A stretch of DNA of 64,000 bases from positions 20,496-84,495 of the forward strand of contig CBFIJH010000009.1 of the NCBI GenBank assembly GCA_965662895.1. The letters are read 5' to 3'. This document shows, one piece after another, positions 1 to 64,000 of this stretch. Each line of letters opens with the position of its first letter. Position 1 is the stretch's first letter. This stretch comes from Candidatus Poseidoniaceae archaeon. Its GTDB lineage: Archaea; Thermoplasmatota; Poseidoniia; Poseidoniales; Poseidoniaceae. Below the pieces are notes generated by a model. It made no database searches and was not told the DNA's origin. It saw only the letters and a program-made list of their open reading frames with translations. The position numbers and the translations under genes were made by a program.

Positions 1-3000
1 ATGTCCATCCCGCTGGTAATCCGCCTGGAGGCAATGGAGGTCCAGAGACGACAGGGGCAGGCATTGGTGGTGCTACCGCTTGAGCTACTGGTTGAACGAC
101 CGGCTGTACAACTGGTTGAGGGATCGGTTGCTGGAAGATCGGCGCTGCGCCTCCGTACATTGAATTTGCAACAGTGTCATGAATCGGCAATGTTGTTTCG
201 GTCCACGTTGCTTCAGGGACGTGGAGTTTCTCATCACCGTCACGGCGAATCATCAAACCAAACGCCAGAGCGACAAAGAGCACACCGCCAACAACAGCAA
301 GAATGAGCATCCAATTCGTGTCACCTGAGCCGTCACCTGACTCGGCGCCGGATTGAATTTGCTCACTCGGGCAGTCTGCTCGAGGGTCTTCACAAGCAAC
401 GGAGTATTGCGAACGCTTGTCCTCTAGGACGAGGTTAATTTCTTCTTTCTCAGCATCGGTCGTGGCTTCTGCTGATGATGTTTCAAGTGCTTCAATTTCT
501 TCTTTCAATCGATCGATGTAGTTTGTGAGCATCTCATCTTCCATTTCAGCAGGAGCAGGGAGCTCTTCCAGAATATTCCACTTGACGCTTGCTACGCTCT
601 TGTAGTCGTCACCGTTTGTGTCGACTGCCATGATGGTGAGTTGGTAGTAATCCTTGTACATCGAACCAGTCGGTCGCGCGTACTCGCCCGGTAAAAAGAG
701 GGAATCGATGTTGAGTTCGGTTGACCATCCGACCATTGAGCGCGTGATGTCGAGGTCCTCTTCGTAGAGCCCGTCGCACGTTCCGGTCTCATCGTTGCAA
801 ACGTTCCACGTCGTTTCAATAACGGTGAAGGTTGGTGCCATGTCCGTCAGGAAGATATTGGCCGTTGGTATTTGCCCGATGTAGGTATCCTGCATGTCAA
901 CATACACGTGACCACTTCCATCGTCGACCTTGGAGATGTACAATGGATAGGAATCAAACACATCGACCGTCATGGTGTAGGTGTTGGTATCGTATCGGTC
1001 GATGGTGTTGACTGTAACTTGATGAAGACCTGATGATTGGAAATTCAGGGTCATTGTTCCATCGATTGGGTTGTACTTCGCAGCACCCTGTTCGTCCGAT
1101 GAGACGGTAATGAACGCCTCGTTTGCTGGATCATCAACATCGGTCAGCAATGCCATCAGGTTAATGACGCGCTGTGTACCGAGTTTGAGTGTTGTTTGTT
1201 CAAGTCCCGTCAAGTCCAAACGGGGCGCATCGTTGATTGGATTGACCTTTACAAGCAAGGTTTGGTCAGAAAACTGTTCGCCATCACTTGCTCGAATCGT
1301 GATTGTCACTTCGCCGTTCACGTCATCGTCCAACGTTTGGAAAACGATGTTCGATGTGTCGAGGAAGGCGTTGAACACATCGGTGTTTGAAGTCGAGAGG
1401 ATTTCGAGCGACAAATCAGAGGCCTGGGCCACATTCCCTTCATCGTCCGTGTCCGAGAGGAATGGTAGGAGGCTCAATGTCCCCATTCCACCCTCATCAA
1501 CGATTTGTGTTGGTAGCGCTTGCCAGCGAGGCTGGCCGTTTTCGAGAACGTTGAACAGGAGTGTTCCGTATGGCAATTGACCTTCGTTGGAATAATCGCC
1601 GCCGTCGTCCATGAAAATCTCGATACCTTGTGAGCCGAGCGGACAACCTTGGACTGGGTCCCATGCGAACAACACTTCAACCTCAGTTGTCGAGGGGTGC
1701 CATCCCACGAAGTTCGCATCGTTGCTTGAAATTGTCAAATCATAGAGCGGACTTTCCGGATCTGAAACAATTCCAGTGAGGTCGACCTTTGTCGACATAT
1801 CACACTGAACAGGACTGACTTGATTTGGAGCGATGGATGGTGGAGCGTTCATGAGGTCAAACGCGCTGGTAGCAATCGACCAACCAGATGTTTGACCACG
1901 TGCATCAACGGTTCTCGAGCGAAGGTCATAGAGACCTGCAGGCATGTCGACTGTTGGGAGAATCGAGTATTCTCGACCCTCGTTTGCAGAGCCTGGATAG
2001 AGGATGTTGTCGCCGCCAGTAACTGCTTCTCCTGACCACTGGCCTGCACCAGCCTTCGAAATTTCAATGTCAAAGGTCAGCGTGTCAATGGTGTCGACAA
2101 AGTCATCTGCATCGCCTTTTGCAAGAACAGAGAAGTATTGTCCACGGCTAATCTCAGATGTACCGATGACCTGCGGTGTTTTTGATTTAGGAGGACGGTC
2201 GTGATCCAGGTCGCCTGTTGCCACATTGTTGGAAAGAACCGATTCACCGTTTGTTTGGAGTTCCAAACCGAAGACTGTCTTCCAACTGTTGGTCGAAAGT
2301 GTGCTTGTGTCAAACGTCTCCTGTGCATTCATTGTACTCGTTGCACCAGTGGTCGCCATTGCTCCGATTGGTGTACCTTGGCCGATGTAATTCTTGACGC
2401 CGTTCAAGACGTAGAAGAACTTGGCCGTACCGCCGTTGTTGTAATCGAGATCGCCTGAGTTCGAAATCGTAGCATCGAGTGTCAGGACGTCACCTTGAAT
2501 GTAGGATGAACCTGCTGGGCTTGATACAACGAAACTTGGAACTGAGAGGTCCATTCTCGGAGCCATGGTCGAATCCGATGCTGCGTAGACACTTGCGCCA
2601 TTGTTGCTGGTACTCCAAGTGGAATACAAGGCAGCAACAGTGTTCATGTTCGATGTACCACCGGAGACGAGATTCGTAGGTACTGTCCAGACCTTGCTTG
2701 CTGTACCGCTAGCCAAGTTAACGGTTTCAAAACCGGTTCCACCGTTGACAATGCTACCGCTACCGCTCGTGTAACCACCGTTGTTCAAAAGCCAAGACTC
2801 CCAACAGTTGCCCCCCTTTGAGCCATCAACGTAAGCATGAGAATTGCAGACCTTCTCCGTGACCGCAGCGTAAAGAACTAGGCTCGAAGGTGCAGTACCA
2901 CTTCCGGTGTACTTTGCTGAGATGTCGATGGTTGTGGTTCCATCACCGTTGTCCGTTTGTGCAACAGTGAGCGAATAGTACGGTGCACTGTTGTGCATGT

Positions 3001-3448
3001 TGCCACCGGAAGAAATGTATTGATCCCAACATGTGTTGGAGCCACAACCTGAGTTCGGGTTGGCATCTCCGAAGGAGGTTTTCGGGGCACCCCCTGTCTC
3101 TTTGAGGTGGCTTACGCCGTAAATCGGCGCAATGTTTCCAGCCTCTGAATCAGCGGTATTTCCAAAATTTGCGCTGTGGTACGAGATGTAGACATATCGG
3201 TCTGGCAGAGAGTTCTTTGCTTGATTGTGAGCTGGGCTACCGTATTGGTAACAATAACCGCAGTTATCCGAGGTAATGTACTGCGCGAAAACAGTGTGAC
3301 CTGGGTCCGATGGTGCGGCTTGCACAAGCTGTGCGTCTTGCAAAACTTGGGGCTCGTGTGGGTTCTGTTCCTTGGCTAGGCCAATCATCAAACTACCGAC
3401 GAACAGTAAGACAATTCCAATCGCAGTAAAACGCGTGCTGACTCTCAT
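1..3448 (-). CDS. Large membrane-anchored surface protein (partial, runs off left edge): signal peptide, thioredoxin/Omp28-like CxxC domain, CARDB and cadherin-like Ig repeats, TM helix, Pro-rich cytoplasmic tail
   Basis: Not in ORF track (no stop in window). Manual translation from ATG 3448: MRVSTRFTAIGIVLLFVGSLMIGLA...YITSDNCGYCYQY...ISYH; later VKVNPINDAP cadherin-like motif, TM WMLILAVVGGVLFVALAFGLMIRR, ends in the same frame at ...GPPLPPGGLPAGWT at position 2. Confidence 0.85.
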   Translation of the reverse strand, partial: MRVSTRFTAIGIVLLFVGSLMIGLAKEQNPHEPQVLQDAQLVQAAPSDPGHTVFAQYITSDNCGYCYQYGSPAHNQAKNSLPDRYVYISYHSANFGNTADSEAGNIAPIYGVSHLKETGGAPKTSFGDANPNSGCGSNTCWDQYISSGGNMHNSAPYYSLTVAQTDNGDGTTTIDISAKYTGSGTAPSSLVLYAAVTEKVCNSHAYVDGSKGGNCWESWLLNNGGYTSGSGSIVNGGTGFETVNLASGTASKVWTVPTNLVSGGTSNMNTVAALYSTWSTSNNGASVYAASDSTMAPRMDLSVPSFVVSSPAGSSYIQGDVLTLDATISNSGDLDYNNGGTAKFFYVLNGVKNYIGQGTPIGAMATTGATSTMNAQETFDTSTLSTNSWKTVFGLELQTNGESVLSNNVATGDLDHDRPPKSKTPQVIGTSEISRGQYFSVLAKGDADDFVDTIDTLTFDIEISKAGAGQWSGEAVTGGDNILYPGSANEGREYSILPTVDMPAGLYDLRSRTVDARGQTSGWSIATSAFDLMNAPPSIAPNQVSPVQCDMSTKVDLTGIVSDPESPLYDLTISSNDANFVGWHPSTTEVEVLFAWDPVQGCPLGSQGIEIFMDDGGDYSNEGQLPYGTLLFNVLENGQPRWQALPTQIVDEGGMGTLSLLPFLSDTDDEGNVAQASDLSLEILSTSNTDVFNAFLDTSNIVFQTLDDDVNGEVTITIRASDGEQFSDQTLLVKVNPINDAPRLDLTGLEQTTLKLGTQRVINLMALLTDVDDPANEAFITVSSDEQGAAKYNPIDGTMTLNFQSSGLHQVTVNTIDRYDTNTYTMTVDVFDSYPLYISKVDDGSGHVYVDMQDTYIGQIPTANIFLTDMAPTFTVIETTWNVCNDETGTCDGLYEEDLDITRSMVGWSTELNIDSLFLPGEYARPTGSMYKDYYQLTIMAVDTNGDDYKSVASVKWNILEELPAPAEMEDEMLTNYIDRLKEEIEALETSSAEATTDAEKEEINLVLEDKRSQYSVACEDPRADCPSEQIQSGAESGDGSGDTNWMLILAVVGGVLFVALAFGLMIRRDGDEKLHVPEATWTETTLPIHDTVANSMYGGAAPIFQQPIPQPVVQPVVQPVAQAVAPPMPAPVVSGPPLPPGGLPAGWT

Positions 3449-3466
3449 AATAGTTCCACGACCACT

Positions 3467-3478
3467 CATTATATAATG
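3467..3478. promoter_or_regulatory. Palindromic TATA-box-like element CATTATATAATG in divergent intergenic region
   Basis: Perfect 12-bp palindrome; TTATATAA core lies 21-28 nt upstream of the ATG at 3448 (minus strand), typical archaeal TATA spacing for a leaderless mRNA. Confidence 0.5.
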
Positions 3479-3564
3479 GTAGTCTGTTCTCGTCTTTTGA
3501 TTTTAATTCGAAAAGTTCCATTATTTTTACAAAAGTCTGATGATGAAGACAACCTGCCAGGTGC

Positions 3565-4353
3565 ATGTCGGATGAACAATTCGCCGCCTTAATCGAGGAA
3601 AATGGTCGCATCCATATTGTCCGTATTCTCGATGAAAGTGTCAAAATCAAAGGGATTGGTGTGTTCAACTCCGCAAAGGTGCTCAATTCTGTCAACAATG
3701 GTGAGGAAGTGCAAATCGGGTCGAAAATATTCACGCGATTACCATCACGCCTACCTGAGTTGTTTCAGGGAATGAAACGACGTGCACAAACCATCGGCTC
3801 CAAAGATTCTGGCGTCCTTATTGCTCGTCTTGGAATCGGCCCTGGCGATGTTGTTCTCGAAGCCGGATTGGGTTCAGGCGGACAATCCATGCATTTGGCT
3901 CGTGTGATGGGTGCATCGGGGCATCTCATTACCGTCGAGCCACGTCAGGAACATTCAGACGTGGGCCTTGAAAATCTGAAAACGCTCGCAAATGCCGTAC
4001 CAGAATTCCCTCAGCATACCCACGTTCACGGTTTCATCGAAGAATCGACAGAAGAAATCAAAGCAATCTCCAGCGACGTGGATGCGATTCTTTTGGACCT
4101 TCCAGATCATCCAACAGCCATCAAATCCGTTGCTGAACTTCTCAAGGTTGGTGCTCGCCTCTCGTGTTACTGCCCCGTTTCGAGCCAACTCGAACAAGCA
4201 TGGGTTGCATGCGAAGAGGCTGGACTTGAAGTCGAATGGGCCGGTGAAGTCATCGAGCGTGAATGGGGGAAAGCAAGCAAAGGAGGCGTTCGCCCAGTCA
4301 ATGGACCGTTCGGTCATACCGCTTTCCTCTTGATTGCTCAGCGACGAAGCTGA
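3565..4353 (+). CDS. trmI: tRNA (adenine-57/58-N1)-methyltransferase (TrmI/GCD14 family)
   Basis: MKRRAQTIGSKD, GIGPGDVVLEAGLGSG SAM motif, DAILLDLPD, C-terminal VRP..GHTAFL. Confidence 0.9.
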   Translation: MSDEQFAALIEENGRIHIVRILDESVKIKGIGVFNSAKVLNSVNNGEEVQIGSKIFTRLPSRLPELFQGMKRRAQTIGSKDSGVLIARLGIGPGDVVLEAGLGSGGQSMHLARVMGASGHLITVEPRQEHSDVGLENLKTLANAVPEFPQHTHVHGFIEESTEEIKAISSDVDAILLDLPDHPTAIKSVAELLKVGARLSCYCPVSSQLEQAWVACEEAGLEVEWAGEVIEREWGKASKGGVRPVNGPFGHTAFLLIAQRRS

Positions 4354-7300
4354 TCAGAATTTTGGTGCAGAGCCGTACTCGACGACTCGAATGCTGGAAT
4401 CGCATGTCGGACATGTGAATCGGAATGGAGGTTCATTCCCTCCGGGAACAGCCAGTCGAGCCTCGCACGAAGGACAAGAAATACGACGGTTTGTATCCAT
4501 TCGACATTCGTTTGGCCCGAGTGCGTATTGCTTTATCTCCTCTTCCTCTTCTTCTGGCTCGTCGTCGATCTCCTCAACGGCAGAACGTGGTTTCCTTAAC
4601 CGAAGGAGCACAACTGCAAGTGCGAACAAAATGTAGCCAGTGGCCATCAACTGCAAGGTTGTATCTTTGGCAAGTTCGACTCCGAGCAATGTAACACCTT
4701 CGGGCGCTTGCGGTTCTCCTTCAACTCGAATGCTGATCGGTTGGGATTCTGCGTTGACGCTACTTCCATCGATTTGAACCAAGGCGCGAATTCGAATCTC
4801 TGCATCTGTTTCATCTGTTGTCAGAGAATTCATCCGTACAACAAAGATTTCAGATGCGCCTGGCTCGAGACTGAATGCATCTGTCAGTTCGCCCAACGTG
4901 TTGTTCCAGCGGTCGTCCAGAACGCCTTCACCAATACCAACGAGGGTGAGTTTTCCAGAAATCGCAATGTTTGCGAGATTGGTAACAGTGACCGTTGTCG
5001 ATGAGCCGCCAAGATAAGGAATCGAGAAGTCCTGATTCGCAACATCGATACGTACAACGGAATTTGTATCCCATGTGGCTTCGATTGTGAATGAGACAAC
5101 CTCGTTTTCAACTGCGTCCGACCGCGCGCTCGATATCGCTCGGAAACTGAAAGCATTGGTGCCGGCGAGCGCATTTGATGGAATGTCACACGTCCAAGGA
5201 AGTTCTGATGTTCGCCCACCTGGCTGGAGAAGGAAAGAAGATTCGATTTCACAATCAAGGCCAACGGATGAGAGGGAAAAGCTGTCCGCACTGTTCCCTG
5301 TATTTCTCACAGTTAACGTACCCGAAAGCGTGTCCGAGGCCTCGGTTATCGAATCATCGACATACACTTCGATGTCCGAACCAGCAGTCATCGGAAACAG
5401 CGTAAGAAGAGTCACATCGGTCGATTCTGGATCAAGCGTCGAAGTAGCAACGATGTTGATGGGCAGACCGTTTTCACTTGCACCAATGGCAGTCTCTCGG
5501 ACGCTCAAGACCACCGTTTCAGATTGCCCAATACCCAGATTTACTGACGTTTTCGAAAGCGTTACGTCGAAGTAATTTGAAGTCTCTCCCGCACCGATTG
5601 CGAGCAAGAACGTGTCTTGAAGTGTTCCAATGTTCGTGACCTCGATGGTCACGTTTGTCGAGGCTGAAGGACCAGCAATTATCTGATTTGTATTCGGGCT
5701 CAGTTGGGCAAGTGTTCGATCGACAACTTGCAATTCAATAACAAGAAGCGCCTCAATTTCACCGGCGTACAAACGAAGCGTAAGCGCATCGGTTCGAGCA
5801 CTGGTCGCTGCTGATGCTGTTACTTCAAACGAGACGTTGTGCGTTGCTCCTGCTTCAAGTGAATATTGATCGACATCAGGTAGAATTGCACTCACACCAC
5901 CCGGCAGTCCAGCAATGGTGAATGTTTCGAGGAGAAGATCGGACGTCCCATCATTCTCGATGAGAATCGTCACTGCAGCATTGTTACCGGATTGAACCAC
6001 AACGCGTCCATCAACTGGACCTTGAAGATTCAGACTTGCCAGTGGTTGAACATCAAAGGCAAGACTCAAATTTTGTTCAAGCAACGAATCATGCGTTACA
6101 GTAACAATTCGTTCGTAGGCACCAAGCGACCCTTCGGATGCAGTGGCTTTCAAGGTCCAGACTGCAGACGCATCGGCAGGCACTGAGACAGAGGAAGCAG
6201 AATCAAGAACCAGTGAAATTGGTGAGGAGGCGTTGCTGTTGACTTGCAAGGAAAAGGTCTCGGCTTCGGTTCCAGTGTTGAACACACGAACTTCAATCGT
6301 GGTCTCAGTCGAAGGTTCGATGACCTTCGGTCCGTTTGGACCTTGAAGCACAAAAGCGATTTTTTTGTCAACTTCAAACGAAAAATCCCGAACAAATGTG
6401 ACAGATGTATCCGATGCGAGTGTGGCTGTAAATCGAAGCGAGCACACATCTCCAACGTTGGCGGTTGAGACAACATCAACTTGGAACCCTACATCTTCAG
6501 TCGCACTGATGCCAATCGTCGATTCATATGCAAGAAGTGCCGCACTGCACGGACCCGACAGAACGGTCAACGCATAATCGTACGATGCTTCCGTAGTTCC
6601 GATGTTTGTGAGTCGAAGCGATGAGTTGGTTTGTTGACCTGGCAGAAATTCATCGCTACTGTTCAAGAAATCAACCTGCAAGTCATAGTCCGCCTGAACG
6701 TCAATCACCATGAGCGTCGACGTTGTCAGGTTGCCAAACAGGGACCCTGCATAAAGTCGAACACCGGTCGCTCCAGGGCTAGCATCGGAAGGAATAGAGA
6801 TGCGTAGTGTTGCGGTCTCTTGTCCGTTCGCGGTCAGGTTCTCGACTTGGTCATCCAACCATCGAACTTCCCATCCAGTTGGGAAACCTGAATGCTGATT
6901 CGTTGCTGCAATCGCAGCTGATGCTTCCCATGGATAGGCGTAGGTTGATGAACCGTTGAATACAACTTCAGCGGCTGTTTGTTGAAGGGTCAATCGAAGC
7001 GTTGCATCCAGGGATGTGTTGTCGGTCAAACCCACTGGAGAGTCTCCAGTCAGCGCAGCAAACAGAACACAGGCAGACAGGTAGGAACCGGATGTCGAAG
7101 GATGGCTACCGTCTGCAGAATACAATCCGTAAAAGGTCGAAGATGGAGCGAGTGGGTTGCCTCCAGAAGCCACGATTGAATCGTGGATGTGTTTGAATGC
7201 GAGCCCAACCGGAGCGATGTAGATGTCTGCAGGGGTTGAAAGTGAGACGTTATCGCGATAATCGATGTAACCTTGTTCAAGCAGATCTTGCATAACGGTG

Positions 7301-8340
7301 TAGTTCGGATACAGTGTAGGGTTCATGGCATCGCCACTGCGTCGCCCCCAGGTCATCATCAGCATCATTGCTGCGCCTTCCGAATCAATTCGTTCTCCGA
7401 GATTGATGCTACCGTTTTTGCTGGCGAGCCAATCTGAATTCGTTCTGTAAAAACCAGGCACTTGGGATTGATCTTGGACGATTACCGTATCCCAAACACC
7501 GGTCGCAAGCGACAGGTTTTGTTGGCTTGCTGATGTGTTGACATCGTCCCAATGATCCGAGATTTTCCAACCGCCTGAGGTAAACGCCGAAGTGTTGCTC
7601 GGGCTGTCAGCACTTCGAAGAAGTTCCTGAAGCATGGAGGAGAGACCGTTCGCAGAGGTGTACGAGTTTCCGAAGAGAAGAACATCACTGACCGATGCGG
7701 ACCAGGACGGAGGTGCCGTACTTGTGTTGGACTGACCACTCGACGAGTAGTTCTCCCACCAACCAGTCAGGTCAGGTTCTTCTCCGACCTCGAGAAGATA
7801 GGAATCCATGACTGAACCATGATTGCTTACCGAGATTGCAACATCAACAGATTGACCAGGCTCGATGGCCAATAAACCCTGATCACCGACACCTGTCGCA
7901 TCGAGATGTGGATTGTAGACGATGGCAACGCTAACGTACACATCAATCGACGTAGAAGCACTACCGTCACTTTCACTCACAGTGATTGTGAACATCCCAT
8001 TGTCGCTTGGCGTTGCAGTTTCTGCCAACTGAACGAGGATTGTTGTTGTTGCATTGTAGGTTGGTAAAACATTCGAAACTGAGTTGGAAGTTGGAACTGC
8101 AGTCCACAAAGAAGAGAGCCCTGTTGTTGCTGTTGCAACATCGTAGGTTTCAATCGATGAACCATTGTTCTCGATGGTTAGGGTTAGATTCATGGATTCT
8201 CCGGGTATGAGAATCATGTGCGTCATGTCAACTTGCAACTCGATTTCTGGGTCAGCCCTGGTCAATTGTGCGAGAGGTGAAGCACTCGCAAACAGCATCA
8301 TTCCAACCAAAACGAACGCACGAATGGAGAGTTTCGACAT
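4354..8340 (-). CDS. Secreted multi-Ig (NEW3/COG1470-like) surface protein with inserted SGNH hydrolase domain, C-terminal TM and cytoplasmic Zn ribbon
   Basis: Signal peptide; repeated N-x-G-x-x-x-D/E-x-F/Y Ig motifs; VLLFGNSYT...QDQS...DGSHPS SGNH motifs; TM then acidic linker, CPSC...CPTC. Confidence 0.8.
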   Translation of the reverse strand: MSKLSIRAFVLVGMMLFASASPLAQLTRADPEIELQVDMTHMILIPGESMNLTLTIENNGSSIETYDVATATTGLSSLWTAVPTSNSVSNVLPTYNATTTILVQLAETATPSDNGMFTITVSESDGSASTSIDVYVSVAIVYNPHLDATGVGDQGLLAIEPGQSVDVAISVSNHGSVMDSYLLEVGEEPDLTGWWENYSSSGQSNTSTAPPSWSASVSDVLLFGNSYTSANGLSSMLQELLRSADSPSNTSAFTSGGWKISDHWDDVNTSASQQNLSLATGVWDTVIVQDQSQVPGFYRTNSDWLASKNGSINLGERIDSEGAAMMLMMTWGRRSGDAMNPTLYPNYTVMQDLLEQGYIDYRDNVSLSTPADIYIAPVGLAFKHIHDSIVASGGNPLAPSSTFYGLYSADGSHPSTSGSYLSACVLFAALTGDSPVGLTDNTSLDATLRLTLQQTAAEVVFNGSSTYAYPWEASAAIAATNQHSGFPTGWEVRWLDDQVENLTANGQETATLRISIPSDASPGATGVRLYAGSLFGNLTTSTLMVIDVQADYDLQVDFLNSSDEFLPGQQTNSSLRLTNIGTTEASYDYALTVLSGPCSAALLAYESTIGISATEDVGFQVDVVSTANVGDVCSLRFTATLASDTSVTFVRDFSFEVDKKIAFVLQGPNGPKVIEPSTETTIEVRVFNTGTEAETFSLQVNSNASSPISLVLDSASSVSVPADASAVWTLKATASEGSLGAYERIVTVTHDSLLEQNLSLAFDVQPLASLNLQGPVDGRVVVQSGNNAAVTILIENDGTSDLLLETFTIAGLPGGVSAILPDVDQYSLEAGATHNVSFEVTASAATSARTDALTLRLYAGEIEALLVIELQVVDRTLAQLSPNTNQIIAGPSASTNVTIEVTNIGTLQDTFLLAIGAGETSNYFDVTLSKTSVNLGIGQSETVVLSVRETAIGASENGLPINIVATSTLDPESTDVTLLTLFPMTAGSDIEVYVDDSITEASDTLSGTLTVRNTGNSADSFSLSSVGLDCEIESSFLLQPGGRTSELPWTCDIPSNALAGTNAFSFRAISSARSDAVENEVVSFTIEATWDTNSVVRIDVANQDFSIPYLGGSSTTVTVTNLANIAISGKLTLVGIGEGVLDDRWNNTLGELTDAFSLEPGASEIFVVRMNSLTTDETDAEIRIRALVQIDGSSVNAESQPISIRVEGEPQAPEGVTLLGVELAKDTTLQLMATGYILFALAVVLLRLRKPRSAVEEIDDEPEEEEEEIKQYALGPNECRMDTNRRISCPSCEARLAVPGGNEPPFRFTCPTCDSSIRVVEYGSAPKF

Positions 8341-8547
8341 GGGACCAATGCCTGCGAGGTGTTGTTAGCACTTGAGCGAATCGGCTTCAAGGGTTCAAAT
8401 CCAACGGTTCAGGCCGATTCCTTCAGAACGCGAGGAACATACTTCCAACTTTGCGCAATCTCAACCAAAACGCACAAACTCCAAACTGTCAAAAATAGGT
8501 ATCGCTCTTGGCGATTGCTATTTTAACGACATCAATTAGGAATTGTC

Positions 8548-9948
8548 ATGGCTGACTGGCATCCAACGACATATCGAACGCATACTTTGGGAGAAATCCA
8601 ACACAAGGGCGCTGACCTCGTCGGCACGGAAGTCACCGTCTGTGGCTTCATGGAAGCAAATCGTGGTAAAGGAGCCATCTGCTTCGTTGACTTACGCGAT
8701 GGAACTGGAAAACTACAGGTCTTTCTGAAAGGAGACACCATCGGAGAGGAAAACCTCGACCTTGTTCAACGAATGACTCGAGAATCTACACTCCAATTTA
8801 CTGGCTTGGTCGCACAAAAGCGACCTCCGAAAATCAAAGAAGGTGAAACACCACCACCACCAGCTTACGAAATCGTTGCACAAGATGTGAACGTACTCAC
8901 ACGCGCCAACGCTCCCTTGCCCTTGGGCATCACTGACACGGTGTCGATCGGTCTTGATACCCGCCTTGACAACCGATTCCTCGACCTTCGCCGGGCTCAC
9001 GTGAATGCTATGTTCACCCTTCGAGCACGCGTTCTCCAATACGGTCGTGAGCACCTCATCACTGAAGGTTTCAAAGAAATCAACACACCGAAGATTATCG
9101 CATCCGCCTCCGAGGGAGGGACAAATCTGTTTCCGATGATGTATTTCGATACACCTGCCTTCCTTTCCCAAAGCCCGCAATTGTACAAACAACTCGCAAT
9201 CCTTGGCGGTATGGAGCGCGTGTTCGAAATTGGACCGGCATTCCGCGCTGAAAACCATGACACTTATCGTCACTTGAATGAATTCATTTCTTTTGATATT
9301 GAAGCTGCATGGATGACGGATGAAGACGTCATGGGTGTCCAAGAACGTATGATTCATCACATCTGGAAATCCGTTGCTGAACACGATCAGGAACACATCG
9401 ATGTCATCAACGAGTATCGAGAATCTCAAGAATTGGAACCAATTTCAGTGGACGTCCCAAGCCTGCCATTCCCTCGAATTGACTATTGTGAAGCGATTCA
9501 AATGATTCAAGACGCAGGTGAGGAAATTGCTTGGGGCGATGACATCGACTCTTCACATTGTGATATTATCGCAGAAAAGTATCCCGGATTCCACTTCCTG
9601 CCTCGATGGCCAATGGAGATGAAACCGTTCTACATCCACCATGTTGTAGGCGAGAATGGAGTCACTGGAGAGCAACTCAGTCGCGGTTTTGACCTCAATT
9701 ACGGCCGAGACGAAATGACCAGCGGTGGCCAACGTGAACACAATGTTGAGGTTCTTGAGGAGAATTTGCGAAGCAAGGGACTCAACCCAGAAGAGTTCTC
9801 TTTTTACACGGACGGATTCCGTTTCGGAGCACCACCTCACGCAGGATGGGGGCTTGGCGTTGCTCGTCTGCTCATGGTTTTGACCGGTTCTCGTAACGTT
9901 CGAGAAACCGTCCTCTTCCCACGCGACCGTCATCGAGTAACGCCATGA
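8548..9948 (+). CDS. aspS: Aspartyl-tRNA synthetase, archaeal/eukaryotic type
   Basis: OB-fold [28 protein letters not shown], motif 2 FRAEN..RHLNEF, SGGQR, motif 3 [17 protein letters not shown]. Confidence 0.95.
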
Positions 9949-9949
9949 G

Positions 9950-10705
9950 TTGGCCATCATGCCGGTTGACCGTATGCAATGGGGTGCGAAACCTTGGCAA
10001 CATGCAGATTTGCACATGCCCGATGAGCCCTCACCATTCCAAAACGACCATGGCGTGCCATGCATCATGCTGATTCACGGTGGCTTCTGGAAAAAGCAGT
10101 ACACTTCTGAACTCATGCAACCCATTGCAAACGCCCTCAGCGATGCCGGTGTTGCAAGTTGGAACATCGAATTCCGAAGATGGGAGGACGGTGATGAAGG
10201 CGTATGGATGGACACACTTTCCGATGTTCTTCGGGCGTGGGGTCAACTTGCGCTCCTTCCGGGCATCGACATCACGCGAAGCATGGTGATGGGACATTCT
10301 GCAGGCGGTCATCTCGCTCTCCTGATGGCAAGCAAAGCTGAACGAAAACCATGGCTCGCTATTGCGCAAGCACCGATTACAGATTTGTTCGGAGCGGACG
10401 ATGCGAAACTCAGTGATGAAGGAGATGCAATACGGAAGTGGATGGGTTGCAGCCCATACGAGAATGAAGCATTGTGGAAAAAAGTCAACCCTATCGAACT
10501 GTCTCCAAAAGCCCCAGTCCTGTTGATTCATGGTGAGCGTGATGTCGACGTACCGCTTGAACAGAGCGAGACCTATGCAAGAGCAATGAAGGCGAAGGGA
10601 TGCGATGTTCAGAAACTCTGGTTACCCGGTGACCACTACACGATCATTGATGCTGCGAGCGATGATTGGTTGGTCCAACAAGATGCAATCCTCGATTGGT
10701 TGTGA
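9950..10705 (+). CDS. Alpha/beta hydrolase (HGGxW, GHSAG; esterase / kynurenine-formamidase-like)
   Basis: IHGGFW oxyanion motif, GHSAGG nucleophile, HGERDVDVP Asp, GDH His; starts 1 nt after aspS stop (ATG 9959 alternative). Confidence 0.8.
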   Translation: MAIMPVDRMQWGAKPWQHADLHMPDEPSPFQNDHGVPCIMLIHGGFWKKQYTSELMQPIANALSDAGVASWNIEFRRWEDGDEGVWMDTLSDVLRAWGQLALLPGIDITRSMVMGHSAGGHLALLMASKAERKPWLAIAQAPITDLFGADDAKLSDEGDAIRKWMGCSPYENEALWKKVNPIELSPKAPVLLIHGERDVDVPLEQSETYARAMKAKGCDVQKLWLPGDHYTIIDAASDDWLVQQDAILDWL

Positions 10706-10722
10706 GTGCGAACCACTAAATC

Positions 10723-11556
10723 ATGGTGGCTGGTCGTGAGAATATGGACCTTTTAGGCGAACATGCCGTTCTTCGAAACAATGCATTGGATGGAAAAACC
10801 GCTCTTGTTTGTGGTGCAAGTCGCGGCATTGGTGCAGCAACTGCGCGAATCATGGCGAACGCAGGTGCGAACGTCATCGTTTCTTCGAGAAAGAAAGAGC
10901 AACTCAATTTGCTCTTGGATGAGTTGAAACAACTTGGAGGCGGCAAACACCAAGCCCTCGTCATGGACCTAGAGGATACAGATTCGATCAACACCACCAT
11001 TCAACCATTGATCGATAAGGGTCCCATCCATATCCTCGTCAACAACTCGGGCGGCCCGCCCGGCGGACCACTGTTGGATGCTACGGTTGAAGAATTGGCT
11101 CAACCATTCACTCGGCACCTTCATGCAGCCCACACACTGGTTAAACTGCTCACACCTGGCATGATTCAAGCAAACTATGGGCGGATTATTCAGATCGTTT
11201 CAACCAGTGTTCGTGAACCAATTCCAAATCTCGGAGTTTCCAACACATTGCGTGGAGCAATGGCATCATGGGCCAAATCGTTGTCTCGAGAGTTGCATCC
11301 TTGCATAACAATCAACAACGTATTGCCCGGTTTTACGGATACGGAACGTTTGGAGAGCCTCGCACAATCCATCCATGAACGAACGGGTCAATCCATTGAA
11401 GAAATTCATGATGGTTGGATGAGTCAAGTCCCCATTGAACGATTGATTGACCCTCACGAGACTGCTTCAACGATTGCTTTTCTCGCATCACCTGCAGCAG
11501 GAGCGATTCGCGGCGTATCACTACCTGTTGATGGTGGTCGGTTGCGAAGCATCTGA
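10723..11556 (+). CDS. Short-chain dehydrogenase/reductase (atypical SDR)
   Basis: ALVCGASRGIG Rossmann motif, ILVNNSGGPPGG, SNTLR in place of YxxxK, NVLPG, VDGG. Confidence 0.85.
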   Translation: MVAGRENMDLLGEHAVLRNNALDGKTALVCGASRGIGAATARIMANAGANVIVSSRKKEQLNLLLDELKQLGGGKHQALVMDLEDTDSINTTIQPLIDKGPIHILVNNSGGPPGGPLLDATVEELAQPFTRHLHAAHTLVKLLTPGMIQANYGRIIQIVSTSVREPIPNLGVSNTLRGAMASWAKSLSRELHPCITINNVLPGFTDTERLESLAQSIHERTGQSIEEIHDGWMSQVPIERLIDPHETASTIAFLASPAAGAIRGVSLPVDGGRLRSI

Positions 11557-11617
11557 GCACGCGGAGAACCCCAACCCACCATTGATGACTATAAGCCACT
11601 GTGTTGGACATCGGATT

Positions 11618-11785
11618 ATGGGGCACCTCAACGACGTTGGCATGGGATATTTTCAGCACCTCTTTGGAGCATTTAAACTCGGATTGCGGTTTTTCCTTGG
11701 AACGATTCAACTCTTCATCCACGGATTGTTTCCAAATGTGTTTGTTGATGCGGGAAAGAATACATCAGAAGCCTACAAAAGGTAA
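11618..11785 (+). CDS. Small His-containing membrane-associated protein (DUF6356-like), 55 aa
   Basis: MGHLNDVGMGYFQHLFGAF...FIHGLFPNVF; fills gap between SDR and permease; 3' half of track ORF 11447..11785. Confidence 0.55.
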   Translation: MGHLNDVGMGYFQHLFGAFKLGLRFFLGTIQLFIHGLFPNVFVDAGKNTSEAYKR

Positions 11786-11790
11786 TCGAG

Positions 11791-13203
11791 TCACTCTTTT
11801 CGAGAGGTCAGCAAAGCGCGGAACGTCTGGAACGGTGTTTCAGCGTGGGTGAATTGTTTCTTTCCATAGAGGTAGTAGGTTAGAAGACCTGCTCCAATTG
11901 CTGCAGACGCTCCGATGAATGCCTTGTCTCCAATGAAATAAATCAAAAACAAACCAGCAAGAATTCCCCACAATTGCATGAATGGGTAAAGAATGCCTTT
12001 GTACGAAGGGTTCCAATCGTGTCGATCGCTTGTTTGACGAAGTACAATGACACATGTGTTGATCATGATGAAGATCATGATCTTGAACCCTGACGCTAAT
12101 TTTACGACATCTTTCAATGGAACGAAGAAAATTGCCAGACCCATGGCGAGCCCAGTGATGATGATTGGCCAGTGAGGTGATTCATACTTGGGGTGAACAC
12201 GCTCAAGTGCTGGTGGCAGCAATTTGTCCTGTCCCATTGCAAACAGGAAACGGGATGAGGCAAGAATACCTGCAAGCGCCATAGAAATCATAGCTAGAAC
12301 AGAGATGATGGCTGCGAAGATTCCAAACTCTGTTCCCGCAACTTTCTCTGCAAAGACAAATATCGGATTTTCCACAACCTTTCCGTCGGCACCAACCCAC
12401 CATTCTCCGGGTATCGCTGCCATCATCAAAAATGCGAGAACGGAATAGATAATGGTCGCAAAAAGGAGCGACAGAAGCATTCCTGCTGGCAGGTTCTTTT
12501 CAGGATCTTTGACCTCACCACCGATGGCTGCTACTTTGGTCACACCAGCATAGGCTACGAATACAAAGGCGGATGTTTCAGCAAGCGTCCACAGATCCGC
12601 TTCAAAAGCTGCTTTGAACGGTCGGCCAGCATCAAAATCGTCGACAAAGAATGCTGCTATGCAGATAATGACAAACATGGCGAGTGTGAGGAACAAAATG
12701 GGTGTTTGAATGGCTTTTACCTTCTTTACACCGAGGATGTTGATAATGGTAATCAAGACCAAGGCGCTCATGGAGAGAACCATCATTTCCATATCGACGT
12801 CAAAATAGGTCGTCACTGCGATAAAATACGCAGAAAAGCCAATCAGAGAGAAGCCCGATTTTAACAAAAACGAAGCCCATAATCCCAGGCCACTTATGGT
12901 TCCGACCATCGGCCCATAAGTCCGCTCGAGGTAGACGTAAGAACCACCACTTGACGGCATTCCTGATGCCAATTCAGCCTTGGAGATTGCCGCTGGCAGG
13001 ACAACCGCTGCAGCGACAATGAATGCAAGCCAAATCCCTGCACCCATGATATCAGCTGCAAACGTTGGTGTAACGAAGATTCCAGGAAGCATGGCTGAGA
13101 GAGAAATGATAACGACGCCAGCAAGACCAACGCTTCGCTTGAGCGTCTTCTTGACGGCATCAGTGCCCTTTTCAACAATGGTATCGAGTGCTGAGATTGG
13201 CAT
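11791..13203 (-). CDS. APC-family amino acid/polyamine permease
   Basis: ~12 hydrophobic segments, LKRSVG, AELASGMPSSGGSYVY, FVAYAG, EVKDPEKNLP, SRFLFAMG. Confidence 0.9.
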   Translation of the reverse strand: MPISALDTIVEKGTDAVKKTLKRSVGLAGVVIISLSAMLPGIFVTPTFAADIMGAGIWLAFIVAAAVVLPAAISKAELASGMPSSGGSYVYLERTYGPMVGTISGLGLWASFLLKSGFSLIGFSAYFIAVTTYFDVDMEMMVLSMSALVLITIINILGVKKVKAIQTPILFLTLAMFVIICIAAFFVDDFDAGRPFKAAFEADLWTLAETSAFVFVAYAGVTKVAAIGGEVKDPEKNLPAGMLLSLLFATIIYSVLAFLMMAAIPGEWWVGADGKVVENPIFVFAEKVAGTEFGIFAAIISVLAMISMALAGILASSRFLFAMGQDKLLPPALERVHPKYESPHWPIIITGLAMGLAIFFVPLKDVVKLASGFKIMIFIMINTCVIVLRQTSDRHDWNPSYKGILYPFMQLWGILAGLFLIYFIGDKAFIGASAAIGAGLLTYYLYGKKQFTHAETPFQTFRALLTSRKE

Positions 13204-13312
13204 TTCTAGAACCCCGATTTCGTGAAAGAACCACGCTTACAATCACCTACAATCCGATAAAGGATATATGTTCTTGCATTTTTTGAGGATACATATTGCC
13301 GGAATCCGGAAA

Positions 13313-14713
13313 TCAAATCTTTGCGATGACCTTCATCTCAACCGCAATCGGCGTTGGAAGTGCACGAATCGCTAACGTGGTTCGTGTTGGCCCATAATGA
13401 CCAAGCGTTTCAGCCCAAACTTCGTTGTATCCTGCGAAATCACGGTCCATATCAACCAAGAATGATGTCACATCAACAACTTTGTCCATCGAAGAACCTG
13501 CTTCCTCAAGAATTCGTGCTATATTTTCAACCACAGCGCGTGTCTGTGCTTTGATGTCATAGTCCAGTGGTTGGCCGTCACCATCACGGATGGGACCGCC
13601 GGGAATGGCGTTGGTACCGGGTTGTCGGGGACCGACGCCCGAAAGATAGAGAAGTTCACCAACGCGCCGAGCATGAGGATACAATCCGACTGGTTTTGGA
13701 GCAGAATCGGTGTTCACTGCATCCTTGCCTTCGGCAGGATCCCACAATGCAGGACCTGAATCTGTTGGAGATTGAACCTCTTCTTCGATGGAGCCGTCAC
13801 CATCGAGAACATTACGCTCACCGTGATAGACGTCAACATCATCCTCATCATATTCTTTGTCACCCATTCCATTGGATGTTGGATCAAGATGGACAACAGC
13901 ACCACCTGCACCGTGAAGAGCCTCGTAGGCAAGAACACGTCCAGTCAAATCGTTGCGGTTGTCGTTCATTGCAGACAACCACCACATTGGCTTGAAGGTA
14001 ACAACCTTCTGCACACGGATTTGCTGATGGATTGTTCGAGAAAGTTGTGCAACGTCTTCAAGTCGTCCTTCCTCAAGGAATTCCAGAACTTTCCTGTTCC
14101 ATTCATCGTCCTTGAGCGAGTGTATTTTATCATCCGAAGGTTCGATAAATTCCGTAAACATTCGATTCGACATCGACATCGCAGTGACTGCAACTGCTTT
14201 TTTCCCCGTTGAAGCAAGCACATCCAAGCATGCTTTTGCAAGAACGGTTGTCTCAGCGCGATTCGCATAGACATTCGATGAAACAATCACGGCTGGAATC
14301 GCATTCTCTGGGTTTAGTAATTTCAATGCAACAACCGAACCAACATCGATTGGGAAGCCGTTGTAGGCAACGGTTCGACTCTGTAAGCCCCGTGCATGGT
14401 TGGCTTTGTTCCAGGCTTCTGCAAAGTCCGAATCGATTCGAAACGAATACTCCATCGAACCCAAATCATGGAAGTCTTGGTCGACCAAGGTCCACGTTGG
14501 ATTTGGATCGGCTTGAATCTGATGGCCAATAATGCTCGGCCATGTCGTTGAATAGATGATCAGCAAATCCGCATCGCTTTGGGAAATTTGTTGACGTGCT
14601 TCATCAAATGCATCACGAAGTCGTTGCCATCCCTCATTCTGTTCAGGAACCAACAGTGGATGAGGATGAACTGGAACAATATAGGAACCAAGGATTGAAT
14701 CGGACACGTTCAA
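13313..14713 (-). CDS. amnA: Fusion: 2-aminophenol 1,6-dioxygenase alpha subunit-like (LigB fold, non-catalytic) + RidA-family 2-aminomuconate deaminase-like domain
   Basis: N-part: IYSTTW, GFPIDVG, SSN-x-Y, DDEWNRKVL as in AmnA/CnbCa; C-part (~13720-13313): APKPVGLYPHARRVGELLYLSG...PTRTT...VEMKVIA (RidA with catalytic Arg); ATGA overlap with amnB. Confidence 0.85.
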   Translation of the reverse strand: MNVSDSILGSYIVPVHPHPLLVPEQNEGWQRLRDAFDEARQQISQSDADLLIIYSTTWPSIIGHQIQADPNPTWTLVDQDFHDLGSMEYSFRIDSDFAEAWNKANHARGLQSRTVAYNGFPIDVGSVVALKLLNPENAIPAVIVSSNVYANRAETTVLAKACLDVLASTGKKAVAVTAMSMSNRMFTEFIEPSDDKIHSLKDDEWNRKVLEFLEEGRLEDVAQLSRTIHQQIRVQKVVTFKPMWWLSAMNDNRNDLTGRVLAYEALHGAGGAVVHLDPTSNGMGDKEYDEDDVDVYHGERNVLDGDGSIEEEVQSPTDSGPALWDPAEGKDAVNTDSAPKPVGLYPHARRVGELLYLSGVGPRQPGTNAIPGGPIRDGDGQPLDYDIKAQTRAVVENIARILEEAGSSMDKVVDVTSFLVDMDRDFAGYNEVWAETLGHYGPTRTTLAIRALPTPIAVEMKVIAKI

Positions 14714-15606
14714 GCCCCCTCATGGAGATAACAGGGCCATTCAACAATGGCATTCCCAGTTCCAATAATGGTCCCATAGCCATGAAGAATGGCAGGATAG
14801 GATGGCACAGTCAGCGTGCTCAACAACCAAGTGAGCCCTCCACCGTCGGATTCAGCAATCGCTTGTTCGGTGAATTCTGGCATTTCATCAATGATGCGTT
14901 GTGCCTGGCCGCTTCGCATGTAATCGATGATTCGCATGTCCCAAAGATGCATGGCATGGCTGGTAATGTGTTCCTTGCTCATGTCTTCGGGCACCTCTGA
15001 TTCCGTGGTAAAATGTCGGTGAGAAAGCGAATTGGATGCGAGTACGACTGCTTTCTTCCCGCTTTCAAGAATCGCTTCGCGAGTTACTCGACCAAGCTCC
15101 ATCATCATTTCTTGCATCACTTCAACGGAGTAGTAATGCCTTGAGCGATTTGAGGAAATGACAACCAACGGTTTGTCGAATGCTGGATTGACCATATGAC
15201 CGGTTGTGATTGTACCATAATCAACGCGGAAATCAGGATTGTTCATCATCTTCACAGCAAGGCCAGAATCGGCTGCTTTGTCGTGAATAGCTTGACTCAA
15301 TTCAACATCGATGTTGAGATCGTAGGAATATCGAAACAGATTGGGGAAGATGGGATCCACCGAGAGTCCTTCGAAATGCGGAAGACCGAGAAAATGTGTC
15401 CCTACATAGGTCTGCCAATGGGGCGAAAGGATAACGAGAACATCATGCTCAACCTTTGCGAGAGATTCTCGCAGTCGTTCATAACCCCACCGGAGTTGTT
15501 CCCATCCGCCCTCGGATGTGGGTTCGTTCTGGGGAGGATTCTCAGCATAGACAAGATGGGGAGGGTGTGGTGCAAGGCAACCCGCAACAATCGAACCTTT
15601 GGCCAT
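14710..15606 (-). CDS. amnB: 2-aminophenol 1,6-dioxygenase beta (catalytic) subunit
   Basis: LAPHPPHLVYAENPPQNEP..GGWE.LRW.YER, SPHW, SVDPIFPNLFRY, FRVDYGTITT, SNSLSH, IAE, YGTIIGTGNA; Fe ligands and catalytic His/Tyr retained; start moved to ATG 15606. Confidence 0.92.
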   Translation of the reverse strand: MAKGSIVAGCLAPHPPHLVYAENPPQNEPTSEGGWEQLRWGYERLRESLAKVEHDVLVILSPHWQTYVGTHFLGLPHFEGLSVDPIFPNLFRYSYDLNIDVELSQAIHDKAADSGLAVKMMNNPDFRVDYGTITTGHMVNPAFDKPLVVISSNRSRHYYSVEVMQEMMMELGRVTREAILESGKKAVVLASNSLSHRHFTTESEVPEDMSKEHITSHAMHLWDMRIIDYMRSGQAQRIIDEMPEFTEQAIAESDGGGLTWLLSTLTVPSYPAILHGYGTIIGTGNAIVEWPCYLHEGA

Positions 15607-15687
15607 AGTTCGACCAAACATAGGTCGCATATGGATGCATCGCATGTGAAGGCTAAACCTCAAACGAGAAGGGTTTGAGCACGCATT

Positions 15688-16197
15688 ATGTCGGGGGCCG
15701 AGATGGATGCAATTGCATCCGATGAGGAATTCTCATCGGTCGAAGACAACTCAGAGGTGACTGGGAACGAAATCTTTGCCGATATGCTTCGACATATGAT
15801 GGCCCCGCTTCTGATTGGAATGCTTTTTGGAGGGATATGGCAACTTACTGTGATGCCAAGAATTGATACCTTTGTACCAAATCCAGTTCATGGTGCTTTT
15901 GCATTGTACCTCGTTTTGTCACCAGTGATTTACAAACAGCTTGTTGGGTTGGAAATGAGTCGAGCGGGTGAGTACGCCATGGGATTTGCCGTCACTGCCT
16001 GCATCCTTTCACTCGTCTGGATGTTTGGTAGCTCCTCCCTCTACCTTGGAGGTTTCATCCCATCGATTGCGTGGCTCTTTATCAGTTCATTTTGGCTTCA
16101 ATTTGAGTTCCCACCGTTCCGATACGGTTTGTGGCATGGTATGGCCGTGAACATCGGCGGATTTGGTGGAGGCGTTCTCGCCTTCATTTATTTCTAA
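15688..16197 (+). CDS. Hypothetical integral membrane protein
   Basis: Acidic N-terminus then ~5 hydrophobic segments; fills gap between amnB and panB. Confidence 0.7.
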   Translation: MSGAEMDAIASDEEFSSVEDNSEVTGNEIFADMLRHMMAPLLIGMLFGGIWQLTVMPRIDTFVPNPVHGAFALYLVLSPVIYKQLVGLEMSRAGEYAMGFAVTACILSLVWMFGSSSLYLGGFIPSIAWLFISSFWLQFEFPPFRYGLWHGMAVNIGGFGGGVLAFIYF

Positions 16198-17015
16198 GAC
16201 GTGTAGGATTCCGAGGCATTGGGGAAGTCTCCGGAACGAACATCATCACAATACGATCGGATTGCTCCTTCAATATCTTCAGCAAGGTTGAGATATCGAC
16301 GAAGGAAACGTGGCGAAAAATCCATCGTGATTCCAAGGAGATCGTGCAACACCAAAACTTGTCCATCACAGTGCGGCCCTGCACCTATTCCTATGACAGG
16401 GATGCTCAATTCTTTCTGCACTCGCTGAGCGAGTTCCTTTGGAATCTTCTCGAGAACAATCGCAAAGCAACCTGCTTCTTCCAACAACTTCGCATCAGCG
16501 ATTAACTTTTCAGCCTCTTCGTCTTCTTTTGCCCGGACCGTGTAGGTTCCAAATTTGTAAATGCTCTGAGGGGTTAATCCAAGGTGACCCATCACAGGAA
16601 TTCCAGCAGTCAAAATACGTTCGATGGATTCGACAACCTCTGAGCCGCCTTCGAGTTTCACAGCATGGCCTTCGGCTTCCTTCATGATTCGAATCGCACT
16701 TTCGAGAGCTTGCCTTGAGTTCCCTTGGTACGTTCCGAAGGGCATGTCAACAACAATCAGCGCTCGATCGACTGCACGTTGTACGCACTGTGCGTGGTAA
16801 ATCATGTGGTCGAGGGTCATCGGTACCGTGGTTACCTGACCTGCCATGACATTGGAAGCAGAATCACCTACGAGGATAACGTCCACGCCTGCTGCATCAA
16901 CAAGCCTTGCAAGCGAATAGTCGTAAGCCGTGAGCATGGTGATGGGCTCGTTGGCTCGCTTCATCTCCTGAAGTGTATGCGTGGTAACTTTTGTTGCCTT
17001 ACCATGAACCGACAT
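16194..17015 (-). CDS. panB: 3-methyl-2-oxobutanoate hydroxymethyltransferase
   Basis: MLTAYD, LVGDS, DMPFGTY, VKLEGG, GHLGLTPQS, IGIGAG..DGQVLV. Confidence 0.95.
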   Translation of the reverse strand: MSVHGKATKVTTHTLQEMKRANEPITMLTAYDYSLARLVDAAGVDVILVGDSASNVMAGQVTTVPMTLDHMIYHAQCVQRAVDRALIVVDMPFGTYQGNSRQALESAIRIMKEAEGHAVKLEGGSEVVESIERILTAGIPVMGHLGLTPQSIYKFGTYTVRAKEDEEAEKLIADAKLLEEAGCFAIVLEKIPKELAQRVQKELSIPVIGIGAGPHCDGQVLVLHDLLGITMDFSPRFLRRYLNLAEDIEGAIRSYCDDVRSGDFPNASESYTS

Positions 17016-17070
17016 TGTTCTGCCCCATGCTTCCGACTGAATTCAACATTTCAAAGGCTCGCCGGCAAAA

Positions 17071-18516
17071 TCAATCATGTTTGATGCAAACATTCAGTGG
17101 TTCGGAAAAGAATGCGAGACTCCAATCGCCACCTTCCCGACCAACACCTGAATTCTTTACACCTCCAAACGGTGTTCGTAGATCTCGATGGAGCCAGGTG
17201 TTGACCCAGACAATACCTGTCTCAATTTGTTTGGCAAGTTCATGGGCCCGGTCCGTATCCTTCGACCAGATCGATCCTGCGAGTCCATAGTCGGTTGAAT
17301 TTGCAATATCGATGGCCTCTTGGTCGGATTCAAATCTGTGGATTGTCACAACCGGTCCGAAAATTTCCTCCGTGGAAGTTCGGGAAGTGTGGTCCAATCC
17401 ATCAATAATCGTTGGCCGAAGATAGGCACCATTGGCGTTCGGTCCGACCGGCCCGGTCATTTTGCGCGTTCCTCCGACAAGAACGGTTCCTCCTTCTTCA
17501 ATTCCAAGTTCGATGTAGGACTCGACTTTGTGCATGTGATCTTGGCTGATGAGCGCACCGATTTGTGTTGAAGTATCTCGAGGATCGCCACACGTCATCT
17601 TCTCAACAGATTTGACAAGTTTTTCGATGAATTCGTCTGCAATCGATGCATGAACGAGAATTCTCGAACCGCACAAACACACCTGACCTCCGTTGGTAAA
17701 CCCAGCACGTACCGTCCCCTCAACAGAACGGTTGATGTCTGCATCATCAAGGACAATCGTCGCATTTTTACCGCCCAATTCCAATGAGAGTTTCTTGAAC
17801 ATTGGTGCTGCGGTTGCGGCAACATGACGACCTGTTGCCGTCCCTCCAGTGAATGAAATCGCTCCGATGAGCGGGTGTTCAAGAATCGATTGACCAACTT
17901 CAGGACCGTATCCATGAACGACATTGAGGACGCCTGGTGGCAGGCCAATTTCATTGGCAACCTCACAAAGAAGATTGGCAGTAAGCGGTGTCAATTCACT
18001 CGGTTTAGCCACAATGGTATTCCCCATCAACAAAGCGGGTGCAACCTTCCAACTGAGCAAATACAAGGGAAGATTCCAAGGCGTAATCAAGCCAACCGTT
18101 CCAATCGGTTTTCGGTGGATAATGTTAACGGCATCGTTCATTTCGAATGTTTCAGGTTCTCGATTTCGGGCAAAATCAGCAAAGAATCTGAAATTTTCAA
18201 TGGACCGTTGCGCATCAACTCGACGAGCCAATGCTAACGGTTTGCCTGTATCCCTCGATTCCCGCTGAGCGAGATCTTCTTTCCTTGCCTCAAGTCCGTC
18301 CGCAAGGCGATCGAGCCAATCGGCACGCTCGAGCATCGTGAGGTCCGACCAATCCTTTTGCGCAAGCCTTGATGCTTGAACAGCCGCATCAACATCGGGG
18401 CCTTTCGAGCGAGCAATCGTTCCAATGATGTCCCCTGTTGCAGGATTGATGTTGGGAATGGTATCTCCATCCAAGGCATCAACAAACCTCCCTGCGATGA
18501 AATTTAACGCATTCAT
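17071..18516 (-). CDS. amnC: Aldehyde dehydrogenase, 2-aminomuconate/2-hydroxymuconate semialdehyde dehydrogenase (AmnC/ALDH8A1-like)
   Basis: ITPWNLPLYLLSWKVAPAL, FTGGTATG, LELGGKN, GQVCLCGSRI, EEIFGPV, W..RDLRTPFGGVK.SG.GREGG subfamily signature; context. Confidence 0.8.
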   Translation of the reverse strand: MNALNFIAGRFVDALDGDTIPNINPATGDIIGTIARSKGPDVDAAVQASRLAQKDWSDLTMLERADWLDRLADGLEARKEDLAQRESRDTGKPLALARRVDAQRSIENFRFFADFARNREPETFEMNDAVNIIHRKPIGTVGLITPWNLPLYLLSWKVAPALLMGNTIVAKPSELTPLTANLLCEVANEIGLPPGVLNVVHGYGPEVGQSILEHPLIGAISFTGGTATGRHVAATAAPMFKKLSLELGGKNATIVLDDADINRSVEGTVRAGFTNGGQVCLCGSRILVHASIADEFIEKLVKSVEKMTCGDPRDTSTQIGALISQDHMHKVESYIELGIEEGGTVLVGGTRKMTGPVGPNANGAYLRPTIIDGLDHTSRTSTEEIFGPVVTIHRFESDQEAIDIANSTDYGLAGSIWSKDTDRAHELAKQIETGIVWVNTWLHRDLRTPFGGVKNSGVGREGGDWSLAFFSEPLNVCIKHD

Positions 18517-19634
18517 GAATTCATCTCCGAGTCATACAACCATCGGTCTTGATCCGGATCCCACTCGTCCCATGTTGGAATTGTTTTGAGAACATCGATG
18601 TACCGGTCAGGAACAATTCCTGGAACAATAAACGCTTTTTGTCGATGCAAGGGGTAAGGATTTCTCAAATCAATCCCAAGGACGCCAAGAATGGCCCGAG
18701 CAACATACCAGGTCGCTTGTGCATTCCAACCGTGAGCAATTTTAATCACGATGCCTAAGCCGTTGGGATAATCAGGATGCTCTATCGCAAGTCCGAGCAA
18801 TCCATCCGCTCCTTCTTTTGCAATGACTGAACCTTCACCAGCCTTGAGGATTGTTGAATCCAAACGATTGAAACCACCAACAAGGTCAGGATGACGAACC
18901 ATCGCTTCCCAAATCCAATCCTCATTTTTGTCTCGCACGAGGCCAGCATAAATCTGTGCAAGTTCGGCAACTGTGTTGGAAACTGTTGGCAAACCACAAC
19001 CATCTTTGGCAATTCTCAGTGGTTCCCAATCGCTTCCAATAAATCGTCGTATTTGCGACATGTATGCTCCAAACACTTGATGTGTTGGTAAGGTGTATCC
19101 CGCACGATTCCAACCCTTTTCCCTGCAACCGCGGAGTATAGCAGCATGCTCGCCTGAGCATGTGTGATACCAACGGCGAGGACGACGTACCTGACGACCA
19201 AATTGAATCAGAGGGACATCAAGTGGAGTCAACATCAGTGGCCATTCGGATTCTGACAACAAGGACTGGGCAGCTGATACGTGTTCGGTGTCTCCATTGT
19301 GGCTTGCGACAGAAATTGCCTTTTGCTCCCAAGACAAGTCGTCCAATTCTTTGACGAAGGCCTTGAGCATGAATGGCTTCATCATTGAACGACCATAACA
19401 AAGCACGTTTCCTCCAAATGAATGAATCACTTCATCGCCATGTGACCAAGCAACTGCTCCATGGATTGTCGTTTCGGAAACACCATTGCGTCGATAGTCA
19501 ACCAAAGGCTCCCATGCGACATCTCTTCCGGTTGGGATACCCTCAACTTGTTCACCAAGTGGAGAATCTGGAAACAATTCACTTCCAGGTTGACCCGGTT
19601 TTACGGCTGAATGGTTGTGATGATCAATCCGCAT
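18513..19634 (-). CDS. Class 3 (Rhizobium etli-type) asparaginase-fold amidohydrolase, divergent
   Basis: RSMMKP, ASHNG, TCSGEH (canonical NCSGKH), DGCG, AKEGADG, KIAHG; ATGA overlap with ALDH. Confidence 0.8.
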   Translation of the reverse strand: MRIDHHNHSAVKPGQPGSELFPDSPLGEQVEGIPTGRDVAWEPLVDYRRNGVSETTIHGAVAWSHGDEVIHSFGGNVLCYGRSMMKPFMLKAFVKELDDLSWEQKAISVASHNGDTEHVSAAQSLLSESEWPLMLTPLDVPLIQFGRQVRRPRRWYHTCSGEHAAILRGCREKGWNRAGYTLPTHQVFGAYMSQIRRFIGSDWEPLRIAKDGCGLPTVSNTVAELAQIYAGLVRDKNEDWIWEAMVRHPDLVGGFNRLDSTILKAGEGSVIAKEGADGLLGLAIEHPDYPNGLGIVIKIAHGWNAQATWYVARAILGVLGIDLRNPYPLHRQKAFIVPGIVPDRYIDVLKTIPTWDEWDPDQDRWLYDSEMNS

Positions 19635-19636
19635 CT

Positions 19637-20866
19637 TTAGTCACCTTTGAGCAACTCTTCGACCCGTGGCGCTACCTTTTCCATGTACGCTTTCATGTTC
19701 CGACAAACGCGCTCGCTATCATGATTAAAAAAATCAAACCAAGCCATCACTCGATCATCTGGATGAAATCGTTCAACAAGTTGCTGGGCAACATCTTCGA
19801 CATTCCCAATCAACGCATTTTGTGCAGCATTCTGAACTTTTGAGGGGTCAATCGTACCTTCAAGAGCGTTCCAATAAGCACCAAGCGCTTGTTGAGCCTC
19901 ATCATGCGCTGCCGAGCGCTGCTCCTCAGGGGAAAGTCCTGTCTCATCGTTGAGGAATACAAAGCTGGTACGGGGCATGTCCGAACGCTTCCAAGTACCT
20001 CCATCAGGATGGAAGCAAGCACGCATACGTTCATGCGTCGCTTCAATGACTTCAGGTTGTGTAATTGAGAGATTGAACACACGAACGGGTAGGATTGAGT
20101 TGACAAAGACCTGAGCCTTTGGGTCGTGGGTCCCAGCAACCAACACAAGTTGATTCCTATCGAATGTGTTCGGAACGATTCGAATGTCTTCAAAGACATA
20201 GCGCCGGTCGATTGGTATCGCATCAGCCTCCGATTGACTCGCCTCTTGAACACGCTTCCAATCTTCATCACTCCTGAAATTCTCGCGAGTTAAGATTGTT
20301 GAGCGAACGGAATCCGATGCGACAACATCACCTCGCAAAAGGCGAAGAAAGATTTCACTCGCTTCAAGGAAAATTTGACCACGCAGTGCAGGCCATGCTG
20401 CCTCTTCAACTGGCGTTCGAGGTACAATTCCGTAAGGACGGGCCATGAATTCGAATCGACCTGCAGAAAAACCAACATGGAGGCGACGTGTGTCCTCGTT
20501 CACTGCAAGAAGCTGCAGCGTGTTGGCTATTCGTTCTGCTTGAGCAATTGGACCTCCAGATGCGAGAATTGATACTACAGCACTCCCGATTTCGATGTTT
20601 TTTGTTCTTCGAAAAGATTCCATTGCAAGTTGTGGGAAATCCGTACACAGACCAACTTCTCCTTGCCAATGTGGAACAACTGGCTTTGAGTTTGATTTTT
20701 GTGTCTCAGTGGAGAGATGTGCTTGCGCAATCCATCCGACTCCGAACCCCAACGCATCTGCACTCTCCAATTGTTGGAAGTAATTCCGAAGCATGGTCCG
20801 TTCATCGGGGATGTGCCCTTCTGCATCAGGTGTTTGACTAATGGAAAAGAAAATGTCGTGTTCCAT
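19637..20866 (-). CDS. Luciferase-like (LLM class) flavin-dependent oxidoreductase/monooxygenase
   Basis: ADALGFGVGWIAQAHL, TKNIEIGSAV, PIAQAE, RLHVGFSAG, LIGNVEDVAQQL; start at ATG 20866 preceded by SD GAGGTGA. Confidence 0.8.
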   Translation of the reverse strand: MEHDIFFSISQTPDAEGHIPDERTMLRNYFQQLESADALGFGVGWIAQAHLSTETQKSNSKPVVPHWQGEVGLCTDFPQLAMESFRRTKNIEIGSAVVSILASGGPIAQAERIANTLQLLAVNEDTRRLHVGFSAGRFEFMARPYGIVPRTPVEEAAWPALRGQIFLEASEIFLRLLRGDVVASDSVRSTILTRENFRSDEDWKRVQEASQSEADAIPIDRRYVFEDIRIVPNTFDRNQLVLVAGTHDPKAQVFVNSILPVRVFNLSITQPEVIEATHERMRACFHPDGGTWKRSDMPRTSFVFLNDETGLSPEEQRSAAHDEAQQALGAYWNALEGTIDPSKVQNAAQNALIGNVEDVAQQLVERFHPDDRVMAWFDFFNHDSERVCRNMKAYMEKVAPRVEELLKGD

Positions 20867-20917
20867 GCCCCTCACCTCTTTTTTCCAAACCGTCAAAGAA
20901 CATAATCCGTTCGCACC

Positions 20918-21748
20918 TTACTTGACCTTTTCATCAAGGGAAGTAAGGGCATGGAGTCGTTGCTTTAGAAGGTCAGGCGCAGCTATTCCCAATTGCATGA
21001 AAAGATGCATCGTATCGGATAGAACGAGAAGCGCGTCGTCGTAACGGGTTTCAATTTCTGCAAGGTCAGCAAGCCCCCAACTTGCGACGAGATGACCAGC
21101 AGGATGTTCGAGTCGTTTTGCCAAATCGAGGCTTTGATCGTACATTTCAGATGCAGTCGCAAGTTCTCCGAGACTCGCCTGAGCGTGAGCAACATCAGCG
21201 AGGGCTTCCATGTGGAGAACATCGTTTTGCATGGAGATGGCCAATTCAAGTCGACGCGTATCGTGAACAATTGCGGAATCCCAATCTTGATTCAATCGAG
21301 AACAACGAGAGAGTACTGCAAGACCGTAGATGATACCTTCCTTGTCGTCAATCGATTCTCGCAAGGTTAACGATCGTCGAACCGATGTTTGTGCAGATTC
21401 AGTCTCTTCAATCGAGAGAAGCATGAGTGCGTGATGATGCAAAACAGCCGCTGCAAGTGGTTCTCCTTTGTCCAGAGATTCAGCAAGAAAAGCAAGTTCT
21501 GCAACATCATCAATTGAGCCGGAATTTCGTTTGAGATGCTCGAACCGGGCCCAACCTTTCTCGATATCGTTCTCAGCAACCTTTTGGGCATGGGCGACCA
21601 ACCGGTTGAGCAGTTGATGGTCACCAATCGATTCGACAAGCGGCAAAATACCTAGAGCAAGCGACGTATTGATGCCATCAATTGACCCACCTCCAGTCAG
21701 CATCTCGACGATTTCTCTCGCCTTTTCAGGTGAGACCTCTTCTGCCAT
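20918..21748 (-). CDS. Tetratricopeptide-repeat protein
   Basis: Helical repeats such as LADVAHAQASLGELATASEMYDQSLDLAKRL. Confidence 0.7.
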   Translation of the reverse strand: MAEEVSPEKAREIVEMLTGGGSIDGINTSLALGILPLVESIGDHQLLNRLVAHAQKVAENDIEKGWARFEHLKRNSGSIDDVAELAFLAESLDKGEPLAAAVLHHHALMLLSIEETESAQTSVRRSLTLRESIDDKEGIIYGLAVLSRCSRLNQDWDSAIVHDTRRLELAISMQNDVLHMEALADVAHAQASLGELATASEMYDQSLDLAKRLEHPAGHLVASWGLADLAEIETRYDDALLVLSDTMHLFMQLGIAAPDLLKQRLHALTSLDEKVK

Positions 21749-21836
21749 GTTGCAACCACTTGGATTCGCGTCAAGAACCTATTGCTGAAAGCGGTCGTAC
21801 CGTGATGATTCATAAGACGGACATCCATGGTACGTC

Positions 21837-22808
21837 ATGGCACGGCATGACAACGCTTTGCAGGGCGTCATGCTTGTAGCGTTGTTGATTCTTTTTCCAA
21901 TGACCATCCAACTGCTTGTGCATCAAGACGAGAGTCCACTGTGGCGGACGGTATATGTTGAGGTCGATTCCGAAGAGGAGGACGACACCGAAGCACGCTC
22001 AGAATCACGAACAAGGGGTGACGTTGCTCGAATTGCAACCTTCAACATCAAGGTGTTTGGAGAAACAAAAATGGGCAAGCCTGATGTTGTTTCCGAACTT
22101 GTCAACATCACCTTACGATACGACATGATTGTCGTTCAGGAGATCAAAGACCTTGACCAAACCGTTCCTTACGATTTCTTGGACGCCATTAACGCTGAAT
22201 CGAATGCAACATATGGTCTCGTTCTCAGTGAACGCTCCGGCAAGCAAGAAGATGATCAGAGTAGCCAAGAACAGTACGCCTTTTACTATCGAACCTCCCG
22301 CTTTTCGAGTGATACTTCGTGGTTGCACAACGATTCTGAACGGGATGAATTTCAACGCGAGCCATTCATCGCGAACTTCAATTTACTCTCGAAGAACGGC
22401 ACGATTCTCGAAGATATCACGCTGATAACTGTCCACACTAAACCTGCAGAAGCGGTGAACGAAACAGCTGCGATGCACAATGTTGTTGAAACATACCAGA
22501 CAAATTCAAGTGAATCCAATATTATCATCCTCGGCGATTTGAATGCAGATTGCAGTTATGCATCCACCTATGAACTCAACCAGCTTGAAATTCGTAGCCC
22601 AGAATACCTCTGGATTGTTCCTGATTCAGCCGATACAACGTTCTCTGAGAATACGCATTGCGCCTACGATCGTATTGTTTTGACAAGTGACGTTGACGGT
22701 CGATTCTTCGGCAGGTGGGGGGTTGACCGAAACATCAGTGGTTCAGATGTATCCGACCATTTTCCCGTTTGGTTTGATCTTGACATCAGCGAGGATGAGC
22801 AAGAATGA
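21837..22808 (+). CDS. Membrane-anchored DNase I-family endonuclease (EEP superfamily)
   Basis: N-terminal TM; RIATFNIKVFG, VQEIKD, EQYAFYY, FQREPF, VHTKP, GDLNADCSY, CAYDRIV, SDHFPV. Confidence 0.9.
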   Translation: MARHDNALQGVMLVALLILFPMTIQLLVHQDESPLWRTVYVEVDSEEEDDTEARSESRTRGDVARIATFNIKVFGETKMGKPDVVSELVNITLRYDMIVVQEIKDLDQTVPYDFLDAINAESNATYGLVLSERSGKQEDDQSSQEQYAFYYRTSRFSSDTSWLHNDSERDEFQREPFIANFNLLSKNGTILEDITLITVHTKPAEAVNETAAMHNVVETYQTNSSESNIIILGDLNADCSYASTYELNQLEIRSPEYLWIVPDSADTTFSENTHCAYDRIVLTSDVDGRFFGRWGVDRNISGSDVSDHFPVWFDLDISEDEQE

Positions 22809-23638
22809 TTCGTAGAGCTTCGGTTCCTGGACGAATCAACATCATCGGCGAACATACCGATTATGCTGGAGGTTGTTCGCTTGCGTTCGCCTCGCAACAT
22901 CGCCTCATCCTCGAAGCAGAATTCATTGATTCTGGATGTATCGGAGATGAAACCGTCGTTGCTCTCTGGAAAGAAGGAGGGGGCCCTCCAGCAAAACTCA
23001 ATGTTCAGAGTACGATACCTATCGGTAAAGGCATGTCCTCTTCAGCAGCATTGTGTCTGAGTATCGTACTCTGCATTCATGGAAACTCCATCGACAGCCA
23101 AGCTGTATGTCTCGAAGCACAACGATTGGAACATACCGTTCTTGGAACGCCTTGTGGACTCCTTGACCAAATGACAATGATGCATTCACGTGAAGAACAT
23201 TGCACAATGATTGATTTTTCAACATTCGAAACGAACGTCCTGCCATTTCCAGAATCATGGATCTTTCGAATCGTTGATTCTGGAGTTCATCGAACATTGC
23301 GATCAGTGGAGTATCGTCAAGAGGGCGATGAGACAATACGGAAACTGCACGTTAAGAATGAAAACGCTCGAGTCAAAAAAGCAGTCCATTGTACAAAAGA
23401 AGAATTGGGACGTCTTCTCAACGAATCGCATGACTCATTGGTCAGCATTGGCGTAAGCACACCGGAGGTTGATGCACGGGTTCAATTCCTTCAAAATCTG
23501 GAAGGGGTCCTTGGTGCACGGATGATGGGCGGAGGATTTGGCGGCATGATTCTCGTGCTTGTTGAAGGAGAACATGTCCTTTCCGAACATCCAATGGTCG
23601 TTCCCTCAGGATCTGGTTTCGTTGAAGAATTGGTCTAA
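22805..23638 (+). CDS. galK: Galactokinase-family GHMP sugar-1-kinase (short form)
   Basis: PGRINIIGEHTDY, IPIGKGMSSSAAL, CGLLDQ, GARMMGGGFGG; ATGA overlap with DNase gene. Confidence 0.8.
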   Translation: MIRRASVPGRINIIGEHTDYAGGCSLAFASQHRLILEAEFIDSGCIGDETVVALWKEGGGPPAKLNVQSTIPIGKGMSSSAALCLSIVLCIHGNSIDSQAVCLEAQRLEHTVLGTPCGLLDQMTMMHSREEHCTMIDFSTFETNVLPFPESWIFRIVDSGVHRTLRSVEYRQEGDETIRKLHVKNENARVKKAVHCTKEELGRLLNESHDSLVSIGVSTPEVDARVQFLQNLEGVLGARMMGGGFGGMILVLVEGEHVLSEHPMVVPSGSGFVEELV

Positions 23639-25597
23639 TTTTTCAAGGCGTTCCGGCGTTCCCATATCCCAAAACTTCGTCGAATCCAAGTGAACATGAA
23701 TCATTTTGGATAATGCAGCATAAATGGTCTCCTCCCAAGACCAATGACCGTCTTTCCCATGCTCAAGAAGGATCGACTTTCGAACGACCGATGTGCCTGC
23801 TTCGTATCCATTGAACGAATCTGGTGGAGTTTGTTTCTTGGAATACTGGACCAGCCGGCCGTTCGCATATTGAAGATTCATTGTTTCATGTTCTGGAGTC
23901 ACAGTCATGGTCAGAGGTGAGGAATTCTTTCGATGGTGATTCATCAAAGGAGCATAGTCGATTGGATGATAATCATCACCCCACAAAAGTATGAATTCGT
24001 CCTCCAAAGATTCTCGTGCATTCCACAGGGCACCTCCCGTCCCCATTTGTTTTGTTTCTTGAACAAACGACACCTCGAGGCCGGGATGTGTAAAGCCATC
24101 AAACTGCTCACCGAGATGACCGGTCAAAACAAGGACTCGAGTACAACCTTGACGTTTTACCCAATCGAGAATATGCGAGAGAATGGGTTGGCCGCCGACT
24201 TCTATCAATGACTTTGGGATATGTTTTGTTTTCTCACCAAGGCGGGATCCAAGACCGCCTGCGAGAATGACAACTTGTGGCATACGGTGCGATTGTGCAA
24301 TGGATGCATACAAGGCGCCACTTTCACGCAACGTGCGTTTTTGTGTAGAAAAATCGACATCATACAAACCAAAACACTGTTCATAGCCCTCTGCCCATTC
24401 AAAATTGTCCATGAGACTCCAATGAAAGAAGCCTCGAATATCGTACCCGTTCGCAATGGCTTCTGAAGTGATTTGCAAATGTCTTCGCACGTGTTCAGGA
24501 CGCATGTCATCGTCATCATCTGCAACTCCATTCTCGGTCACAATGATTGGAATCTTCAGTGTCGAAACCATTTCAAAAGCACGCATCAGACCCTCTGCAT
24601 ACATTGGATATCGGAAATCGGTTCGCTCCTCCCAGGGGCGAATAAGTGGGTCAATCTCGACTTTGGTTGGCATAAAGGGAGTAGCAAGGAGGTGTGTGTA
24701 ATAATTGAGACCAAGAAAATCACTGCTCCCTTTGAGCCCTTCAATCGAAAAGCGGCGCAACGATGAAGGTGGTTTGAAGCGACCTGTCTTCAAACCTTGA
24801 ATCCAACATCGATTGAACATCCCATCCAGAAGTTTCGCTTGAAATCGATGCAATGGGTTCCAGCGTCGATATGGATCGAAAATATTGATGTTTTTGACAA
24901 GACCAATCTTGGCTGCTGCACCGTTTTCTTTTGCCTTAAGCGTTCGATAACATTGTGCATGTGCACGCATCAAGTTGAGGGATACTTGCCGTGTTTTCTT
25001 GAACGAGCGCTCTCCCGGTGGAAATTCTCCGAGTACGTAACCCATCGAAGCGTACACTGCAGGTTCGTTGATCGTGCACCACCATTCGACTCTATCACTG
25101 AGAACATCGAACATCTTCGAACAAAATCGAATCCAGTAAATGATGTTCGATTCGTTCTCAAAGGCGCCTAAATCCTCCCACCATAATGGATTTGTAAAAT
25201 GGTGGAGTGTGACCATCGGTTGGATACCTCGTTCAAGCAGTTGGTCAACCAAATCGCTGTACCAAGAAATTGCATCCTCGTCCCATACATCCATTTCGGG
25301 TTCGATTCGACTCCATTCCAATGAAAAACGATAATGGGTTACGTTGAGATTTTTGATCAATTCAATATCTTGCTCTTTTCGATTCCAATGATCGCAGGCA
25401 TCACCACTCTCCTGACCACTTTTTGAATTGGGTTCAAAGCGTGTCCAATTGTTTCGGTTTCCTCCTTCAATTTGATGGGAAGCTGTTGCCACACCCCACA
25501 TAAAGTTCGGAGGGAATGCTTGCCCATTGAGCAAGTCCGAATAATCAACATCGCTCCAATCACGATGTTCCTCAACGCTCATACGACCACTGACCAT
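23606..25597 (-). CDS. Fusion: GH1 beta-glycosidase + sugar-phosphate nucleotidyltransferase
   Basis: FMWGVATASHQIEG, YRFSLEWSRI, TINEP and VTENG catalytic Glu motifs, WSLMDNFEWAEG; then VILAGGLGSRL..PK, GTGGAL, GDD, DMGTPERL; start at ATG 25597 overlapping upstream TGA. Confidence 0.9.
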   Translation of the reverse strand: MVSGRMSVEEHRDWSDVDYSDLLNGQAFPPNFMWGVATASHQIEGGNRNNWTRFEPNSKSGQESGDACDHWNRKEQDIELIKNLNVTHYRFSLEWSRIEPEMDVWDEDAISWYSDLVDQLLERGIQPMVTLHHFTNPLWWEDLGAFENESNIIYWIRFCSKMFDVLSDRVEWWCTINEPAVYASMGYVLGEFPPGERSFKKTRQVSLNLMRAHAQCYRTLKAKENGAAAKIGLVKNINIFDPYRRWNPLHRFQAKLLDGMFNRCWIQGLKTGRFKPPSSLRRFSIEGLKGSSDFLGLNYYTHLLATPFMPTKVEIDPLIRPWEERTDFRYPMYAEGLMRAFEMVSTLKIPIIVTENGVADDDDDMRPEHVRRHLQITSEAIANGYDIRGFFHWSLMDNFEWAEGYEQCFGLYDVDFSTQKRTLRESGALYASIAQSHRMPQVVILAGGLGSRLGEKTKHIPKSLIEVGGQPILSHILDWVKRQGCTRVLVLTGHLGEQFDGFTHPGLEVSFVQETKQMGTGGALWNARESLEDEFILLWGDDYHPIDYAPLMNHHRKNSSPLTMTVTPEHETMNLQYANGRLVQYSKKQTPPDSFNGYEAGTSVVRKSILLEHGKDGHWSWEETIYAALSKMIHVHLDSTKFWDMGTPERLEKLDQFFNETRS

Positions 25598-28188
25598 CAC
25601 TGAACTCGAGTCCATGAACCGTCGCTTGCGACATTCCAGTACTGCACTTCAGTACTCGCATCAACATACCAACCGGTTTCGCCTTGATTTGTTCCTGGAG
25701 CAGCTTGCATGACGCCGACCTGCCCTGCTTTCGTCGCCAATTCTTGTCGCAATTCTTCTGCGAGGTCAGGTTCCGAATGTGTCATGTCTTGACCATGCTC
25801 TATGGGCGTGGTTGATTCCTCGGTATCCACATGTTCTGATGCTGAGGTAAGTTCTTGTTCCTCTTCTTCAGAAACTTCGTAGAATTCTTCCTCATCCCAT
25901 TCCTCTTCCTTTGCGTTACCGCGGCGAATGAGGACAACCAGAACGGCAAAAATCATGAGAAGAAGTCCGATAATTATGGAAACAGCGGTGTTCGTTGATC
26001 CAAGTGCACCGCTGAGAAGAACCGATTCAACATCATAGAATTGTTGTGAAATCAATCCATTCCAAGTGACTGTGCATGATCGGTCAGAACCCGCTTCCTC
26101 AAGTTCGATTTCCCATGTATCTGATTGGACGTGCGAAGCTTTCCCAGATGTGCATGAAAGACTGGTTTGTTCAGGATTGACCTCAACCCGATTTCGTTGT
26201 GAATCTTCAGCCCAAACGGTGATCAAAGTTACTTCGCCCTGACTACGTGTTTCATTGGCCATACCGGTAATAATGCGTACGGGTTGACCTGGAACGATGG
26301 TTAGTGGAATCGTGTGTTCAGCATCACCCTCTGAAAGTTGAAGTTCGTAGACACCACTCGTCTGACCGGTCAATTGCCAATAGCCTCGACCAGCAGAAGA
26401 CGCTTCGAAAAGGACAAAATCGCCCGAGACCAATTCAACATTTTCAGCAGGCGCAGTATTGCCGTGAACATCAACCAGTTCAACAAACAGATCTGAGGGG
26501 ACGCCCGCTTCAAGGGTCAAACCTTCATCGGAATCGGTCAACAACGATGTACCTGTTCCCGGTATAACATTGACTCTGACCGCTGCAAAGACACCATCAG
26601 CATTTGCGCGTATTTCGTGTTCACCTGTTTTCGTTGGATACCATTTCCCATCAGCCATTCGGATTTCGAGCGTTCGATCTTTTCCCGATATCGTCCAATT
26701 GACTGCAACATGTGGGATTTCGTTTCCGTGTCCGTCCCTGAATGTTGGATTGAAATCAAGGAAGGAATCCGCTGCAACCTCGGTACCAGACTCGGGTAGG
26801 TCGATGAAAGCAAGACGCCCGGGTTGAACGGTATCCATCCATTGCGTTTGGTAGGAAATGCCTGTCATCGCTTCAAAATGTGTGGCTGTAAATCCGAGTA
26901 ATTCAATTTGTTTTGGCATCACAGACACATACGAATCAAAAACATCGACACTGGCCAAGAAGCCGTCGGATTGGGTAAAATTCCCATCGATTTGCCATAC
27001 GTTCCCGAAGGAGTCGATGGCTTCATGGGTCAACACAAACTGGTTTCCAGAGGTAATGCTTTCCTGGCTTGGAAGGAGGCGAGTTGTTGCGATCGAACCG
27101 TGCATGACATCAACCGTCATCGTCGCAGGAACATCCGAATCGATGACCTGCATACCGTATTGACCAGTTTTACCTGGCGTCCAGTGGACCTCATCATCGA
27201 CTTGTGAGAGAATCCCATTGCTCACGCTCCAATTTCCGATTGGTACAGGGACTGGCGAGGAATATCCTTGGGAATCGGTTCGAATTGCTTGAAGTTGGTA
27301 GGTCTTGCCAGAAACGTAAACATCCAATTCCGGCAGAATTTGAATTTCGACAATTGAAGCGTCCGAAGGAACAACACGAATGGTGCTGTTCCCCCAAACA
27401 GATCCTGCTCGGACGGAAAGATTCCAAATTCCTGGAGCAGATGCATAATAGTATCCAACAGGGGTAACCGTCCCGTTTTCAACGTTCCAAACCTTGTTGC
27501 CGGCAAGTGTGTTGTTCATTGTTTGACCGAATTCATCGACAAGTAAGGGATAAAGTTGCAAGCCTTCTCCACTCCTCAAAATCAAATCATCAGGGAAAAC
27601 AAACGCATGTGGTTCTCCTGCAATCGCCTCCATCGTCACCTTTGCTTCCAACTGGTTGAATCGTGCAACAACTTCGTACAGTCCAAGCGATTGCGGTGTC
27701 CAAGATGGTTCGCCTTGTCCGACGTACGTACCGTCAACGGACCAAACAATATCTTGTCCTGAACGAGGGTTCCCGTGTGAATCAATGAGATTGGCTTGAA
27801 GTGTGAACGGTGATTTTGCGCGGGGATGTGCAGTGGTATTGATTTCAATCGATTGACCAAATCCTGCTACAACGGTAACGACAACAGTGTCATTGAACCC
27901 AGCGTGCTCAGCTCGGATGGTGATTTGACCAGCAGACCACGGGAAAAACAGGCCATTGTCTTCGATTGTTCCGTTGCTTGCGGACCAAGTGATCTCTCCC
28001 TCGACGACGTTGTTGAGCGCATCGTAAACAGTGGCTTCAATTTGAAGAACGCCGTCGGAAGAGAGCACAGTCGGTGCCGTCGAGATGACAACCTGAGCTG
28101 CAGGACCGTTTGCAGAAACAGGAATGACTGCGAACAAAGCGGCAAACAACAGACTGCAGAGTAAAACTGCGGAACGTTGTTGCTGCAT
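25597..28188 (-). CDS. Membrane-anchored surface protein of tandem invasin/Big-like Ig repeats
   Basis: Signal peptide MQQQRSAVLLCSLLFAALF, ~8 repeats with D-x-x-G-N motif, C-terminal TM, acidic tail, Trp-rich end. Confidence 0.8.
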   Translation of the reverse strand: MQQQRSAVLLCSLLFAALFAVIPVSANGPAAQVVISTAPTVLSSDGVLQIEATVYDALNNVVEGEITWSASNGTIEDNGLFFPWSAGQITIRAEHAGFNDTVVVTVVAGFGQSIEINTTAHPRAKSPFTLQANLIDSHGNPRSGQDIVWSVDGTYVGQGEPSWTPQSLGLYEVVARFNQLEAKVTMEAIAGEPHAFVFPDDLILRSGEGLQLYPLLVDEFGQTMNNTLAGNKVWNVENGTVTPVGYYYASAPGIWNLSVRAGSVWGNSTIRVVPSDASIVEIQILPELDVYVSGKTYQLQAIRTDSQGYSSPVPVPIGNWSVSNGILSQVDDEVHWTPGKTGQYGMQVIDSDVPATMTVDVMHGSIATTRLLPSQESITSGNQFVLTHEAIDSFGNVWQIDGNFTQSDGFLASVDVFDSYVSVMPKQIELLGFTATHFEAMTGISYQTQWMDTVQPGRLAFIDLPESGTEVAADSFLDFNPTFRDGHGNEIPHVAVNWTISGKDRTLEIRMADGKWYPTKTGEHEIRANADGVFAAVRVNVIPGTGTSLLTDSDEGLTLEAGVPSDLFVELVDVHGNTAPAENVELVSGDFVLFEASSAGRGYWQLTGQTSGVYELQLSEGDAEHTIPLTIVPGQPVRIITGMANETRSQGEVTLITVWAEDSQRNRVEVNPEQTSLSCTSGKASHVQSDTWEIELEEAGSDRSCTVTWNGLISQQFYDVESVLLSGALGSTNTAVSIIIGLLLMIFAVLVVLIRRGNAKEEEWDEEEFYEVSEEEEQELTSASEHVDTEESTTPIEHGQDMTHSEPDLAEELRQELATKAGQVGVMQAAPGTNQGETGWYVDASTEVQYWNVASDGSWTRVQ

Positions 28189-28196
28189 GTCGTCAC

Positions 28197-31100
28197 CTAA
28201 TCCTTCCATTCCATCCAATCGGTTCGTCCAGGTTCTCTGTAGTACCACGTTCCGTCTTCACTCTGAGCCCACTCGGTACCATCGTCCTCGACGCGATAAT
28301 CTGCCATCCAACTCGTGTCTTCTTCCTCGCCTTCATCCTGAGGAACTTCAGGTTCAACCGTTGCCGGTGCAGGGCCGGTTGGTCCAGGTGCTGGTCCAGA
28401 TGGACCGGGTGCTCGACCGCTAGGACCTGGCGCTGGACCTGTCGGTCCACGAGATGCTTGAGATGGTTCATCGTCATCGTCGTCCTCGTAGTCATCATCA
28501 TCCCAATCATCATCTCGACTCGATCGAATCGCCATAACAAGGAGTGCGAGTAGGACGACAACAACCAGAGCGGCGAGTACACCGCCAATGTAGTACAACG
28601 TACCTCCTGCAGCAAAGAATCCTGCGAAGGTTCCTGTAACTTCGATTTCAAAGGCTTCGCTTACCTTGCCCGCAGAGACAGTAAGCGTTTGTGGCCCGCT
28701 TTCAAGCGTCGTGACCGTCCATACACCCTGTTCTGTGGATTCGACGGTCGCACCTCCAGTTGCATCAACTCGTGCGCTGCTTGGAACTGGTATTTGGTTT
28801 CCAAATCGGTCAAATGCTCGTACAGTAACCTCAACGGAGGCTTGCTGTTCAACTGTGGTTGCAGACAAGTCAACTTCGATGTACTCAACAACCATCTGTG
28901 GTGAAATCTTGATCTCGAAGGTATTGCTTACACCCTGAACGAAATATTCCATTGTGTGATTGCCCGCAGCAGACGCTTGGTAGGTGTAGGCGCCCGTGCT
29001 GTCCGCTACAGGAATAATTCGGTCGGTTTCTGAACCATCTTCAATCCATTCGACATCTTGGTCGAAGATGTTCCCATCACTGTCTGTTCCAGTGATCGAA
29101 ATTTCAATCGATTCTCCAGCATCCTCATCAAATGTATTGAGCACATGATCAAGAGAAACTGGAACTCCGTGGTCAACCGATATGTCAACTGAGCGAGTGT
29201 AATTGAACCCATTTGCATTTTCAACAAAGGCTGTGATTCGATACGTTCCAACGGTCGTAGCGTCCCACTGGTATCCATCGGCAGCAAAGTCTGTCGTGAA
29301 ATCAACAATTTCGCCAGAATCGACATCCTCAAACAACCACGTCAACACGTTCTCGTCAATCGGGTTCAAATCGCCATCACTCAACGAGGTGGAGAAACCA
29401 ATCGATTCATCTGCTGTAATCTCAAACACAGTTCCAGTATCACCGCCGGAAGCAACAGCGTCCATGGTGAAGAATTGTATGGTTCCAACAGAAACCTCAA
29501 CGTTGACAATCTTGCTGAAAAGTTGGCCATTCGAGGTGTATTCAGCACGCAACGTGTATGCTTCGGAAGAGGCGAGAACTGGTCGGAATTCCGTCTCGTC
29601 TGAAAGAGATGTTGAAAGAGCATTCTGATCGTTCCACTCAGGATGAGCAATCGTCCAATTCACGTCGATTGTCCAACGGTTTCCTTTTGCATCGGATGCT
29701 TTGGCTTTCACAATCAGTACATCATCAGAAGTGATGGCAAATGATTCTCCCGCAGCATCTTCAGCATCGACGAGAAGAACCATATCGACCATGACCCCTT
29801 TGGTGACATTGATGGTGACGGATTCAGTGATGGTCTCATACTGTGCAGTTAGGACGCGTCCACCCAATCCATTCGGCGTCCATACAGCAGGTTGGGTAGG
29901 TGCTGTGGTGAGATTACCATCGTCGACTGAGGTCCAATTTGCATAGGGCAAATCAACCGAAAGTCGGTTGCCTTGTACGTCGATTCGTGTTGTGTTGAGG
30001 TAGACAACTTCATCTGCAGTGATGTCCCAAGTTGATGGCACTATTTCCAACGATGCCATCGCTCCATGCCCCGTCTGAATGCTTATCGAATCCGACAGCC
30101 CAATCGTCGTGGTGACCGAGAGTTGCCAGGTACCAACCGTATTTGCAAAATACATGTTGCTTGCTTCATTGTACGAACCATCGGTGACGGTGTATGTAAG
30201 GACACCCGCTTCGCTAAGTGGAATCGTGTTTCCAAACTGATCGTACAGCGTCGTCGTTATTTCACACTCAGTTCCTGCAGGAACCAATCCACTGCAACCC
30301 ATCAGAACAACATCGGTTGGAGCGCCCAATTCAACAAGCACGTCGACGACGATGGAGGTTGTACTCCAGTCGACCGTGATGGTTTGAGCACCGACGCTGT
30401 ACGGCTGGAAGACGTCACCAAACGTGCCACCCATCGTACCGTTGCTTGGTGTAAAAGTAATGCTTTCACCCGGAACGATGTTGTCGAATTGATCGACGAC
30501 AATCGCAGACAACGGCAAGGTCTCATCAGCGGTTATTGTTGCAGTAAGAGGCGTGACTATCAACTCAACCGGAGCACCAGGCGTGACCGTCACGGTTTCA
30601 TCCTCACAAAGAACACCGAAACAGGCTGTGACGGTATGCGTTCCAACAGCATATGGCGTAAACAATCCGGTTGAATCAATTGAACCATTTGTTACCGACC
30701 AAACGACAGGTACACTCGCAGCGAGTGCATTGTAATCAAACGTCGAAGCGCTAAACTGGACCGTCGAATCAGCGTCTGTGGTTGATGTTGCAGGTGAAAT
30801 AGTGATGGAATCAATATCGGTATAATTCATCAGCAGGAGCGGACGATTTGCTTCAGTTGCATCACTGTTGTCGGCAAAATCTGCTTCCATCCAGCCTTGA
30901 GTCGGTGTTCCGATAATCACCCAGCTATGAACACCGTCGATGTACATCATACGGTGGCCCAAATCGAACAGGATTGAGGTTCCAGAAGCTTGCGAATTGC
31001 TGATGAAGACCGTGTCGAGAGGTGTTGCATCATAATCAACACCCGCCTGCATGCCTTGAGCAGCCCACATTCCAGTTCCAGTCCCGTTCCATGTCGCTGT

Positions 31101-34100
31101 TGATTCTGACCAGCCTGAGGTGATGACTCGATGCACTGAGAACGTCATTCCTGTCGCACCAGCGCCGTAATTCAAATCCTCGAGGTACATGCTCAAAACG
31201 ACGGAATGTACGTTCATGTTCGAATTCAATGGAACCTGTCCGAAATCAGCACTGAGGAGCAAACGGTACTCATCCTGCGAAGCGTCAACACCAATCACGT
31301 TGGTGTTCCCATCGAGGTTGGAATCAGGGAGTCCACTGAAGATGGAAACATCTTCGACCTTGGTATGTGCAAGTTCTTCAATTTCGTTTCCAGTTTGGAA
31401 TTTGTACGTCCACGTGTGGTCGTTGTTGTCCGAGGTTTGCGGATCACCTACACCAACAATCCAACGTGATGACGATGGTCCTGGAATCGATCCGTTCACC
31501 GCTTGGACCCACCATTCAAAGGTTGATCCTGGTTTTGCTGAATCTGCAAAAGTGAAACTTGTTCCAGAAATCTGACTTGACGTCGCAGACCTGAATGTGT
31601 ACTGTCCTGTTTCGTTTCGTATGGTGACAACGTAGCCCGTCGCTCCCGTAACTGCGTTCCAGGTCAGTGTGGGCTTGTCGATTGAAGCCAACATATCTGA
31701 TGACGTATCGTAAAGAATTCCGCCATCGACCGGAGAGAGAAGAGTCGGTTGTCCCGGTGGAACAATTCCATCAACGTTGTCAACGTAGTCGATTCGAAGT
31801 GTTGGGCGCAGAGACTCCGTTGCGTATTCACCAGAGGCAAATGTATGGAAGCTGCCTCCCGAACCAACAGCCTTGAGTTGGATGGTCATCGTGAGGTTGC
31901 CGTTTGCAATGTTCGACTGTGCGAGCGAAGTGATGTCCCATTCAAGCCATCCCGATGGAGGTGTAACAGAAAGCGTCGAACGTGTGATTTCTGTAGCACT
32001 ACATGCAGGTGGTTGGAGTGCAGTGACACTCGATTCTGTAAAGCTCGAACAAGCGTGAGCGCTCACCGTAAGTGGAGAGACACCAGCGACTTGCGTTCGA
32101 TACAATCGAAGCATGGTCGAAGTCGGCGTCATTGCACTTGGCCAAGGCATCTGCGAGAGATCGTATTCAATGAAAATCTCATGGTCACCTGATGAACTTG
32201 CACCCAATTTGAGTGTCGTACTACTACCGTAATTTGTGTTCAATGCAGAAGAAACGGTATGTGTATCTGGAGCTGCTGGTAGCAATCCCGTATTGGAGAA
32301 AATCGAACCACTCGAGAGATTCACCGTGTGATTCCCTGCGCCATCATCGTAGCCTTGGTCATCAGGTACTCGGTATGTGTTGACTTGCGACCATTCGCCC
32401 CATCGAAGGTAATCGCCTACAACTTGTTGATACGACAACACCTGCCAGTAAATCCACTGATCTCCAGAACTGATGTTGAGCGCTCTAAGCGTGGAATTTT
32501 GTGCATCCCAGACAAGGTCATCCGCCTCACTCAGTGCAGTGGCGTTTTGTGTATCCAAACAACTGCGATCGTAAATCATGCGGGGATCAGAGGCACTGCA
32601 TATGTAGAAACCTGTTTGGTTGGTGGACGGTGGCATCCAAGAGATGTTCACGTGGTCCGCTCCAGCAGGTCTTGGAGATGACATGTTCCAAAGGGTTGAA
32701 CCGTCAGCAGGCAGCAAACCTGTTGGACTGGAATCGACGTAGGCATTTGTCATTCGATACGTGATGTTCAGAGACGGACGAAGTGCTGTGCTTGCCTCGT
32801 TGCTCGAATAGAAATCGAGTCGGCCGTCAACATTGCTGTTGTTTTCTTCCGCTTGGACAAGGAAGTGAAGCGTTGTCAAACCGTTCGCAACTGCTTGTTG
32901 AAGCATGAGGGTAATGTCTCCACGCTGTGTTGCATTCGATGAATCAAGCAAGCCTGCTCCCTCGAGTGGGATATCAGTATCAGATGAATGATAAGCACCA
33001 GGAGCGTTCCAAAGCGTTGAGCTCGTAGCATTGTTCCAGTTGGCATCACCATCGAAGGCGGTATTGAGTACCGATGCACTCCACCACACTTCGCCATAAC
33101 TCGTCGACTTCGAATTCAACGTGAAGAAGGCATCCATAATCTCGTAATTTCCGTTGATGGGTAACGTTGTCAAGTCAACGGAAACGATGAACGACGATCG
33201 TTGTGAAGTACTCGGTGTGGAGGGTGAACGACCCACACTTATTGTCCCAGAGTTGTAGAGATTCGAGTTCGGTGAAGCGGAGTCAAGCGTTGTATCCGTG
33301 ATGAATCCTGACGGCTCGTTCAGATCAGGCATGAACCCTCCTTCTGTGACGTTGATGTAGCCCCATGTACTGTTGATTTCGTTTCCAATATCATTCGGAA
33401 TGTGGAAAACGGAACTTGTTGAGCGAGGCCCAAGCATGCTGTTGTTGATGGGTTGCACGAACCATCGTATGCTTTGATTCGTTGAAAGATCACTTGGAGG
33501 TTGGAAGGAAAGATTCTGTAGGTCAAAGAGATTGCTTTGTTCCCTCGAATCGTACGTTGTGAATCCTTCCATGATATCAGCAGCGTCTTCCTGGATGAAG
33601 AATCTCCAAGCTTCAACATTCGCAGCATTGCTGTGCGTCCATGAAATGGCCGGGCGTGTTGAAGGTTCTGGGACGTGCCCGCTCAAATTCCAAGCAATCG
33701 AACCATCGGCTGGTAAAGCATTGCTCGCTGCGACAGTTGGTATCGGTGCGAGACCATCGCTCCATGTGAGGTTGAGCCAAGGTCGGTCGGAGGCTGCTCC
33801 CTCGGTGCTTGTGAAGGTAACCAATCCTGTGGACGAATCACTCGCCATTAATGCAACAGAAAGGTAGGAATCACCATTGGCAAGTGCAGCCTGCACAAGT
33901 TCTGTGACATCCCATTCCATCCAGTTGCCGGAGGTCGATGTGGCAATGTCGCTCAGTGAACCGACATCTGACCCGATGGCACGTCCACCATCTGTTGTCC
34001 AGTTGTTGGTGCCATCGTATGAGGAATTGTTGAGTTGGGTCGTCCAAGGTTGCAAAACTGGGCGGACGGCGATTTTCACATCTGTACCCGATCCAAGCTG

Positions 34101-37100
34101 AGGTAAGAGTGAAAGTTCCGCATGCGTCACTCTCGCGTTGGAGGGCGATGGGATTTGGTTGAGTGGAATCTTGAGCAGTGCACTCGCATGATGTCCGCTC
34201 GACAACGTCCCAACTTTCAAAGAAGGTGAAGACGAGTAATTTTGCTGACCTTCAAAGCCGCCATCAGCAAGCCATGTGTCAACAAAGTGTGGCAGGAGTA
34301 AATCAGGCATTGCATCGTGGTGACGTAGTTCAACGGCAGCCTCGGTCGAAGATAGGTTCCACGTTGTCAGGGAGGGGAGTTTGAAGTGGAAGGTGTTGGA
34401 CCAATTACCGAGTTGATTGGTTGATGAAATAGCACGCACTCTCCAATACCAAATTTTTCCATCGTCCAAATCCGATGTTGGAGTGAAAGATTTGTTGGCC
34501 ACGTCAAATCCTGAGTTTGACCATGATGTTTCAATGGTCATGTTGGCGCTGTTGAAGGTAGCAACATCGTCCATTTGGATAGCATAACCACTCACACTGA
34601 CCGCAGAGGATTGGGTCCAATTCATCGTCGGCCGATCGAGAGGTTCAGGATTAATGCCGTCTTTGACGCTCCAAGACCCATTGAGTGGCAGAACCGGGAC
34701 CGGTTCAATTGGAACCGCATCGGAACCAGGTACATACACAAAGGTCAATTCAGGCCGCTTGGATTCAATTGCAGAGCCTGTATGGAGAAGTACGTCACGT
34801 GTTTGACCAGTTCCAGCACCGATGACGCCAAGAATGAAATCGGCAGAGTGGTTTTCCCGCATCGCGTTCTGAACGGCGAGTGTCACGTTCCACGTTGCTG
34901 AGGAACTTGAAGTAAATCCTGAACCGATTGTGGTTGTGTCAAGAAGAGAGCCACGGTCTGACCCCTTCGCACCGGCTGTTGACCACAAATTTGTACCGTC
35001 GTACGTCGACCAGGTCGCTCCTTCTTGCGTCCAATTATTTCTCTGATTTTCCCATGCACCAACAATTGGTGTACCGGTCGGACTTTCTTGGAGATACACC
35101 TCAAGTTGAGCTGATTCAACAGCATAACCTGCAGGAAGGAAGGTGGTCGAAAGATCGCAGCCAAACAATACCGTTGTCTCTGAAGGGTAGGTGTTGTAGG
35201 AAATCTGCAATTCCTCTTCCGAACCATAGTTCGAATTTGGTTGACCCGAATCGATGTAGGCATCTGCACAATGTGGATACAGCCCGTCGGAACTCGCATT
35301 TCCTTGCTTAAGCCTAAACTCATATCGGTCTCCACCAAGCCATGTCGAGCTCAATGCACTGATGAGGAAGGAAGATGAGGACCACTCTCCATGACGCCCG
35401 TTGGAGTCGACGTGAAGCATACGCCAGTGGTACATGTGCCCTGTCTCGAGAACGTTTTCACCATCAAAGGTAAACTCACCGTCGGAGACAACAAGATTGT
35501 TATCGATGCGTGTATCGAGTCTCAGAACCCTGTCGTGGAAGGACGATTCTGTTGAAATCTCAAGAATCATATCGTACGTTGATGATGTCGACGACTGCCA
35601 ACCAATTGTTGGGGTTTGATTGCCCGTGAAGTTATGCCCTGATTGATTCCAAAGGGTTTCTCCATCCCATGGAGTTGTTAATGCAGGTGCAACGGTGACT
35701 GGAGCCGACCAATCGTAGGTGATGTACAATTTCGGTTTGTTGGAATCCAGCATCGAATCGGATGAATGGAATTCGAACGAATCAAGGCCACTACTCACCG
35801 CATAGTCACCATTGGCCGAACGTGCTGTCAATGCGAGGTCAATTGAATCAGGACCGCTGGTGTCCAAATGCTGCTGGAGCATACTCGTCATGTCAAATGA
35901 AAATTGATCGCTGGATTGGGCGCCATCAACCCCTGAATCGCTCGCAAGCCCGATTGAGCCTCGCCCACCATCGGTCCACGTTTGGCCTGATGTAGGGCGG
36001 CGCCATGTGACCTCGTTTTCAACCCACAGATCAACGGAATCCATTTGGTGCAGAGCGAGTGTTGGCGAACCTACTGTGGATACGCGGGTCAAATTCAACG
36101 AGGCATCAAGAATCGAGGCGTTTGAATGCAAGCCTAAACGATCAAAATTTATCCTGAAGTGTGAGATTGACTCACGGGATGTTGTGACTTGCGTTTTGAG
36201 TGTCATCGAAGACCCGTAATTCACGTTCTTGTTGTCCTCATCAACGTATGCATCTTCAATAAAATCCACATCTGTTGAAAGATCGTTCGAATCAACAATG
36301 ATTGTTGCTGAACCATTGGCATTGGCGATGACGTTATGCGAAGGTAGGAAGAAAAATCCACTCGTCCATGGTCCGAGGATTCCAGTTGAATCCATTGCTC
36401 GCATACGATAGTGCATTTCAGTCCCATTGTCAAATGCATCGGATTGAGGAATTGTGAGTGAACCCGTCGCTCCCGTTATCGAAAAACTGCCAGTATTGAT
36501 ATTGGAATTGTAAAGCCAGTTGTAATCGTCTTGTGCGTCTTTAAATCCATCATTGAGCGACAATTGAACCTCTGCCAGACTGCCTGAATACGACGTCCAA
36601 GTCATTGTCGGTGTCAAGTCTGCTGTGAGGATAAAATCTCCTTTCATCAGAGGCTTTCCATCTTGAACGAAGTTCGGAGAAATAGCTCCCCCAGTTCCCG
36701 GAGCGGTTGGCGTCGCATCCACAGCTAGGGATGGGCGATTTGCCGCGTTTGGGCCTTCACTCATCGTGCAGTTGTGTTGTGAGCCGTGAGCAGATATGAC
36801 CAAACCAAAGTTTGTTGCGCTGGATGCAACAGCAGATTGCAAAAGGGCAGTGACGTTTAACTGAATGAGATTTGAACCTCCTCCAGACCCTAAAGACGGT
36901 GTAACGGCAGGAGGTTCCCAATCACTACGATCGTTCCCATCCTCAGCACCGTTACTGTTCCATGGAGCCAAACCATTGCGAGTGTTCCAGGTCGCATTTG
37001 CGTCCCAAGCGATTTTTGTCGAGGCGGGATAGACTCCCAAAGGATTCGACGCCCCCCCAACCGTACAAAACAGCTCCAAAGTGGCTGAATGAATTGTATC

Positions 37101-37388
37101 CGTCGTTGCGTAATTGTTCGGGAAGGAGATCAAAATTCGAGCATCACTGCTACCTGAAACGCCAAGCAGTGCCGAGGCAGCGGTTGGATAAGCGAGAGTA
37201 GGATTTGCTGAATCGATGTACGTATCGACCTGCGGACCAATAATTGTAATCGAGTGTTGTATTGTAGGCTCATCATCAAGAAGATCTGGAGCGGGGAATG
37301 CAGAAGGAACAAAGACATCTGCAAAAAGGAACATCAGAATTAGAGTAACTGCAGTGAAAACATTTCGGTTTGTGGCATTTTGTCTCAT
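28197..37388 (-). CDS. Giant surface protein (~3,063 aa): 7 DNRLRE/CBM96-like domains alternating with fn3-like domains, Ig stalk, TM, cytoplasmic Pro-Gly and Trp-rich tail
   Basis: Seven D-T/A-x-I/V-D...NY/G starts ending in RP-x-L-x-I-x-Y at ~330-aa spacing; W-R-V/M-R-A fn3-like motifs; D-x-x-G-N stalk repeats; start moved to ATG 37388. Confidence 0.85.
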   Translation of the reverse strand: MRQNATNRNVFTAVTLILMFLFADVFVPSAFPAPDLLDDEPTIQHSITIIGPQVDTYIDSANPTLAYPTAASALLGVSGSSDARILISFPNNYATTDTIHSATLELFCTVGGASNPLGVYPASTKIAWDANATWNTRNGLAPWNSNGAEDGNDRSDWEPPAVTPSLGSGGGSNLIQLNVTALLQSAVASSATNFGLVISAHGSQHNCTMSEGPNAANRPSLAVDATPTAPGTGGAISPNFVQDGKPLMKGDFILTADLTPTMTWTSYSGSLAEVQLSLNDGFKDAQDDYNWLYNSNINTGSFSITGATGSLTIPQSDAFDNGTEMHYRMRAMDSTGILGPWTSGFFFLPSHNVIANANGSATIIVDSNDLSTDVDFIEDAYVDEDNKNVNYGSSMTLKTQVTTSRESISHFRINFDRLGLHSNASILDASLNLTRVSTVGSPTLALHQMDSVDLWVENEVTWRRPTSGQTWTDGGRGSIGLASDSGVDGAQSSDQFSFDMTSMLQQHLDTSGPDSIDLALTARSANGDYAVSSGLDSFEFHSSDSMLDSNKPKLYITYDWSAPVTVAPALTTPWDGETLWNQSGHNFTGNQTPTIGWQSSTSSTYDMILEISTESSFHDRVLRLDTRIDNNLVVSDGEFTFDGENVLETGHMYHWRMLHVDSNGRHGEWSSSSFLISALSSTWLGGDRYEFRLKQGNASSDGLYPHCADAYIDSGQPNSNYGSEEELQISYNTYPSETTVLFGCDLSTTFLPAGYAVESAQLEVYLQESPTGTPIVGAWENQRNNWTQEGATWSTYDGTNLWSTAGAKGSDRGSLLDTTTIGSGFTSSSSATWNVTLAVQNAMRENHSADFILGVIGAGTGQTRDVLLHTGSAIESKRPELTFVYVPGSDAVPIEPVPVLPLNGSWSVKDGINPEPLDRPTMNWTQSSAVSVSGYAIQMDDVATFNSANMTIETSWSNSGFDVANKSFTPTSDLDDGKIWYWRVRAISSTNQLGNWSNTFHFKLPSLTTWNLSSTEAAVELRHHDAMPDLLLPHFVDTWLADGGFEGQQNYSSSPSLKVGTLSSGHHASALLKIPLNQIPSPSNARVTHAELSLLPQLGSGTDVKIAVRPVLQPWTTQLNNSSYDGTNNWTTDGGRAIGSDVGSLSDIATSTSGNWMEWDVTELVQAALANGDSYLSVALMASDSSTGLVTFTSTEGAASDRPWLNLTWSDGLAPIPTVAASNALPADGSIAWNLSGHVPEPSTRPAISWTHSNAANVEAWRFFIQEDAADIMEGFTTYDSREQSNLFDLQNLSFQPPSDLSTNQSIRWFVQPINNSMLGPRSTSSVFHIPNDIGNEINSTWGYINVTEGGFMPDLNEPSGFITDTTLDSASPNSNLYNSGTISVGRSPSTPSTSQRSSFIVSVDLTTLPINGNYEIMDAFFTLNSKSTSYGEVWWSASVLNTAFDGDANWNNATSSTLWNAPGAYHSSDTDIPLEGAGLLDSSNATQRGDITLMLQQAVANGLTTLHFLVQAEENNSNVDGRLDFYSSNEASTALRPSLNITYRMTNAYVDSSPTGLLPADGSTLWNMSSPRPAGADHVNISWMPPSTNQTGFYICSASDPRMIYDRSCLDTQNATALSEADDLVWDAQNSTLRALNISSGDQWIYWQVLSYQQVVGDYLRWGEWSQVNTYRVPDDQGYDDGAGNHTVNLSSGSIFSNTGLLPAAPDTHTVSSALNTNYGSSTTLKLGASSSGDHEIFIEYDLSQMPWPSAMTPTSTMLRLYRTQVAGVSPLTVSAHACSSFTESSVTALQPPACSATEITRSTLSVTPPSGWLEWDITSLAQSNIANGNLTMTIQLKAVGSGGSFHTFASGEYATESLRPTLRIDYVDNVDGIVPPGQPTLLSPVDGGILYDTSSDMLASIDKPTLTWNAVTGATGYVVTIRNETGQYTFRSATSSQISGTSFTFADSAKPGSTFEWWVQAVNGSIPGPSSSRWIVGVGDPQTSDNNDHTWTYKFQTGNEIEELAHTKVEDVSIFSGLPDSNLDGNTNVIGVDASQDEYRLLLSADFGQVPLNSNMNVHSVVLSMYLEDLNYGAGATGMTFSVHRVITSGWSESTATWNGTGTGMWAAQGMQAGVDYDATPLDTVFISNSQASGTSILFDLGHRMMYIDGVHSWVIIGTPTQGWMEADFADNSDATEANRPLLLMNYTDIDSITISPATSTTDADSTVQFSASTFDYNALAASVPVVWSVTNGSIDSTGLFTPYAVGTHTVTACFGVLCEDETVTVTPGAPVELIVTPLTATITADETLPLSAIVVDQFDNIVPGESITFTPSNGTMGGTFGDVFQPYSVGAQTITVDWSTTSIVVDVLVELGAPTDVVLMGCSGLVPAGTECEITTTLYDQFGNTIPLSEAGVLTYTVTDGSYNEASNMYFANTVGTWQLSVTTTIGLSDSISIQTGHGAMASLEIVPSTWDITADEVVYLNTTRIDVQGNRLSVDLPYANWTSVDDGNLTTAPTQPAVWTPNGLGGRVLTAQYETITESVTINVTKGVMVDMVLLVDAEDAAGESFAITSDDVLIVKAKASDAKGNRWTIDVNWTIAHPEWNDQNALSTSLSDETEFRPVLASSEAYTLRAEYTSNGQLFSKIVNVEVSVGTIQFFTMDAVASGGDTGTVFEITADESIGFSTSLSDGDLNPIDENVLTWLFEDVDSGEIVDFTTDFAADGYQWDATTVGTYRITAFVENANGFNYTRSVDISVDHGVPVSLDHVLNTFDEDAGESIEISITGTDSDGNIFDQDVEWIEDGSETDRIIPVADSTGAYTYQASAAGNHTMEYFVQGVSNTFEIKISPQMVVEYIEVDLSATTVEQQASVEVTVRAFDRFGNQIPVPSSARVDATGGATVESTEQGVWTVTTLESGPQTLTVSAGKVSEAFEIEVTGTFAGFFAAGGTLYYIGGVLAALVVVVLLALLVMAIRSSRDDDWDDDDYEDDDDDEPSQASRGPTGPAPGPSGRAPGPSGPAPGPTGPAPATVEPEVPQDEGEEEDTSWMADYRVEDDGTEWAQSEDGTWYYREPGRTDWMEWKD
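28367..28449 (-). repeat. Coding tandem repeat, ~4 x 21 nt (GPxGPAP)
   Basis: Encodes GPTGPAP GPSGRAP GPSGPAP GPTGPAP in the cytoplasmic tail. Confidence 0.7.
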
Positions 37389-37436
37389 GGCGCTCGTTCG
37401 ACCTAAGATGTGCAAGGTTATGACTGATTCGGCGTA

Positions 37437-37456
37437 CGCCCCCCTAAAGGGGGGCG
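37437..37456. promoter_or_regulatory. Perfect inverted repeat CGCCCCCCT-AA-AGGGGGGCG in divergent promoter region
   Basis: 9-bp arms, 2-nt spacer, between the giant adhesin gene and rfcS; function inferred only. Confidence 0.4.
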
Positions 37457-37518
37457 AAAAATCCGCCTCAAAAAAAACAAACCGAATGTTGAAAGATGCT
37501 CGCCATTCTCTTGGATTT

Positions 37519-38478
37519 ATGAGCGAACTGTGGGTTGAACGACATCGCCCTCAGAGCGTTGATGAAATCCGAGGACAAGCATCCGTCGTGAGCCGATTAA
37601 CGGTGTATGCGGAACACAAAGAATTCCCGCACCTCCTCTTCGCAGGACCACCTGGCACTGGAAAAACCACAGCAGCAATGGCGCTCACCAAAGACGTCTT
37701 CGGGGAACATTACCGTGACAACCTCCTCGAAATGAATGCGTCGGACGAACGTGGTTTGGACAAAATTCGCTCGAAGGTAAAGCAATTTGCACGAACACAA
37801 CCATACGGAGATGCGAAATTCAAGATCATTTTTCTTGACGAATCCGATGCGCTCACCAACGATGCACAGGGTGCGCTGCGTCGTATTATGGAACAATATG
37901 CTGAAACGTGCAGATTCATCCTCTCATGCAATTACTCATCAAAAGTGATTGAACCAATTCAATCGAGATGCGCAGTCTTCCGATTCCGGCCGTTGGCCGA
38001 TTCTGAAGTACTCGATCAGGTCAAGCATGTAGCAAAGCAAGAAAATGTTGTCCTGGAGGACGATGCAGCCGAAGCACTCGCAAGGATTGCTCAGGGAGAC
38101 TTGAGGCGGGCAATTACTGCCCTTCAGGTGTCGGCAGCGATTAGTGAGAAAATTACGCGCTCAATTGTTTACGAGACCTCAGCGACTGCGCCACCGGAAG
38201 CCCTCCATCAGTACATCTTGGCTTGCAAAGACGATGGTTTTCATGTTGCTCGTCGACGTTTGCAAGAACTTCTGAACAAATATGGGCTTGCTGGTACGGA
38301 TTTCGTCGGTCAACTGCATCGCGAACTGTACAATGTGGATTTCATTTCTGAAATGGAGAAGCTTGACTTAACCGAAATCATGGCTGAAATCGATTATCGG
38401 CTCGTCGAGGGCGGTGGCGAAAAAATCCAATTGGATGCAATGACTGCTAAACTCGTTTCGATGCTTCGAAACCATTAG
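37519..38478 (+). CDS. rfcS: Replication factor C small subunit
   Basis: LWVERHRP, GPPGTGKT, EMNASDERG, IFLDESD, SRC, GDLR; start moved to ATG 37519; no intein. Confidence 0.95.
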   Translation: MSELWVERHRPQSVDEIRGQASVVSRLTVYAEHKEFPHLLFAGPPGTGKTTAAMALTKDVFGEHYRDNLLEMNASDERGLDKIRSKVKQFARTQPYGDAKFKIIFLDESDALTNDAQGALRRIMEQYAETCRFILSCNYSSKVIEPIQSRCAVFRFRPLADSEVLDQVKHVAKQENVVLEDDAAEALARIAQGDLRRAITALQVSAAISEKITRSIVYETSATAPPEALHQYILACKDDGFHVARRRLQELLNKYGLAGTDFVGQLHRELYNVDFISEMEKLDLTEIMAEIDYRLVEGGGEKIQLDAMTAKLVSMLRNH

Positions 38479-38548
38479 TTTCATTTCACTTTCACTTTTC
38501 AAAAAGCCCCAGCAACATCAACCTAGTCACGAAACGATTGGCCAGGAC

Positions 38549-38725
38549 ATGAACAAAACATTGGATGCACTCCTCGATGCCCTGTCATGGACACCTCTGG
38601 CCCGATTTATTCGAACGTATCGATTGCAACAAATGAATGAACGAACTGCAAAACTCCGTATGTCAAAAAAAATCGACTCAGTGTTTGAACGAATTCTCAG
38701 ACGTCATTCCGATTTGTTGTCTTGA
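38549..38725 (+). CDS. Small hypothetical basic helical protein (58 aa)
   Basis: Below track cut-off: MNKTLDALLDALSWTPLARFIRTYRLQQMNERTAKLRMSKKIDSVFERILRRHSDLLS; fills an otherwise empty gap. Confidence 0.35.
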   Translation: MNKTLDALLDALSWTPLARFIRTYRLQQMNERTAKLRMSKKIDSVFERILRRHSDLLS

Positions 38726-39630
38726 ATCGCTGGATCACTGGTAATCACAAGATTCCACGTGTATTCCTGCACATTTTCCCAAGGGTCACCTTGTTCGGTT
38801 ATTTTCACGACAATCACATGCGTACCTTCCTCAAGGTCAGTTCCGAGGAAAATCGAGAACGGTTGATCCAGATTGCCGTGTGGGGTCAAATTTGGAGCGG
38901 AGCGATTCGAGGTCGATGTACCGTTTGCAATCCGTTCCGCATTGTTGTTCCAATATGAGATGTTGTCATCACGCATCGTTTCATTGGCCTGGAATTCTCT
39001 CGTAACCTCAACGATTGCTCCATCTGAATTGACGTTGTCCATGAGTGCAAACAGCAACCATGCTTCCCCGGTAAGCATGGATGATCCATCGGTATGCCAC
39101 GTTAGCGTCGAACCCGTTGTTGCCATTGCATGCGGATAGGTGATGTCTTCTCCATCGTCAGCAACAACCGTCCACTGACTGGCGAGTTCAGGAGCGGCGA
39201 TGTCTCCGAATGGTGGATTTACCAACAAAAACGAAAGCGCAAGGAAAGTAAACGTGTGCAAGAATGCCGCCTTGAACCATGTTCCACCTCCATAATGCTC
39301 CACAAATCGCTCCGGCATAATGGTTCGATGGAGGGTTGGAAGAAGGAATATGCATGTTAACGGAAGGATGTACAAAATCTTTGAATTTTCAGGGTCCGTT
39401 GAATCCATTAAGACATAACGCATCAAAAGCGTGACGGTTAACGAGAAAGCTAAAACGAGCCACATTGATGCCGTATCTGCCTTTTCTTTTTGCACGTGTT
39501 TGACGGGGTCAAAGGCTTCAATTCCGAGATTGCGTCCCGTTCTTCGCACCTTTTTCTCACGGTCCCCTCCTTGGACTCGCTGACGGCGCTCACCTTGAGC
39601 CGCTGTCATCGCCGTAGAGAGGTCGACCAT
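38704..39630 (-). CDS. Hypothetical membrane protein (3 TM + extracellular beta domain)
   Basis: Basic N-terminus, three hydrophobic helices ending LLVNPPFGD, C-terminal beta-rich domain. Confidence 0.7.
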   Translation of the reverse strand: MVDLSTAMTAAQGERRQRVQGGDREKKVRRTGRNLGIEAFDPVKHVQKEKADTASMWLVLAFSLTVTLLMRYVLMDSTDPENSKILYILPLTCIFLLPTLHRTIMPERFVEHYGGGTWFKAAFLHTFTFLALSFLLVNPPFGDIAAPELASQWTVVADDGEDITYPHAMATTGSTLTWHTDGSSMLTGEAWLLFALMDNVNSDGAIVEVTREFQANETMRDDNISYWNNNAERIANGTSTSNRSAPNLTPHGNLDQPFSIFLGTDLEEGTHVIVVKITEQGDPWENVQEYTWNLVITSDPAIQDNKSE

Positions 39631-39727
39631 GACCCTTCGGATGAGTGGGAGTGAATGAAGGATGCGGTCGAATTCCTTCTGTTTGAACCCGCATTCTTCA
39701 AATGGGGGTTTTCGCAGGCGAGGGCAG

Positions 39728-39858
39728 GCCGGGGTGGCGTAGTTGGTAGCGCGTCGGACTCATAGGGCAGCCTTCAAGGCGATCGTATGACGTGCAAAGC
39801 CCCTTGTGGTGTCTGAGACATCCGAAGGTCGCGGGTTCGAGCCCCGCTCCCGGCACCA
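39728..39858 (+). tRNA. tRNA-Met(CAT), probably elongator, with 55-nt intron (39765-39819) at 37/38; CCA encoded
   Basis: Acceptor GCCGGGG/TCCCGGC, anticodon stem TCGGA/TCCGA with CT-CAT-A, T arm GCGGG-TTCGAGC-CCCGC; BHB with CTCA/TGAG helix and TA|G, AC|A bulges. Confidence 0.92.
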
Positions 39859-39898
39859 CCATCGCATTGTTGAAGGGCTGGAAGCCAGTCCACACACT

Positions 39899-41242
39899 AT
39901 GGCACATCCTCTCGAAGTCGGTTCCCGTGTCCGAATCAAACTCACAACCGCAGATGGGGACACAGAAATCGAAGGTGTCGTCTTACCCCCTGCTGTTCAA
40001 GACCATATCACCGTTAAACTTGCAAATGGCTACAATGTAAGCCATCCACGCGCATCCATCGAGGTGATTTCCTCCACGCATCCGCAACCAACAGAGATTA
40101 CGGAAAAAAACGAACCGCAAGCAAATCCAAACCTTCCCACCGTTCGTATCATCCACACTGGAGGAACCATAGCATCCAAAGTTGACTATACAACAGGTGC
40201 TGTCACAGCGCAATTCGAGCCATCCGAATTGGTTGAACATGTGCCAGAACTCCAAAAAATTGCCAACCTTGATGTCCACAAAATAGGCAACATGTTTAGC
40301 GAAGATATTCGCCCGAGCCACTGGAATCAAATCATCGATGCCACGGAACGAGCATTCACGGATGGATGCGCTGGCGTGGTCGTAACACATGGCACGGATA
40401 CGCTCCACATCACTGCATCAGCGGTTGCTTTTGCTTGGTGCGGTAACGGTGGAAATCCTCCTGGAAGAATCGCCTTTGTCGGGTCACAACGGTCCAGTGA
40501 TCGAGCTTCTTCGGATGCCGCTCAAAATCTCATTTCTGCAGTAAAGTGGGCCGTTGAGGGACCACAACCGACCGGTGAATTGAGTGATGCAGTTGTTGTT
40601 TCAATGCACAAAACCAGCGATGATGGTGCATGCTCCATCCATGCCGCAACGGGCGTACGCAAATTGCACTCAAGTCGTAGAGATGCATTCAGACCAGTCA
40701 ACACGATGCCATTGGCAACGGTTCTCATCGACAACGAGAATGTTGCGTTGCAACTCGAACACCACTACAACGAGGCTCGAAACGCAACCAAACCTCGTGA
40801 TGTCACTTCCAAAGCCGCTCGGTACAACGAGGAAGTTACTATTCGCCAAATGATCGCAGGACCGTGGCTCACCACAAAAGAAATTGAAGATGCCGCTGCA
40901 TCAGGTGTTGACGCACTCGTTATCCATGGGACTGGACTTGGTCATCTACCAATCGAAGATCCGAACGCCGATGCCCCACAAAACATCGAACTTCGTCATG
41001 CACTTGAAAAACTGAACATTCCAACACTCATCGTCAATCAATGCATTCATGGGCCGGTCAACATGAATGTCTACTCAAAAGGACGAATTCAGCAAGAGAT
41101 TGGGCTCCTTGGCCATGGCTTGACGTCCTCTCCTGAAGCGGCTGTGGTCAAGCTTCATTTCGCCCTATCGAATGCGATGGATGTTGCTTCGACGATGACG
41201 AAAAATTTGCTTGGAGAACAACAACAAACCATTGTCAATTAA
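39899..41242 (+). CDS. gatD: Glu-tRNA(Gln) amidotransferase subunit D
   Basis: VKLANGYN N-domain, TGGTIASKVDY.TG.V, HGTDT, GSQRSSDR.SSD, RKLHSSRRDAF, GTGLGH, VYSKGR; start moved to ATG 39899. Confidence 0.93.
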   Translation: MAHPLEVGSRVRIKLTTADGDTEIEGVVLPPAVQDHITVKLANGYNVSHPRASIEVISSTHPQPTEITEKNEPQANPNLPTVRIIHTGGTIASKVDYTTGAVTAQFEPSELVEHVPELQKIANLDVHKIGNMFSEDIRPSHWNQIIDATERAFTDGCAGVVVTHGTDTLHITASAVAFAWCGNGGNPPGRIAFVGSQRSSDRASSDAAQNLISAVKWAVEGPQPTGELSDAVVVSMHKTSDDGACSIHAATGVRKLHSSRRDAFRPVNTMPLATVLIDNENVALQLEHHYNEARNATKPRDVTSKAARYNEEVTIRQMIAGPWLTTKEIEDAAASGVDALVIHGTGLGHLPIEDPNADAPQNIELRHALEKLNIPTLIVNQCIHGPVNMNVYSKGRIQQEIGLLGHGLTSSPEAAVVKLHFALSNAMDVASTMTKNLLGEQQQTIVN

Positions 41243-41250
41243 GCGATTCG

Positions 41251-42843
41251 ATGAAGAACCTTATCGGTTCTGATGGGTTTATGGCGAGTCCAATTGGTGA
41301 CCCGGTATCCGAACTCAGGTCACGACGTGAGCGTGCCAGAGCAGGCGGTGGACGAAAGGCACTGGAAGCCATTCGAGCTACTGGACGCGGAACTGCTCGA
41401 GACCGAATTGAATTGCTCCTCGATGCGGATTCATTCGTTGAAGTGGACACGTTTGTCACGCACCGTACAAAGGATCACAACATGTTCTTGCATCAAACCA
41501 TAGGCGATGGTGTCGTCACGGGCCATGGAACCATCGAAGGTCGCCGAGTCTACTGTTTCGCCCAAGATTTCAGCGTTCATGGTGGTTCGATGGGCGAAAT
41601 GCATGCGAAAAAGATTGCAAAACTCGTTGAAATGGCTGAGCGTTCGAAAACACCATTGATCTGTGTATGGGATGGTGGAGGTCAACGTGCCCACGATGGC
41701 ATTGATGCCCTCGCAGGAACGGGTGAACTTCTCGACCGTTTGGTGCAGTGCAGTGGACGTGTTCCTGTCATCAGCCTCGTACTCGGACCTGTCGTCGGTG
41801 TTTCTGCCTTAGCTGCGAGTTTATCCGATTTTACAATTCTAGGAGAAGAACATGGACAACTGTTCCTGTCATCTCCATTGGAGACGCCTGAAGTTCAAGC
41901 AGGGGAAGTCGACGCTGCAGGACTCGGTGGTGCAAACCTTCACGCTTCCCGCTCAGGAATCGCTTGTCTGGTCGCCGATGATGAAGATGATGCATTTTTC
42001 CTCGTTCAGGAAATTCTTTCCTACCTTCCTGATCACAACGATGCTGAACCTCCACACCTTCCCACGGAAGATCCTATCGATCGTATGAACGATGAATTGG
42101 AATCACTTGTTCCCGATAATCCGAACCGCCCTTACAACATGGTGAGTGTTGTCGAAGAGGTGGTTGATGATGGAGAATTCCTTGAGTTGTTTCCAAATTA
42201 TGCTGAGAATATCATCATTGGCTTCGCCCGCCTCGACGGTCGAAGCATTGGTGTTGTTGGCAACCAACCGAATGTCCTTGCTGGATGTTTGGACATCGAC
42301 GCTTCAATCAAAGCGGCTCGATTCATTCGACTATGCGATGCCTTCAACATCCCACTGGTCACCTTCGAGGACGTACCAGGATTCCTTCCTGGAGTCGTCC
42401 AAGAGTGGGGGGGGATCATTCGTCACGGTGCAAAGCTGCTCTTTGCCTATGCAGAGGCGACTGTTCCAAAGTTGACGCTTGTCACTCGCAAAGCCTACGG
42501 CGGTGCGTATCTGGCCATGTCATGCAAGCACTTGCAAAGCGATTACAACGTGGCTTGGCCAACGGCCGAACTCGCTGTCATGGGAGCTGAAGGTGCGGTA
42601 AACATCATTCATCGACGAGAGATTAATGCTGTAGAGGACAATGAAAAAGAAGCCGTGCGACAGCGGCTCGTTGCAGAATACAAAGCCAAGTTTGGTGACC
42701 CATATGTCGCTGCTCGAAACGGTTGGCTTGACGATGTTATCGAACCAACTGAAAGCAGGCTTCGACTCTGTCGGGCTCTTGCAATTCTACGTTCGAAGCG
42801 TGAATGGAGTCCGCCAAAAAAGCACGGCAACATCCCGCTATGA
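41251..42843 (+). CDS. Acyl-CoA carboxylase/decarboxylase carboxyltransferase beta subunit (PccB/MmdA-like)
   Basis: TARDRI, GDGVVTG, QDFSV.GGS, GFARLDG, DVPGFLPG..QE..GIIRHGAK, RKAYGGAY, KKHGNIPL; start may be 41281. Confidence 0.9.
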   Translation: MKNLIGSDGFMASPIGDPVSELRSRRERARAGGGRKALEAIRATGRGTARDRIELLLDADSFVEVDTFVTHRTKDHNMFLHQTIGDGVVTGHGTIEGRRVYCFAQDFSVHGGSMGEMHAKKIAKLVEMAERSKTPLICVWDGGGQRAHDGIDALAGTGELLDRLVQCSGRVPVISLVLGPVVGVSALAASLSDFTILGEEHGQLFLSSPLETPEVQAGEVDAAGLGGANLHASRSGIACLVADDEDDAFFLVQEILSYLPDHNDAEPPHLPTEDPIDRMNDELESLVPDNPNRPYNMVSVVEEVVDDGEFLELFPNYAENIIIGFARLDGRSIGVVGNQPNVLAGCLDIDASIKAARFIRLCDAFNIPLVTFEDVPGFLPGVVQEWGGIIRHGAKLLFAYAEATVPKLTLVTRKAYGGAYLAMSCKHLQSDYNVAWPTAELAVMGAEGAVNIIHRREINAVEDNEKEAVRQRLVAEYKAKFGDPYVAARNGWLDDVIEPTESRLRLCRALAILRSKREWSPPKKHGNIPL

Positions 42844-45519
42844 TTGGTTGATTTTTGCCTCAGCTCTGGCCAATAACCCACCCGAAGAGACTGCTTGTTG
42901 AGGCTCTTGAGGAGGTTTCCGGAATTGGAATAGAAGCCAACCAACAAGCGCAAGAAGTGGAATGATGATGACTGCAGCAACGAGTGTTCCACTCGACTTT
43001 TCCTCTTCATCGCCAACCTCATCGGTTGGCGGGGATGAGTCGTTTTCGACAATCCGGGAATTTAAACGAACGACAAGGTCCGAAAAGGAAGCATCTCGAG
43101 CGATGATGTCGATGTTGAGAAGTGCTCCAACTTCGTACGTTAGCTCACCGGATTCAGTGCATGCACCGAACGCATCGCAGCTTCGCTGGCCGTTCCAGTC
43201 CGCACCGTTTATTCGGAGTTGAACATCCATGTCATCCCCATCAGCATCGGACCATTCCCATGCAACGCGGAGCGTCGTTGCATCGACAAATGTCGAAGAG
43301 GCATTCGCTAGAACTGGACGATCCGGTTGAGGCGCAATGCTTAGATTGAGAGCCTTTGAAAATACGGTCGCACCATCTGTAACATTCAACCACCAGCCCG
43401 AATCAGTGCCCCACTCGTCCATGCGGGCTGAGATGAGAAGTTCTTGGCCAGATAATGCAACAACTGCTTTCGAATTGTTTGTTCCTTCAATTGTCCATAT
43501 CAATGCGTCACCGTCAACATCAAAAGCAAATGATGCAAGGTCGACAAGCAACGTTTCCTCCTCATCCATCGCAATGTCCCATGCAGATTCGTTGACATCG
43601 AAATCATCGTCAACTGCCTCAACTCGTAATGGAACATTGGCCAATATAGCAGGATTGAACCCATCCGAAATAGAGAGTTGAAGCACCTCAGCACCACTTG
43701 CATCGGGAAGTGGTGTAAATGCAATCAAAGTCAAGTCGCTGGAAACACTCCATGAAACAATGTTCCCAACACCCTGCGACGAACCATCGATGCGAACCGT
43801 CAGTGGTTGTTGTTCAGGGTCATAAAAGAACTCAGAATAATTGAGGTAGAAGGTTTCCCCATCCTCGGTCAAGGTTTGCTGGTTGATGGTTGAGAGTTGT
43901 ACAATTTGATCGTTGACGGGAACAATGCTGCCATTAAGCGTTACATTCGCTTGGTCCAAAATGTCCCCTGCAGCCTCCAAGTCAAGTTCGATTCGTGTCG
44001 ATCCTTCCCATTCCTCATCAACGGAATGAAGCAAGGTGATGGATGAGGCATCGGGGGCAATGGTCACAACAAAATGAGATTCATTCTCAAGCAGCGTCGC
44101 ATTCAAAATTCGAATCGGTTGGCCATCTGGATCGGTTGCAACATCCGAAGCGTTGAGAACGATTGAACCACGTTGGGGAACAAGAAGTTCCGGCAACGGT
44201 TGAACCAATTCAATTGGATCATTGGTCCGATTAAATTCAAAACTCGCAAATCCAGTCCCTCCTTCAACAGAAACAACCAACCTCAATTCATGTGGCCCCG
44301 GAGAGATTCCTTGCATCGGGAGGAGACATGAAACGTTCTCGTTGTTGATTGTTGCTTGATAGGTCGTTGCATTGTCCAACAAACAATGACCCTCAACCGT
44401 CCAAGATTGAGGTAAGTCTGCAAAGACATCTCCGTTTCTCATCGACCAAAGCGCCTCAAATGTCGCATCGTCTTGAGGACCGAAAACAGTCCCATTGAGG
44501 CTGGTCACATTTGAGATTCGAATCAACTTTGCATCATCGAGTAGTTCGTCGACATAGCCGTTGGAATCTGAAGAAGAATAGAGATTGTTTTCGCGATTGA
44601 AGGCTTCCCTGAATTTGGAGTGGTCGCCGCGGAGTGTTAGGTCAAAATAGGGCAAAATATGATCCATTGCATGACCGATCTGTTCCTCTTGCGTGAGGGA
44701 AGCGTCTCCATCGTTGAAGTTTTCCAAGAACGAAGATGTGTCCTGATATTGGTAATGATTTGCTCCGAGCGAATGAAGAATCTGCCAAGCGAGTCCATCG
44801 ACGTTCTCCAAGACTGGAATCACATTTTCAGTTGCCGGGGCAACTTCGTCTGCACTGCCTGTGATGTACAGTGCGACGTTTGGCATGGCCCCACTGGTAA
44901 TCAATGGATCTTGAACTGAATCAACCTGCATGGCCAACCCTACTAGCGCTCGAGGAGGTTGCAACGAAGTGTCACTGACCATATTGTCCCAGTTGATGTA
45001 CACATTCGTGGCCCAAACCGCACCGTATCCGTGTCCGATGAGACCCCAATGCAGTTCATCAACCGAACCAAACATCCCGAGAACGATATCATTGGTCTGA
45101 TTCGCTTGATTCATCCAGGACTGGACATCGAGTATGGTGCCGATGAGACTTTGCCAAGTCGGATCTGTTTCAGTGTTGATTTCAGTATGAATGTAAACCA
45201 TCGTTCCCCGTTGAGCAATTTCCGATGAAATGAGCATATAATTGTCAGGAGATTCGTTCTCATCGATGAGCAGCAACACCCATGGGAAGGGGCCATTCCC
45301 TGCCATATCCTGCCCCTCACCACTGTTCATAGCTGGATAGACCAACCGATGCTCTTCTTCGAAGGCCCCTCCTTGCTGGGCGAAGTCAACGTATCCTACA
45401 GGAAAATCGACGCCTGTGTGCGTAGGTTGGAAATTCTGATCCTCTTCAGGCATCGCTGCTGAAGTGGACAGCGTCGAAAGCAGCAGCAGACAGATGAGTG
45501 CAACCGCTCGCTCTCTCAT
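42838..45519 (-). CDS. Secreted surface protein: chlorophyllase/dienelactone-hydrolase-like alpha/beta domain lacking the Ser nucleophile + cadherin-like repeats + C-terminal TM
   Basis: Signal peptide; YP...GPFP, GHGYGA, GSADEVAP, GANH; DPDG, VPVND, FDVDGD cadherin-like motifs; start moved to ATG 45519. Confidence 0.75.
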   Translation of the reverse strand: MRERAVALICLLLLSTLSTSAAMPEEDQNFQPTHTGVDFPVGYVDFAQQGGAFEEEHRLVYPAMNSGEGQDMAGNGPFPWVLLLIDENESPDNYMLISSEIAQRGTMVYIHTEINTETDPTWQSLIGTILDVQSWMNQANQTNDIVLGMFGSVDELHWGLIGHGYGAVWATNVYINWDNMVSDTSLQPPRALVGLAMQVDSVQDPLITSGAMPNVALYITGSADEVAPATENVIPVLENVDGLAWQILHSLGANHYQYQDTSSFLENFNDGDASLTQEEQIGHAMDHILPYFDLTLRGDHSKFREAFNRENNLYSSSDSNGYVDELLDDAKLIRISNVTSLNGTVFGPQDDATFEALWSMRNGDVFADLPQSWTVEGHCLLDNATTYQATINNENVSCLLPMQGISPGPHELRLVVSVEGGTGFASFEFNRTNDPIELVQPLPELLVPQRGSIVLNASDVATDPDGQPIRILNATLLENESHFVVTIAPDASSITLLHSVDEEWEGSTRIELDLEAAGDILDQANVTLNGSIVPVNDQIVQLSTINQQTLTEDGETFYLNYSEFFYDPEQQPLTVRIDGSSQGVGNIVSWSVSSDLTLIAFTPLPDASGAEVLQLSISDGFNPAILANVPLRVEAVDDDFDVNESAWDIAMDEEETLLVDLASFAFDVDGDALIWTIEGTNNSKAVVALSGQELLISARMDEWGTDSGWWLNVTDGATVFSKALNLSIAPQPDRPVLANASSTFVDATTLRVAWEWSDADGDDMDVQLRINGADWNGQRSCDAFGACTESGELTYEVGALLNIDIIARDASFSDLVVRLNSRIVENDSSPPTDEVGDEEEKSSGTLVAAVIIIPLLALVGWLLFQFRKPPQEPQQAVSSGGLLARAEAKINQS

Positions 45520-45565
45520 AATCACCGGTTGATGTTGAAACATTTGATTTTTCCATGCAAATGCA

Positions 45566-46552
45566 TCAATTTTGTTCAAGTTGACACTCAACACGAACCA
45601 GCCATGTCATCAATTGATCAAGGCCAGGAAGGTCATCGGCGAGGTGTGGCGTCCACAAACTGCGCCAACACTCAAGATGTTGTGCTGCAAGCATCCAACG
45701 TCCATCAATCAGAGAGTTGTTGGTTGCGAGTGCATCAATCCGCTCATCAAACGTTCCAGTCATTGGCGCATAGACTGGATTCAGGATGTGCTTGGCATTG
45801 AGATCTCGCTCGAGCGAACCCTCGGCATCAAGAACCAAATCGAATGTTATATTTTCATCGTCGCTTGAATTCACCAGTGTTGCAGGAAGTTGACGTTTTC
45901 CGCCGAGCGAGGCAACTTTCCCTCCATGACTTAACCATGCTGAAGCGATGGAACGAGCGGCTCCGCCACCTCCATTGATGCCAAGCAACGCCCCTTTTGA
46001 AGCCTCGATTCCAAAAAAAGAAGCAACATGAACAACACCCTCGCCGTCCGTAGTTGCACAATACCAACCTTGTCCATCGTATCGAAGTGCGTTGACGGAA
46101 ACGATATCGAGAGACTCATCGATTGGAGAGAAGACCATACTCTGAATTTGGTGTTTGAGCGGCGATGTGAGATTGAGCCACACTTCGTTGGAGGAGGAAC
46201 CCTTTGGAAAGTTACCACTGATGGTCTTGCGGCCCACGGATTGCAGTTTTGCAGTCAGACGAGCATCGGGTTGAAGATGAAGCGTCTCGGTTGCGAGATT
46301 CTTGAGGTTTGGCTGAAAGGTGTTCACTTTTTGATTCGCTGGCGTCCAAATCGGCTGATGCATGGTATGTTCGATGTATGCCCAACCAAGAACCTCATCG
46401 ATGTGGTTGGTTTCGAGAATCGTGAGAGCAGAAACGTCGAGTTTCGAAAAATGCCCCTTTTCTTCAAGAGAAGACAAAACAAGGTTGAACAAAATGGGTG
46501 AAAGTGTATGATCGATTGGAGCGCCACCAACAGCGTATCTCAAACCGAACAT
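45566..46552 (-). CDS. aroE: Shikimate dehydrogenase-like protein (divergent AroE)
   Basis: PIDHTLSP, NLTSPLK, SVNAL, TDGEG, GGGGAARS, DGRWML..Q. Confidence 0.7.
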   Translation of the reverse strand: MFGLRYAVGGAPIDHTLSPILFNLVLSSLEEKGHFSKLDVSALTILETNHIDEVLGWAYIEHTMHQPIWTPANQKVNTFQPNLKNLATETLHLQPDARLTAKLQSVGRKTISGNFPKGSSSNEVWLNLTSPLKHQIQSMVFSPIDESLDIVSVNALRYDGQGWYCATTDGEGVVHVASFFGIEASKGALLGINGGGGAARSIASAWLSHGGKVASLGGKRQLPATLVNSSDDENITFDLVLDAEGSLERDLNAKHILNPVYAPMTGTFDERIDALATNNSLIDGRWMLAAQHLECWRSLWTPHLADDLPGLDQLMTWLVRVECQLEQN

Positions 46553-46658
46553 GTCCGTACTTTGGAGTCATTGTTCATGAACGTCTGCTTTGAGCATCTT
46601 GGTAAAATATGGATAATGCAGGCCATGGATTCAAAAAGAAGGTAGGTATCGTTCAACC

Positions 46659-46964
46659 ATGGCCGTAGCAGAACGTGGATCGTTTATGTGGTTGCTTTTC
46701 TCGATCACCTCGTTCCTCATCTCAATCAAAGTGATGAATGAATTTGAGGGGTACGCTACCACAGTATTCGGCGGAACTGGAGCTGCAGCATTGATGCTTG
46801 CACTCATTCTCTTCCGACAAGAACAGCGTGAATTGCTGCTCAACCCATTGAAGGACATCGAACGGGAAGTCCACCCCGAAGAAATCGCCAAACAAGGGAA
46901 AGGAACCGGCATCGGTATCGGTGCTTGGGCCATTGGGATGATTGTGGCAATGATTGTACTGTGA
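46659..46964 (+). CDS. Small hypothetical membrane protein
   Basis: Three hydrophobic segments; co-oriented with flotillin locus. Confidence 0.65.
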   Translation: MAVAERGSFMWLLFSITSFLISIKVMNEFEGYATTVFGGTGAAALMLALILFRQEQRELLLNPLKDIEREVHPEEIAKQGKGTGIGIGAWAIGMIVAMIVL

Positions 46965-46976
46965 TGGAGCCGCAAC

Positions 46977-47183
46977 ATGATTGATGACGATCTTTCGGGA
47001 CACATCCATTCTGGATTCTGGCCGTTTATGAAACGGGCATTGGTTCTGTTTCTTCCTCTTTGGGTTTTCCTAATTTGCTACTCTCTCGAATTGAACAACA
47101 TCATTTCAGCAGCGATGGCCGGAAGTTCATTGTCATTGATTGTTTATTATGAGCAAAGGAAACTTAAGCAAATAAACACATGA
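46977..47183 (+). CDS. Small hypothetical membrane protein
   Basis: Two hydrophobic segments, basic C-end. Confidence 0.55.
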   Translation: MIDDDLSGHIHSGFWPFMKRALVLFLPLWVFLICYSLELNNIISAAMAGSSLSLIVYYEQRKLKQINT

Positions 47184-47230
47184 ATTCTTGTCGTGGATAA
47201 CATCATAAGGGACTTAGGAGTGGTAGTAGT

Positions 47231-47845
47231 ATGGGCCTTTACGACTGGTTGGGCGATTTGTTGGGGTTTGAGGCCCCATCGTTGCTCGAAATCGTGTTCA
47301 TGTCTTCGGCAATTTTTGGTGGGCTCTTTTTCCTACTCATGATGTTGCTCATGCTTGTGGGTGACATCTTCGGTGGCATTGTTGGAGACATCACGGGTAC
47401 AGACGGAGGTCTGGGGGCTGATGCTGCATTCGAATTGTTCAGCATCCAGGGAATCGCAGCTGCGGTTATGATGTTTGGAATTGCGGGTATGTTTGGCGTT
47501 TCTGCAACCGGGAACGACGTTGCAGCAGTCCTCATCGGCGGTTTTGCCGCATCCGCATCCATGTACGGTGTCAAATCAATGATGCAAGGGATCTCTCATC
47601 TCCAAGCAGACGGTACTGTCGACTATCGAGATGCAATCGGCCAGCGTGGCCAAGTATACTCACGCATTAAGCCGAATGAAACTGGTGAAATTCAAGTTCC
47701 CGTTGATGGAACACTCAAAACCTTGCTCGCTCGAGCAGAAGACAAAAAATTGCACATTCCATCAGGAGAATTCATCACTGTCATCGACGTGATTGGTTCC
47801 ACCATGATCGTGAAACCACTTGAGGATCTATCCTCTGAAGAATAA
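47231..47845 (+). CDS. NfeD-like membrane protein (YuaF/YqiJ-type flotillin partner)
   Basis: 3 TM helices then OB-fold IGQRGQVYSRI...GEIQV..DG; directly upstream of flotillin. Confidence 0.8.
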   Translation: MGLYDWLGDLLGFEAPSLLEIVFMSSAIFGGLFFLLMMLLMLVGDIFGGIVGDITGTDGGLGADAAFELFSIQGIAAAVMMFGIAGMFGVSATGNDVAAVLIGGFAASASMYGVKSMMQGISHLQADGTVDYRDAIGQRGQVYSRIKPNETGEIQVPVDGTLKTLLARAEDKKLHIPSGEFITVIDVIGSTMIVKPLEDLSSEE

Positions 47846-47865
47846 GAAAAAAAGGTGAACAAAAC

Positions 47866-49251
47866 ATGTCAGCAGCATTTTGGGGAACAATGGCCGTCTT
47901 CGGCGTTATAGCAATACTCGCATTCGGATTTTTACTTCTGGTCACACGCTACAAGCGCTGTGCATCTGACGAGATTCTCGTCGTATACGGTCGTGTTGGT
48001 GGCGGCCGTGCGTCGAAATGTATTCATGGTGGTGCAACCATGGTTTGGCCACTGATTCAAGATTTCAAAAAAATCAGTTTGACACCTCTAACTCTCAATG
48101 TACCGCTTTCCGGTGCTCTTTCACAACAAAATATCCGTATTGATGTTCCATCAACATTTACCGTCGGTGTAAGCACAAACCCCCTCATCATGAACAACGC
48201 TGCTGAGCGCCTTCTTCACCTCAGCCGTAATGAAATTGAAGAAATGGGCAAAGAGATTATCATCGGACAACTTCGTTTGACCGTTGCAAGTTTGACCATT
48301 GAGCAAATCAACCAAGATCGTGATGCGTTCCTTGAATTGATTCGTGACAACGTTGGTGCTGAACTTCACAAGTTGGGTCTTTACCTCATCAACGTGAACA
48401 TTATCGATATTACTGACGAATCCAACTACATCAACAGCATCGGAAAGAAAGCTGCTGCAGTTGCGGTCAACAAGGCTCTCGTCGATGTTGCAAATGCAGA
48501 GCGTGATGGTGCCATCGGTAAGGCAAACGCTGACCGAGAGCGTGAAGTCCAAGTTGCTCAAAATGTCGCTGAATCCGAGAAAGGAAAGAAGTCCGCAGAA
48601 GTCGACCGACGTGTTTTCGTTCAGCAACAAGAAGCAACTGGTGTGCAAGGTGAGAACCTTTCCCGAGCAGAGATTGCTTCTTATCAAGCCGACCTCCAAG
48701 AAAAAGAAGCTACTGCAATGCAACGTTCCGAAGTTGCTCGACGTACTGCTGAAATGGAAGTCCAAAAGGCTCAGTATATGCTTGAGCAAGAGCGACTCCG
48801 TGCTGAAGAAATTGTTAAAGAAGAGATTTCGAAGACACAAATCGAAATTGCTGCAGAGGCCGAAGCAGAACGCCAACGCCGTATCGCACAAGGTGAGGCT
48901 GACGCAATTCTCGCACGCTACAACGCTGAAGCTGAAGGTACCCGAGCAGTCCTTGAGGCCAAAGCGAATGGTTACAGAGAACTTGTTACGAGTGCAGGTG
49001 GCGATCCGAAAGCCGCAGCGACACTGTTGATGGTAGAGAAGATCGAAGAGATTGTCGCTCGACAAACCGAAGCCATCTCCAACCTCCAAATCGACAAGAT
49101 TACGGTATGGGATTCAGGCAACGGCGGAGAAGGTGGAAGCACCGCGAACTTCGTTTCGTCTTTGATTCACTCGCTACCGCCTGTCCATGATGTGGCGAAG
49201 ATGGCTGGTGTTGACCTTCCGGATTACCTCGGTTCAATGAAGGAAGAATGA
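47866..49251 (+). CDS. Flotillin-family SPFH protein
   Basis: N-terminal TM, SPFH domain (GQLRL.VA.LTIEQINQDR), long AE-rich coiled coil, IDKITVWDSG; SD AGGTGA. Confidence 0.92.
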   Translation: MSAAFWGTMAVFGVIAILAFGFLLLVTRYKRCASDEILVVYGRVGGGRASKCIHGGATMVWPLIQDFKKISLTPLTLNVPLSGALSQQNIRIDVPSTFTVGVSTNPLIMNNAAERLLHLSRNEIEEMGKEIIIGQLRLTVASLTIEQINQDRDAFLELIRDNVGAELHKLGLYLINVNIIDITDESNYINSIGKKAAAVAVNKALVDVANAERDGAIGKANADREREVQVAQNVAESEKGKKSAEVDRRVFVQQQEATGVQGENLSRAEIASYQADLQEKEATAMQRSEVARRTAEMEVQKAQYMLEQERLRAEEIVKEEISKTQIEIAAEAEAERQRRIAQGEADAILARYNAEAEGTRAVLEAKANGYRELVTSAGGDPKAAATLLMVEKIEEIVARQTEAISNLQIDKITVWDSGNGGEGGSTANFVSSLIHSLPPVHDVAKMAGVDLPDYLGSMKEE

Positions 49252-49327
49252 TTCGGTCTCCGAAAAACGCAACCGAATGCGACGCGTTTGCCCTGGAAGC
49301 AGGGTTTGATTTGTAAGCCGAATTGAC

Positions 49328-51055
49328 ATGCGGGTAACCATGGCAACTGACTTGGAGATTGCTCGTGCTGCACAATTACAACCAATTGAGACCATTGCAT
49401 GGAAATTGGGCATTCCTTCTGGAGAATTGATTCCTCATGGCCAATACATGGCAAAGTTAACTTGGGATGGAATGAAACAACGTTTCGGTTCTTCCAAAGG
49501 CAACCTTATTCTTGTCACGTCGGTCAATCCAACACCGTTTGGAGAAGGGAAAACGGTTACAACAATTGGACTCACTCAAGCCTTGTGCCACATTGGAAAG
49601 AATGCAACGTGCGTCATTCGTGAGCCTTCAATGGGTCCGGTCTTTGGCATCAAAGGAGGTGCTGCAGGTGGTGGTCAATCGCAAGTTCTTCCGATGGAAG
49701 AAATCAATCTTCACTTTACTGGAGACCTTCATGCTGTTACATCCGCGCACAACCTGCTCTCCTCACTGATTGACAATCATCTCAAGCATGGGAATGCCTG
49801 CAATATTGACACGAACCGGGTGTTTTGGCCACGAGTGGTTGATTTGAACGATCGCTCACTTCGAGAGGTCGTTATTGGACTCGGCGGTCCAGCAAATGGG
49901 AACGTTCGACAAGATCGATTTGACATAACTGCTGCCTCTGAAATCATGGCAATTCTTGTTCTGGCTAAAGATTACGAGGATTTACGAAAGCGACTGGGAG
50001 AAATCGTCATCGCTGAATCTGTGGAAGGTCATCCAATCAAGGCAGAGCAAATCGAGGCTGCTGGAGCGATGGCATTGCTTCTTCGTAATGCCTTCCTTCC
50101 GAACTTGGTCCAGACGCTGGAAGGGAATCCTGCATTCATCCATGGTGGTCCATTTGCGAACATTGCTCACGGAAATTCATCCATTGTAGCCGACCGTATT
50201 GCGCTCTCTTGTGCAGATTATGTTGTCACAGAAGCTGGTTTTGGTAGCGATATGGGTGCGGAGAAATTTATGCACATTAAGGCCAACACTTCCGGTAAGG
50301 CTCCGGATTGTGTTGTGATGAATGTTACCGTCAGATCGATGAAACTTCACGGTAAAGCCTTCGGAGAACGCGGCGGTTATCGCCCTTCAAAAGAAGAATT
50401 GGAAACTGAAAACGTGCAGGCGGTCGTTGCCGGAGCTACTTCGAATCTCGACCGTCACATCAAGAACATGGCACGATTTGGTGTCCCTGTTGTTGTCTCA
50501 ATCAACCGATTTGCGAGCGATACTGAAGCAGAACTTGAGGCCATTGAGTCCGCTGCTCGAGCGAGTGGAGCCAGTCGTGTTTGTCGTACAGAAGTTCACG
50601 CAAAGGGAGGAGAGGGTGGAACCGATTTAGCCCACGCCGTCGTCGAAGCGATTCACGACCATGTTGCTGCAGGACGACCCTTTGTTCCGATTGTCGCACC
50701 ATCAGACTCGATTGAGGACAAGGTGCATTCGATTGCAACAAGGATGTATGGTGCGAATGGTGTGAACATGGAAGCCGCCGCGAAACGTCAACTCAAGAAA
50801 ATACAAAATTGGGGATATGGGAGTCTTCCTGTATGCATGGCAAAAACCCAGTATTCGTTTTCCCATGATGCTGGTTTGCTTGGTGCACCAACCGGTTTTG
50901 ACTTACCCGTTCGGGAATTTCGCTTGAATGCTGGGGCTGGTTTTGTTGTCGCCATTCTCGGATCAATGATGACCATGCCTGGTCTTCCAAAGCGACCCGC
51001 AGCAAACGACATGGATATGGATGAGGACGGGCACCTGAAGGGTGTCTTCGGGTGA
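49328..51055 (+). CDS. fhs: Formate--tetrahydrofolate ligase
   Basis: PTPFGEGKT, IKGGAAGGG, NLHFTGD, HGGPFANIAHG, VTEAGFG, KTQYS, MPGL; start may be 49340. Confidence 0.96.
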   Translation: MRVTMATDLEIARAAQLQPIETIAWKLGIPSGELIPHGQYMAKLTWDGMKQRFGSSKGNLILVTSVNPTPFGEGKTVTTIGLTQALCHIGKNATCVIREPSMGPVFGIKGGAAGGGQSQVLPMEEINLHFTGDLHAVTSAHNLLSSLIDNHLKHGNACNIDTNRVFWPRVVDLNDRSLREVVIGLGGPANGNVRQDRFDITAASEIMAILVLAKDYEDLRKRLGEIVIAESVEGHPIKAEQIEAAGAMALLLRNAFLPNLVQTLEGNPAFIHGGPFANIAHGNSSIVADRIALSCADYVVTEAGFGSDMGAEKFMHIKANTSGKAPDCVVMNVTVRSMKLHGKAFGERGGYRPSKEELETENVQAVVAGATSNLDRHIKNMARFGVPVVVSINRFASDTEAELEAIESAARASGASRVCRTEVHAKGGEGGTDLAHAVVEAIHDHVAAGRPFVPIVAPSDSIEDKVHSIATRMYGANGVNMEAAAKRQLKKIQNWGYGSLPVCMAKTQYSFSHDAGLLGAPTGFDLPVREFRLNAGAGFVVAILGSMMTMPGLPKRPAANDMDMDEDGHLKGVFG

Positions 51056-51061
51056 ACATCG

Positions 51062-52126
51062 ATGCGTATTCTCAATCGAACTGAAAATCACTGGAAGCTT
51101 CGTCTTGAGACAGAAGACGATCTATGGGTTCTCGCTCGTTTGGCCTCACAAGGACGCAATTTAGCAATGCTCGGGGAGCGTCGAGATACGACGACTGCTG
51201 AATCTGGATCACGAGCAAAATCTGCTGAGCGAAAGAGAATGTGGATTGAATTACGAATTCTCAATACCGAATACCAGTCTTACTCTGATATTCTGCGCGT
51301 CCATGGAACAATTGAACAAGCACCAATCGACATTGGCTCACACCATACACATCTGATTGAAGTTGGTGATGAAATCGACCTTACTGCAAGTGAAGCTTTT
51401 CCAGAATTTGATGTTGCATTACTGAACGATGCGATCGAATCCTCAAACAAATCCAACGTAGCCATTGTTGTGGTTGAAAATGACGAAATTATCCTCTTTG
51501 AGGTTACTTCAAGGGGGCTAAGAGAAGGTGCGACTTGGACGATGCGGGGTGGAGGAAAACGAGGAGATGTACGGACTTCTGAGGCAGTTGCTCAATCTTT
51601 TCGAAAACAGGTGGTGAAAGAAATCCTTTCAGCAACCAATCGTCAGTTGCCCATGATTTTATGCGGCCCAGGTCATGCTCGTGAAAAAGTCAAATCTGTT
51701 GTTCTCGAAATGGAACCTGAACGGAATGTTCGCCTAATCGGTACGGCAATGGCAGGACGAGCAGGTGCAAATGAGGTGATTCGTGAAGGACTTGCAAACG
51801 AATTGTTGGAAGATCATGCCATCCTCAAAGAAATGCAATTACTTGATGAGGTCTGGAAAAGAATCAGTTCGGATGGAGCGGTTGCATACGGTGAACAAGC
51901 ACTTGTTCGGGCCATGACTGAAGGTGCGATTGAAACATTGCTCGTTGCGGCAGATTTACTTCGAAATGAAGAAACCAAACTTGATGGTGAGCTTTTACGC
52001 GAATGGGTGAGGCGTTTGGACGGTGTTGGGGGAAGCCTGGTTCAATGTTCGACCGATCATGATGCAGGTGAGCAACTTCTAGGTTTAGGTGGAGTTGTTG
52101 CACTTCTCCGATACAAGATGGTGTAA
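51062..52126 (+). CDS. pelA: Pelota/Dom34 ribosome rescue factor
   Basis: ETEDDLWVL, LRVHG.I, HHT, GPG, AVAYG, GAIETLL, GEQL.GLGGVVALLRY. Confidence 0.9.
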   Translation: MRILNRTENHWKLRLETEDDLWVLARLASQGRNLAMLGERRDTTTAESGSRAKSAERKRMWIELRILNTEYQSYSDILRVHGTIEQAPIDIGSHHTHLIEVGDEIDLTASEAFPEFDVALLNDAIESSNKSNVAIVVVENDEIILFEVTSRGLREGATWTMRGGGKRGDVRTSEAVAQSFRKQVVKEILSATNRQLPMILCGPGHAREKVKSVVLEMEPERNVRLIGTAMAGRAGANEVIREGLANELLEDHAILKEMQLLDEVWKRISSDGAVAYGEQALVRAMTEGAIETLLVAADLLRNEETKLDGELLREWVRRLDGVGGSLVQCSTDHDAGEQLLGLGGVVALLRYKMV

Positions 52127-52128
52127 GC

Positions 52129-52434
52129 ATGAAAATCATCCACTTTCATGAATTGGGAGAAGATGTTCGAGAATCGATGAAAGGTGCTCGATGGATACTC
52201 TTGCAACAAGAAGATATTCCAAACGCTCTATCTGTTCTTATGTTCGCTGAATTGGATGGGGTATTGGTGGCTGTTGATCATCGCCAATCAACACCCGATG
52301 ATGGACTCTGGCGACGTGCAGTCCACCTACTTCTTGTTGCGGAGAGCGAAAATTCCGAACAGATCCGTCAACAAAGTGGAATTACAAAAGTCGTTGCGAG
52401 TAATTCAACATCACTCGAGGAACACATATGGTAA
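52129..52434 (+). CDS. Hypothetical protein
   Basis: 2 nt after pelota stop, ends 1 nt before tRNA-Val. Confidence 0.7.
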   Translation: MKIIHFHELGEDVRESMKGARWILLQQEDIPNALSVLMFAELDGVLVAVDHRQSTPDDGLWRRAVHLLLVAESENSEQIRQQSGITKVVASNSTSLEEHIW

Positions 52435-52508
52435 TGGGTCCGGAGGGAATTGAACCCTCGATCTTCGCCTTGTAAGGGCGACGTCATGAACCCCTAGACC
52501 ACAGACCC
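52435..52508 (-). tRNA. tRNA-Val(TAC), no intron, CCA not encoded
   Basis: Reverse complement GGGTCTG...TCGCC-CT-TAC-AA-GGCGA...GAGGG-TTCAATT-CCCTC-CGGACCC-A. Confidence 0.93.
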
Positions 52509-52567
52509 AACCCTCCGTTGTTGGTGACGTATTTGAAACGCTTGGCAATGCAATAACCTCAAAACCG

Positions 52568-53296
52568 ATGCGCAACCCCAGCCGAACAATGGATGAGGAG
52601 GCTCAAGCCGCTGCGGCGCGACTGGTTCGCCGTCTGAAGGATGGTTACACCATCACCATTGCAGAGTCGTGTACAGGCGGCTTACTTGCCAGCACGCTAA
52701 CCGATATTGCTGGTGCAAGCAAGTGGTTCAATCAATCATGGGTGACGTATTCCAATGATGCAAAAATGCGTGAACTCAATGTCAATCCAAAGACGCTGGA
52801 GAAACGCGGGGCAGTTTCTGCAGAAGTCGCCATTCAAATGGCACAAGGAGCTCTTGCACGAGCAAATGCCGATATTGCCATCTCCATCACTGGTATTGCA
52901 GGACCGAGTAACGAAGGAACCAACAAAAAGGTTGGATACGTTTACGTAGGAATCGCATCGAGATCATGGGCTATTTCAGAAGCAACACAAATTGGTGGAA
53001 GTCGGCAAGAAAACAAAGAAGGTTTTGTTCATTTCGCTCTTCTAACTGCTATACGTCACTGGGATCAGGCAATGGAGATTGCCGAAAAGACACTCCAAGA
53101 TGAAATCCAACGAAGAGAAGAAGAAGCCCGTATCAAAGCGCTCGAAGAAGTTGCTCGCAACCAACGAGCGCAGGCGGCTGCCCGCTCAGCTGAGTGGCAA
53201 GCACAGACATGGTCCGAAAAATCCGCAACTGCCACAGATCCAAATTTAGGAACAGATGTTGAATGGTCAGATGACTCAGCAAATGAATCAACATGA
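52568..53296 (+). CDS. pncC: CinA C-terminal domain / NMN deamidase (PncC) with charged C-terminal extension
   Basis: AESCTGGL, GAS, VTYSNDAK, GAVS, SITGIAGP; start may be 52589. Confidence 0.85.
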   Translation: MRNPSRTMDEEAQAAAARLVRRLKDGYTITIAESCTGGLLASTLTDIAGASKWFNQSWVTYSNDAKMRELNVNPKTLEKRGAVSAEVAIQMAQGALARANADIAISITGIAGPSNEGTNKKVGYVYVGIASRSWAISEATQIGGSRQENKEGFVHFALLTAIRHWDQAMEIAEKTLQDEIQRREEEARIKALEEVARNQRAQAAARSAEWQAQTWSEKSATATDPNLGTDVEWSDDSANEST

Positions 53297-53302
53297 AGCC
53301 TT

Positions 53303-54910
53303 TTGGAGGGTCGTCTCCCATTGGAACATATGCCTGCGGAATGGGGGTCAATTTCGCAGGAATTGATGAAGCGGGGCATTCTTGTAACAACAGGAGTCAA
53401 AGAGAAGTTGCTCTCACTTCACGACCCCATAAAAACTCTTGACTTAGGATCAAAAATTGGCTTTTCCAGGGGCATGCTTACCTTAGATATGCTCAATGAA
53501 ATGTTAGCTTTTTCAGCATCGGAATCAGAAGAAAAAACCGACGTCATATCCCAGCCAATCGGACGAACAATTGCTCCAATCAAAGAACCTGAACCTGTGA
53601 AAATTCAATATCGAAACAATCTTCCCGATTGGAAGGAGAAAGATTTCTCCGGGATGGCTACAGATGTCGACAACGATATTTTGATTCATTACGATATCAC
53701 AGGAAACAGTACAACTGAAGGCAAAATGGGGCATATTCAGGCTTGTTTTAATGACAGGCTGGACAGTATTCGAAAAATGATCGTCAAGAATTCGAGATTG
53801 CCTCGAAAACCACAAGAAATTGGTCGATTGAATGTTGAATATCGTCGATACCAAGGATATGAAAATCTGGCAGTTGCAATTGGTTTGGTGAACGAACCAC
53901 GACATACCAAAAATGGGCACTTGTTGTTCGGTCTTGAGGATGAAACTGGAGAAATGAATTGTTTGCTCACGATTCGTCAAGGTGATGACCGTGATCGAAT
54001 GCATGAGCAGGTGGTTGAAGCTGGTTTGATGCCTGATGATGTGCTTGGTGTAAGCGGATCGTTCTCACAGACGGGAGACATATTCTATGTGGATGACTTA
54101 TTTTTCCCGATGAAAGACAAGCATGAAAAGAAAAGTGCAGATATTGGAGTCAGTGTTGCATTTTTATCCGATATTCACGTTGGTTCGAAAACCTTCCTTG
54201 AAGCACAATGGCACAAGATGGTCCGATGGTTTCACACCGACCCGCTTGCAAAGACAATCAAATACCTGATATTAAGCGGTGATTGTGTCGATGGCGTAGG
54301 CATTTATCCGGGCCAAGATAAGGAGCTTTCAATTCCAGACCTCTTTGGTCAATACAGTGAATTCGCTCGTTTGTTGGAGTTGTTACCCGATTGGGTTGAA
54401 TGCGTCATGCTTCCAGGGAATCACGATGCTGTCAGGCCAGCTGAACCTCAACCGACATTTGAGAAAGATATCCAACAAGATTACAACAAAACAACATTTG
54501 TTGGAAATCCATGTGACTTTTCGCTTCATGATGTTCGCTTGCTCTCCTATCATGGGAAATCGATTGACGATTTTGTTGCCGGTTTGAGGACCGTTACGTA
54601 TTCCGAGCCGGTTGAAGCAATGCGTCAGATGCTAAGAAGAAGACATTTAGCGCCCCAATGGGGGGGTAAAACACCATTATCTCCAGAACTTGAGGATGGG
54701 CTCGTCATCCGTGAAGTTCCAGATATTTTTGTCACTGGCCACGTCCATGGTCATGCCTGTCTCGATTTCAGAGGTACAACACTTGTTTGTTCATCCACTT
54801 GGCAAGATCAGACGTCCTACCAGAAGATGCTTGGATTCCAACCAAAGCCATGCATGTTAACAATCGTCAACCTACAGTCGCACAAATCGACTTCAATTCC
54901 CTTCGCTTGA
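53303..54910 (+). CDS. polD1: DNA polymerase D small (proofreading) subunit DP1
   Basis: OB fold (LEDETG), SDIHVGS, GDCVDG.GIYPGQ, PGNHD..R.AEPQP, RRHLAP, GHVH, WQ.QT. Confidence 0.95.
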   Translation: MEGRLPLEHMPAEWGSISQELMKRGILVTTGVKEKLLSLHDPIKTLDLGSKIGFSRGMLTLDMLNEMLAFSASESEEKTDVISQPIGRTIAPIKEPEPVKIQYRNNLPDWKEKDFSGMATDVDNDILIHYDITGNSTTEGKMGHIQACFNDRLDSIRKMIVKNSRLPRKPQEIGRLNVEYRRYQGYENLAVAIGLVNEPRHTKNGHLLFGLEDETGEMNCLLTIRQGDDRDRMHEQVVEAGLMPDDVLGVSGSFSQTGDIFYVDDLFFPMKDKHEKKSADIGVSVAFLSDIHVGSKTFLEAQWHKMVRWFHTDPLAKTIKYLILSGDCVDGVGIYPGQDKELSIPDLFGQYSEFARLLELLPDWVECVMLPGNHDAVRPAEPQPTFEKDIQQDYNKTTFVGNPCDFSLHDVRLLSYHGKSIDDFVAGLRTVTYSEPVEAMRQMLRRRHLAPQWGGKTPLSPELEDGLVIREVPDIFVTGHVHGHACLDFRGTTLVCSSTWQDQTSYQKMLGFQPKPCMLTIVNLQSHKSTSIPFA

Positions 54911-55573
54911 AGGGAGTTCAATGTGTTCGAGAATATGTGTCAAATTCTTTTCGGTAATGATAGGAACTCCAACCGCTGTGAACGCTTTTTTCGAGGATTC
55001 TCTCGTCGGATTGAAACCGATGAAATGGCTCCCATCAACCATCATCGAAAGATCCATTTCAGAATCTCCGATTGAGACGACTTCTTCTGGCTTGAAACCG
55101 TGCATTTGCATCAACCGATGGATAACATCGCCTTTGCCGGATGCATGCAATCGACAGACACCATCATCCGTTAGATACCCTTCTTTATCAAATTCAAATC
55201 CATTGGCAATCCAATCATCGACTTTGAGCATTGCTGCAATGCTGCTTACGAAGAGATCAACACCAGCACTCACAATGGCGACATAGATTCCTGCGTCTTG
55301 CAGCTTCTGGATTGTTTCACGGGCCCCATTCATGAGGCCACATCCAGAGTACATTCTGAACAATTCGTCCTTATGGATCGGGTTTCGAATGGCCTTCCAC
55401 ATCGCAATGTCGGATCGCATAAATTCAACATCGGTCAATTCACCAGCAATGAATCGAGAAAGATTCGTGCTGTTGTCGGTTCCGAACCCATCGTGCAGTG
55501 TTTTCCATGAACTCACTGAATCAACAAGGACTCCATCACAATCAAAAACAACACATCGACACTCGTTGGCCAT
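54893..55573 (-). CDS. HAD-superfamily phosphatase (phosphoserine phosphatase-like, subfamily IB)
   Basis: VVFDCDGVL, SSW, IVSAG, K, IGDSEMD; start moved to ATG 55573. Confidence 0.85.
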   Translation of the reverse strand: MANECRCVVFDCDGVLVDSVSSWKTLHDGFGTDNSTNLSRFIAGELTDVEFMRSDIAMWKAIRNPIHKDELFRMYSGCGLMNGARETIQKLQDAGIYVAIVSAGVDLFVSSIAAMLKVDDWIANGFEFDKEGYLTDDGVCRLHASGKGDVIHRLMQMHGFKPEEVVSIGDSEMDLSMMVDGSHFIGFNPTRESSKKAFTAVGVPIITEKNLTHILEHIELPSSEGN

Positions 55574-55624
55574 ACCCAACGCTATGTATGAACGCTTGAA
55601 AGCGTTCGCATAGCACCAGAAGAT

Positions 55625-55653
55625 TGGGCCGGTGGCTGTGTGCCACCGGCCCA
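55625..55653 (-). terminator. GC-rich hairpin downstream of giant pilin-fusion gene (terminator or 3' stabiliser)
   Basis: 12-bp perfect stem TGGGCCGGTGGC / GCCACCGGCCCA, 5-nt loop, 27 nt after the stop at 55681; no long U-tract. Confidence 0.5.
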
Positions 55654-55680
55654 TCAACTGTTCTCAGTTGTACTCAATCT

Positions 55681-58600
55681 TCAAACGATCTTGTTGTACT
55701 CAAGGCCTTGGTAGGTCTTGATAACCGAACCTTCCCCAGGACCTGGTTGGTAGGTAATACGAATGGTCGCATCCGTAAGCGCTTGTCCATCGGGTGCATG
55801 AGTTCGGACGAAGATTTGGTCACCGATTCCGAAGGTTGATTCCTTGAAGGTTCCTTCGTCTTCGACCTTGTCAACAAATGTCACAAATGCGTCGCTGTTC
55901 GTGGTGTCGAATCCGTAGACGTTGCTCGTGTTTGAGAGCAAGGTTGCATAGGATGTTCGAACCCCATCACTGTCCGTGTAAAGCACGGTTACAGTTACAG
56001 CTGCAGTTGCAAGTTCAGCTTCGGTTTGATCAACTGTGATTGCCCAGTATCCATCAACGGTACCGAGTTCCTTGTTGTCAATGTCAAACGTGACTCGAGG
56101 AACACCGAGTTTACCTGTTTCTGCGAGAGAAGAGGCCCAGACATAGATGACACCGGAAAGGACGACGGTGATCGCAACCATTAGGATGGTTGCAATGACC
56201 GGGCTAACAGCCATTTCGTCCTCGACGATGCGTCGAGTCTCTTCTTCTTCGCCTTCTTCTTCTTCACGGCGGCTTGCCATTGCAAGTGCTGTGACAAAGA
56301 AGCCAGCGAGTGCTACGACAACGAGGCTTGGTGCGAACGATGGTACAGATGCAACGCCGCCACCTAGGGTGACAACGGATGGCAGTACGTCGTTGCTGCT
56401 GAGGAAGTCCTCTGAAGGCTTGTTGACGTGGTTACAGGTTGTTGGGATTCCAGCGTCACTCGCAATTGCGGTTGAATTCGAGAACATGACGTTGTTACAC
56501 CAGTTGCTATCTTGGAGCAATGGACGACGTTGCGATTCTGTCAATCCATCATCACCGTATGCTCCAGGCTTTGACCATTGGTCACCAGCGACTCCACCTG
56601 CGTAGTTCACATGTGAAGCTGGGCTGTCGGTCTGGAAGCGGTCAGCAGGTGCCTTCTGTAGGTCGCACTCGTTTTGTTCCAGTGTAACTGGATCGAGGCG
56701 TGTATCCAAACAGGTCAAGACGTCAACTTCGACCCAAATGTATGGCGTTGCACCATTTGGTTGGTCGACGATGTATACGTACTCGCTTACGGTCGTGGTT
56801 TCTCCCCATGTAGGAGGTGCAATGTAGCGCACGTTCTCTGCTTCACCGTGACCTCCACTTGTGTGGAAGGTGACAGCAAGCATGTGATCGTACGTGTACG
56901 GTCCTTGGTCTCCACCGGCACCGATGTCGACTTCAACAGGCACATATGTTCCTGTCAAGACATTGTTGATGCCTTGGAAGTCAAATCCAGTTACCTCGTC
57001 GAGGTAGTAGTCAGCTACGAGCTCTCGAACGTTCATGACACGAATACCAAGTTCTTGTGTCGCAACACCTTGTTGGTAGTTCGCAATTGGCATGATTGCT
57101 GGGTCGTAGTTTGGCTTGTCGGCAGGTGCGTTTGGTGTATCCTTGAGGACAAGACGGATTTGACAGAAGTCCGATCCACTTGGACCAATCTGGTGGATAC
57201 CGTTGTCGTTCAGGTAGTCAATCTCCCAAGCGTTTGCGGTTGTTGTTGCATCTGGAACCAGCGTGAACTCGAGTTTGTCGCCAACGATGTTGACGCTGAA
57301 GTAGTTCTCGTATGTACACTGGTTGGTCGACTCAACAGTCCATTGCAATTCAGACATTGCGTGGTCGATGTCGTACTTGATTGCAGACAAATCGTACGTA
57401 AGGTTGTCCTTGTTCAAATCGTCTTCCATGAGCGTAATCGACCACGGAGCAACTGGAGTTGAACCGTTGTCCGCAGTAACGACTGCGCCAGTCGTAACAT
57501 CCCAGTCGAGGACGACTGGAGCGTCGTTAACTGGGCTGACTGAGAAGTCAACTGTCACTGGATCGGCATCTTGGTTTTCAGCACCATCGTCAGCGAGGGT
57601 CAGTGTGATTTCACACGTACCACCAAATTCGTTGAGTGTGTTCTCCAAGATGGTCAATACGTTGTTTGTAACCGATACGCCGAATGCATCACAATCGTTT
57701 GGAACCGATGCGTCCCACGTGTACACTTGCGGTACTGGGAAGTTCTCGTTGTCCATGTCACGGATGTAGGACTTCGTAGCGTTGGCTGAGCCGCCAAGGA
57801 ACTGCGAAATACTACCGAATCCTTCAGGAACGATGTTGGTGTTACCGAGATCTTCTGAGAAGACTGGCATACAATCTCCTTCAGAGAGTAGTCGTTCTTG
57901 GTTACAGATGACTGGCTTGTCATTGACGTTTTCAACCGTGAACGTGATGTTCTTGGTGTCGGTCAATCCGTGCTTGTCGGTAACAACAAACTCGATTTCA
58001 ACAGTACCGAATTGGTCAGCGAGCGGCAAGATGGACACGGTTGGCCCACTGTGACTCATGTCAACCAAGACGTTGTTGTGAGCAACGGTTGTTCCTTCGA
58101 CAACGGTCCAAGACAAGGTTGAGTCGTCTTGTTGTTTGTCATCAGCAAGATCCGACAAGTCAATTGTGTAGACAGAGCTGTCTTCATCGACGGTGTCATC
58201 AGCAAGGGCTGCTTGGATTTCAGGACAAGCACGCTTGATATCAACGGTGAGTTCCTGCTTGGTAAGCATCGAAACATCGTCGACGTTGTGCCAGTCGTAT
58301 TCACAATCCGCCTTGGTCTTGAGCATGACATCGTATTCCTTGATTGTTCCAGGTGTTGTGGTACCCTTGTACGTGTGGTAGACCAAGATTTCATCGCTGA
58401 TCGAACCTGTGTCAAGGTCACCGTGTGTTGTTTCAACAGCGATGTACTCGCTGAGTGTTTGAACACCAGTTGTTACACTTTGTGTTGGGTGAACGGTTTG
58501 GATGTCCGCATTGCTATCCTGAACGATTGCAACAATGTTCACTTCACTCGGTGTACCACCAATTCGGCTGAATGGGATAGCGATTTCAAAGAAGTCGCCA

Positions 58601-61600
58601 TCCATATCAGCATTGACTGGATCAGTGGACAACGAACTTGCACCCCATCCGAGGAAGGAGTTCGCAAACAAGTCCATGTTGGAGTCACTTGTAGCCCAGA
58701 AGAGGTAATCCGCTTGCACTGGCAGTGTGTGAGCTCCGTTGAGGTTGTATCCTGTGTTTGAACCACCAGTAACAACATCGAGGTAAATCAAGAGGTCGTT
58801 GTTGGTAAGGTCTTCTCCGGTCATACCGATGTAAAGTGCGTCTCCTTCTGTGTAGGTCACGTAGAAGTCGTTCGTACCATCACCGGACACATTTCCAGGC
58901 TTCACGTCATCGGATGGGTTGAGTGGAGTGTATCCAAACCAATCCGAGTCGTTACCGTCCACTGTCATGACATCAGGCTGGAAGGCTGGCGATACGTAAG
59001 CAGAACGTGTACCATCGGTTGAGATCAACGTGAGACCAACATCCGTTGCAGGTCCCGTGATATGTGTAGCGTCAAGACTGAACAAGTTCGCTTCATCAAT
59101 GGTTGCGCTTGGATCGATGGTAATCTTCGAGGAATCGAGTACTTGACCGATGCTCGTGATGTAACTGTTCGAACCAGCGTTGATTTGCGTAGTCGATGCA
59201 GACCAAGTCAAGTTCTCTACGGAACCTACGGATTCAACTGCGTGAATTGCAGTTGTTGCTGTTGAGGTACCGCCGTCCCATCGGAACTCAGTGTTTTCAG
59301 CATAGATTCCGACGTCTCCAGCAACATCAAGTGGATAAATCCACGAGTAATCACCGTCAATCATGTACAGTCCTGTACCCGTAGCACCTCCGTCAACGGA
59401 AGCGTCGATGGCAGTAACTGTAGCACTGTCTGCGTAAACAGCTGCTTCGCTTCCTGTAATGTCAGCGCCGCCCAAGAGGAGCAGGCTCGTAAGCTCGAGG
59501 TCAACACCACGGTCATATCCGGAGATTGTCGTGCCATCAAGGGTGATACTGTCACCAACTGTTTTTGAAACAATACCTGCACTAGAGAGGGCGTCGTTAC
59601 CAATGATTTGGGATCCAACATCCATCAGATCACAATCATCCACTGAGACCGCATTATCACCAATCGAAACAACGTTGTCTTTGCTTTGGATCGAAACGCG
59701 GTTACAGTCCTCGAACGAGAAACCAATAGCGTTTAACGCAAGTCGGCCCGATGAGAGGCTTATGCTGTTGTTCTCGATGACTGGACCAGCGTAGGAACTG
59801 GATTGGCCTTGTGCGATGACTTCAATGTCTGCTCCACCATCGCTTGCGCGATCAGTCACTGTTAGCGTATACTGGCCAGGGGCGGTGTATGTTCGCAGTG
59901 GCAGATAGATTCTATTACTCCAGAACGAGCTCCATGAATCGGTCGTTCCATCAGGCTTGAGGATTGTGAGACCAATTTCATATCCATATCGGTCAGTTGT
60001 AAGTTCAACTGCAGCATCTCCGCCTTGTTGTATTGTAAACGTACAGGTTGAGCTTGTGGTGTAGGACGTACTTGCAATCTTACATAGCGTGTTCTTCGGA
60101 CCTGGCTTTTCAACGGCATCGGAAATGAGGATTCCGCCATCAACATCCACAAGGGTGTTGTTGGAAATTTCACCGTATCCGCCGTCCATCTCAATACCTG
60201 CATTCGCTGAGTCTCCACTTCCAGTGAGGTCGTTGTGCGACACAACGCTGTCACCAACGTCACCTAGGAAAATCGGTGTTTTAGGACCGTCAAACGTGTT
60301 GCCAGTTATTGTAGTACCTGTGTTCGTTATGGTTCCAGAATTCGCAAATCGGACACCGATGTTGGAGGTTGAACTAACGAAGTTGTTGTCCTTGATCAAC
60401 ATGTTGTCTGTGTATCCAACTCCGCGAACCCAGATGTCATAAGACTCTCCGCCATCTTCGAAAGTATTGTTTTCGATGGTAAAGTTGTCAGCACCATATG
60501 TAGCTTGGTTGTGACCAGACCAGTAGTTACTGCGGGTCGCCCAAACACCAATCGGACAATCCAAGAAGGTACTATCCTTGATGTACGAGCCATCCGAACC
60601 AAACATCTTCACACACATGTTGTTGCCATCGTAAGAAACAGCAGTCGAAGGCCTTGAACCTGCCTCTTGTCCTTTGTAGTGTGTTATCGTTGTATTTTCA
60701 ATTCGAAGGAAATCGGATGTGTAATCACGGGACGTATACCAATAATAATTTGAACTCATACCCGATGAAATCGAGGAAGCAGGGTTAATCACTGCATCCT
60801 TAATTGAGATCTCCATCGCTTGACTGTAATATCCAAGGGTTAAACCAACTTGTATTTCCTCTTCAGCATTGTACGAAAGACCGTATACTTCGGTGTTGTG
60901 CATGTAGATTTCCGGCGAGGACGAACCAGTACGGGCGTACCACCGTTGTGTATCATCACGGTCAAGGTAGTAGCTTTGCTGGCTGTACTTTCCAGTCATC
61001 AGGATGACTGAATTGTTGAAGTTATGGACTGTACTTGCGTCAAGGTAGAAATATCCAAAGTCGGTCATGATCGTCTTTCCTGACATGTCCCAAACTCCGT
61101 TCACTTTGTCGTTTGCACTCAATCCGTACTCGATGATTGTACCACCGTTACCGTTGCTCATGGTACGATATGAATTGGGGCTCAGGTAGTTGCTTCCAGA
61201 GCAACGAGCCATGACATCGTAACTTGAACTCGTGTAGGTGTAGCAAATTCGAGCATCAACGTTGTCAGTTAGCGTAACTGCAGCTGTATTTCCGTTGTTA
61301 TCTGACAGCGTAACTGATTCAAACGCATATCGGAAGTCAGCAACTGTCGAGGAATATTCTATTTCCGCGATGGTTGAGATTTGGTATCCAGCGAGATTAT
61401 CTGTTGTCAATCCAGTAGAATCAACACGGATCGTTCGGTAGTTCAAACCTTGAGCGACACCAGTCGAATCCGTTACGCCCGAACCTGTCACCTGCTTGTC
61501 AGCATTCATGAGCAGCACTGTTGCATCCTCAACGACTGTTGAATCGGCGTCGAGGGTTAGTTCTAGGGATCGCTTTCGGTCAAATCCACCATCGCCAGTT

Positions 61601-64000
61601 ACGTTGACTTTTGTCGAGTCGATGCTACCGCCGATGAAGTCGACTTCACTGGTTCCAGTAATTTTGAAGTTGTCATCGGTATTGGCGAACGTCGAATCGG
61701 TGACGGTAATGTCACCAGAACCTGCAGTTTCGATACCAATGCTGTTTCCAGAGAGTGTCATTCCATCGAAGGAAAGGTCTTCCCGGGTATTTGGACCATA
61801 CTTGTAAGCGGCACCAGCGCTGTTTGTGATGGAACCGCTGTGGTCTCCTTGGAAGTCCGTCAAGTAATAGATACCTGCCTTGCCTTGGTTGTCGAGATCG
61901 AGGTTCGTAGCATCCATTTCTCCACGAGCGAAGGAGGAGAAGTAGATACCGTAGTCTCCACCGTTTACTTCAGTATCGTTCACGGATGAGCCGCCGACGG
62001 ATCCATCGATTTCAATACCTGCGAATACAGGAGAATTGATGGTCACATCATCGATGTTTGCAGCTGCAGCACTACCACCAAGAACAATTCCGGTGTCCGC
62101 TCCAGAGATGGTACCATCTTCGAATTTAGCGACGCCGCTTTCACGGTTGTATGTGCCAAGGTCACTTGGGTCGTTTCCTGAGCGAGCAACGATTTCGAAT
62201 CGGTCTTGGTAGTTGTCCGCACGATTGTGGAGAACGTCGACATACATCGTAACTCCGGTAATCGTCGGTGATGAAATGTCAACGATCGGGAAGGTCATTC
62301 GAGCACCTACGCCGGTTGGTGTTGGGCTCCACCATGAATTTGATGCAGAATCTGCACAGACGTTGTAGTAGCCTCGGTATCCGTTCAATCCTTCTGGAGG
62401 TTCATAGACTCCTGAGAAACCATACCACCATGACGCTGTGCTGTACATACTCCAGTAGTGGTACGGTTGTGTGCTGTATCCACTTGGGGTGTAAGTCTCG
62501 TCAATCTCAGTCCATCGGAATCCGAACTCACTCGGATAGTACCGAGAACTGATGTAACCGGGATAACTCTGAGGGCCTTCAGGCCAGTACTGGTAGATGT
62601 TTGAGAATGAACCGTCGTAACCTCCTGTATATGCCGGGCCGTAAGAGGTGCCGTAGTAGTTGCAGTGCCAAGAAGCAACACCACCCTCACCACCGGAGTA
62701 CGAAGCGACTCCGTTTTGGCCGCTAGCGGGATCGTCGTTACCGTATGGATAATATCCCAACTTGTCGGAAGAACTGACGTTTTCTGAAACTTCTCCAGTA
62801 CCATCGTCATACGTAATCTCAATGTTCCAACGGTCGGACATCATGTAATAGTTGGTGTAATACTGTGTACGTGGGTGAGCATTTCCGCCACCATAAATCG
62901 AGTTTGCACCAACCTGTAGATAATCTGAACCGAGGAAGTTCGTCATATCGATCTCATAGGTCTTCCATCCTCGGCTTTCACCGGAGAGCGATGTTGATCG
63001 ATAGATAATCGGCAAACTCAATCCGCCCTCAACGTCCACTCCGACGTCACTTCCAGTCGATGTAAATCCGTTGATTTGAGGTGCAGCGTTCATGGATTTT
63101 ATTCCAACAGCTGCATTCGAAACTGCGATGTTGTTCAATGTATTTCCACTACCTTCAATCCACAACGCAGTACCGGTCTGACCGGTGTTGATGATGCTTC
63201 CCGTGTCAACTGAAATTGTACCACGGTCAACTTTGACCGTGGCCATATCGTCCGAAAGGGTTGAGGATCCGTAAATGGTTCCCGAATCGCTTAGAATCAA
63301 CGTAGCATCTGCTCCAATGAAGAGTGCAGCGCCAGTGGTTGCGTCTTGAGCGATGTCGCGCACAACTCCACCATCAACTTCAAGCGTACCGTCTTGGATA
63401 TCAAGCGACAATGGGTAACTAGGTGAGATAGCACCCAGAGCACCTGGGCTTGTCGGGTTCTTTCCAACAAGGAGTTTTCCACCGTTTGAAATTGTAATGA
63501 CAGGAGAGTTCGTTGCTGTTGACTTTACCTTAATCTCTGCACCAAGAAGTCGAATTTCGCATCCATCAAGCGTCAAATCTTCAGAGACTGTGATCGGCGT
63601 TCCATCGAATTCAAAGATGGTTTCACCAGCTGCAGTTTGTCCGTTAGTTGGCAGTGGTAGTCCATCAGAATCCGTGTAGGCTTCCAACCATGCACAATCC
63701 ATGTTCGTTCCATTGAAATCCTTTGGAGCCGGCTTGAGTTCCAAAGCATACGATGTACCAATTGTAAATCCACTGCTCAAATCGCTGATGTACCACGTAT
63801 CGGTGGAGAGCGTTTCGTTTTGTCCAGCTGGTCCAAATGCTCGGAGGTTGTGATCCGAGTACGATGTTCCACTGCTGTCTTCCGTGATGACCCAAACATC
63901 TGCCTTACCGTCGGCGTCCGTAATGTGAGAACCAACCTCGAAAAGCTCGCTGTTCGAGCCATCGACGAGGCTTGTTGTCACAGTGTGGCCACTCTTGTTA
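55681..64000 (-). CDS. Giant surface protein (partial, >2,770 aa): parallel beta-helix repeats, DOMON/CBM9-like domain, cadherin-like repeats, PGF-CTERM-like TM, and C-terminal archaeal type IV pilin domain
   Basis: Frame stays open to the window edge; I-x-N-N-x-F beta-helix repeats; VDGNDSDW...EIAIPFSRIG; VENVNDKP/VSPVNDAP; VPSF+TM+RR; EMA|VSPVIATILMVAITVVLSGVIYVW. Confidence 0.88.
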   Translation of the reverse strand, partial: NKSGHTVTTSLVDGSNSELFEVGSHITDADGKADVWVITEDSSGTSYSDHNLRAFGPAGQNETLSTDTWYISDLSSGFTIGTSYALELKPAPKDFNGTNMDCAWLEAYTDSDGLPLPTNGQTAAGETIFEFDGTPITVSEDLTLDGCEIRLLGAEIKVKSTATNSPVITISNGGKLLVGKNPTSPGALGAISPSYPLSLDIQDGTLEVDGGVVRDIAQDATTGAALFIGADATLILSDSGTIYGSSTLSDDMATVKVDRGTISVDTGSIINTGQTGTALWIEGSGNTLNNIAVSNAAVGIKSMNAAPQINGFTSTGSDVGVDVEGGLSLPIIYRSTSLSGESRGWKTYEIDMTNFLGSDYLQVGANSIYGGGNAHPRTQYYTNYYMMSDRWNIEITYDDGTGEVSENVSSSDKLGYYPYGNDDPASGQNGVASYSGGEGGVASWHCNYYGTSYGPAYTGGYDGSFSNIYQYWPEGPQSYPGYISSRYYPSEFGFRWTEIDETYTPSGYSTQPYHYWSMYSTASWWYGFSGVYEPPEGLNGYRGYYNVCADSASNSWWSPTPTGVGARMTFPIVDISSPTITGVTMYVDVLHNRADNYQDRFEIVARSGNDPSDLGTYNRESGVAKFEDGTISGADTGIVLGGSAAAANIDDVTINSPVFAGIEIDGSVGGSSVNDTEVNGGDYGIYFSSFARGEMDATNLDLDNQGKAGIYYLTDFQGDHSGSITNSAGAAYKYGPNTREDLSFDGMTLSGNSIGIETAGSGDITVTDSTFANTDDNFKITGTSEVDFIGGSIDSTKVNVTGDGGFDRKRSLELTLDADSTVVEDATVLLMNADKQVTGSGVTDSTGVAQGLNYRTIRVDSTGLTTDNLAGYQISTIAEIEYSSTVADFRYAFESVTLSDNNGNTAAVTLTDNVDARICYTYTSSSYDVMARCSGSNYLSPNSYRTMSNGNGGTIIEYGLSANDKVNGVWDMSGKTIMTDFGYFYLDASTVHNFNNSVILMTGKYSQQSYYLDRDDTQRWYARTGSSSPEIYMHNTEVYGLSYNAEEEIQVGLTLGYYSQAMEISIKDAVINPASSISSGMSSNYYWYTSRDYTSDFLRIENTTITHYKGQEAGSRPSTAVSYDGNNMCVKMFGSDGSYIKDSTFLDCPIGVWATRSNYWSGHNQATYGADNFTIENNTFEDGGESYDIWVRGVGYTDNMLIKDNNFVSSTSNIGVRFANSGTITNTGTTITGNTFDGPKTPIFLGDVGDSVVSHNDLTGSGDSANAGIEMDGGYGEISNNTLVDVDGGILISDAVEKPGPKNTLCKIASTSYTTSSTCTFTIQQGGDAAVELTTDRYGYEIGLTILKPDGTTDSWSSFWSNRIYLPLRTYTAPGQYTLTVTDRASDGGADIEVIAQGQSSSYAGPVIENNSISLSSGRLALNAIGFSFEDCNRVSIQSKDNVVSIGDNAVSVDDCDLMDVGSQIIGNDALSSAGIVSKTVGDSITLDGTTISGYDRGVDLELTSLLLLGGADITGSEAAVYADSATVTAIDASVDGGATGTGLYMIDGDYSWIYPLDVAGDVGIYAENTEFRWDGGTSTATTAIHAVESVGSVENLTWSASTTQINAGSNSYITSIGQVLDSSKITIDPSATIDEANLFSLDATHITGPATDVGLTLISTDGTRSAYVSPAFQPDVMTVDGNDSDWFGYTPLNPSDDVKPGNVSGDGTNDFYVTYTEGDALYIGMTGEDLTNNDLLIYLDVVTGGSNTGYNLNGAHTLPVQADYLFWATSDSNMDLFANSFLGWGASSLSTDPVNADMDGDFFEIAIPFSRIGGTPSEVNIVAIVQDSNADIQTVHPTQSVTTGVQTLSEYIAVETTHGDLDTGSISDEILVYHTYKGTTTPGTIKEYDVMLKTKADCEYDWHNVDDVSMLTKQELTVDIKRACPEIQAALADDTVDEDSSVYTIDLSDLADDKQQDDSTLSWTVVEGTTVAHNNVLVDMSHSGPTVSILPLADQFGTVEIEFVVTDKHGLTDTKNITFTVENVNDKPVICNQERLLSEGDCMPVFSEDLGNTNIVPEGFGSISQFLGGSANATKSYIRDMDNENFPVPQVYTWDASVPNDCDAFGVSVTNNVLTILENTLNEFGGTCEITLTLADDGAENQDADPVTVDFSVSPVNDAPVVLDWDVTTGAVVTADNGSTPVAPWSITLMEDDLNKDNLTYDLSAIKYDIDHAMSELQWTVESTNQCTYENYFSVNIVGDKLEFTLVPDATTTANAWEIDYLNDNGIHQIGPSGSDFCQIRLVLKDTPNAPADKPNYDPAIMPIANYQQGVATQELGIRVMNVRELVADYYLDEVTGFDFQGINNVLTGTYVPVEVDIGAGGDQGPYTYDHMLAVTFHTSGGHGEAENVRYIAPPTWGETTTVSEYVYIVDQPNGATPYIWVEVDVLTCLDTRLDPVTLEQNECDLQKAPADRFQTDSPASHVNYAGGVAGDQWSKPGAYGDDGLTESQRRPLLQDSNWCNNVMFSNSTAIASDAGIPTTCNHVNKPSEDFLSSNDVLPSVVTLGGGVASVPSFAPSLVVVALAGFFVTALAMASRREEEEGEEEETRRIVEDEMAVSPVIATILMVAITVVLSGVIYVWASSLAETGKLGVPRVTFDIDNKELGTVDGYWAITVDQTEAELATAAVTVTVLYTDSDGVRTSYATLLSNTSNVYGFDTTNSDAFVTFVDKVEDEGTFKESTFGIGDQIFVRTHAPDGQALTDATIRITYQPGPGEGSVIKTYQGLEYNKIV

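Follow-up and report, generated by a model that had tools for sequence, protein, structure and literature searches.

The window analysed here, a stretch of 64,000 nucleotides from Candidatus Poseidoniaceae (Marine Group II), contains a probable catabolic gene set at positions 9950 to 21748. In this set, the enzymes that open the ring of 2-aminophenol are encoded close to a divergent luciferase-like flavin monooxygenase (LLM) and a hydrolase with a class 3 asparaginase fold. This arrangement raises the question of where the 2-aminophenol comes from and whether the LLM and the hydrolase might produce it. The set consists of the following genes:

9950..10705, + strand: alpha/beta hydrolase, 251 aa, with HGGFW and GHSAGG motifs (Pfam BD-FAE, 8.8e-21; Peptidase_S9)
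10723..11556, + strand: SDR (adh_short_C2, 4.1e-37; NF006212, 2.3e-52, under the cut-off)
11791..13203, - strand: APC-family amino-acid permease (AA_permease_2, 3.2e-36)
13313..14713, - strand: AmnA::RidA fusion (Pfam LigB and Ribonuc_L-PSP; PDB 7txy_A and 6izh)
14710..15663, - strand: AmnB, catalytic beta subunit of 2-aminophenol 1,6-dioxygenase (PDB 8ihg_A, 2.7e-112; 3vsg_B, 9.5e-108)
17071..18516, - strand: aldehyde dehydrogenase (ALDH), a 2-aminomuconate 6-semialdehyde dehydrogenase (AMSDH) of the AmnC/NbaE type (4u3w, 1.6e-142; 4i1w, 2.7e-139)
18513..19634, - strand: Ser-Lys hydrolase with the class 3 asparaginase fold (PF06089, 161.7 bits, 2.9e-47; PDB 7os3, 2.5e-16)
19637..20896 (19637..20866 from the probable start), - strand: LLM, assigned by fold and profile
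20918..21748, - strand: TPR protein of unknown function (TPR_12, 7.3e-8)

All genes that a preliminary description, made from sequence alone, had placed within 12 kb (amnB, amnA::ridA, the LLM, the amidohydrolase, the ALDH, the APC permease, an atypical SDR, and an HGGxW hydrolase) are present, as are the 2-nt gap between the LLM and hydrolase genes and the ATGA overlap of the hydrolase and ALDH genes. The claimed ATGA coupling of amnB and amnA did not hold: the two are joined by TTGA or, alternatively, by a GTG start right behind the stop. The association of these genes is far above chance, being found again in 20 archaeal and 80 bacterial loci. In the window, the set is broken up by PanB and an ORF without a family (15688-17015). 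The TPR protein is a conserved neighbor of the LLM in Poseidoniales, with 76 to 90% identity across the loci of the genus; a copy in locus L013 (25% identical) sits between the SDR and the LLM, and none was seen in the bacterial loci.

Ring-opening module

Alignments of AmnB with the 2-aminophenol 1,6-dioxygenase beta subunit 8ihg_A and with 3vsg_B begin at query residue 20, and the ATG of that residue, at ~15606, is the probable start. The protein is ~60% identical to genuine 2-aminophenol dioxygenases. In the fusion protein, residues 7 to 245 match the AmnA structure 7txy_A (6e-38), and residues 335 to 464 have their best match in the 2-aminomuconate deaminase 6izh (2.9e-25), with the RutC chain reaching only 3.3e-5. 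The fusion thus combines the non-catalytic alpha subunit of 2-aminophenol 1,6-dioxygenase with a RidA-type 2-aminomuconate deaminase. The same fusion is found in 20 of the 80 bacterial loci. In locus L012, AmnA is unfused and is followed just downstream by a RidA gene of its own. For the ALDH, each of the seven best PDB matches is a 2-aminomuconate 6-semialdehyde dehydrogenase; its TIGR03216 score is 558.9 bits, under the cut-off of 693. The family assignments of AmnB, AmnA, the deaminase, and AMSDH are shown by their close similarity to solved enzymes.

The LLM-hydrolase pair and its distribution

The LLM assignment of the preliminary description needs qualification. The protein misses the Pfam threshold (PF00296, 14 bits versus 27.9; E, 0.032) and is placed in the luciferase-like group by fold and profile only. 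It likely starts at the ATG at 20866, which makes it 409 aa long, and represents a small family of its own (315 matches with E<=1e-3 in a set of 1.84 billion representatives), whose profile matches luciferase 8cbb (3.3e-6). The VIA Z scores of its AF2 model (pLDDT 92) are 31.5 for luciferase 8cbb, 28.4 for the OX domain 6ket, and 27.1 for the type II BVMO 4uwm; those for F420 enzymes (<=24.9) and RutA (24.1) lie below this group. Fold likeness cannot tell a Baeyer-Villiger oxygenase from a hydroxylase, as the Z range of 27 to 31 spans luciferases, RslO1, and BVMOs. The function proposed here, that of a kynurenine Baeyer-Villiger oxygenase, is inferred, and the activity has not been assayed.

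The hydrolase retains the Ser-Lys catalytic residues of an asparagine- or aspartate-binding enzyme. R82-S83-K86 and S111-H112 are kept in 70/70 orthologs, K273 in 69, and C159 and C213 in 68. It shares 69 to 79% identity with the copies in bacterial operons and is proposed, again by inference and without an assay, to free L-aspartate and 2-aminophenol from oxygenated kynurenine. The LLM and the hydrolase form a constant pair, which remains adjacent even in archaeal genomes where amnBA sits elsewhere.

Co-distribution of this pair with amnAB, previously suggested as a check, is borne out both by the bacterial operons and by 41 Poseidoniales genomes, in which AmnB is found in 40, the hydrolase in 39, and the LLM and TDO in 38 each. 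The gene set is near-universal in this planktonic order with genomes of 1.3 to 2.1 Mb. Genome G028 (96% complete) encodes AmnB and TDO; the LLM and the hydrolase were not found in it, and its amnB lies ~500 bases from a contig end. Of the 80 bacterial loci with an LLM homolog, at least 59 contain the hydrolase, 58 the SDR, 55 the ALDH, 44 AmnB, 35 KynB, and 29 TDO, nearly all co-directional; every KynB copy and 25 of the 29 TDO copies share the direction of the LLM, and 51 loci have TDO or KynB. These counts are lower bounds, because many loci are cut by contig ends; among non-actinomycete loci with >=8 kb on both sides, 26 of 28 contain the hydrolase. The bacterial loci come from a single ranking, of which the top 80 of 316 were taken, and genomes related by descent do not count as independent observations. 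The gene set is common to many uncultured bacteria and an ocean archaeon.

Tryptophan as the proposed source

As the preliminary description stated, the window has no match to TDO, KynU, KMO, 3-HAO, or ACMSD. The rest of the genome did not yield a full canonical kynurenine route; TDO alone is present, on another contig (4.8e-62), and had been missed, as had the membership of the SDR and the HGGFW hydrolase in the same set. In this genome, which is 92% complete, the sole kynureninase match is SufS, and the sole FAD_binding_3 protein of any length is a geranylgeranyl reductase, so that neither kynureninase nor KMO was found. No 3-HAO exceeded the cut-off, and KynB and ACMSD were not found either; an ACMS decarboxylase is also lacking among the conserved operon neighbors. 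Kynureninase exceeds the cut-off in 0/18 operon-bearing non-actinomycete bacterial genomes and in 2/2 actinomycetes, whose LLM loci are without amn genes. The tested KynB copy of a bacterial operon scores 207 bits on the arylformamidase model TIGR03035 (cut-off, 223).

Since the bacterial operons contain TDO and KynB, the sources considered initially (tryptophan, anthranilate, 3-hydroxyanthranilate, or an N-acyl aromatic amine) can be narrowed to tryptophan via kynurenine, as opposed to anthranilate, 3-hydroxyanthranilate, or a xenobiotic. The initial proposal that the LLM and the amidohydrolase convert tryptophan or a related compound to an ortho-aminophenol, which the LigB-fold dioxygenase then opens, is supported, without enzyme assays of the middle steps. 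The balance tips, by a modest margin, toward reading the genes as a rearranged archaeal version of a widespread operon that degrades tryptophan without kynureninase, by way of TDO, a formamidase, the LLM as a Baeyer-Villiger oxygenase, the hydrolase, and the Amn module; its middle steps have no biochemistry behind them.

According to this scheme, TDO, whose gene is shown, would turn tryptophan into N-formylkynurenine, and a formamidase would yield kynurenine. This enzyme would be KynB in bacteria, and probably the HGGFW alpha/beta hydrolase here and a formyltransferase-like protein in other Poseidoniales. The flavin peroxide (FMN) of the LLM would attack the aryl-ketone carbonyl of kynurenine, and Baeyer-Villiger migration of the electron-rich aryl group would give the 2-aminophenyl beta-ester of aspartate, which might undergo an O-to-N acyl shift to N4-(2-hydroxyphenyl)asparagine. 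The asparaginase-fold Ser-Lys hydrolase would split the aspartyl compound into L-aspartate and 2-aminophenol. AmnBA would open the ring, the aldehyde dehydrogenase would form 2-aminomuconate, and the AmnA-fused RidA domain would deaminate it to 2-oxohex-3-enedioate. A search of the genome for the lower meta-pathway gave no DmpG and just a generic FAA-family protein; the decarboxylase, hydratase, and aldolase of this pathway were found neither there nor among the conserved operon neighbors. Therefore, the fate of 2-oxohex-3-enedioate remains unexplained.

The alpha/beta hydrolase gene, directly upstream of the SDR gene, is found in 23 of 25 genomes of its own genus and in 0/16 genomes of the other two families, where a formyltransferase-like gene holds the same position in a mirror-image distribution. 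This mutual exclusion, new here, makes both proteins candidate formamidases. No formamidase is among the PDB matches of the alpha/beta hydrolase, so its action on N-formylkynurenine is only inferred. The SDR lacks the catalytic Tyr and Lys, with SN(T/L)xR replacing YxxxK in 65/65 cluster SDRs. In other Poseidoniales families, its gene immediately precedes that of the LLM; in bacteria, it is found, always co-directionally, in 58 of the 80 loci. It might be a flavin (FMN) reductase for the LLM or a reductase of 2-oxohex-3-enedioate toward 2-oxoadipate, and the choice between the two is undecided. The APC permease adjoins AmnA in most archaeal loci and is found in a single bacterial locus of 80, on the opposite strand; a role as a tryptophan or kynurenine importer is possible, on weak grounds.

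The route from kynurenine to aspartate and 2-aminophenol has no description in the literature searched, in agreement with its initial labeling as undescribed. If true, tryptophan would be broken down without kynureninase, with kynurenine split to aspartate and 2-aminophenol before ring opening. Counting against it, the middle-step enzymes lack assay data and no intermediate is known, the frequent SDR has no necessary role, and TDO is unlinked to the cluster in the source genome.

Four alternatives fare worse. In the first, which is unlikely, non-homologous enzymes perform the classical chemistry: the LLM C3-hydroxylates kynurenine (or anthranilate), the asparaginase-fold protein stands in for kynureninase, and 3-hydroxyanthranilate is the substrate that AmnBA cleaves. 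In its favor, the operons contain TDO and KynB, AMSDH and a RidA deaminase also end the classical bacterial route (10.64898/2026.06.05.730449), and several LLMs among the structural matches are hydroxylases. However, this alternative requires the ACMS decarboxylase that was not found, and AmnB is close to genuine 2-aminophenol dioxygenases. A Ser-Lys amidohydrolase is also a poor candidate for kynureninase-type C-C cleavage.

The second, likewise doubtful, is RutA-like amide cleavage. Here, the LLM would open its substrate, an amide or heterocycle, be it N-formylkynurenine, an N-acyl arylamine, or a compound resembling benzoxazolinone, and the fragments would be handled by the hydrolase, RidA domain, and alpha/beta hydrolase in the manner of RutB, RutC, and RutD. 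The Rut operon is of similar composition (LLM, amidohydrolase, RidA, alpha/beta hydrolase, SDR, and permease), and RutA is among the structural matches of the LLM. However, RutA ranks under the luciferase/BVMO group, the AmnA-fused RidA part is closer to 2-aminomuconate deaminase than to RutC, only one genus has the alpha/beta hydrolase, and the asparaginase fold is left without a reason.

Very unlikely is a cluster for degrading xenobiotic aminophenols or nitroaromatics, comparable to amn, cnb, and nbz, without a tie to tryptophan and with the LLM, hydrolase, and SDR as unrelated neighbors. Among solved enzymes, those nearest to AmnB, AmnA, and the deaminase do come from nitrobenzene, chloronitrobenzene, and aminophenol degraders, but the near-universal presence in Poseidoniales, the TDO or KynB linkage in bacteria, the lack of a nitroreductase or mutase among the conserved neighbors, and the missing lower meta-pathway speak against it. 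Even less probable is NAD biosynthesis through cyclization of the AmnBA semialdehyde to quinolinate or picolinate: TDO is present without the remainder of the classical route, and bacterial loci L058, L064, and L098 have TDO, LLM, hydrolase, and AmnBA without ALDH or SDR within reach, but NadA (quinolinate synthase) is already present in the genome (1.4e-93), the semialdehyde dehydrogenase and deaminase suggest catabolism, and 2-aminophenol lacks the carboxyl group needed for quinolinate.

Comparison with known systems

Canonical kynurenine routes run through KynA, KynB, and KynU to anthranilate or through KMO, kynureninase, 3-HAO, ACMSD, AMSDH, and 2-aminomuconate deaminase, as in Burkholderia cenocepacia (10.64898/2026.06.05.730449 for the AMSDH/deaminase tail). 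The proposed route shares with them TDO as the first enzyme, KynB in the bacterial operons, and AMSDH and a RidA-type deaminase at the end; it differs in that the four enzymes from KMO to ACMSD were not found in the archaeal genome and that a LigB-type enzyme takes the place of the cupin dioxygenase in ring opening.

The names amn, cnb, and nbz denote 2-aminophenol modified meta-cleavage clusters of Pseudomonas, Comamonas, and Burkholderia. Their AmnB, AmnA, semialdehyde dehydrogenase, and RidA-type deaminase are highly similar to the archaeal proteins (solved structures 8ihg, 3vsg, 7txy, and 6izh), whereas the archaeal 2-aminophenol would derive from tryptophan and not from nitro- or chloronitrobenzene. 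In the archaeon, AmnA is fused to the deaminase, the LLM, PF06089 hydrolase, and SDR are added, and the lower pathway was not found.

In the Rut pyrimidine pathway, RutA is an LLM, RutB an amidohydrolase, RutC a RidA protein, and RutD an alpha/beta hydrolase. Both systems pair an LLM oxygenase with a subsequent hydrolase step that splits, or here would split, the oxygenated product, and both include RidA and alpha/beta hydrolase genes. The hydrolase role is filled by other families, RutA is a weaker structural match, and the archaeal RidA part is of the aminomuconate deaminase type.

The LLM shares its TIM-barrel fold (Z, 27 to 31.5 over ~310 to 320 residues) with luciferase, the PKS/NRPS OX domain 6ket, and the type II BVMOs 2,5- and 3,6-diketocamphane monooxygenase (4uwm and 5aec). 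These enzymes have in common the kind of chemistry proposed here, flavin peroxide attack on a carbonyl. The LLM is only 14 to 21% identical to them, and its inferred substrate would be an amino-acid aryl ketone. The hydrolase belongs to the same family as the Rhizobium etli class 3 L-asparaginases ReAV and ReAIV (PF06089; 7os3 and 8cly) and has both of their Ser-Lys pairs and both active-site cysteines. In contrast to these enzymes, its metal-site lysine is a glutamate (E162) in 67 of 70 orthologs, its gene is locked into a tryptophan operon, and its proposed substrate is an N4-aryl asparagine or an aspartyl aryl ester rather than asparagine.

Gene order and the ring-cleavage module

The ORF listing, together with family scans, gives the following gene order in the 8.5-22 kb stretch of the window.

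AspRS, + strand, first in order of this stretch
9950-10705, + strand, alpha/beta hydrolase
10723-11556, + strand, SDR (tyrosine-less short-chain dehydrogenase-like protein)
11791-13203, - strand, APC permease
13313-14713, - strand, AmnA::RidA (alpha subunit of 2-aminophenol 1,6-dioxygenase fused to a RidA-type deaminase)
14710-15663, - strand, AmnB (beta subunit of the same dioxygenase)
15688-16197, + strand, ORF without a recognized family
16194-17015, - strand, PanB
17071-18516, - strand, ALDH (2-aminomuconate 6-semialdehyde dehydrogenase, AMSDH)
18513-19634, - strand, PF06089 hydrolase (class-3-asparaginase-fold Ser-Lys protein)
19637-20896 as an ORF, - strand, LLM (divergent luciferase-like flavin monooxygenase)
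20918-21748, - strand, TPR protein

The junction sequence confirms two claims of the preliminary description, the ATGA overlap between the hydrolase and ALDH genes and the 2-nt gap between those of the LLM and the hydrolase. The third, an ATGA coupling of amnB and amnA, fails: the amnA gene abuts amnB, and the junction has TTGA or a GTG start. The most likely start codon of the LLM is the ATG at 20866, preceded by a GAGGTGAGGGG stretch; it gives a protein of 409 aa, the same length as its database relatives.

The identity of the ring-cleavage module is firm by similarity to solved enzymes, which establishes the families; cleavage of 2-aminophenol itself is inferred. Residues 20 to 310 of AmnB match 8ihg_A (2.7e-112), 3vsg_B (9.5e-108), and 7txy_B (1.2e-93). 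The best of these is a 2-aminophenol 1,6-dioxygenase beta subunit, and AmnB qualifies as the catalytic LigB-fold subunit. The adjacent paralogous alpha subunit of such an enzyme is also present, as the N-terminal 280 residues of the fusion match 7txy_A (6e-38) and 3vsg_A (8.7e-38). The C-terminal 130 residues belong to the Ribonuc_L-PSP family of Pfam (5e-25) and have 2-aminomuconate deaminase (6izh, 2.9e-25) as the top match among 50-odd RidA chains. For the ALDH, the best seven PDB rows are all AMSDH (1.6e-142 to 3e-133), followed by betaine aldehyde dehydrogenases at 1e-113; its score against NCBIfam TIGR03216, 558.9, is under the cut-off of 693.

The 169-aa ORF at 15688-16197 (+), located between amnB and panB on the strand opposite to both, has no Pfam or NCBIfam match. 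It shows 60-79% identity across five loci of the same genus, and none was seen in other families. Elsewhere in the window, four very long ORFs, all on the - strand (28197-37415, 55681-63999, 4354-8340, and 2-3469; 3072, at least 2772, 1328, and at least 1156 aa, respectively), likely encode giant surface proteins. The 1328-aa one ends in a zinc ribbon and also has Ig-like/NEW3 domains. GH1 glycosidase and nucleotidyl-transferase domains are combined in a single 669-aa ORF at 23606-25615 (-), which is kept in the genus loci.

Phyletic distribution and the link to tryptophan

Near-identical proteins carry the source names Candidatus Poseidoniaceae or Poseidoniales. The order was sampled in 41 genomes from three families and eleven genera, including the window's own (1.86 Mb in 26 contigs, 92% complete). 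AmnB is found in 40 of the 41, the hydrolase in 39, and the LLM and tryptophan 2,3-dioxygenase (TDO) in 38 each, and the absences come mostly from incomplete assemblies. One exception is the 96% complete genome G028, which has AmnB and TDO and in which neither the LLM nor the hydrolase was found; a contig end is about 500 bases away from its amnB gene. Wherever both are found among these genomes, the LLM and the hydrolase are adjacent. In 20 fetched loci searched by tblastn, the other families show a compact co-directional form, SDR-LLM-hydrolase-ALDH-AmnB-AmnA(::RidA)-APC-PanB (loci L011 and L013), and variants with amnBA apart from the SDR-LLM-hydrolase block. In view of these forms, the layout in the window, with SDR inverted and PanB inserted, is derived, a single gene set having been rearranged.

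Species-representative genomes were scanned with aligned bacterial relatives of the LLM, which yielded 316 loci. The 80 top-ranked ones were fetched, and all come from bacteria: Myxococcota, Planctomycetota, Acidobacteriota, Bdellovibrionota, Pseudomonadota-labelled MAGs, and six actinomycetes. Their genes were counted by tblastn with the window proteins plus KynB (kynurenine formamidase) and another type of TDO that these loci contain. Contig ends truncate many of the loci, and counts are also given for the 28 loci from non-actinomycetes whose flanks reach 8 kb or more on both sides.

Genes found near the LLM gene in bacterial loci (all 80 loci; subset of 28)
Hydrolase: 59/80; 26/28
SDR: 58/80; 22/28
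ALDH: 55/80; 23/28
AmnB: 44/80; 21/28
AmnA: 40/80; 21/28
A RidA domain: 35/80; 17/28
KynB: 35/80; 19/28
TDO: 29/80; 10/28
TDO or KynB: 51/80; 23/28

Apart from four TDO copies, all counted genes lie on the LLM strand, typically in the order TDO-SDR-LLM-hydrolase-ALDH-AmnB-AmnA::RidA-KynB (L071, L072, L076, and L089). One KynB copy scores 207 bits on the arylformamidase model, with a cut-off of 223. Among additional neighbors, only extra TDO copies and separate RidA genes exceed 12 of the 80 loci; none of the further operon genes sought there (flavin reductase, 4-oxalocrotonate decarboxylase, hydratase, and aldolase) does. M24 peptidase, GNAT, DEAD helicase, and OMP decarboxylase genes recur as neighbors and look like unrelated flanks. 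The six actinomycete relatives (L031-L036), 45-50% identical to the LLM, have no amn genes nearby; a distant PF06089-like neighbor (28-29%) is found in two and a TDO-like match in three. Actinomycetes might put the same enzyme pair to a different use.

The archaeal and bacterial copies are unusually close, with identities of 69-79% for the hydrolase, 52-68% for AmnB, and 49-63% for the LLM. A FastTree tree of 89 LLM rows, whose root on the actinomycete clade is assumed and which was built without bootstrap or topology testing, unites all ten archaeal rows, drawn from two of the three families, in a single clade with an SH-like support of 99. This clade is nested among bacterial sequences, beside a Myxococcota MAG. 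The tree would fit a single transfer from bacteria to an ancestor of the sampled Poseidoniales, a possibility that depends on the assumed root.

Family searches detect TDO (4.8e-62) at the end of contig C10 of the window's genome (G000:C10:1-9000), where it lies beside genes that, judged from their first residues only, resemble those of aromatic amino acid biosynthesis. In this 92% complete genome, the sole match to the kynureninase model is SufS, kynurenine monooxygenase (KMO) was not found, the only sizeable FAD_binding_3 protein being a geranylgeranyl reductase, no 3-HAO scores over the cut-off, and family searches found neither ACMSD nor KynB. The genome does not encode a recognizable canonical kynurenine pathway: TDO is there, and the remaining enzymes were not found. 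Since TDO is all that was found of that pathway, the organism appears to produce N-formylkynurenine without any known route for its disposal. Kynureninase is likewise not over the cut-off in any of the 18 non-actinomycete genomes behind the bacterial loci (2.5 to 10 Mb; completeness not established); it is in both actinomycete genomes tested, whose LLM loci have no amn genes.

The preliminary description had proposed an aminophenol meta-cleavage cluster with the LLM and the amidohydrolase as an unexplained upper pathway from tryptophan or a relative. The co-occurrence of these two with amnAB on which that proposal depended holds in the 41 genomes of the order and in the bacterial loci, and the search it suggested for classical kynurenine genes in the rest of the genome yielded TDO and nothing else of that pathway.

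Candidates for the deformylation step differ between lineages. The slot just upstream of SDR is filled in other Poseidoniales families by the gene for a Formyl_trans_N-domain protein of 245-251 aa and in the window's genus by that for the HGGFW alpha/beta hydrolase. The alpha/beta hydrolase is found in 23 of the 25 genomes of this genus and in none of the 16 from the other two families, the formyltransferase-like gene in 0/25 and 14/16, respectively. The two of these 16 genomes without the formyltransferase-like gene are G028 and G040, and the G040 contig begins inside the SDR gene. Across the 41 genomes, the two genes are exactly complementary, a pattern that amounts to one replacement event in one lineage, not independent repeats. 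The shared position and complementary distribution, which are the only grounds, nevertheless suggest that the two proteins do the same job. The kynurenine formamidases of animals and yeast belong to the alpha/beta hydrolases and contain HGGxW. The PDB matches of the alpha/beta hydrolase are carboxylesterases, an MHETase, and peptidases, with no kynurenine formamidase listed. This complementary pair of candidate formamidases is a new observation; their deformylase activity is inferred.

The LLM, PF06089 hydrolase, and SDR proteins

The LLM does not reach the gathering threshold of Pfam family PF00296 (14 bits against 27.9; E = 0.032), and a search of 1.84 billion cluster representatives yields only 315 relatives at E <= 1e-3. 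With a profile built from 51 members of the family, bacterial luciferase 8cbb is retrieved at 3.3e-6. An AlphaFold model from the 51-row alignment has a pLDDT of 92 (only 35 from the single sequence) and adopts the TIM-barrel LLM fold, as judged by Foldseek (2i7g, 1e-16) and VIA-align (8cbb; Z 31.5, rmsd 2.7, 319 residues). By VIA Z score, the nearest folds are luciferases (31.5-30.3), RslO1 (30.5), 2i7g (28.9), and the OX domain 6ket (28.4); type II Baeyer-Villiger diketocamphane monooxygenases 4uwm and 5aec follow at 27.1 and 27.0. RutA (24.1) and SsuD/MsuD (about 23) rank lower, as do F420-dependent enzymes (24.9 or less), and because these are weaker structural matches, F420 dependence of the LLM is ranked low. 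In the nearest LLM subgroup, the flavin peroxide attacks carbonyl carbons. Assignment of the LLM as a Baeyer-Villiger oxygenase rests on likeness of fold only, which does not show function, and oxygen insertion is inferred.

The hydrolase belongs to PF06089 (161.7 bits) and has both Ser-Lys pairs of that family. Compared with the rhizobial 7os3, the Arg-Ser-x-x-Lys motif is intact, as are the second Ser and Lys and the two cysteines, which fill the Ser-Lys and metal-site roles in that enzyme. S83, K86, and S111 are conserved in 70/70 orthologues and K273 in 69/70. The Cys-Lys-Cys metal site is not retained: its lysine is replaced by glutamate in the window copy and in 67 of 70 orthologues, each cysteine being kept in 68/70.

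SDR keeps the Rossmann GxxxGxG motif and lacks the classical Ser-Tyr-Lys/YxxxK signature, with SN(T/L)xR at that place in all 65 cluster SDRs; its nearest solved chains (5va8) are uncharacterized. Its role is undecided. RidA-type deaminases yield 2-oxohex-3-enedioate, and what follows 2-aminomuconate in eukaryotes was for a long time not known (preprint 10.64898/2026.06.05.730449). Conceivably, SDR reduces this product towards 2-oxoadipate, an inferred activity that would explain why no meta-pathway decarboxylase, hydratase, or aldolase was found in the window's genome or among the operon neighbors. In three related Myxococcota-type loci (L058, L064, and L098), the order is TDO-LLM-hydrolase-AmnB-AmnA, and ALDH and SDR are both missing within reach; given this joint absence, SDR might act with the lower part of the pathway. 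Alternatively, its fixed position directly before the LLM suggests that SDR could be an NAD(P)H:flavin reductase for it, although the genome holds ordinary flavin reductases; complex prediction gave no verdict.

A possible route from kynurenine to 2-aminophenol

The gene set probably catabolizes tryptophan through 2-aminophenol-type cleavage; every step between TDO and AmnBA is inferred. Kynurenine is an aryl ketone with an aspartate-like side chain. Baeyer-Villiger insertion of oxygen between ring and carbonyl would yield the 2-aminophenyl beta-ester of aspartate, whose acyl group may migrate to the ortho amine and so form N4-(2-hydroxyphenyl)asparagine. Either ester or anilide would be an aspartyl derivative at the side-chain carboxyl, where an asparaginase hydrolyses, and hydrolysis would release L-aspartate and 2-aminophenol, the AmnBA substrate. 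The oxygenase might act on kynurenine or on N-formylkynurenine with later deformylation. The scheme would account for the nearest structural subgroup of the LLM and would explain why an asparaginase fold occurs in an aromatic operon, why kynureninase and ACMSD are absent, and why the enzymes present are those for 2-aminophenol rather than 3-hydroxyanthranilate. We favor this specific mechanism of oxygen insertion and aspartate release by a narrow margin. A role in NAD biosynthesis is set aside, as NadA is present in the genome.

Beyond tryptophan catabolism through 2-aminophenol, a bolder reading would hold jointly that tryptophan breakdown without kynureninase is a core trait of Marine Group II archaea, which are abundant worldwide, and of several bacterial phyla, that a new luciferase-like family performs Baeyer-Villiger cleavage of kynurenine and an asparaginase-fold enzyme frees aspartate and 2-aminophenol, that unrelated proteins have taken on deformylation on three or more occasions (KynB, formyltransferase-like, and alpha/beta hydrolase), and that SDR gives reduced flavin or reduces 2-oxohex-3-enedioate. 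This combination could as easily be wrong as right. If true, it would provide a third exit from kynurenine and two added activities, kynurenine Baeyer-Villiger oxygenase and aspartyl-aminophenol hydrolase. It would supply a natural substrate for the "nitroaromatic" 2-aminophenol dioxygenases, explaining their wide occurrence, and a function for genes shared by nearly all members of an archaeal group that ranks among the most abundant in the surface ocean, with consequences for the recycling of dissolved protein nitrogen.

The literature searched, mostly without subscription journals, contains no description of a kynurenine-to-2-aminophenol route or of these genes in Poseidoniales, and to our knowledge there is no aerobic route from kynurenine without kynureninase or kynurenine monooxygenase. 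The class 3 L-asparaginase 7os3 shares the Ser-Lys pairs and cysteines with the window hydrolase, whereas its metal site has Lys in place of Glu. As for the pathway, its first enzyme, TDO, and the closing amn module are known, and the middle is proposed.
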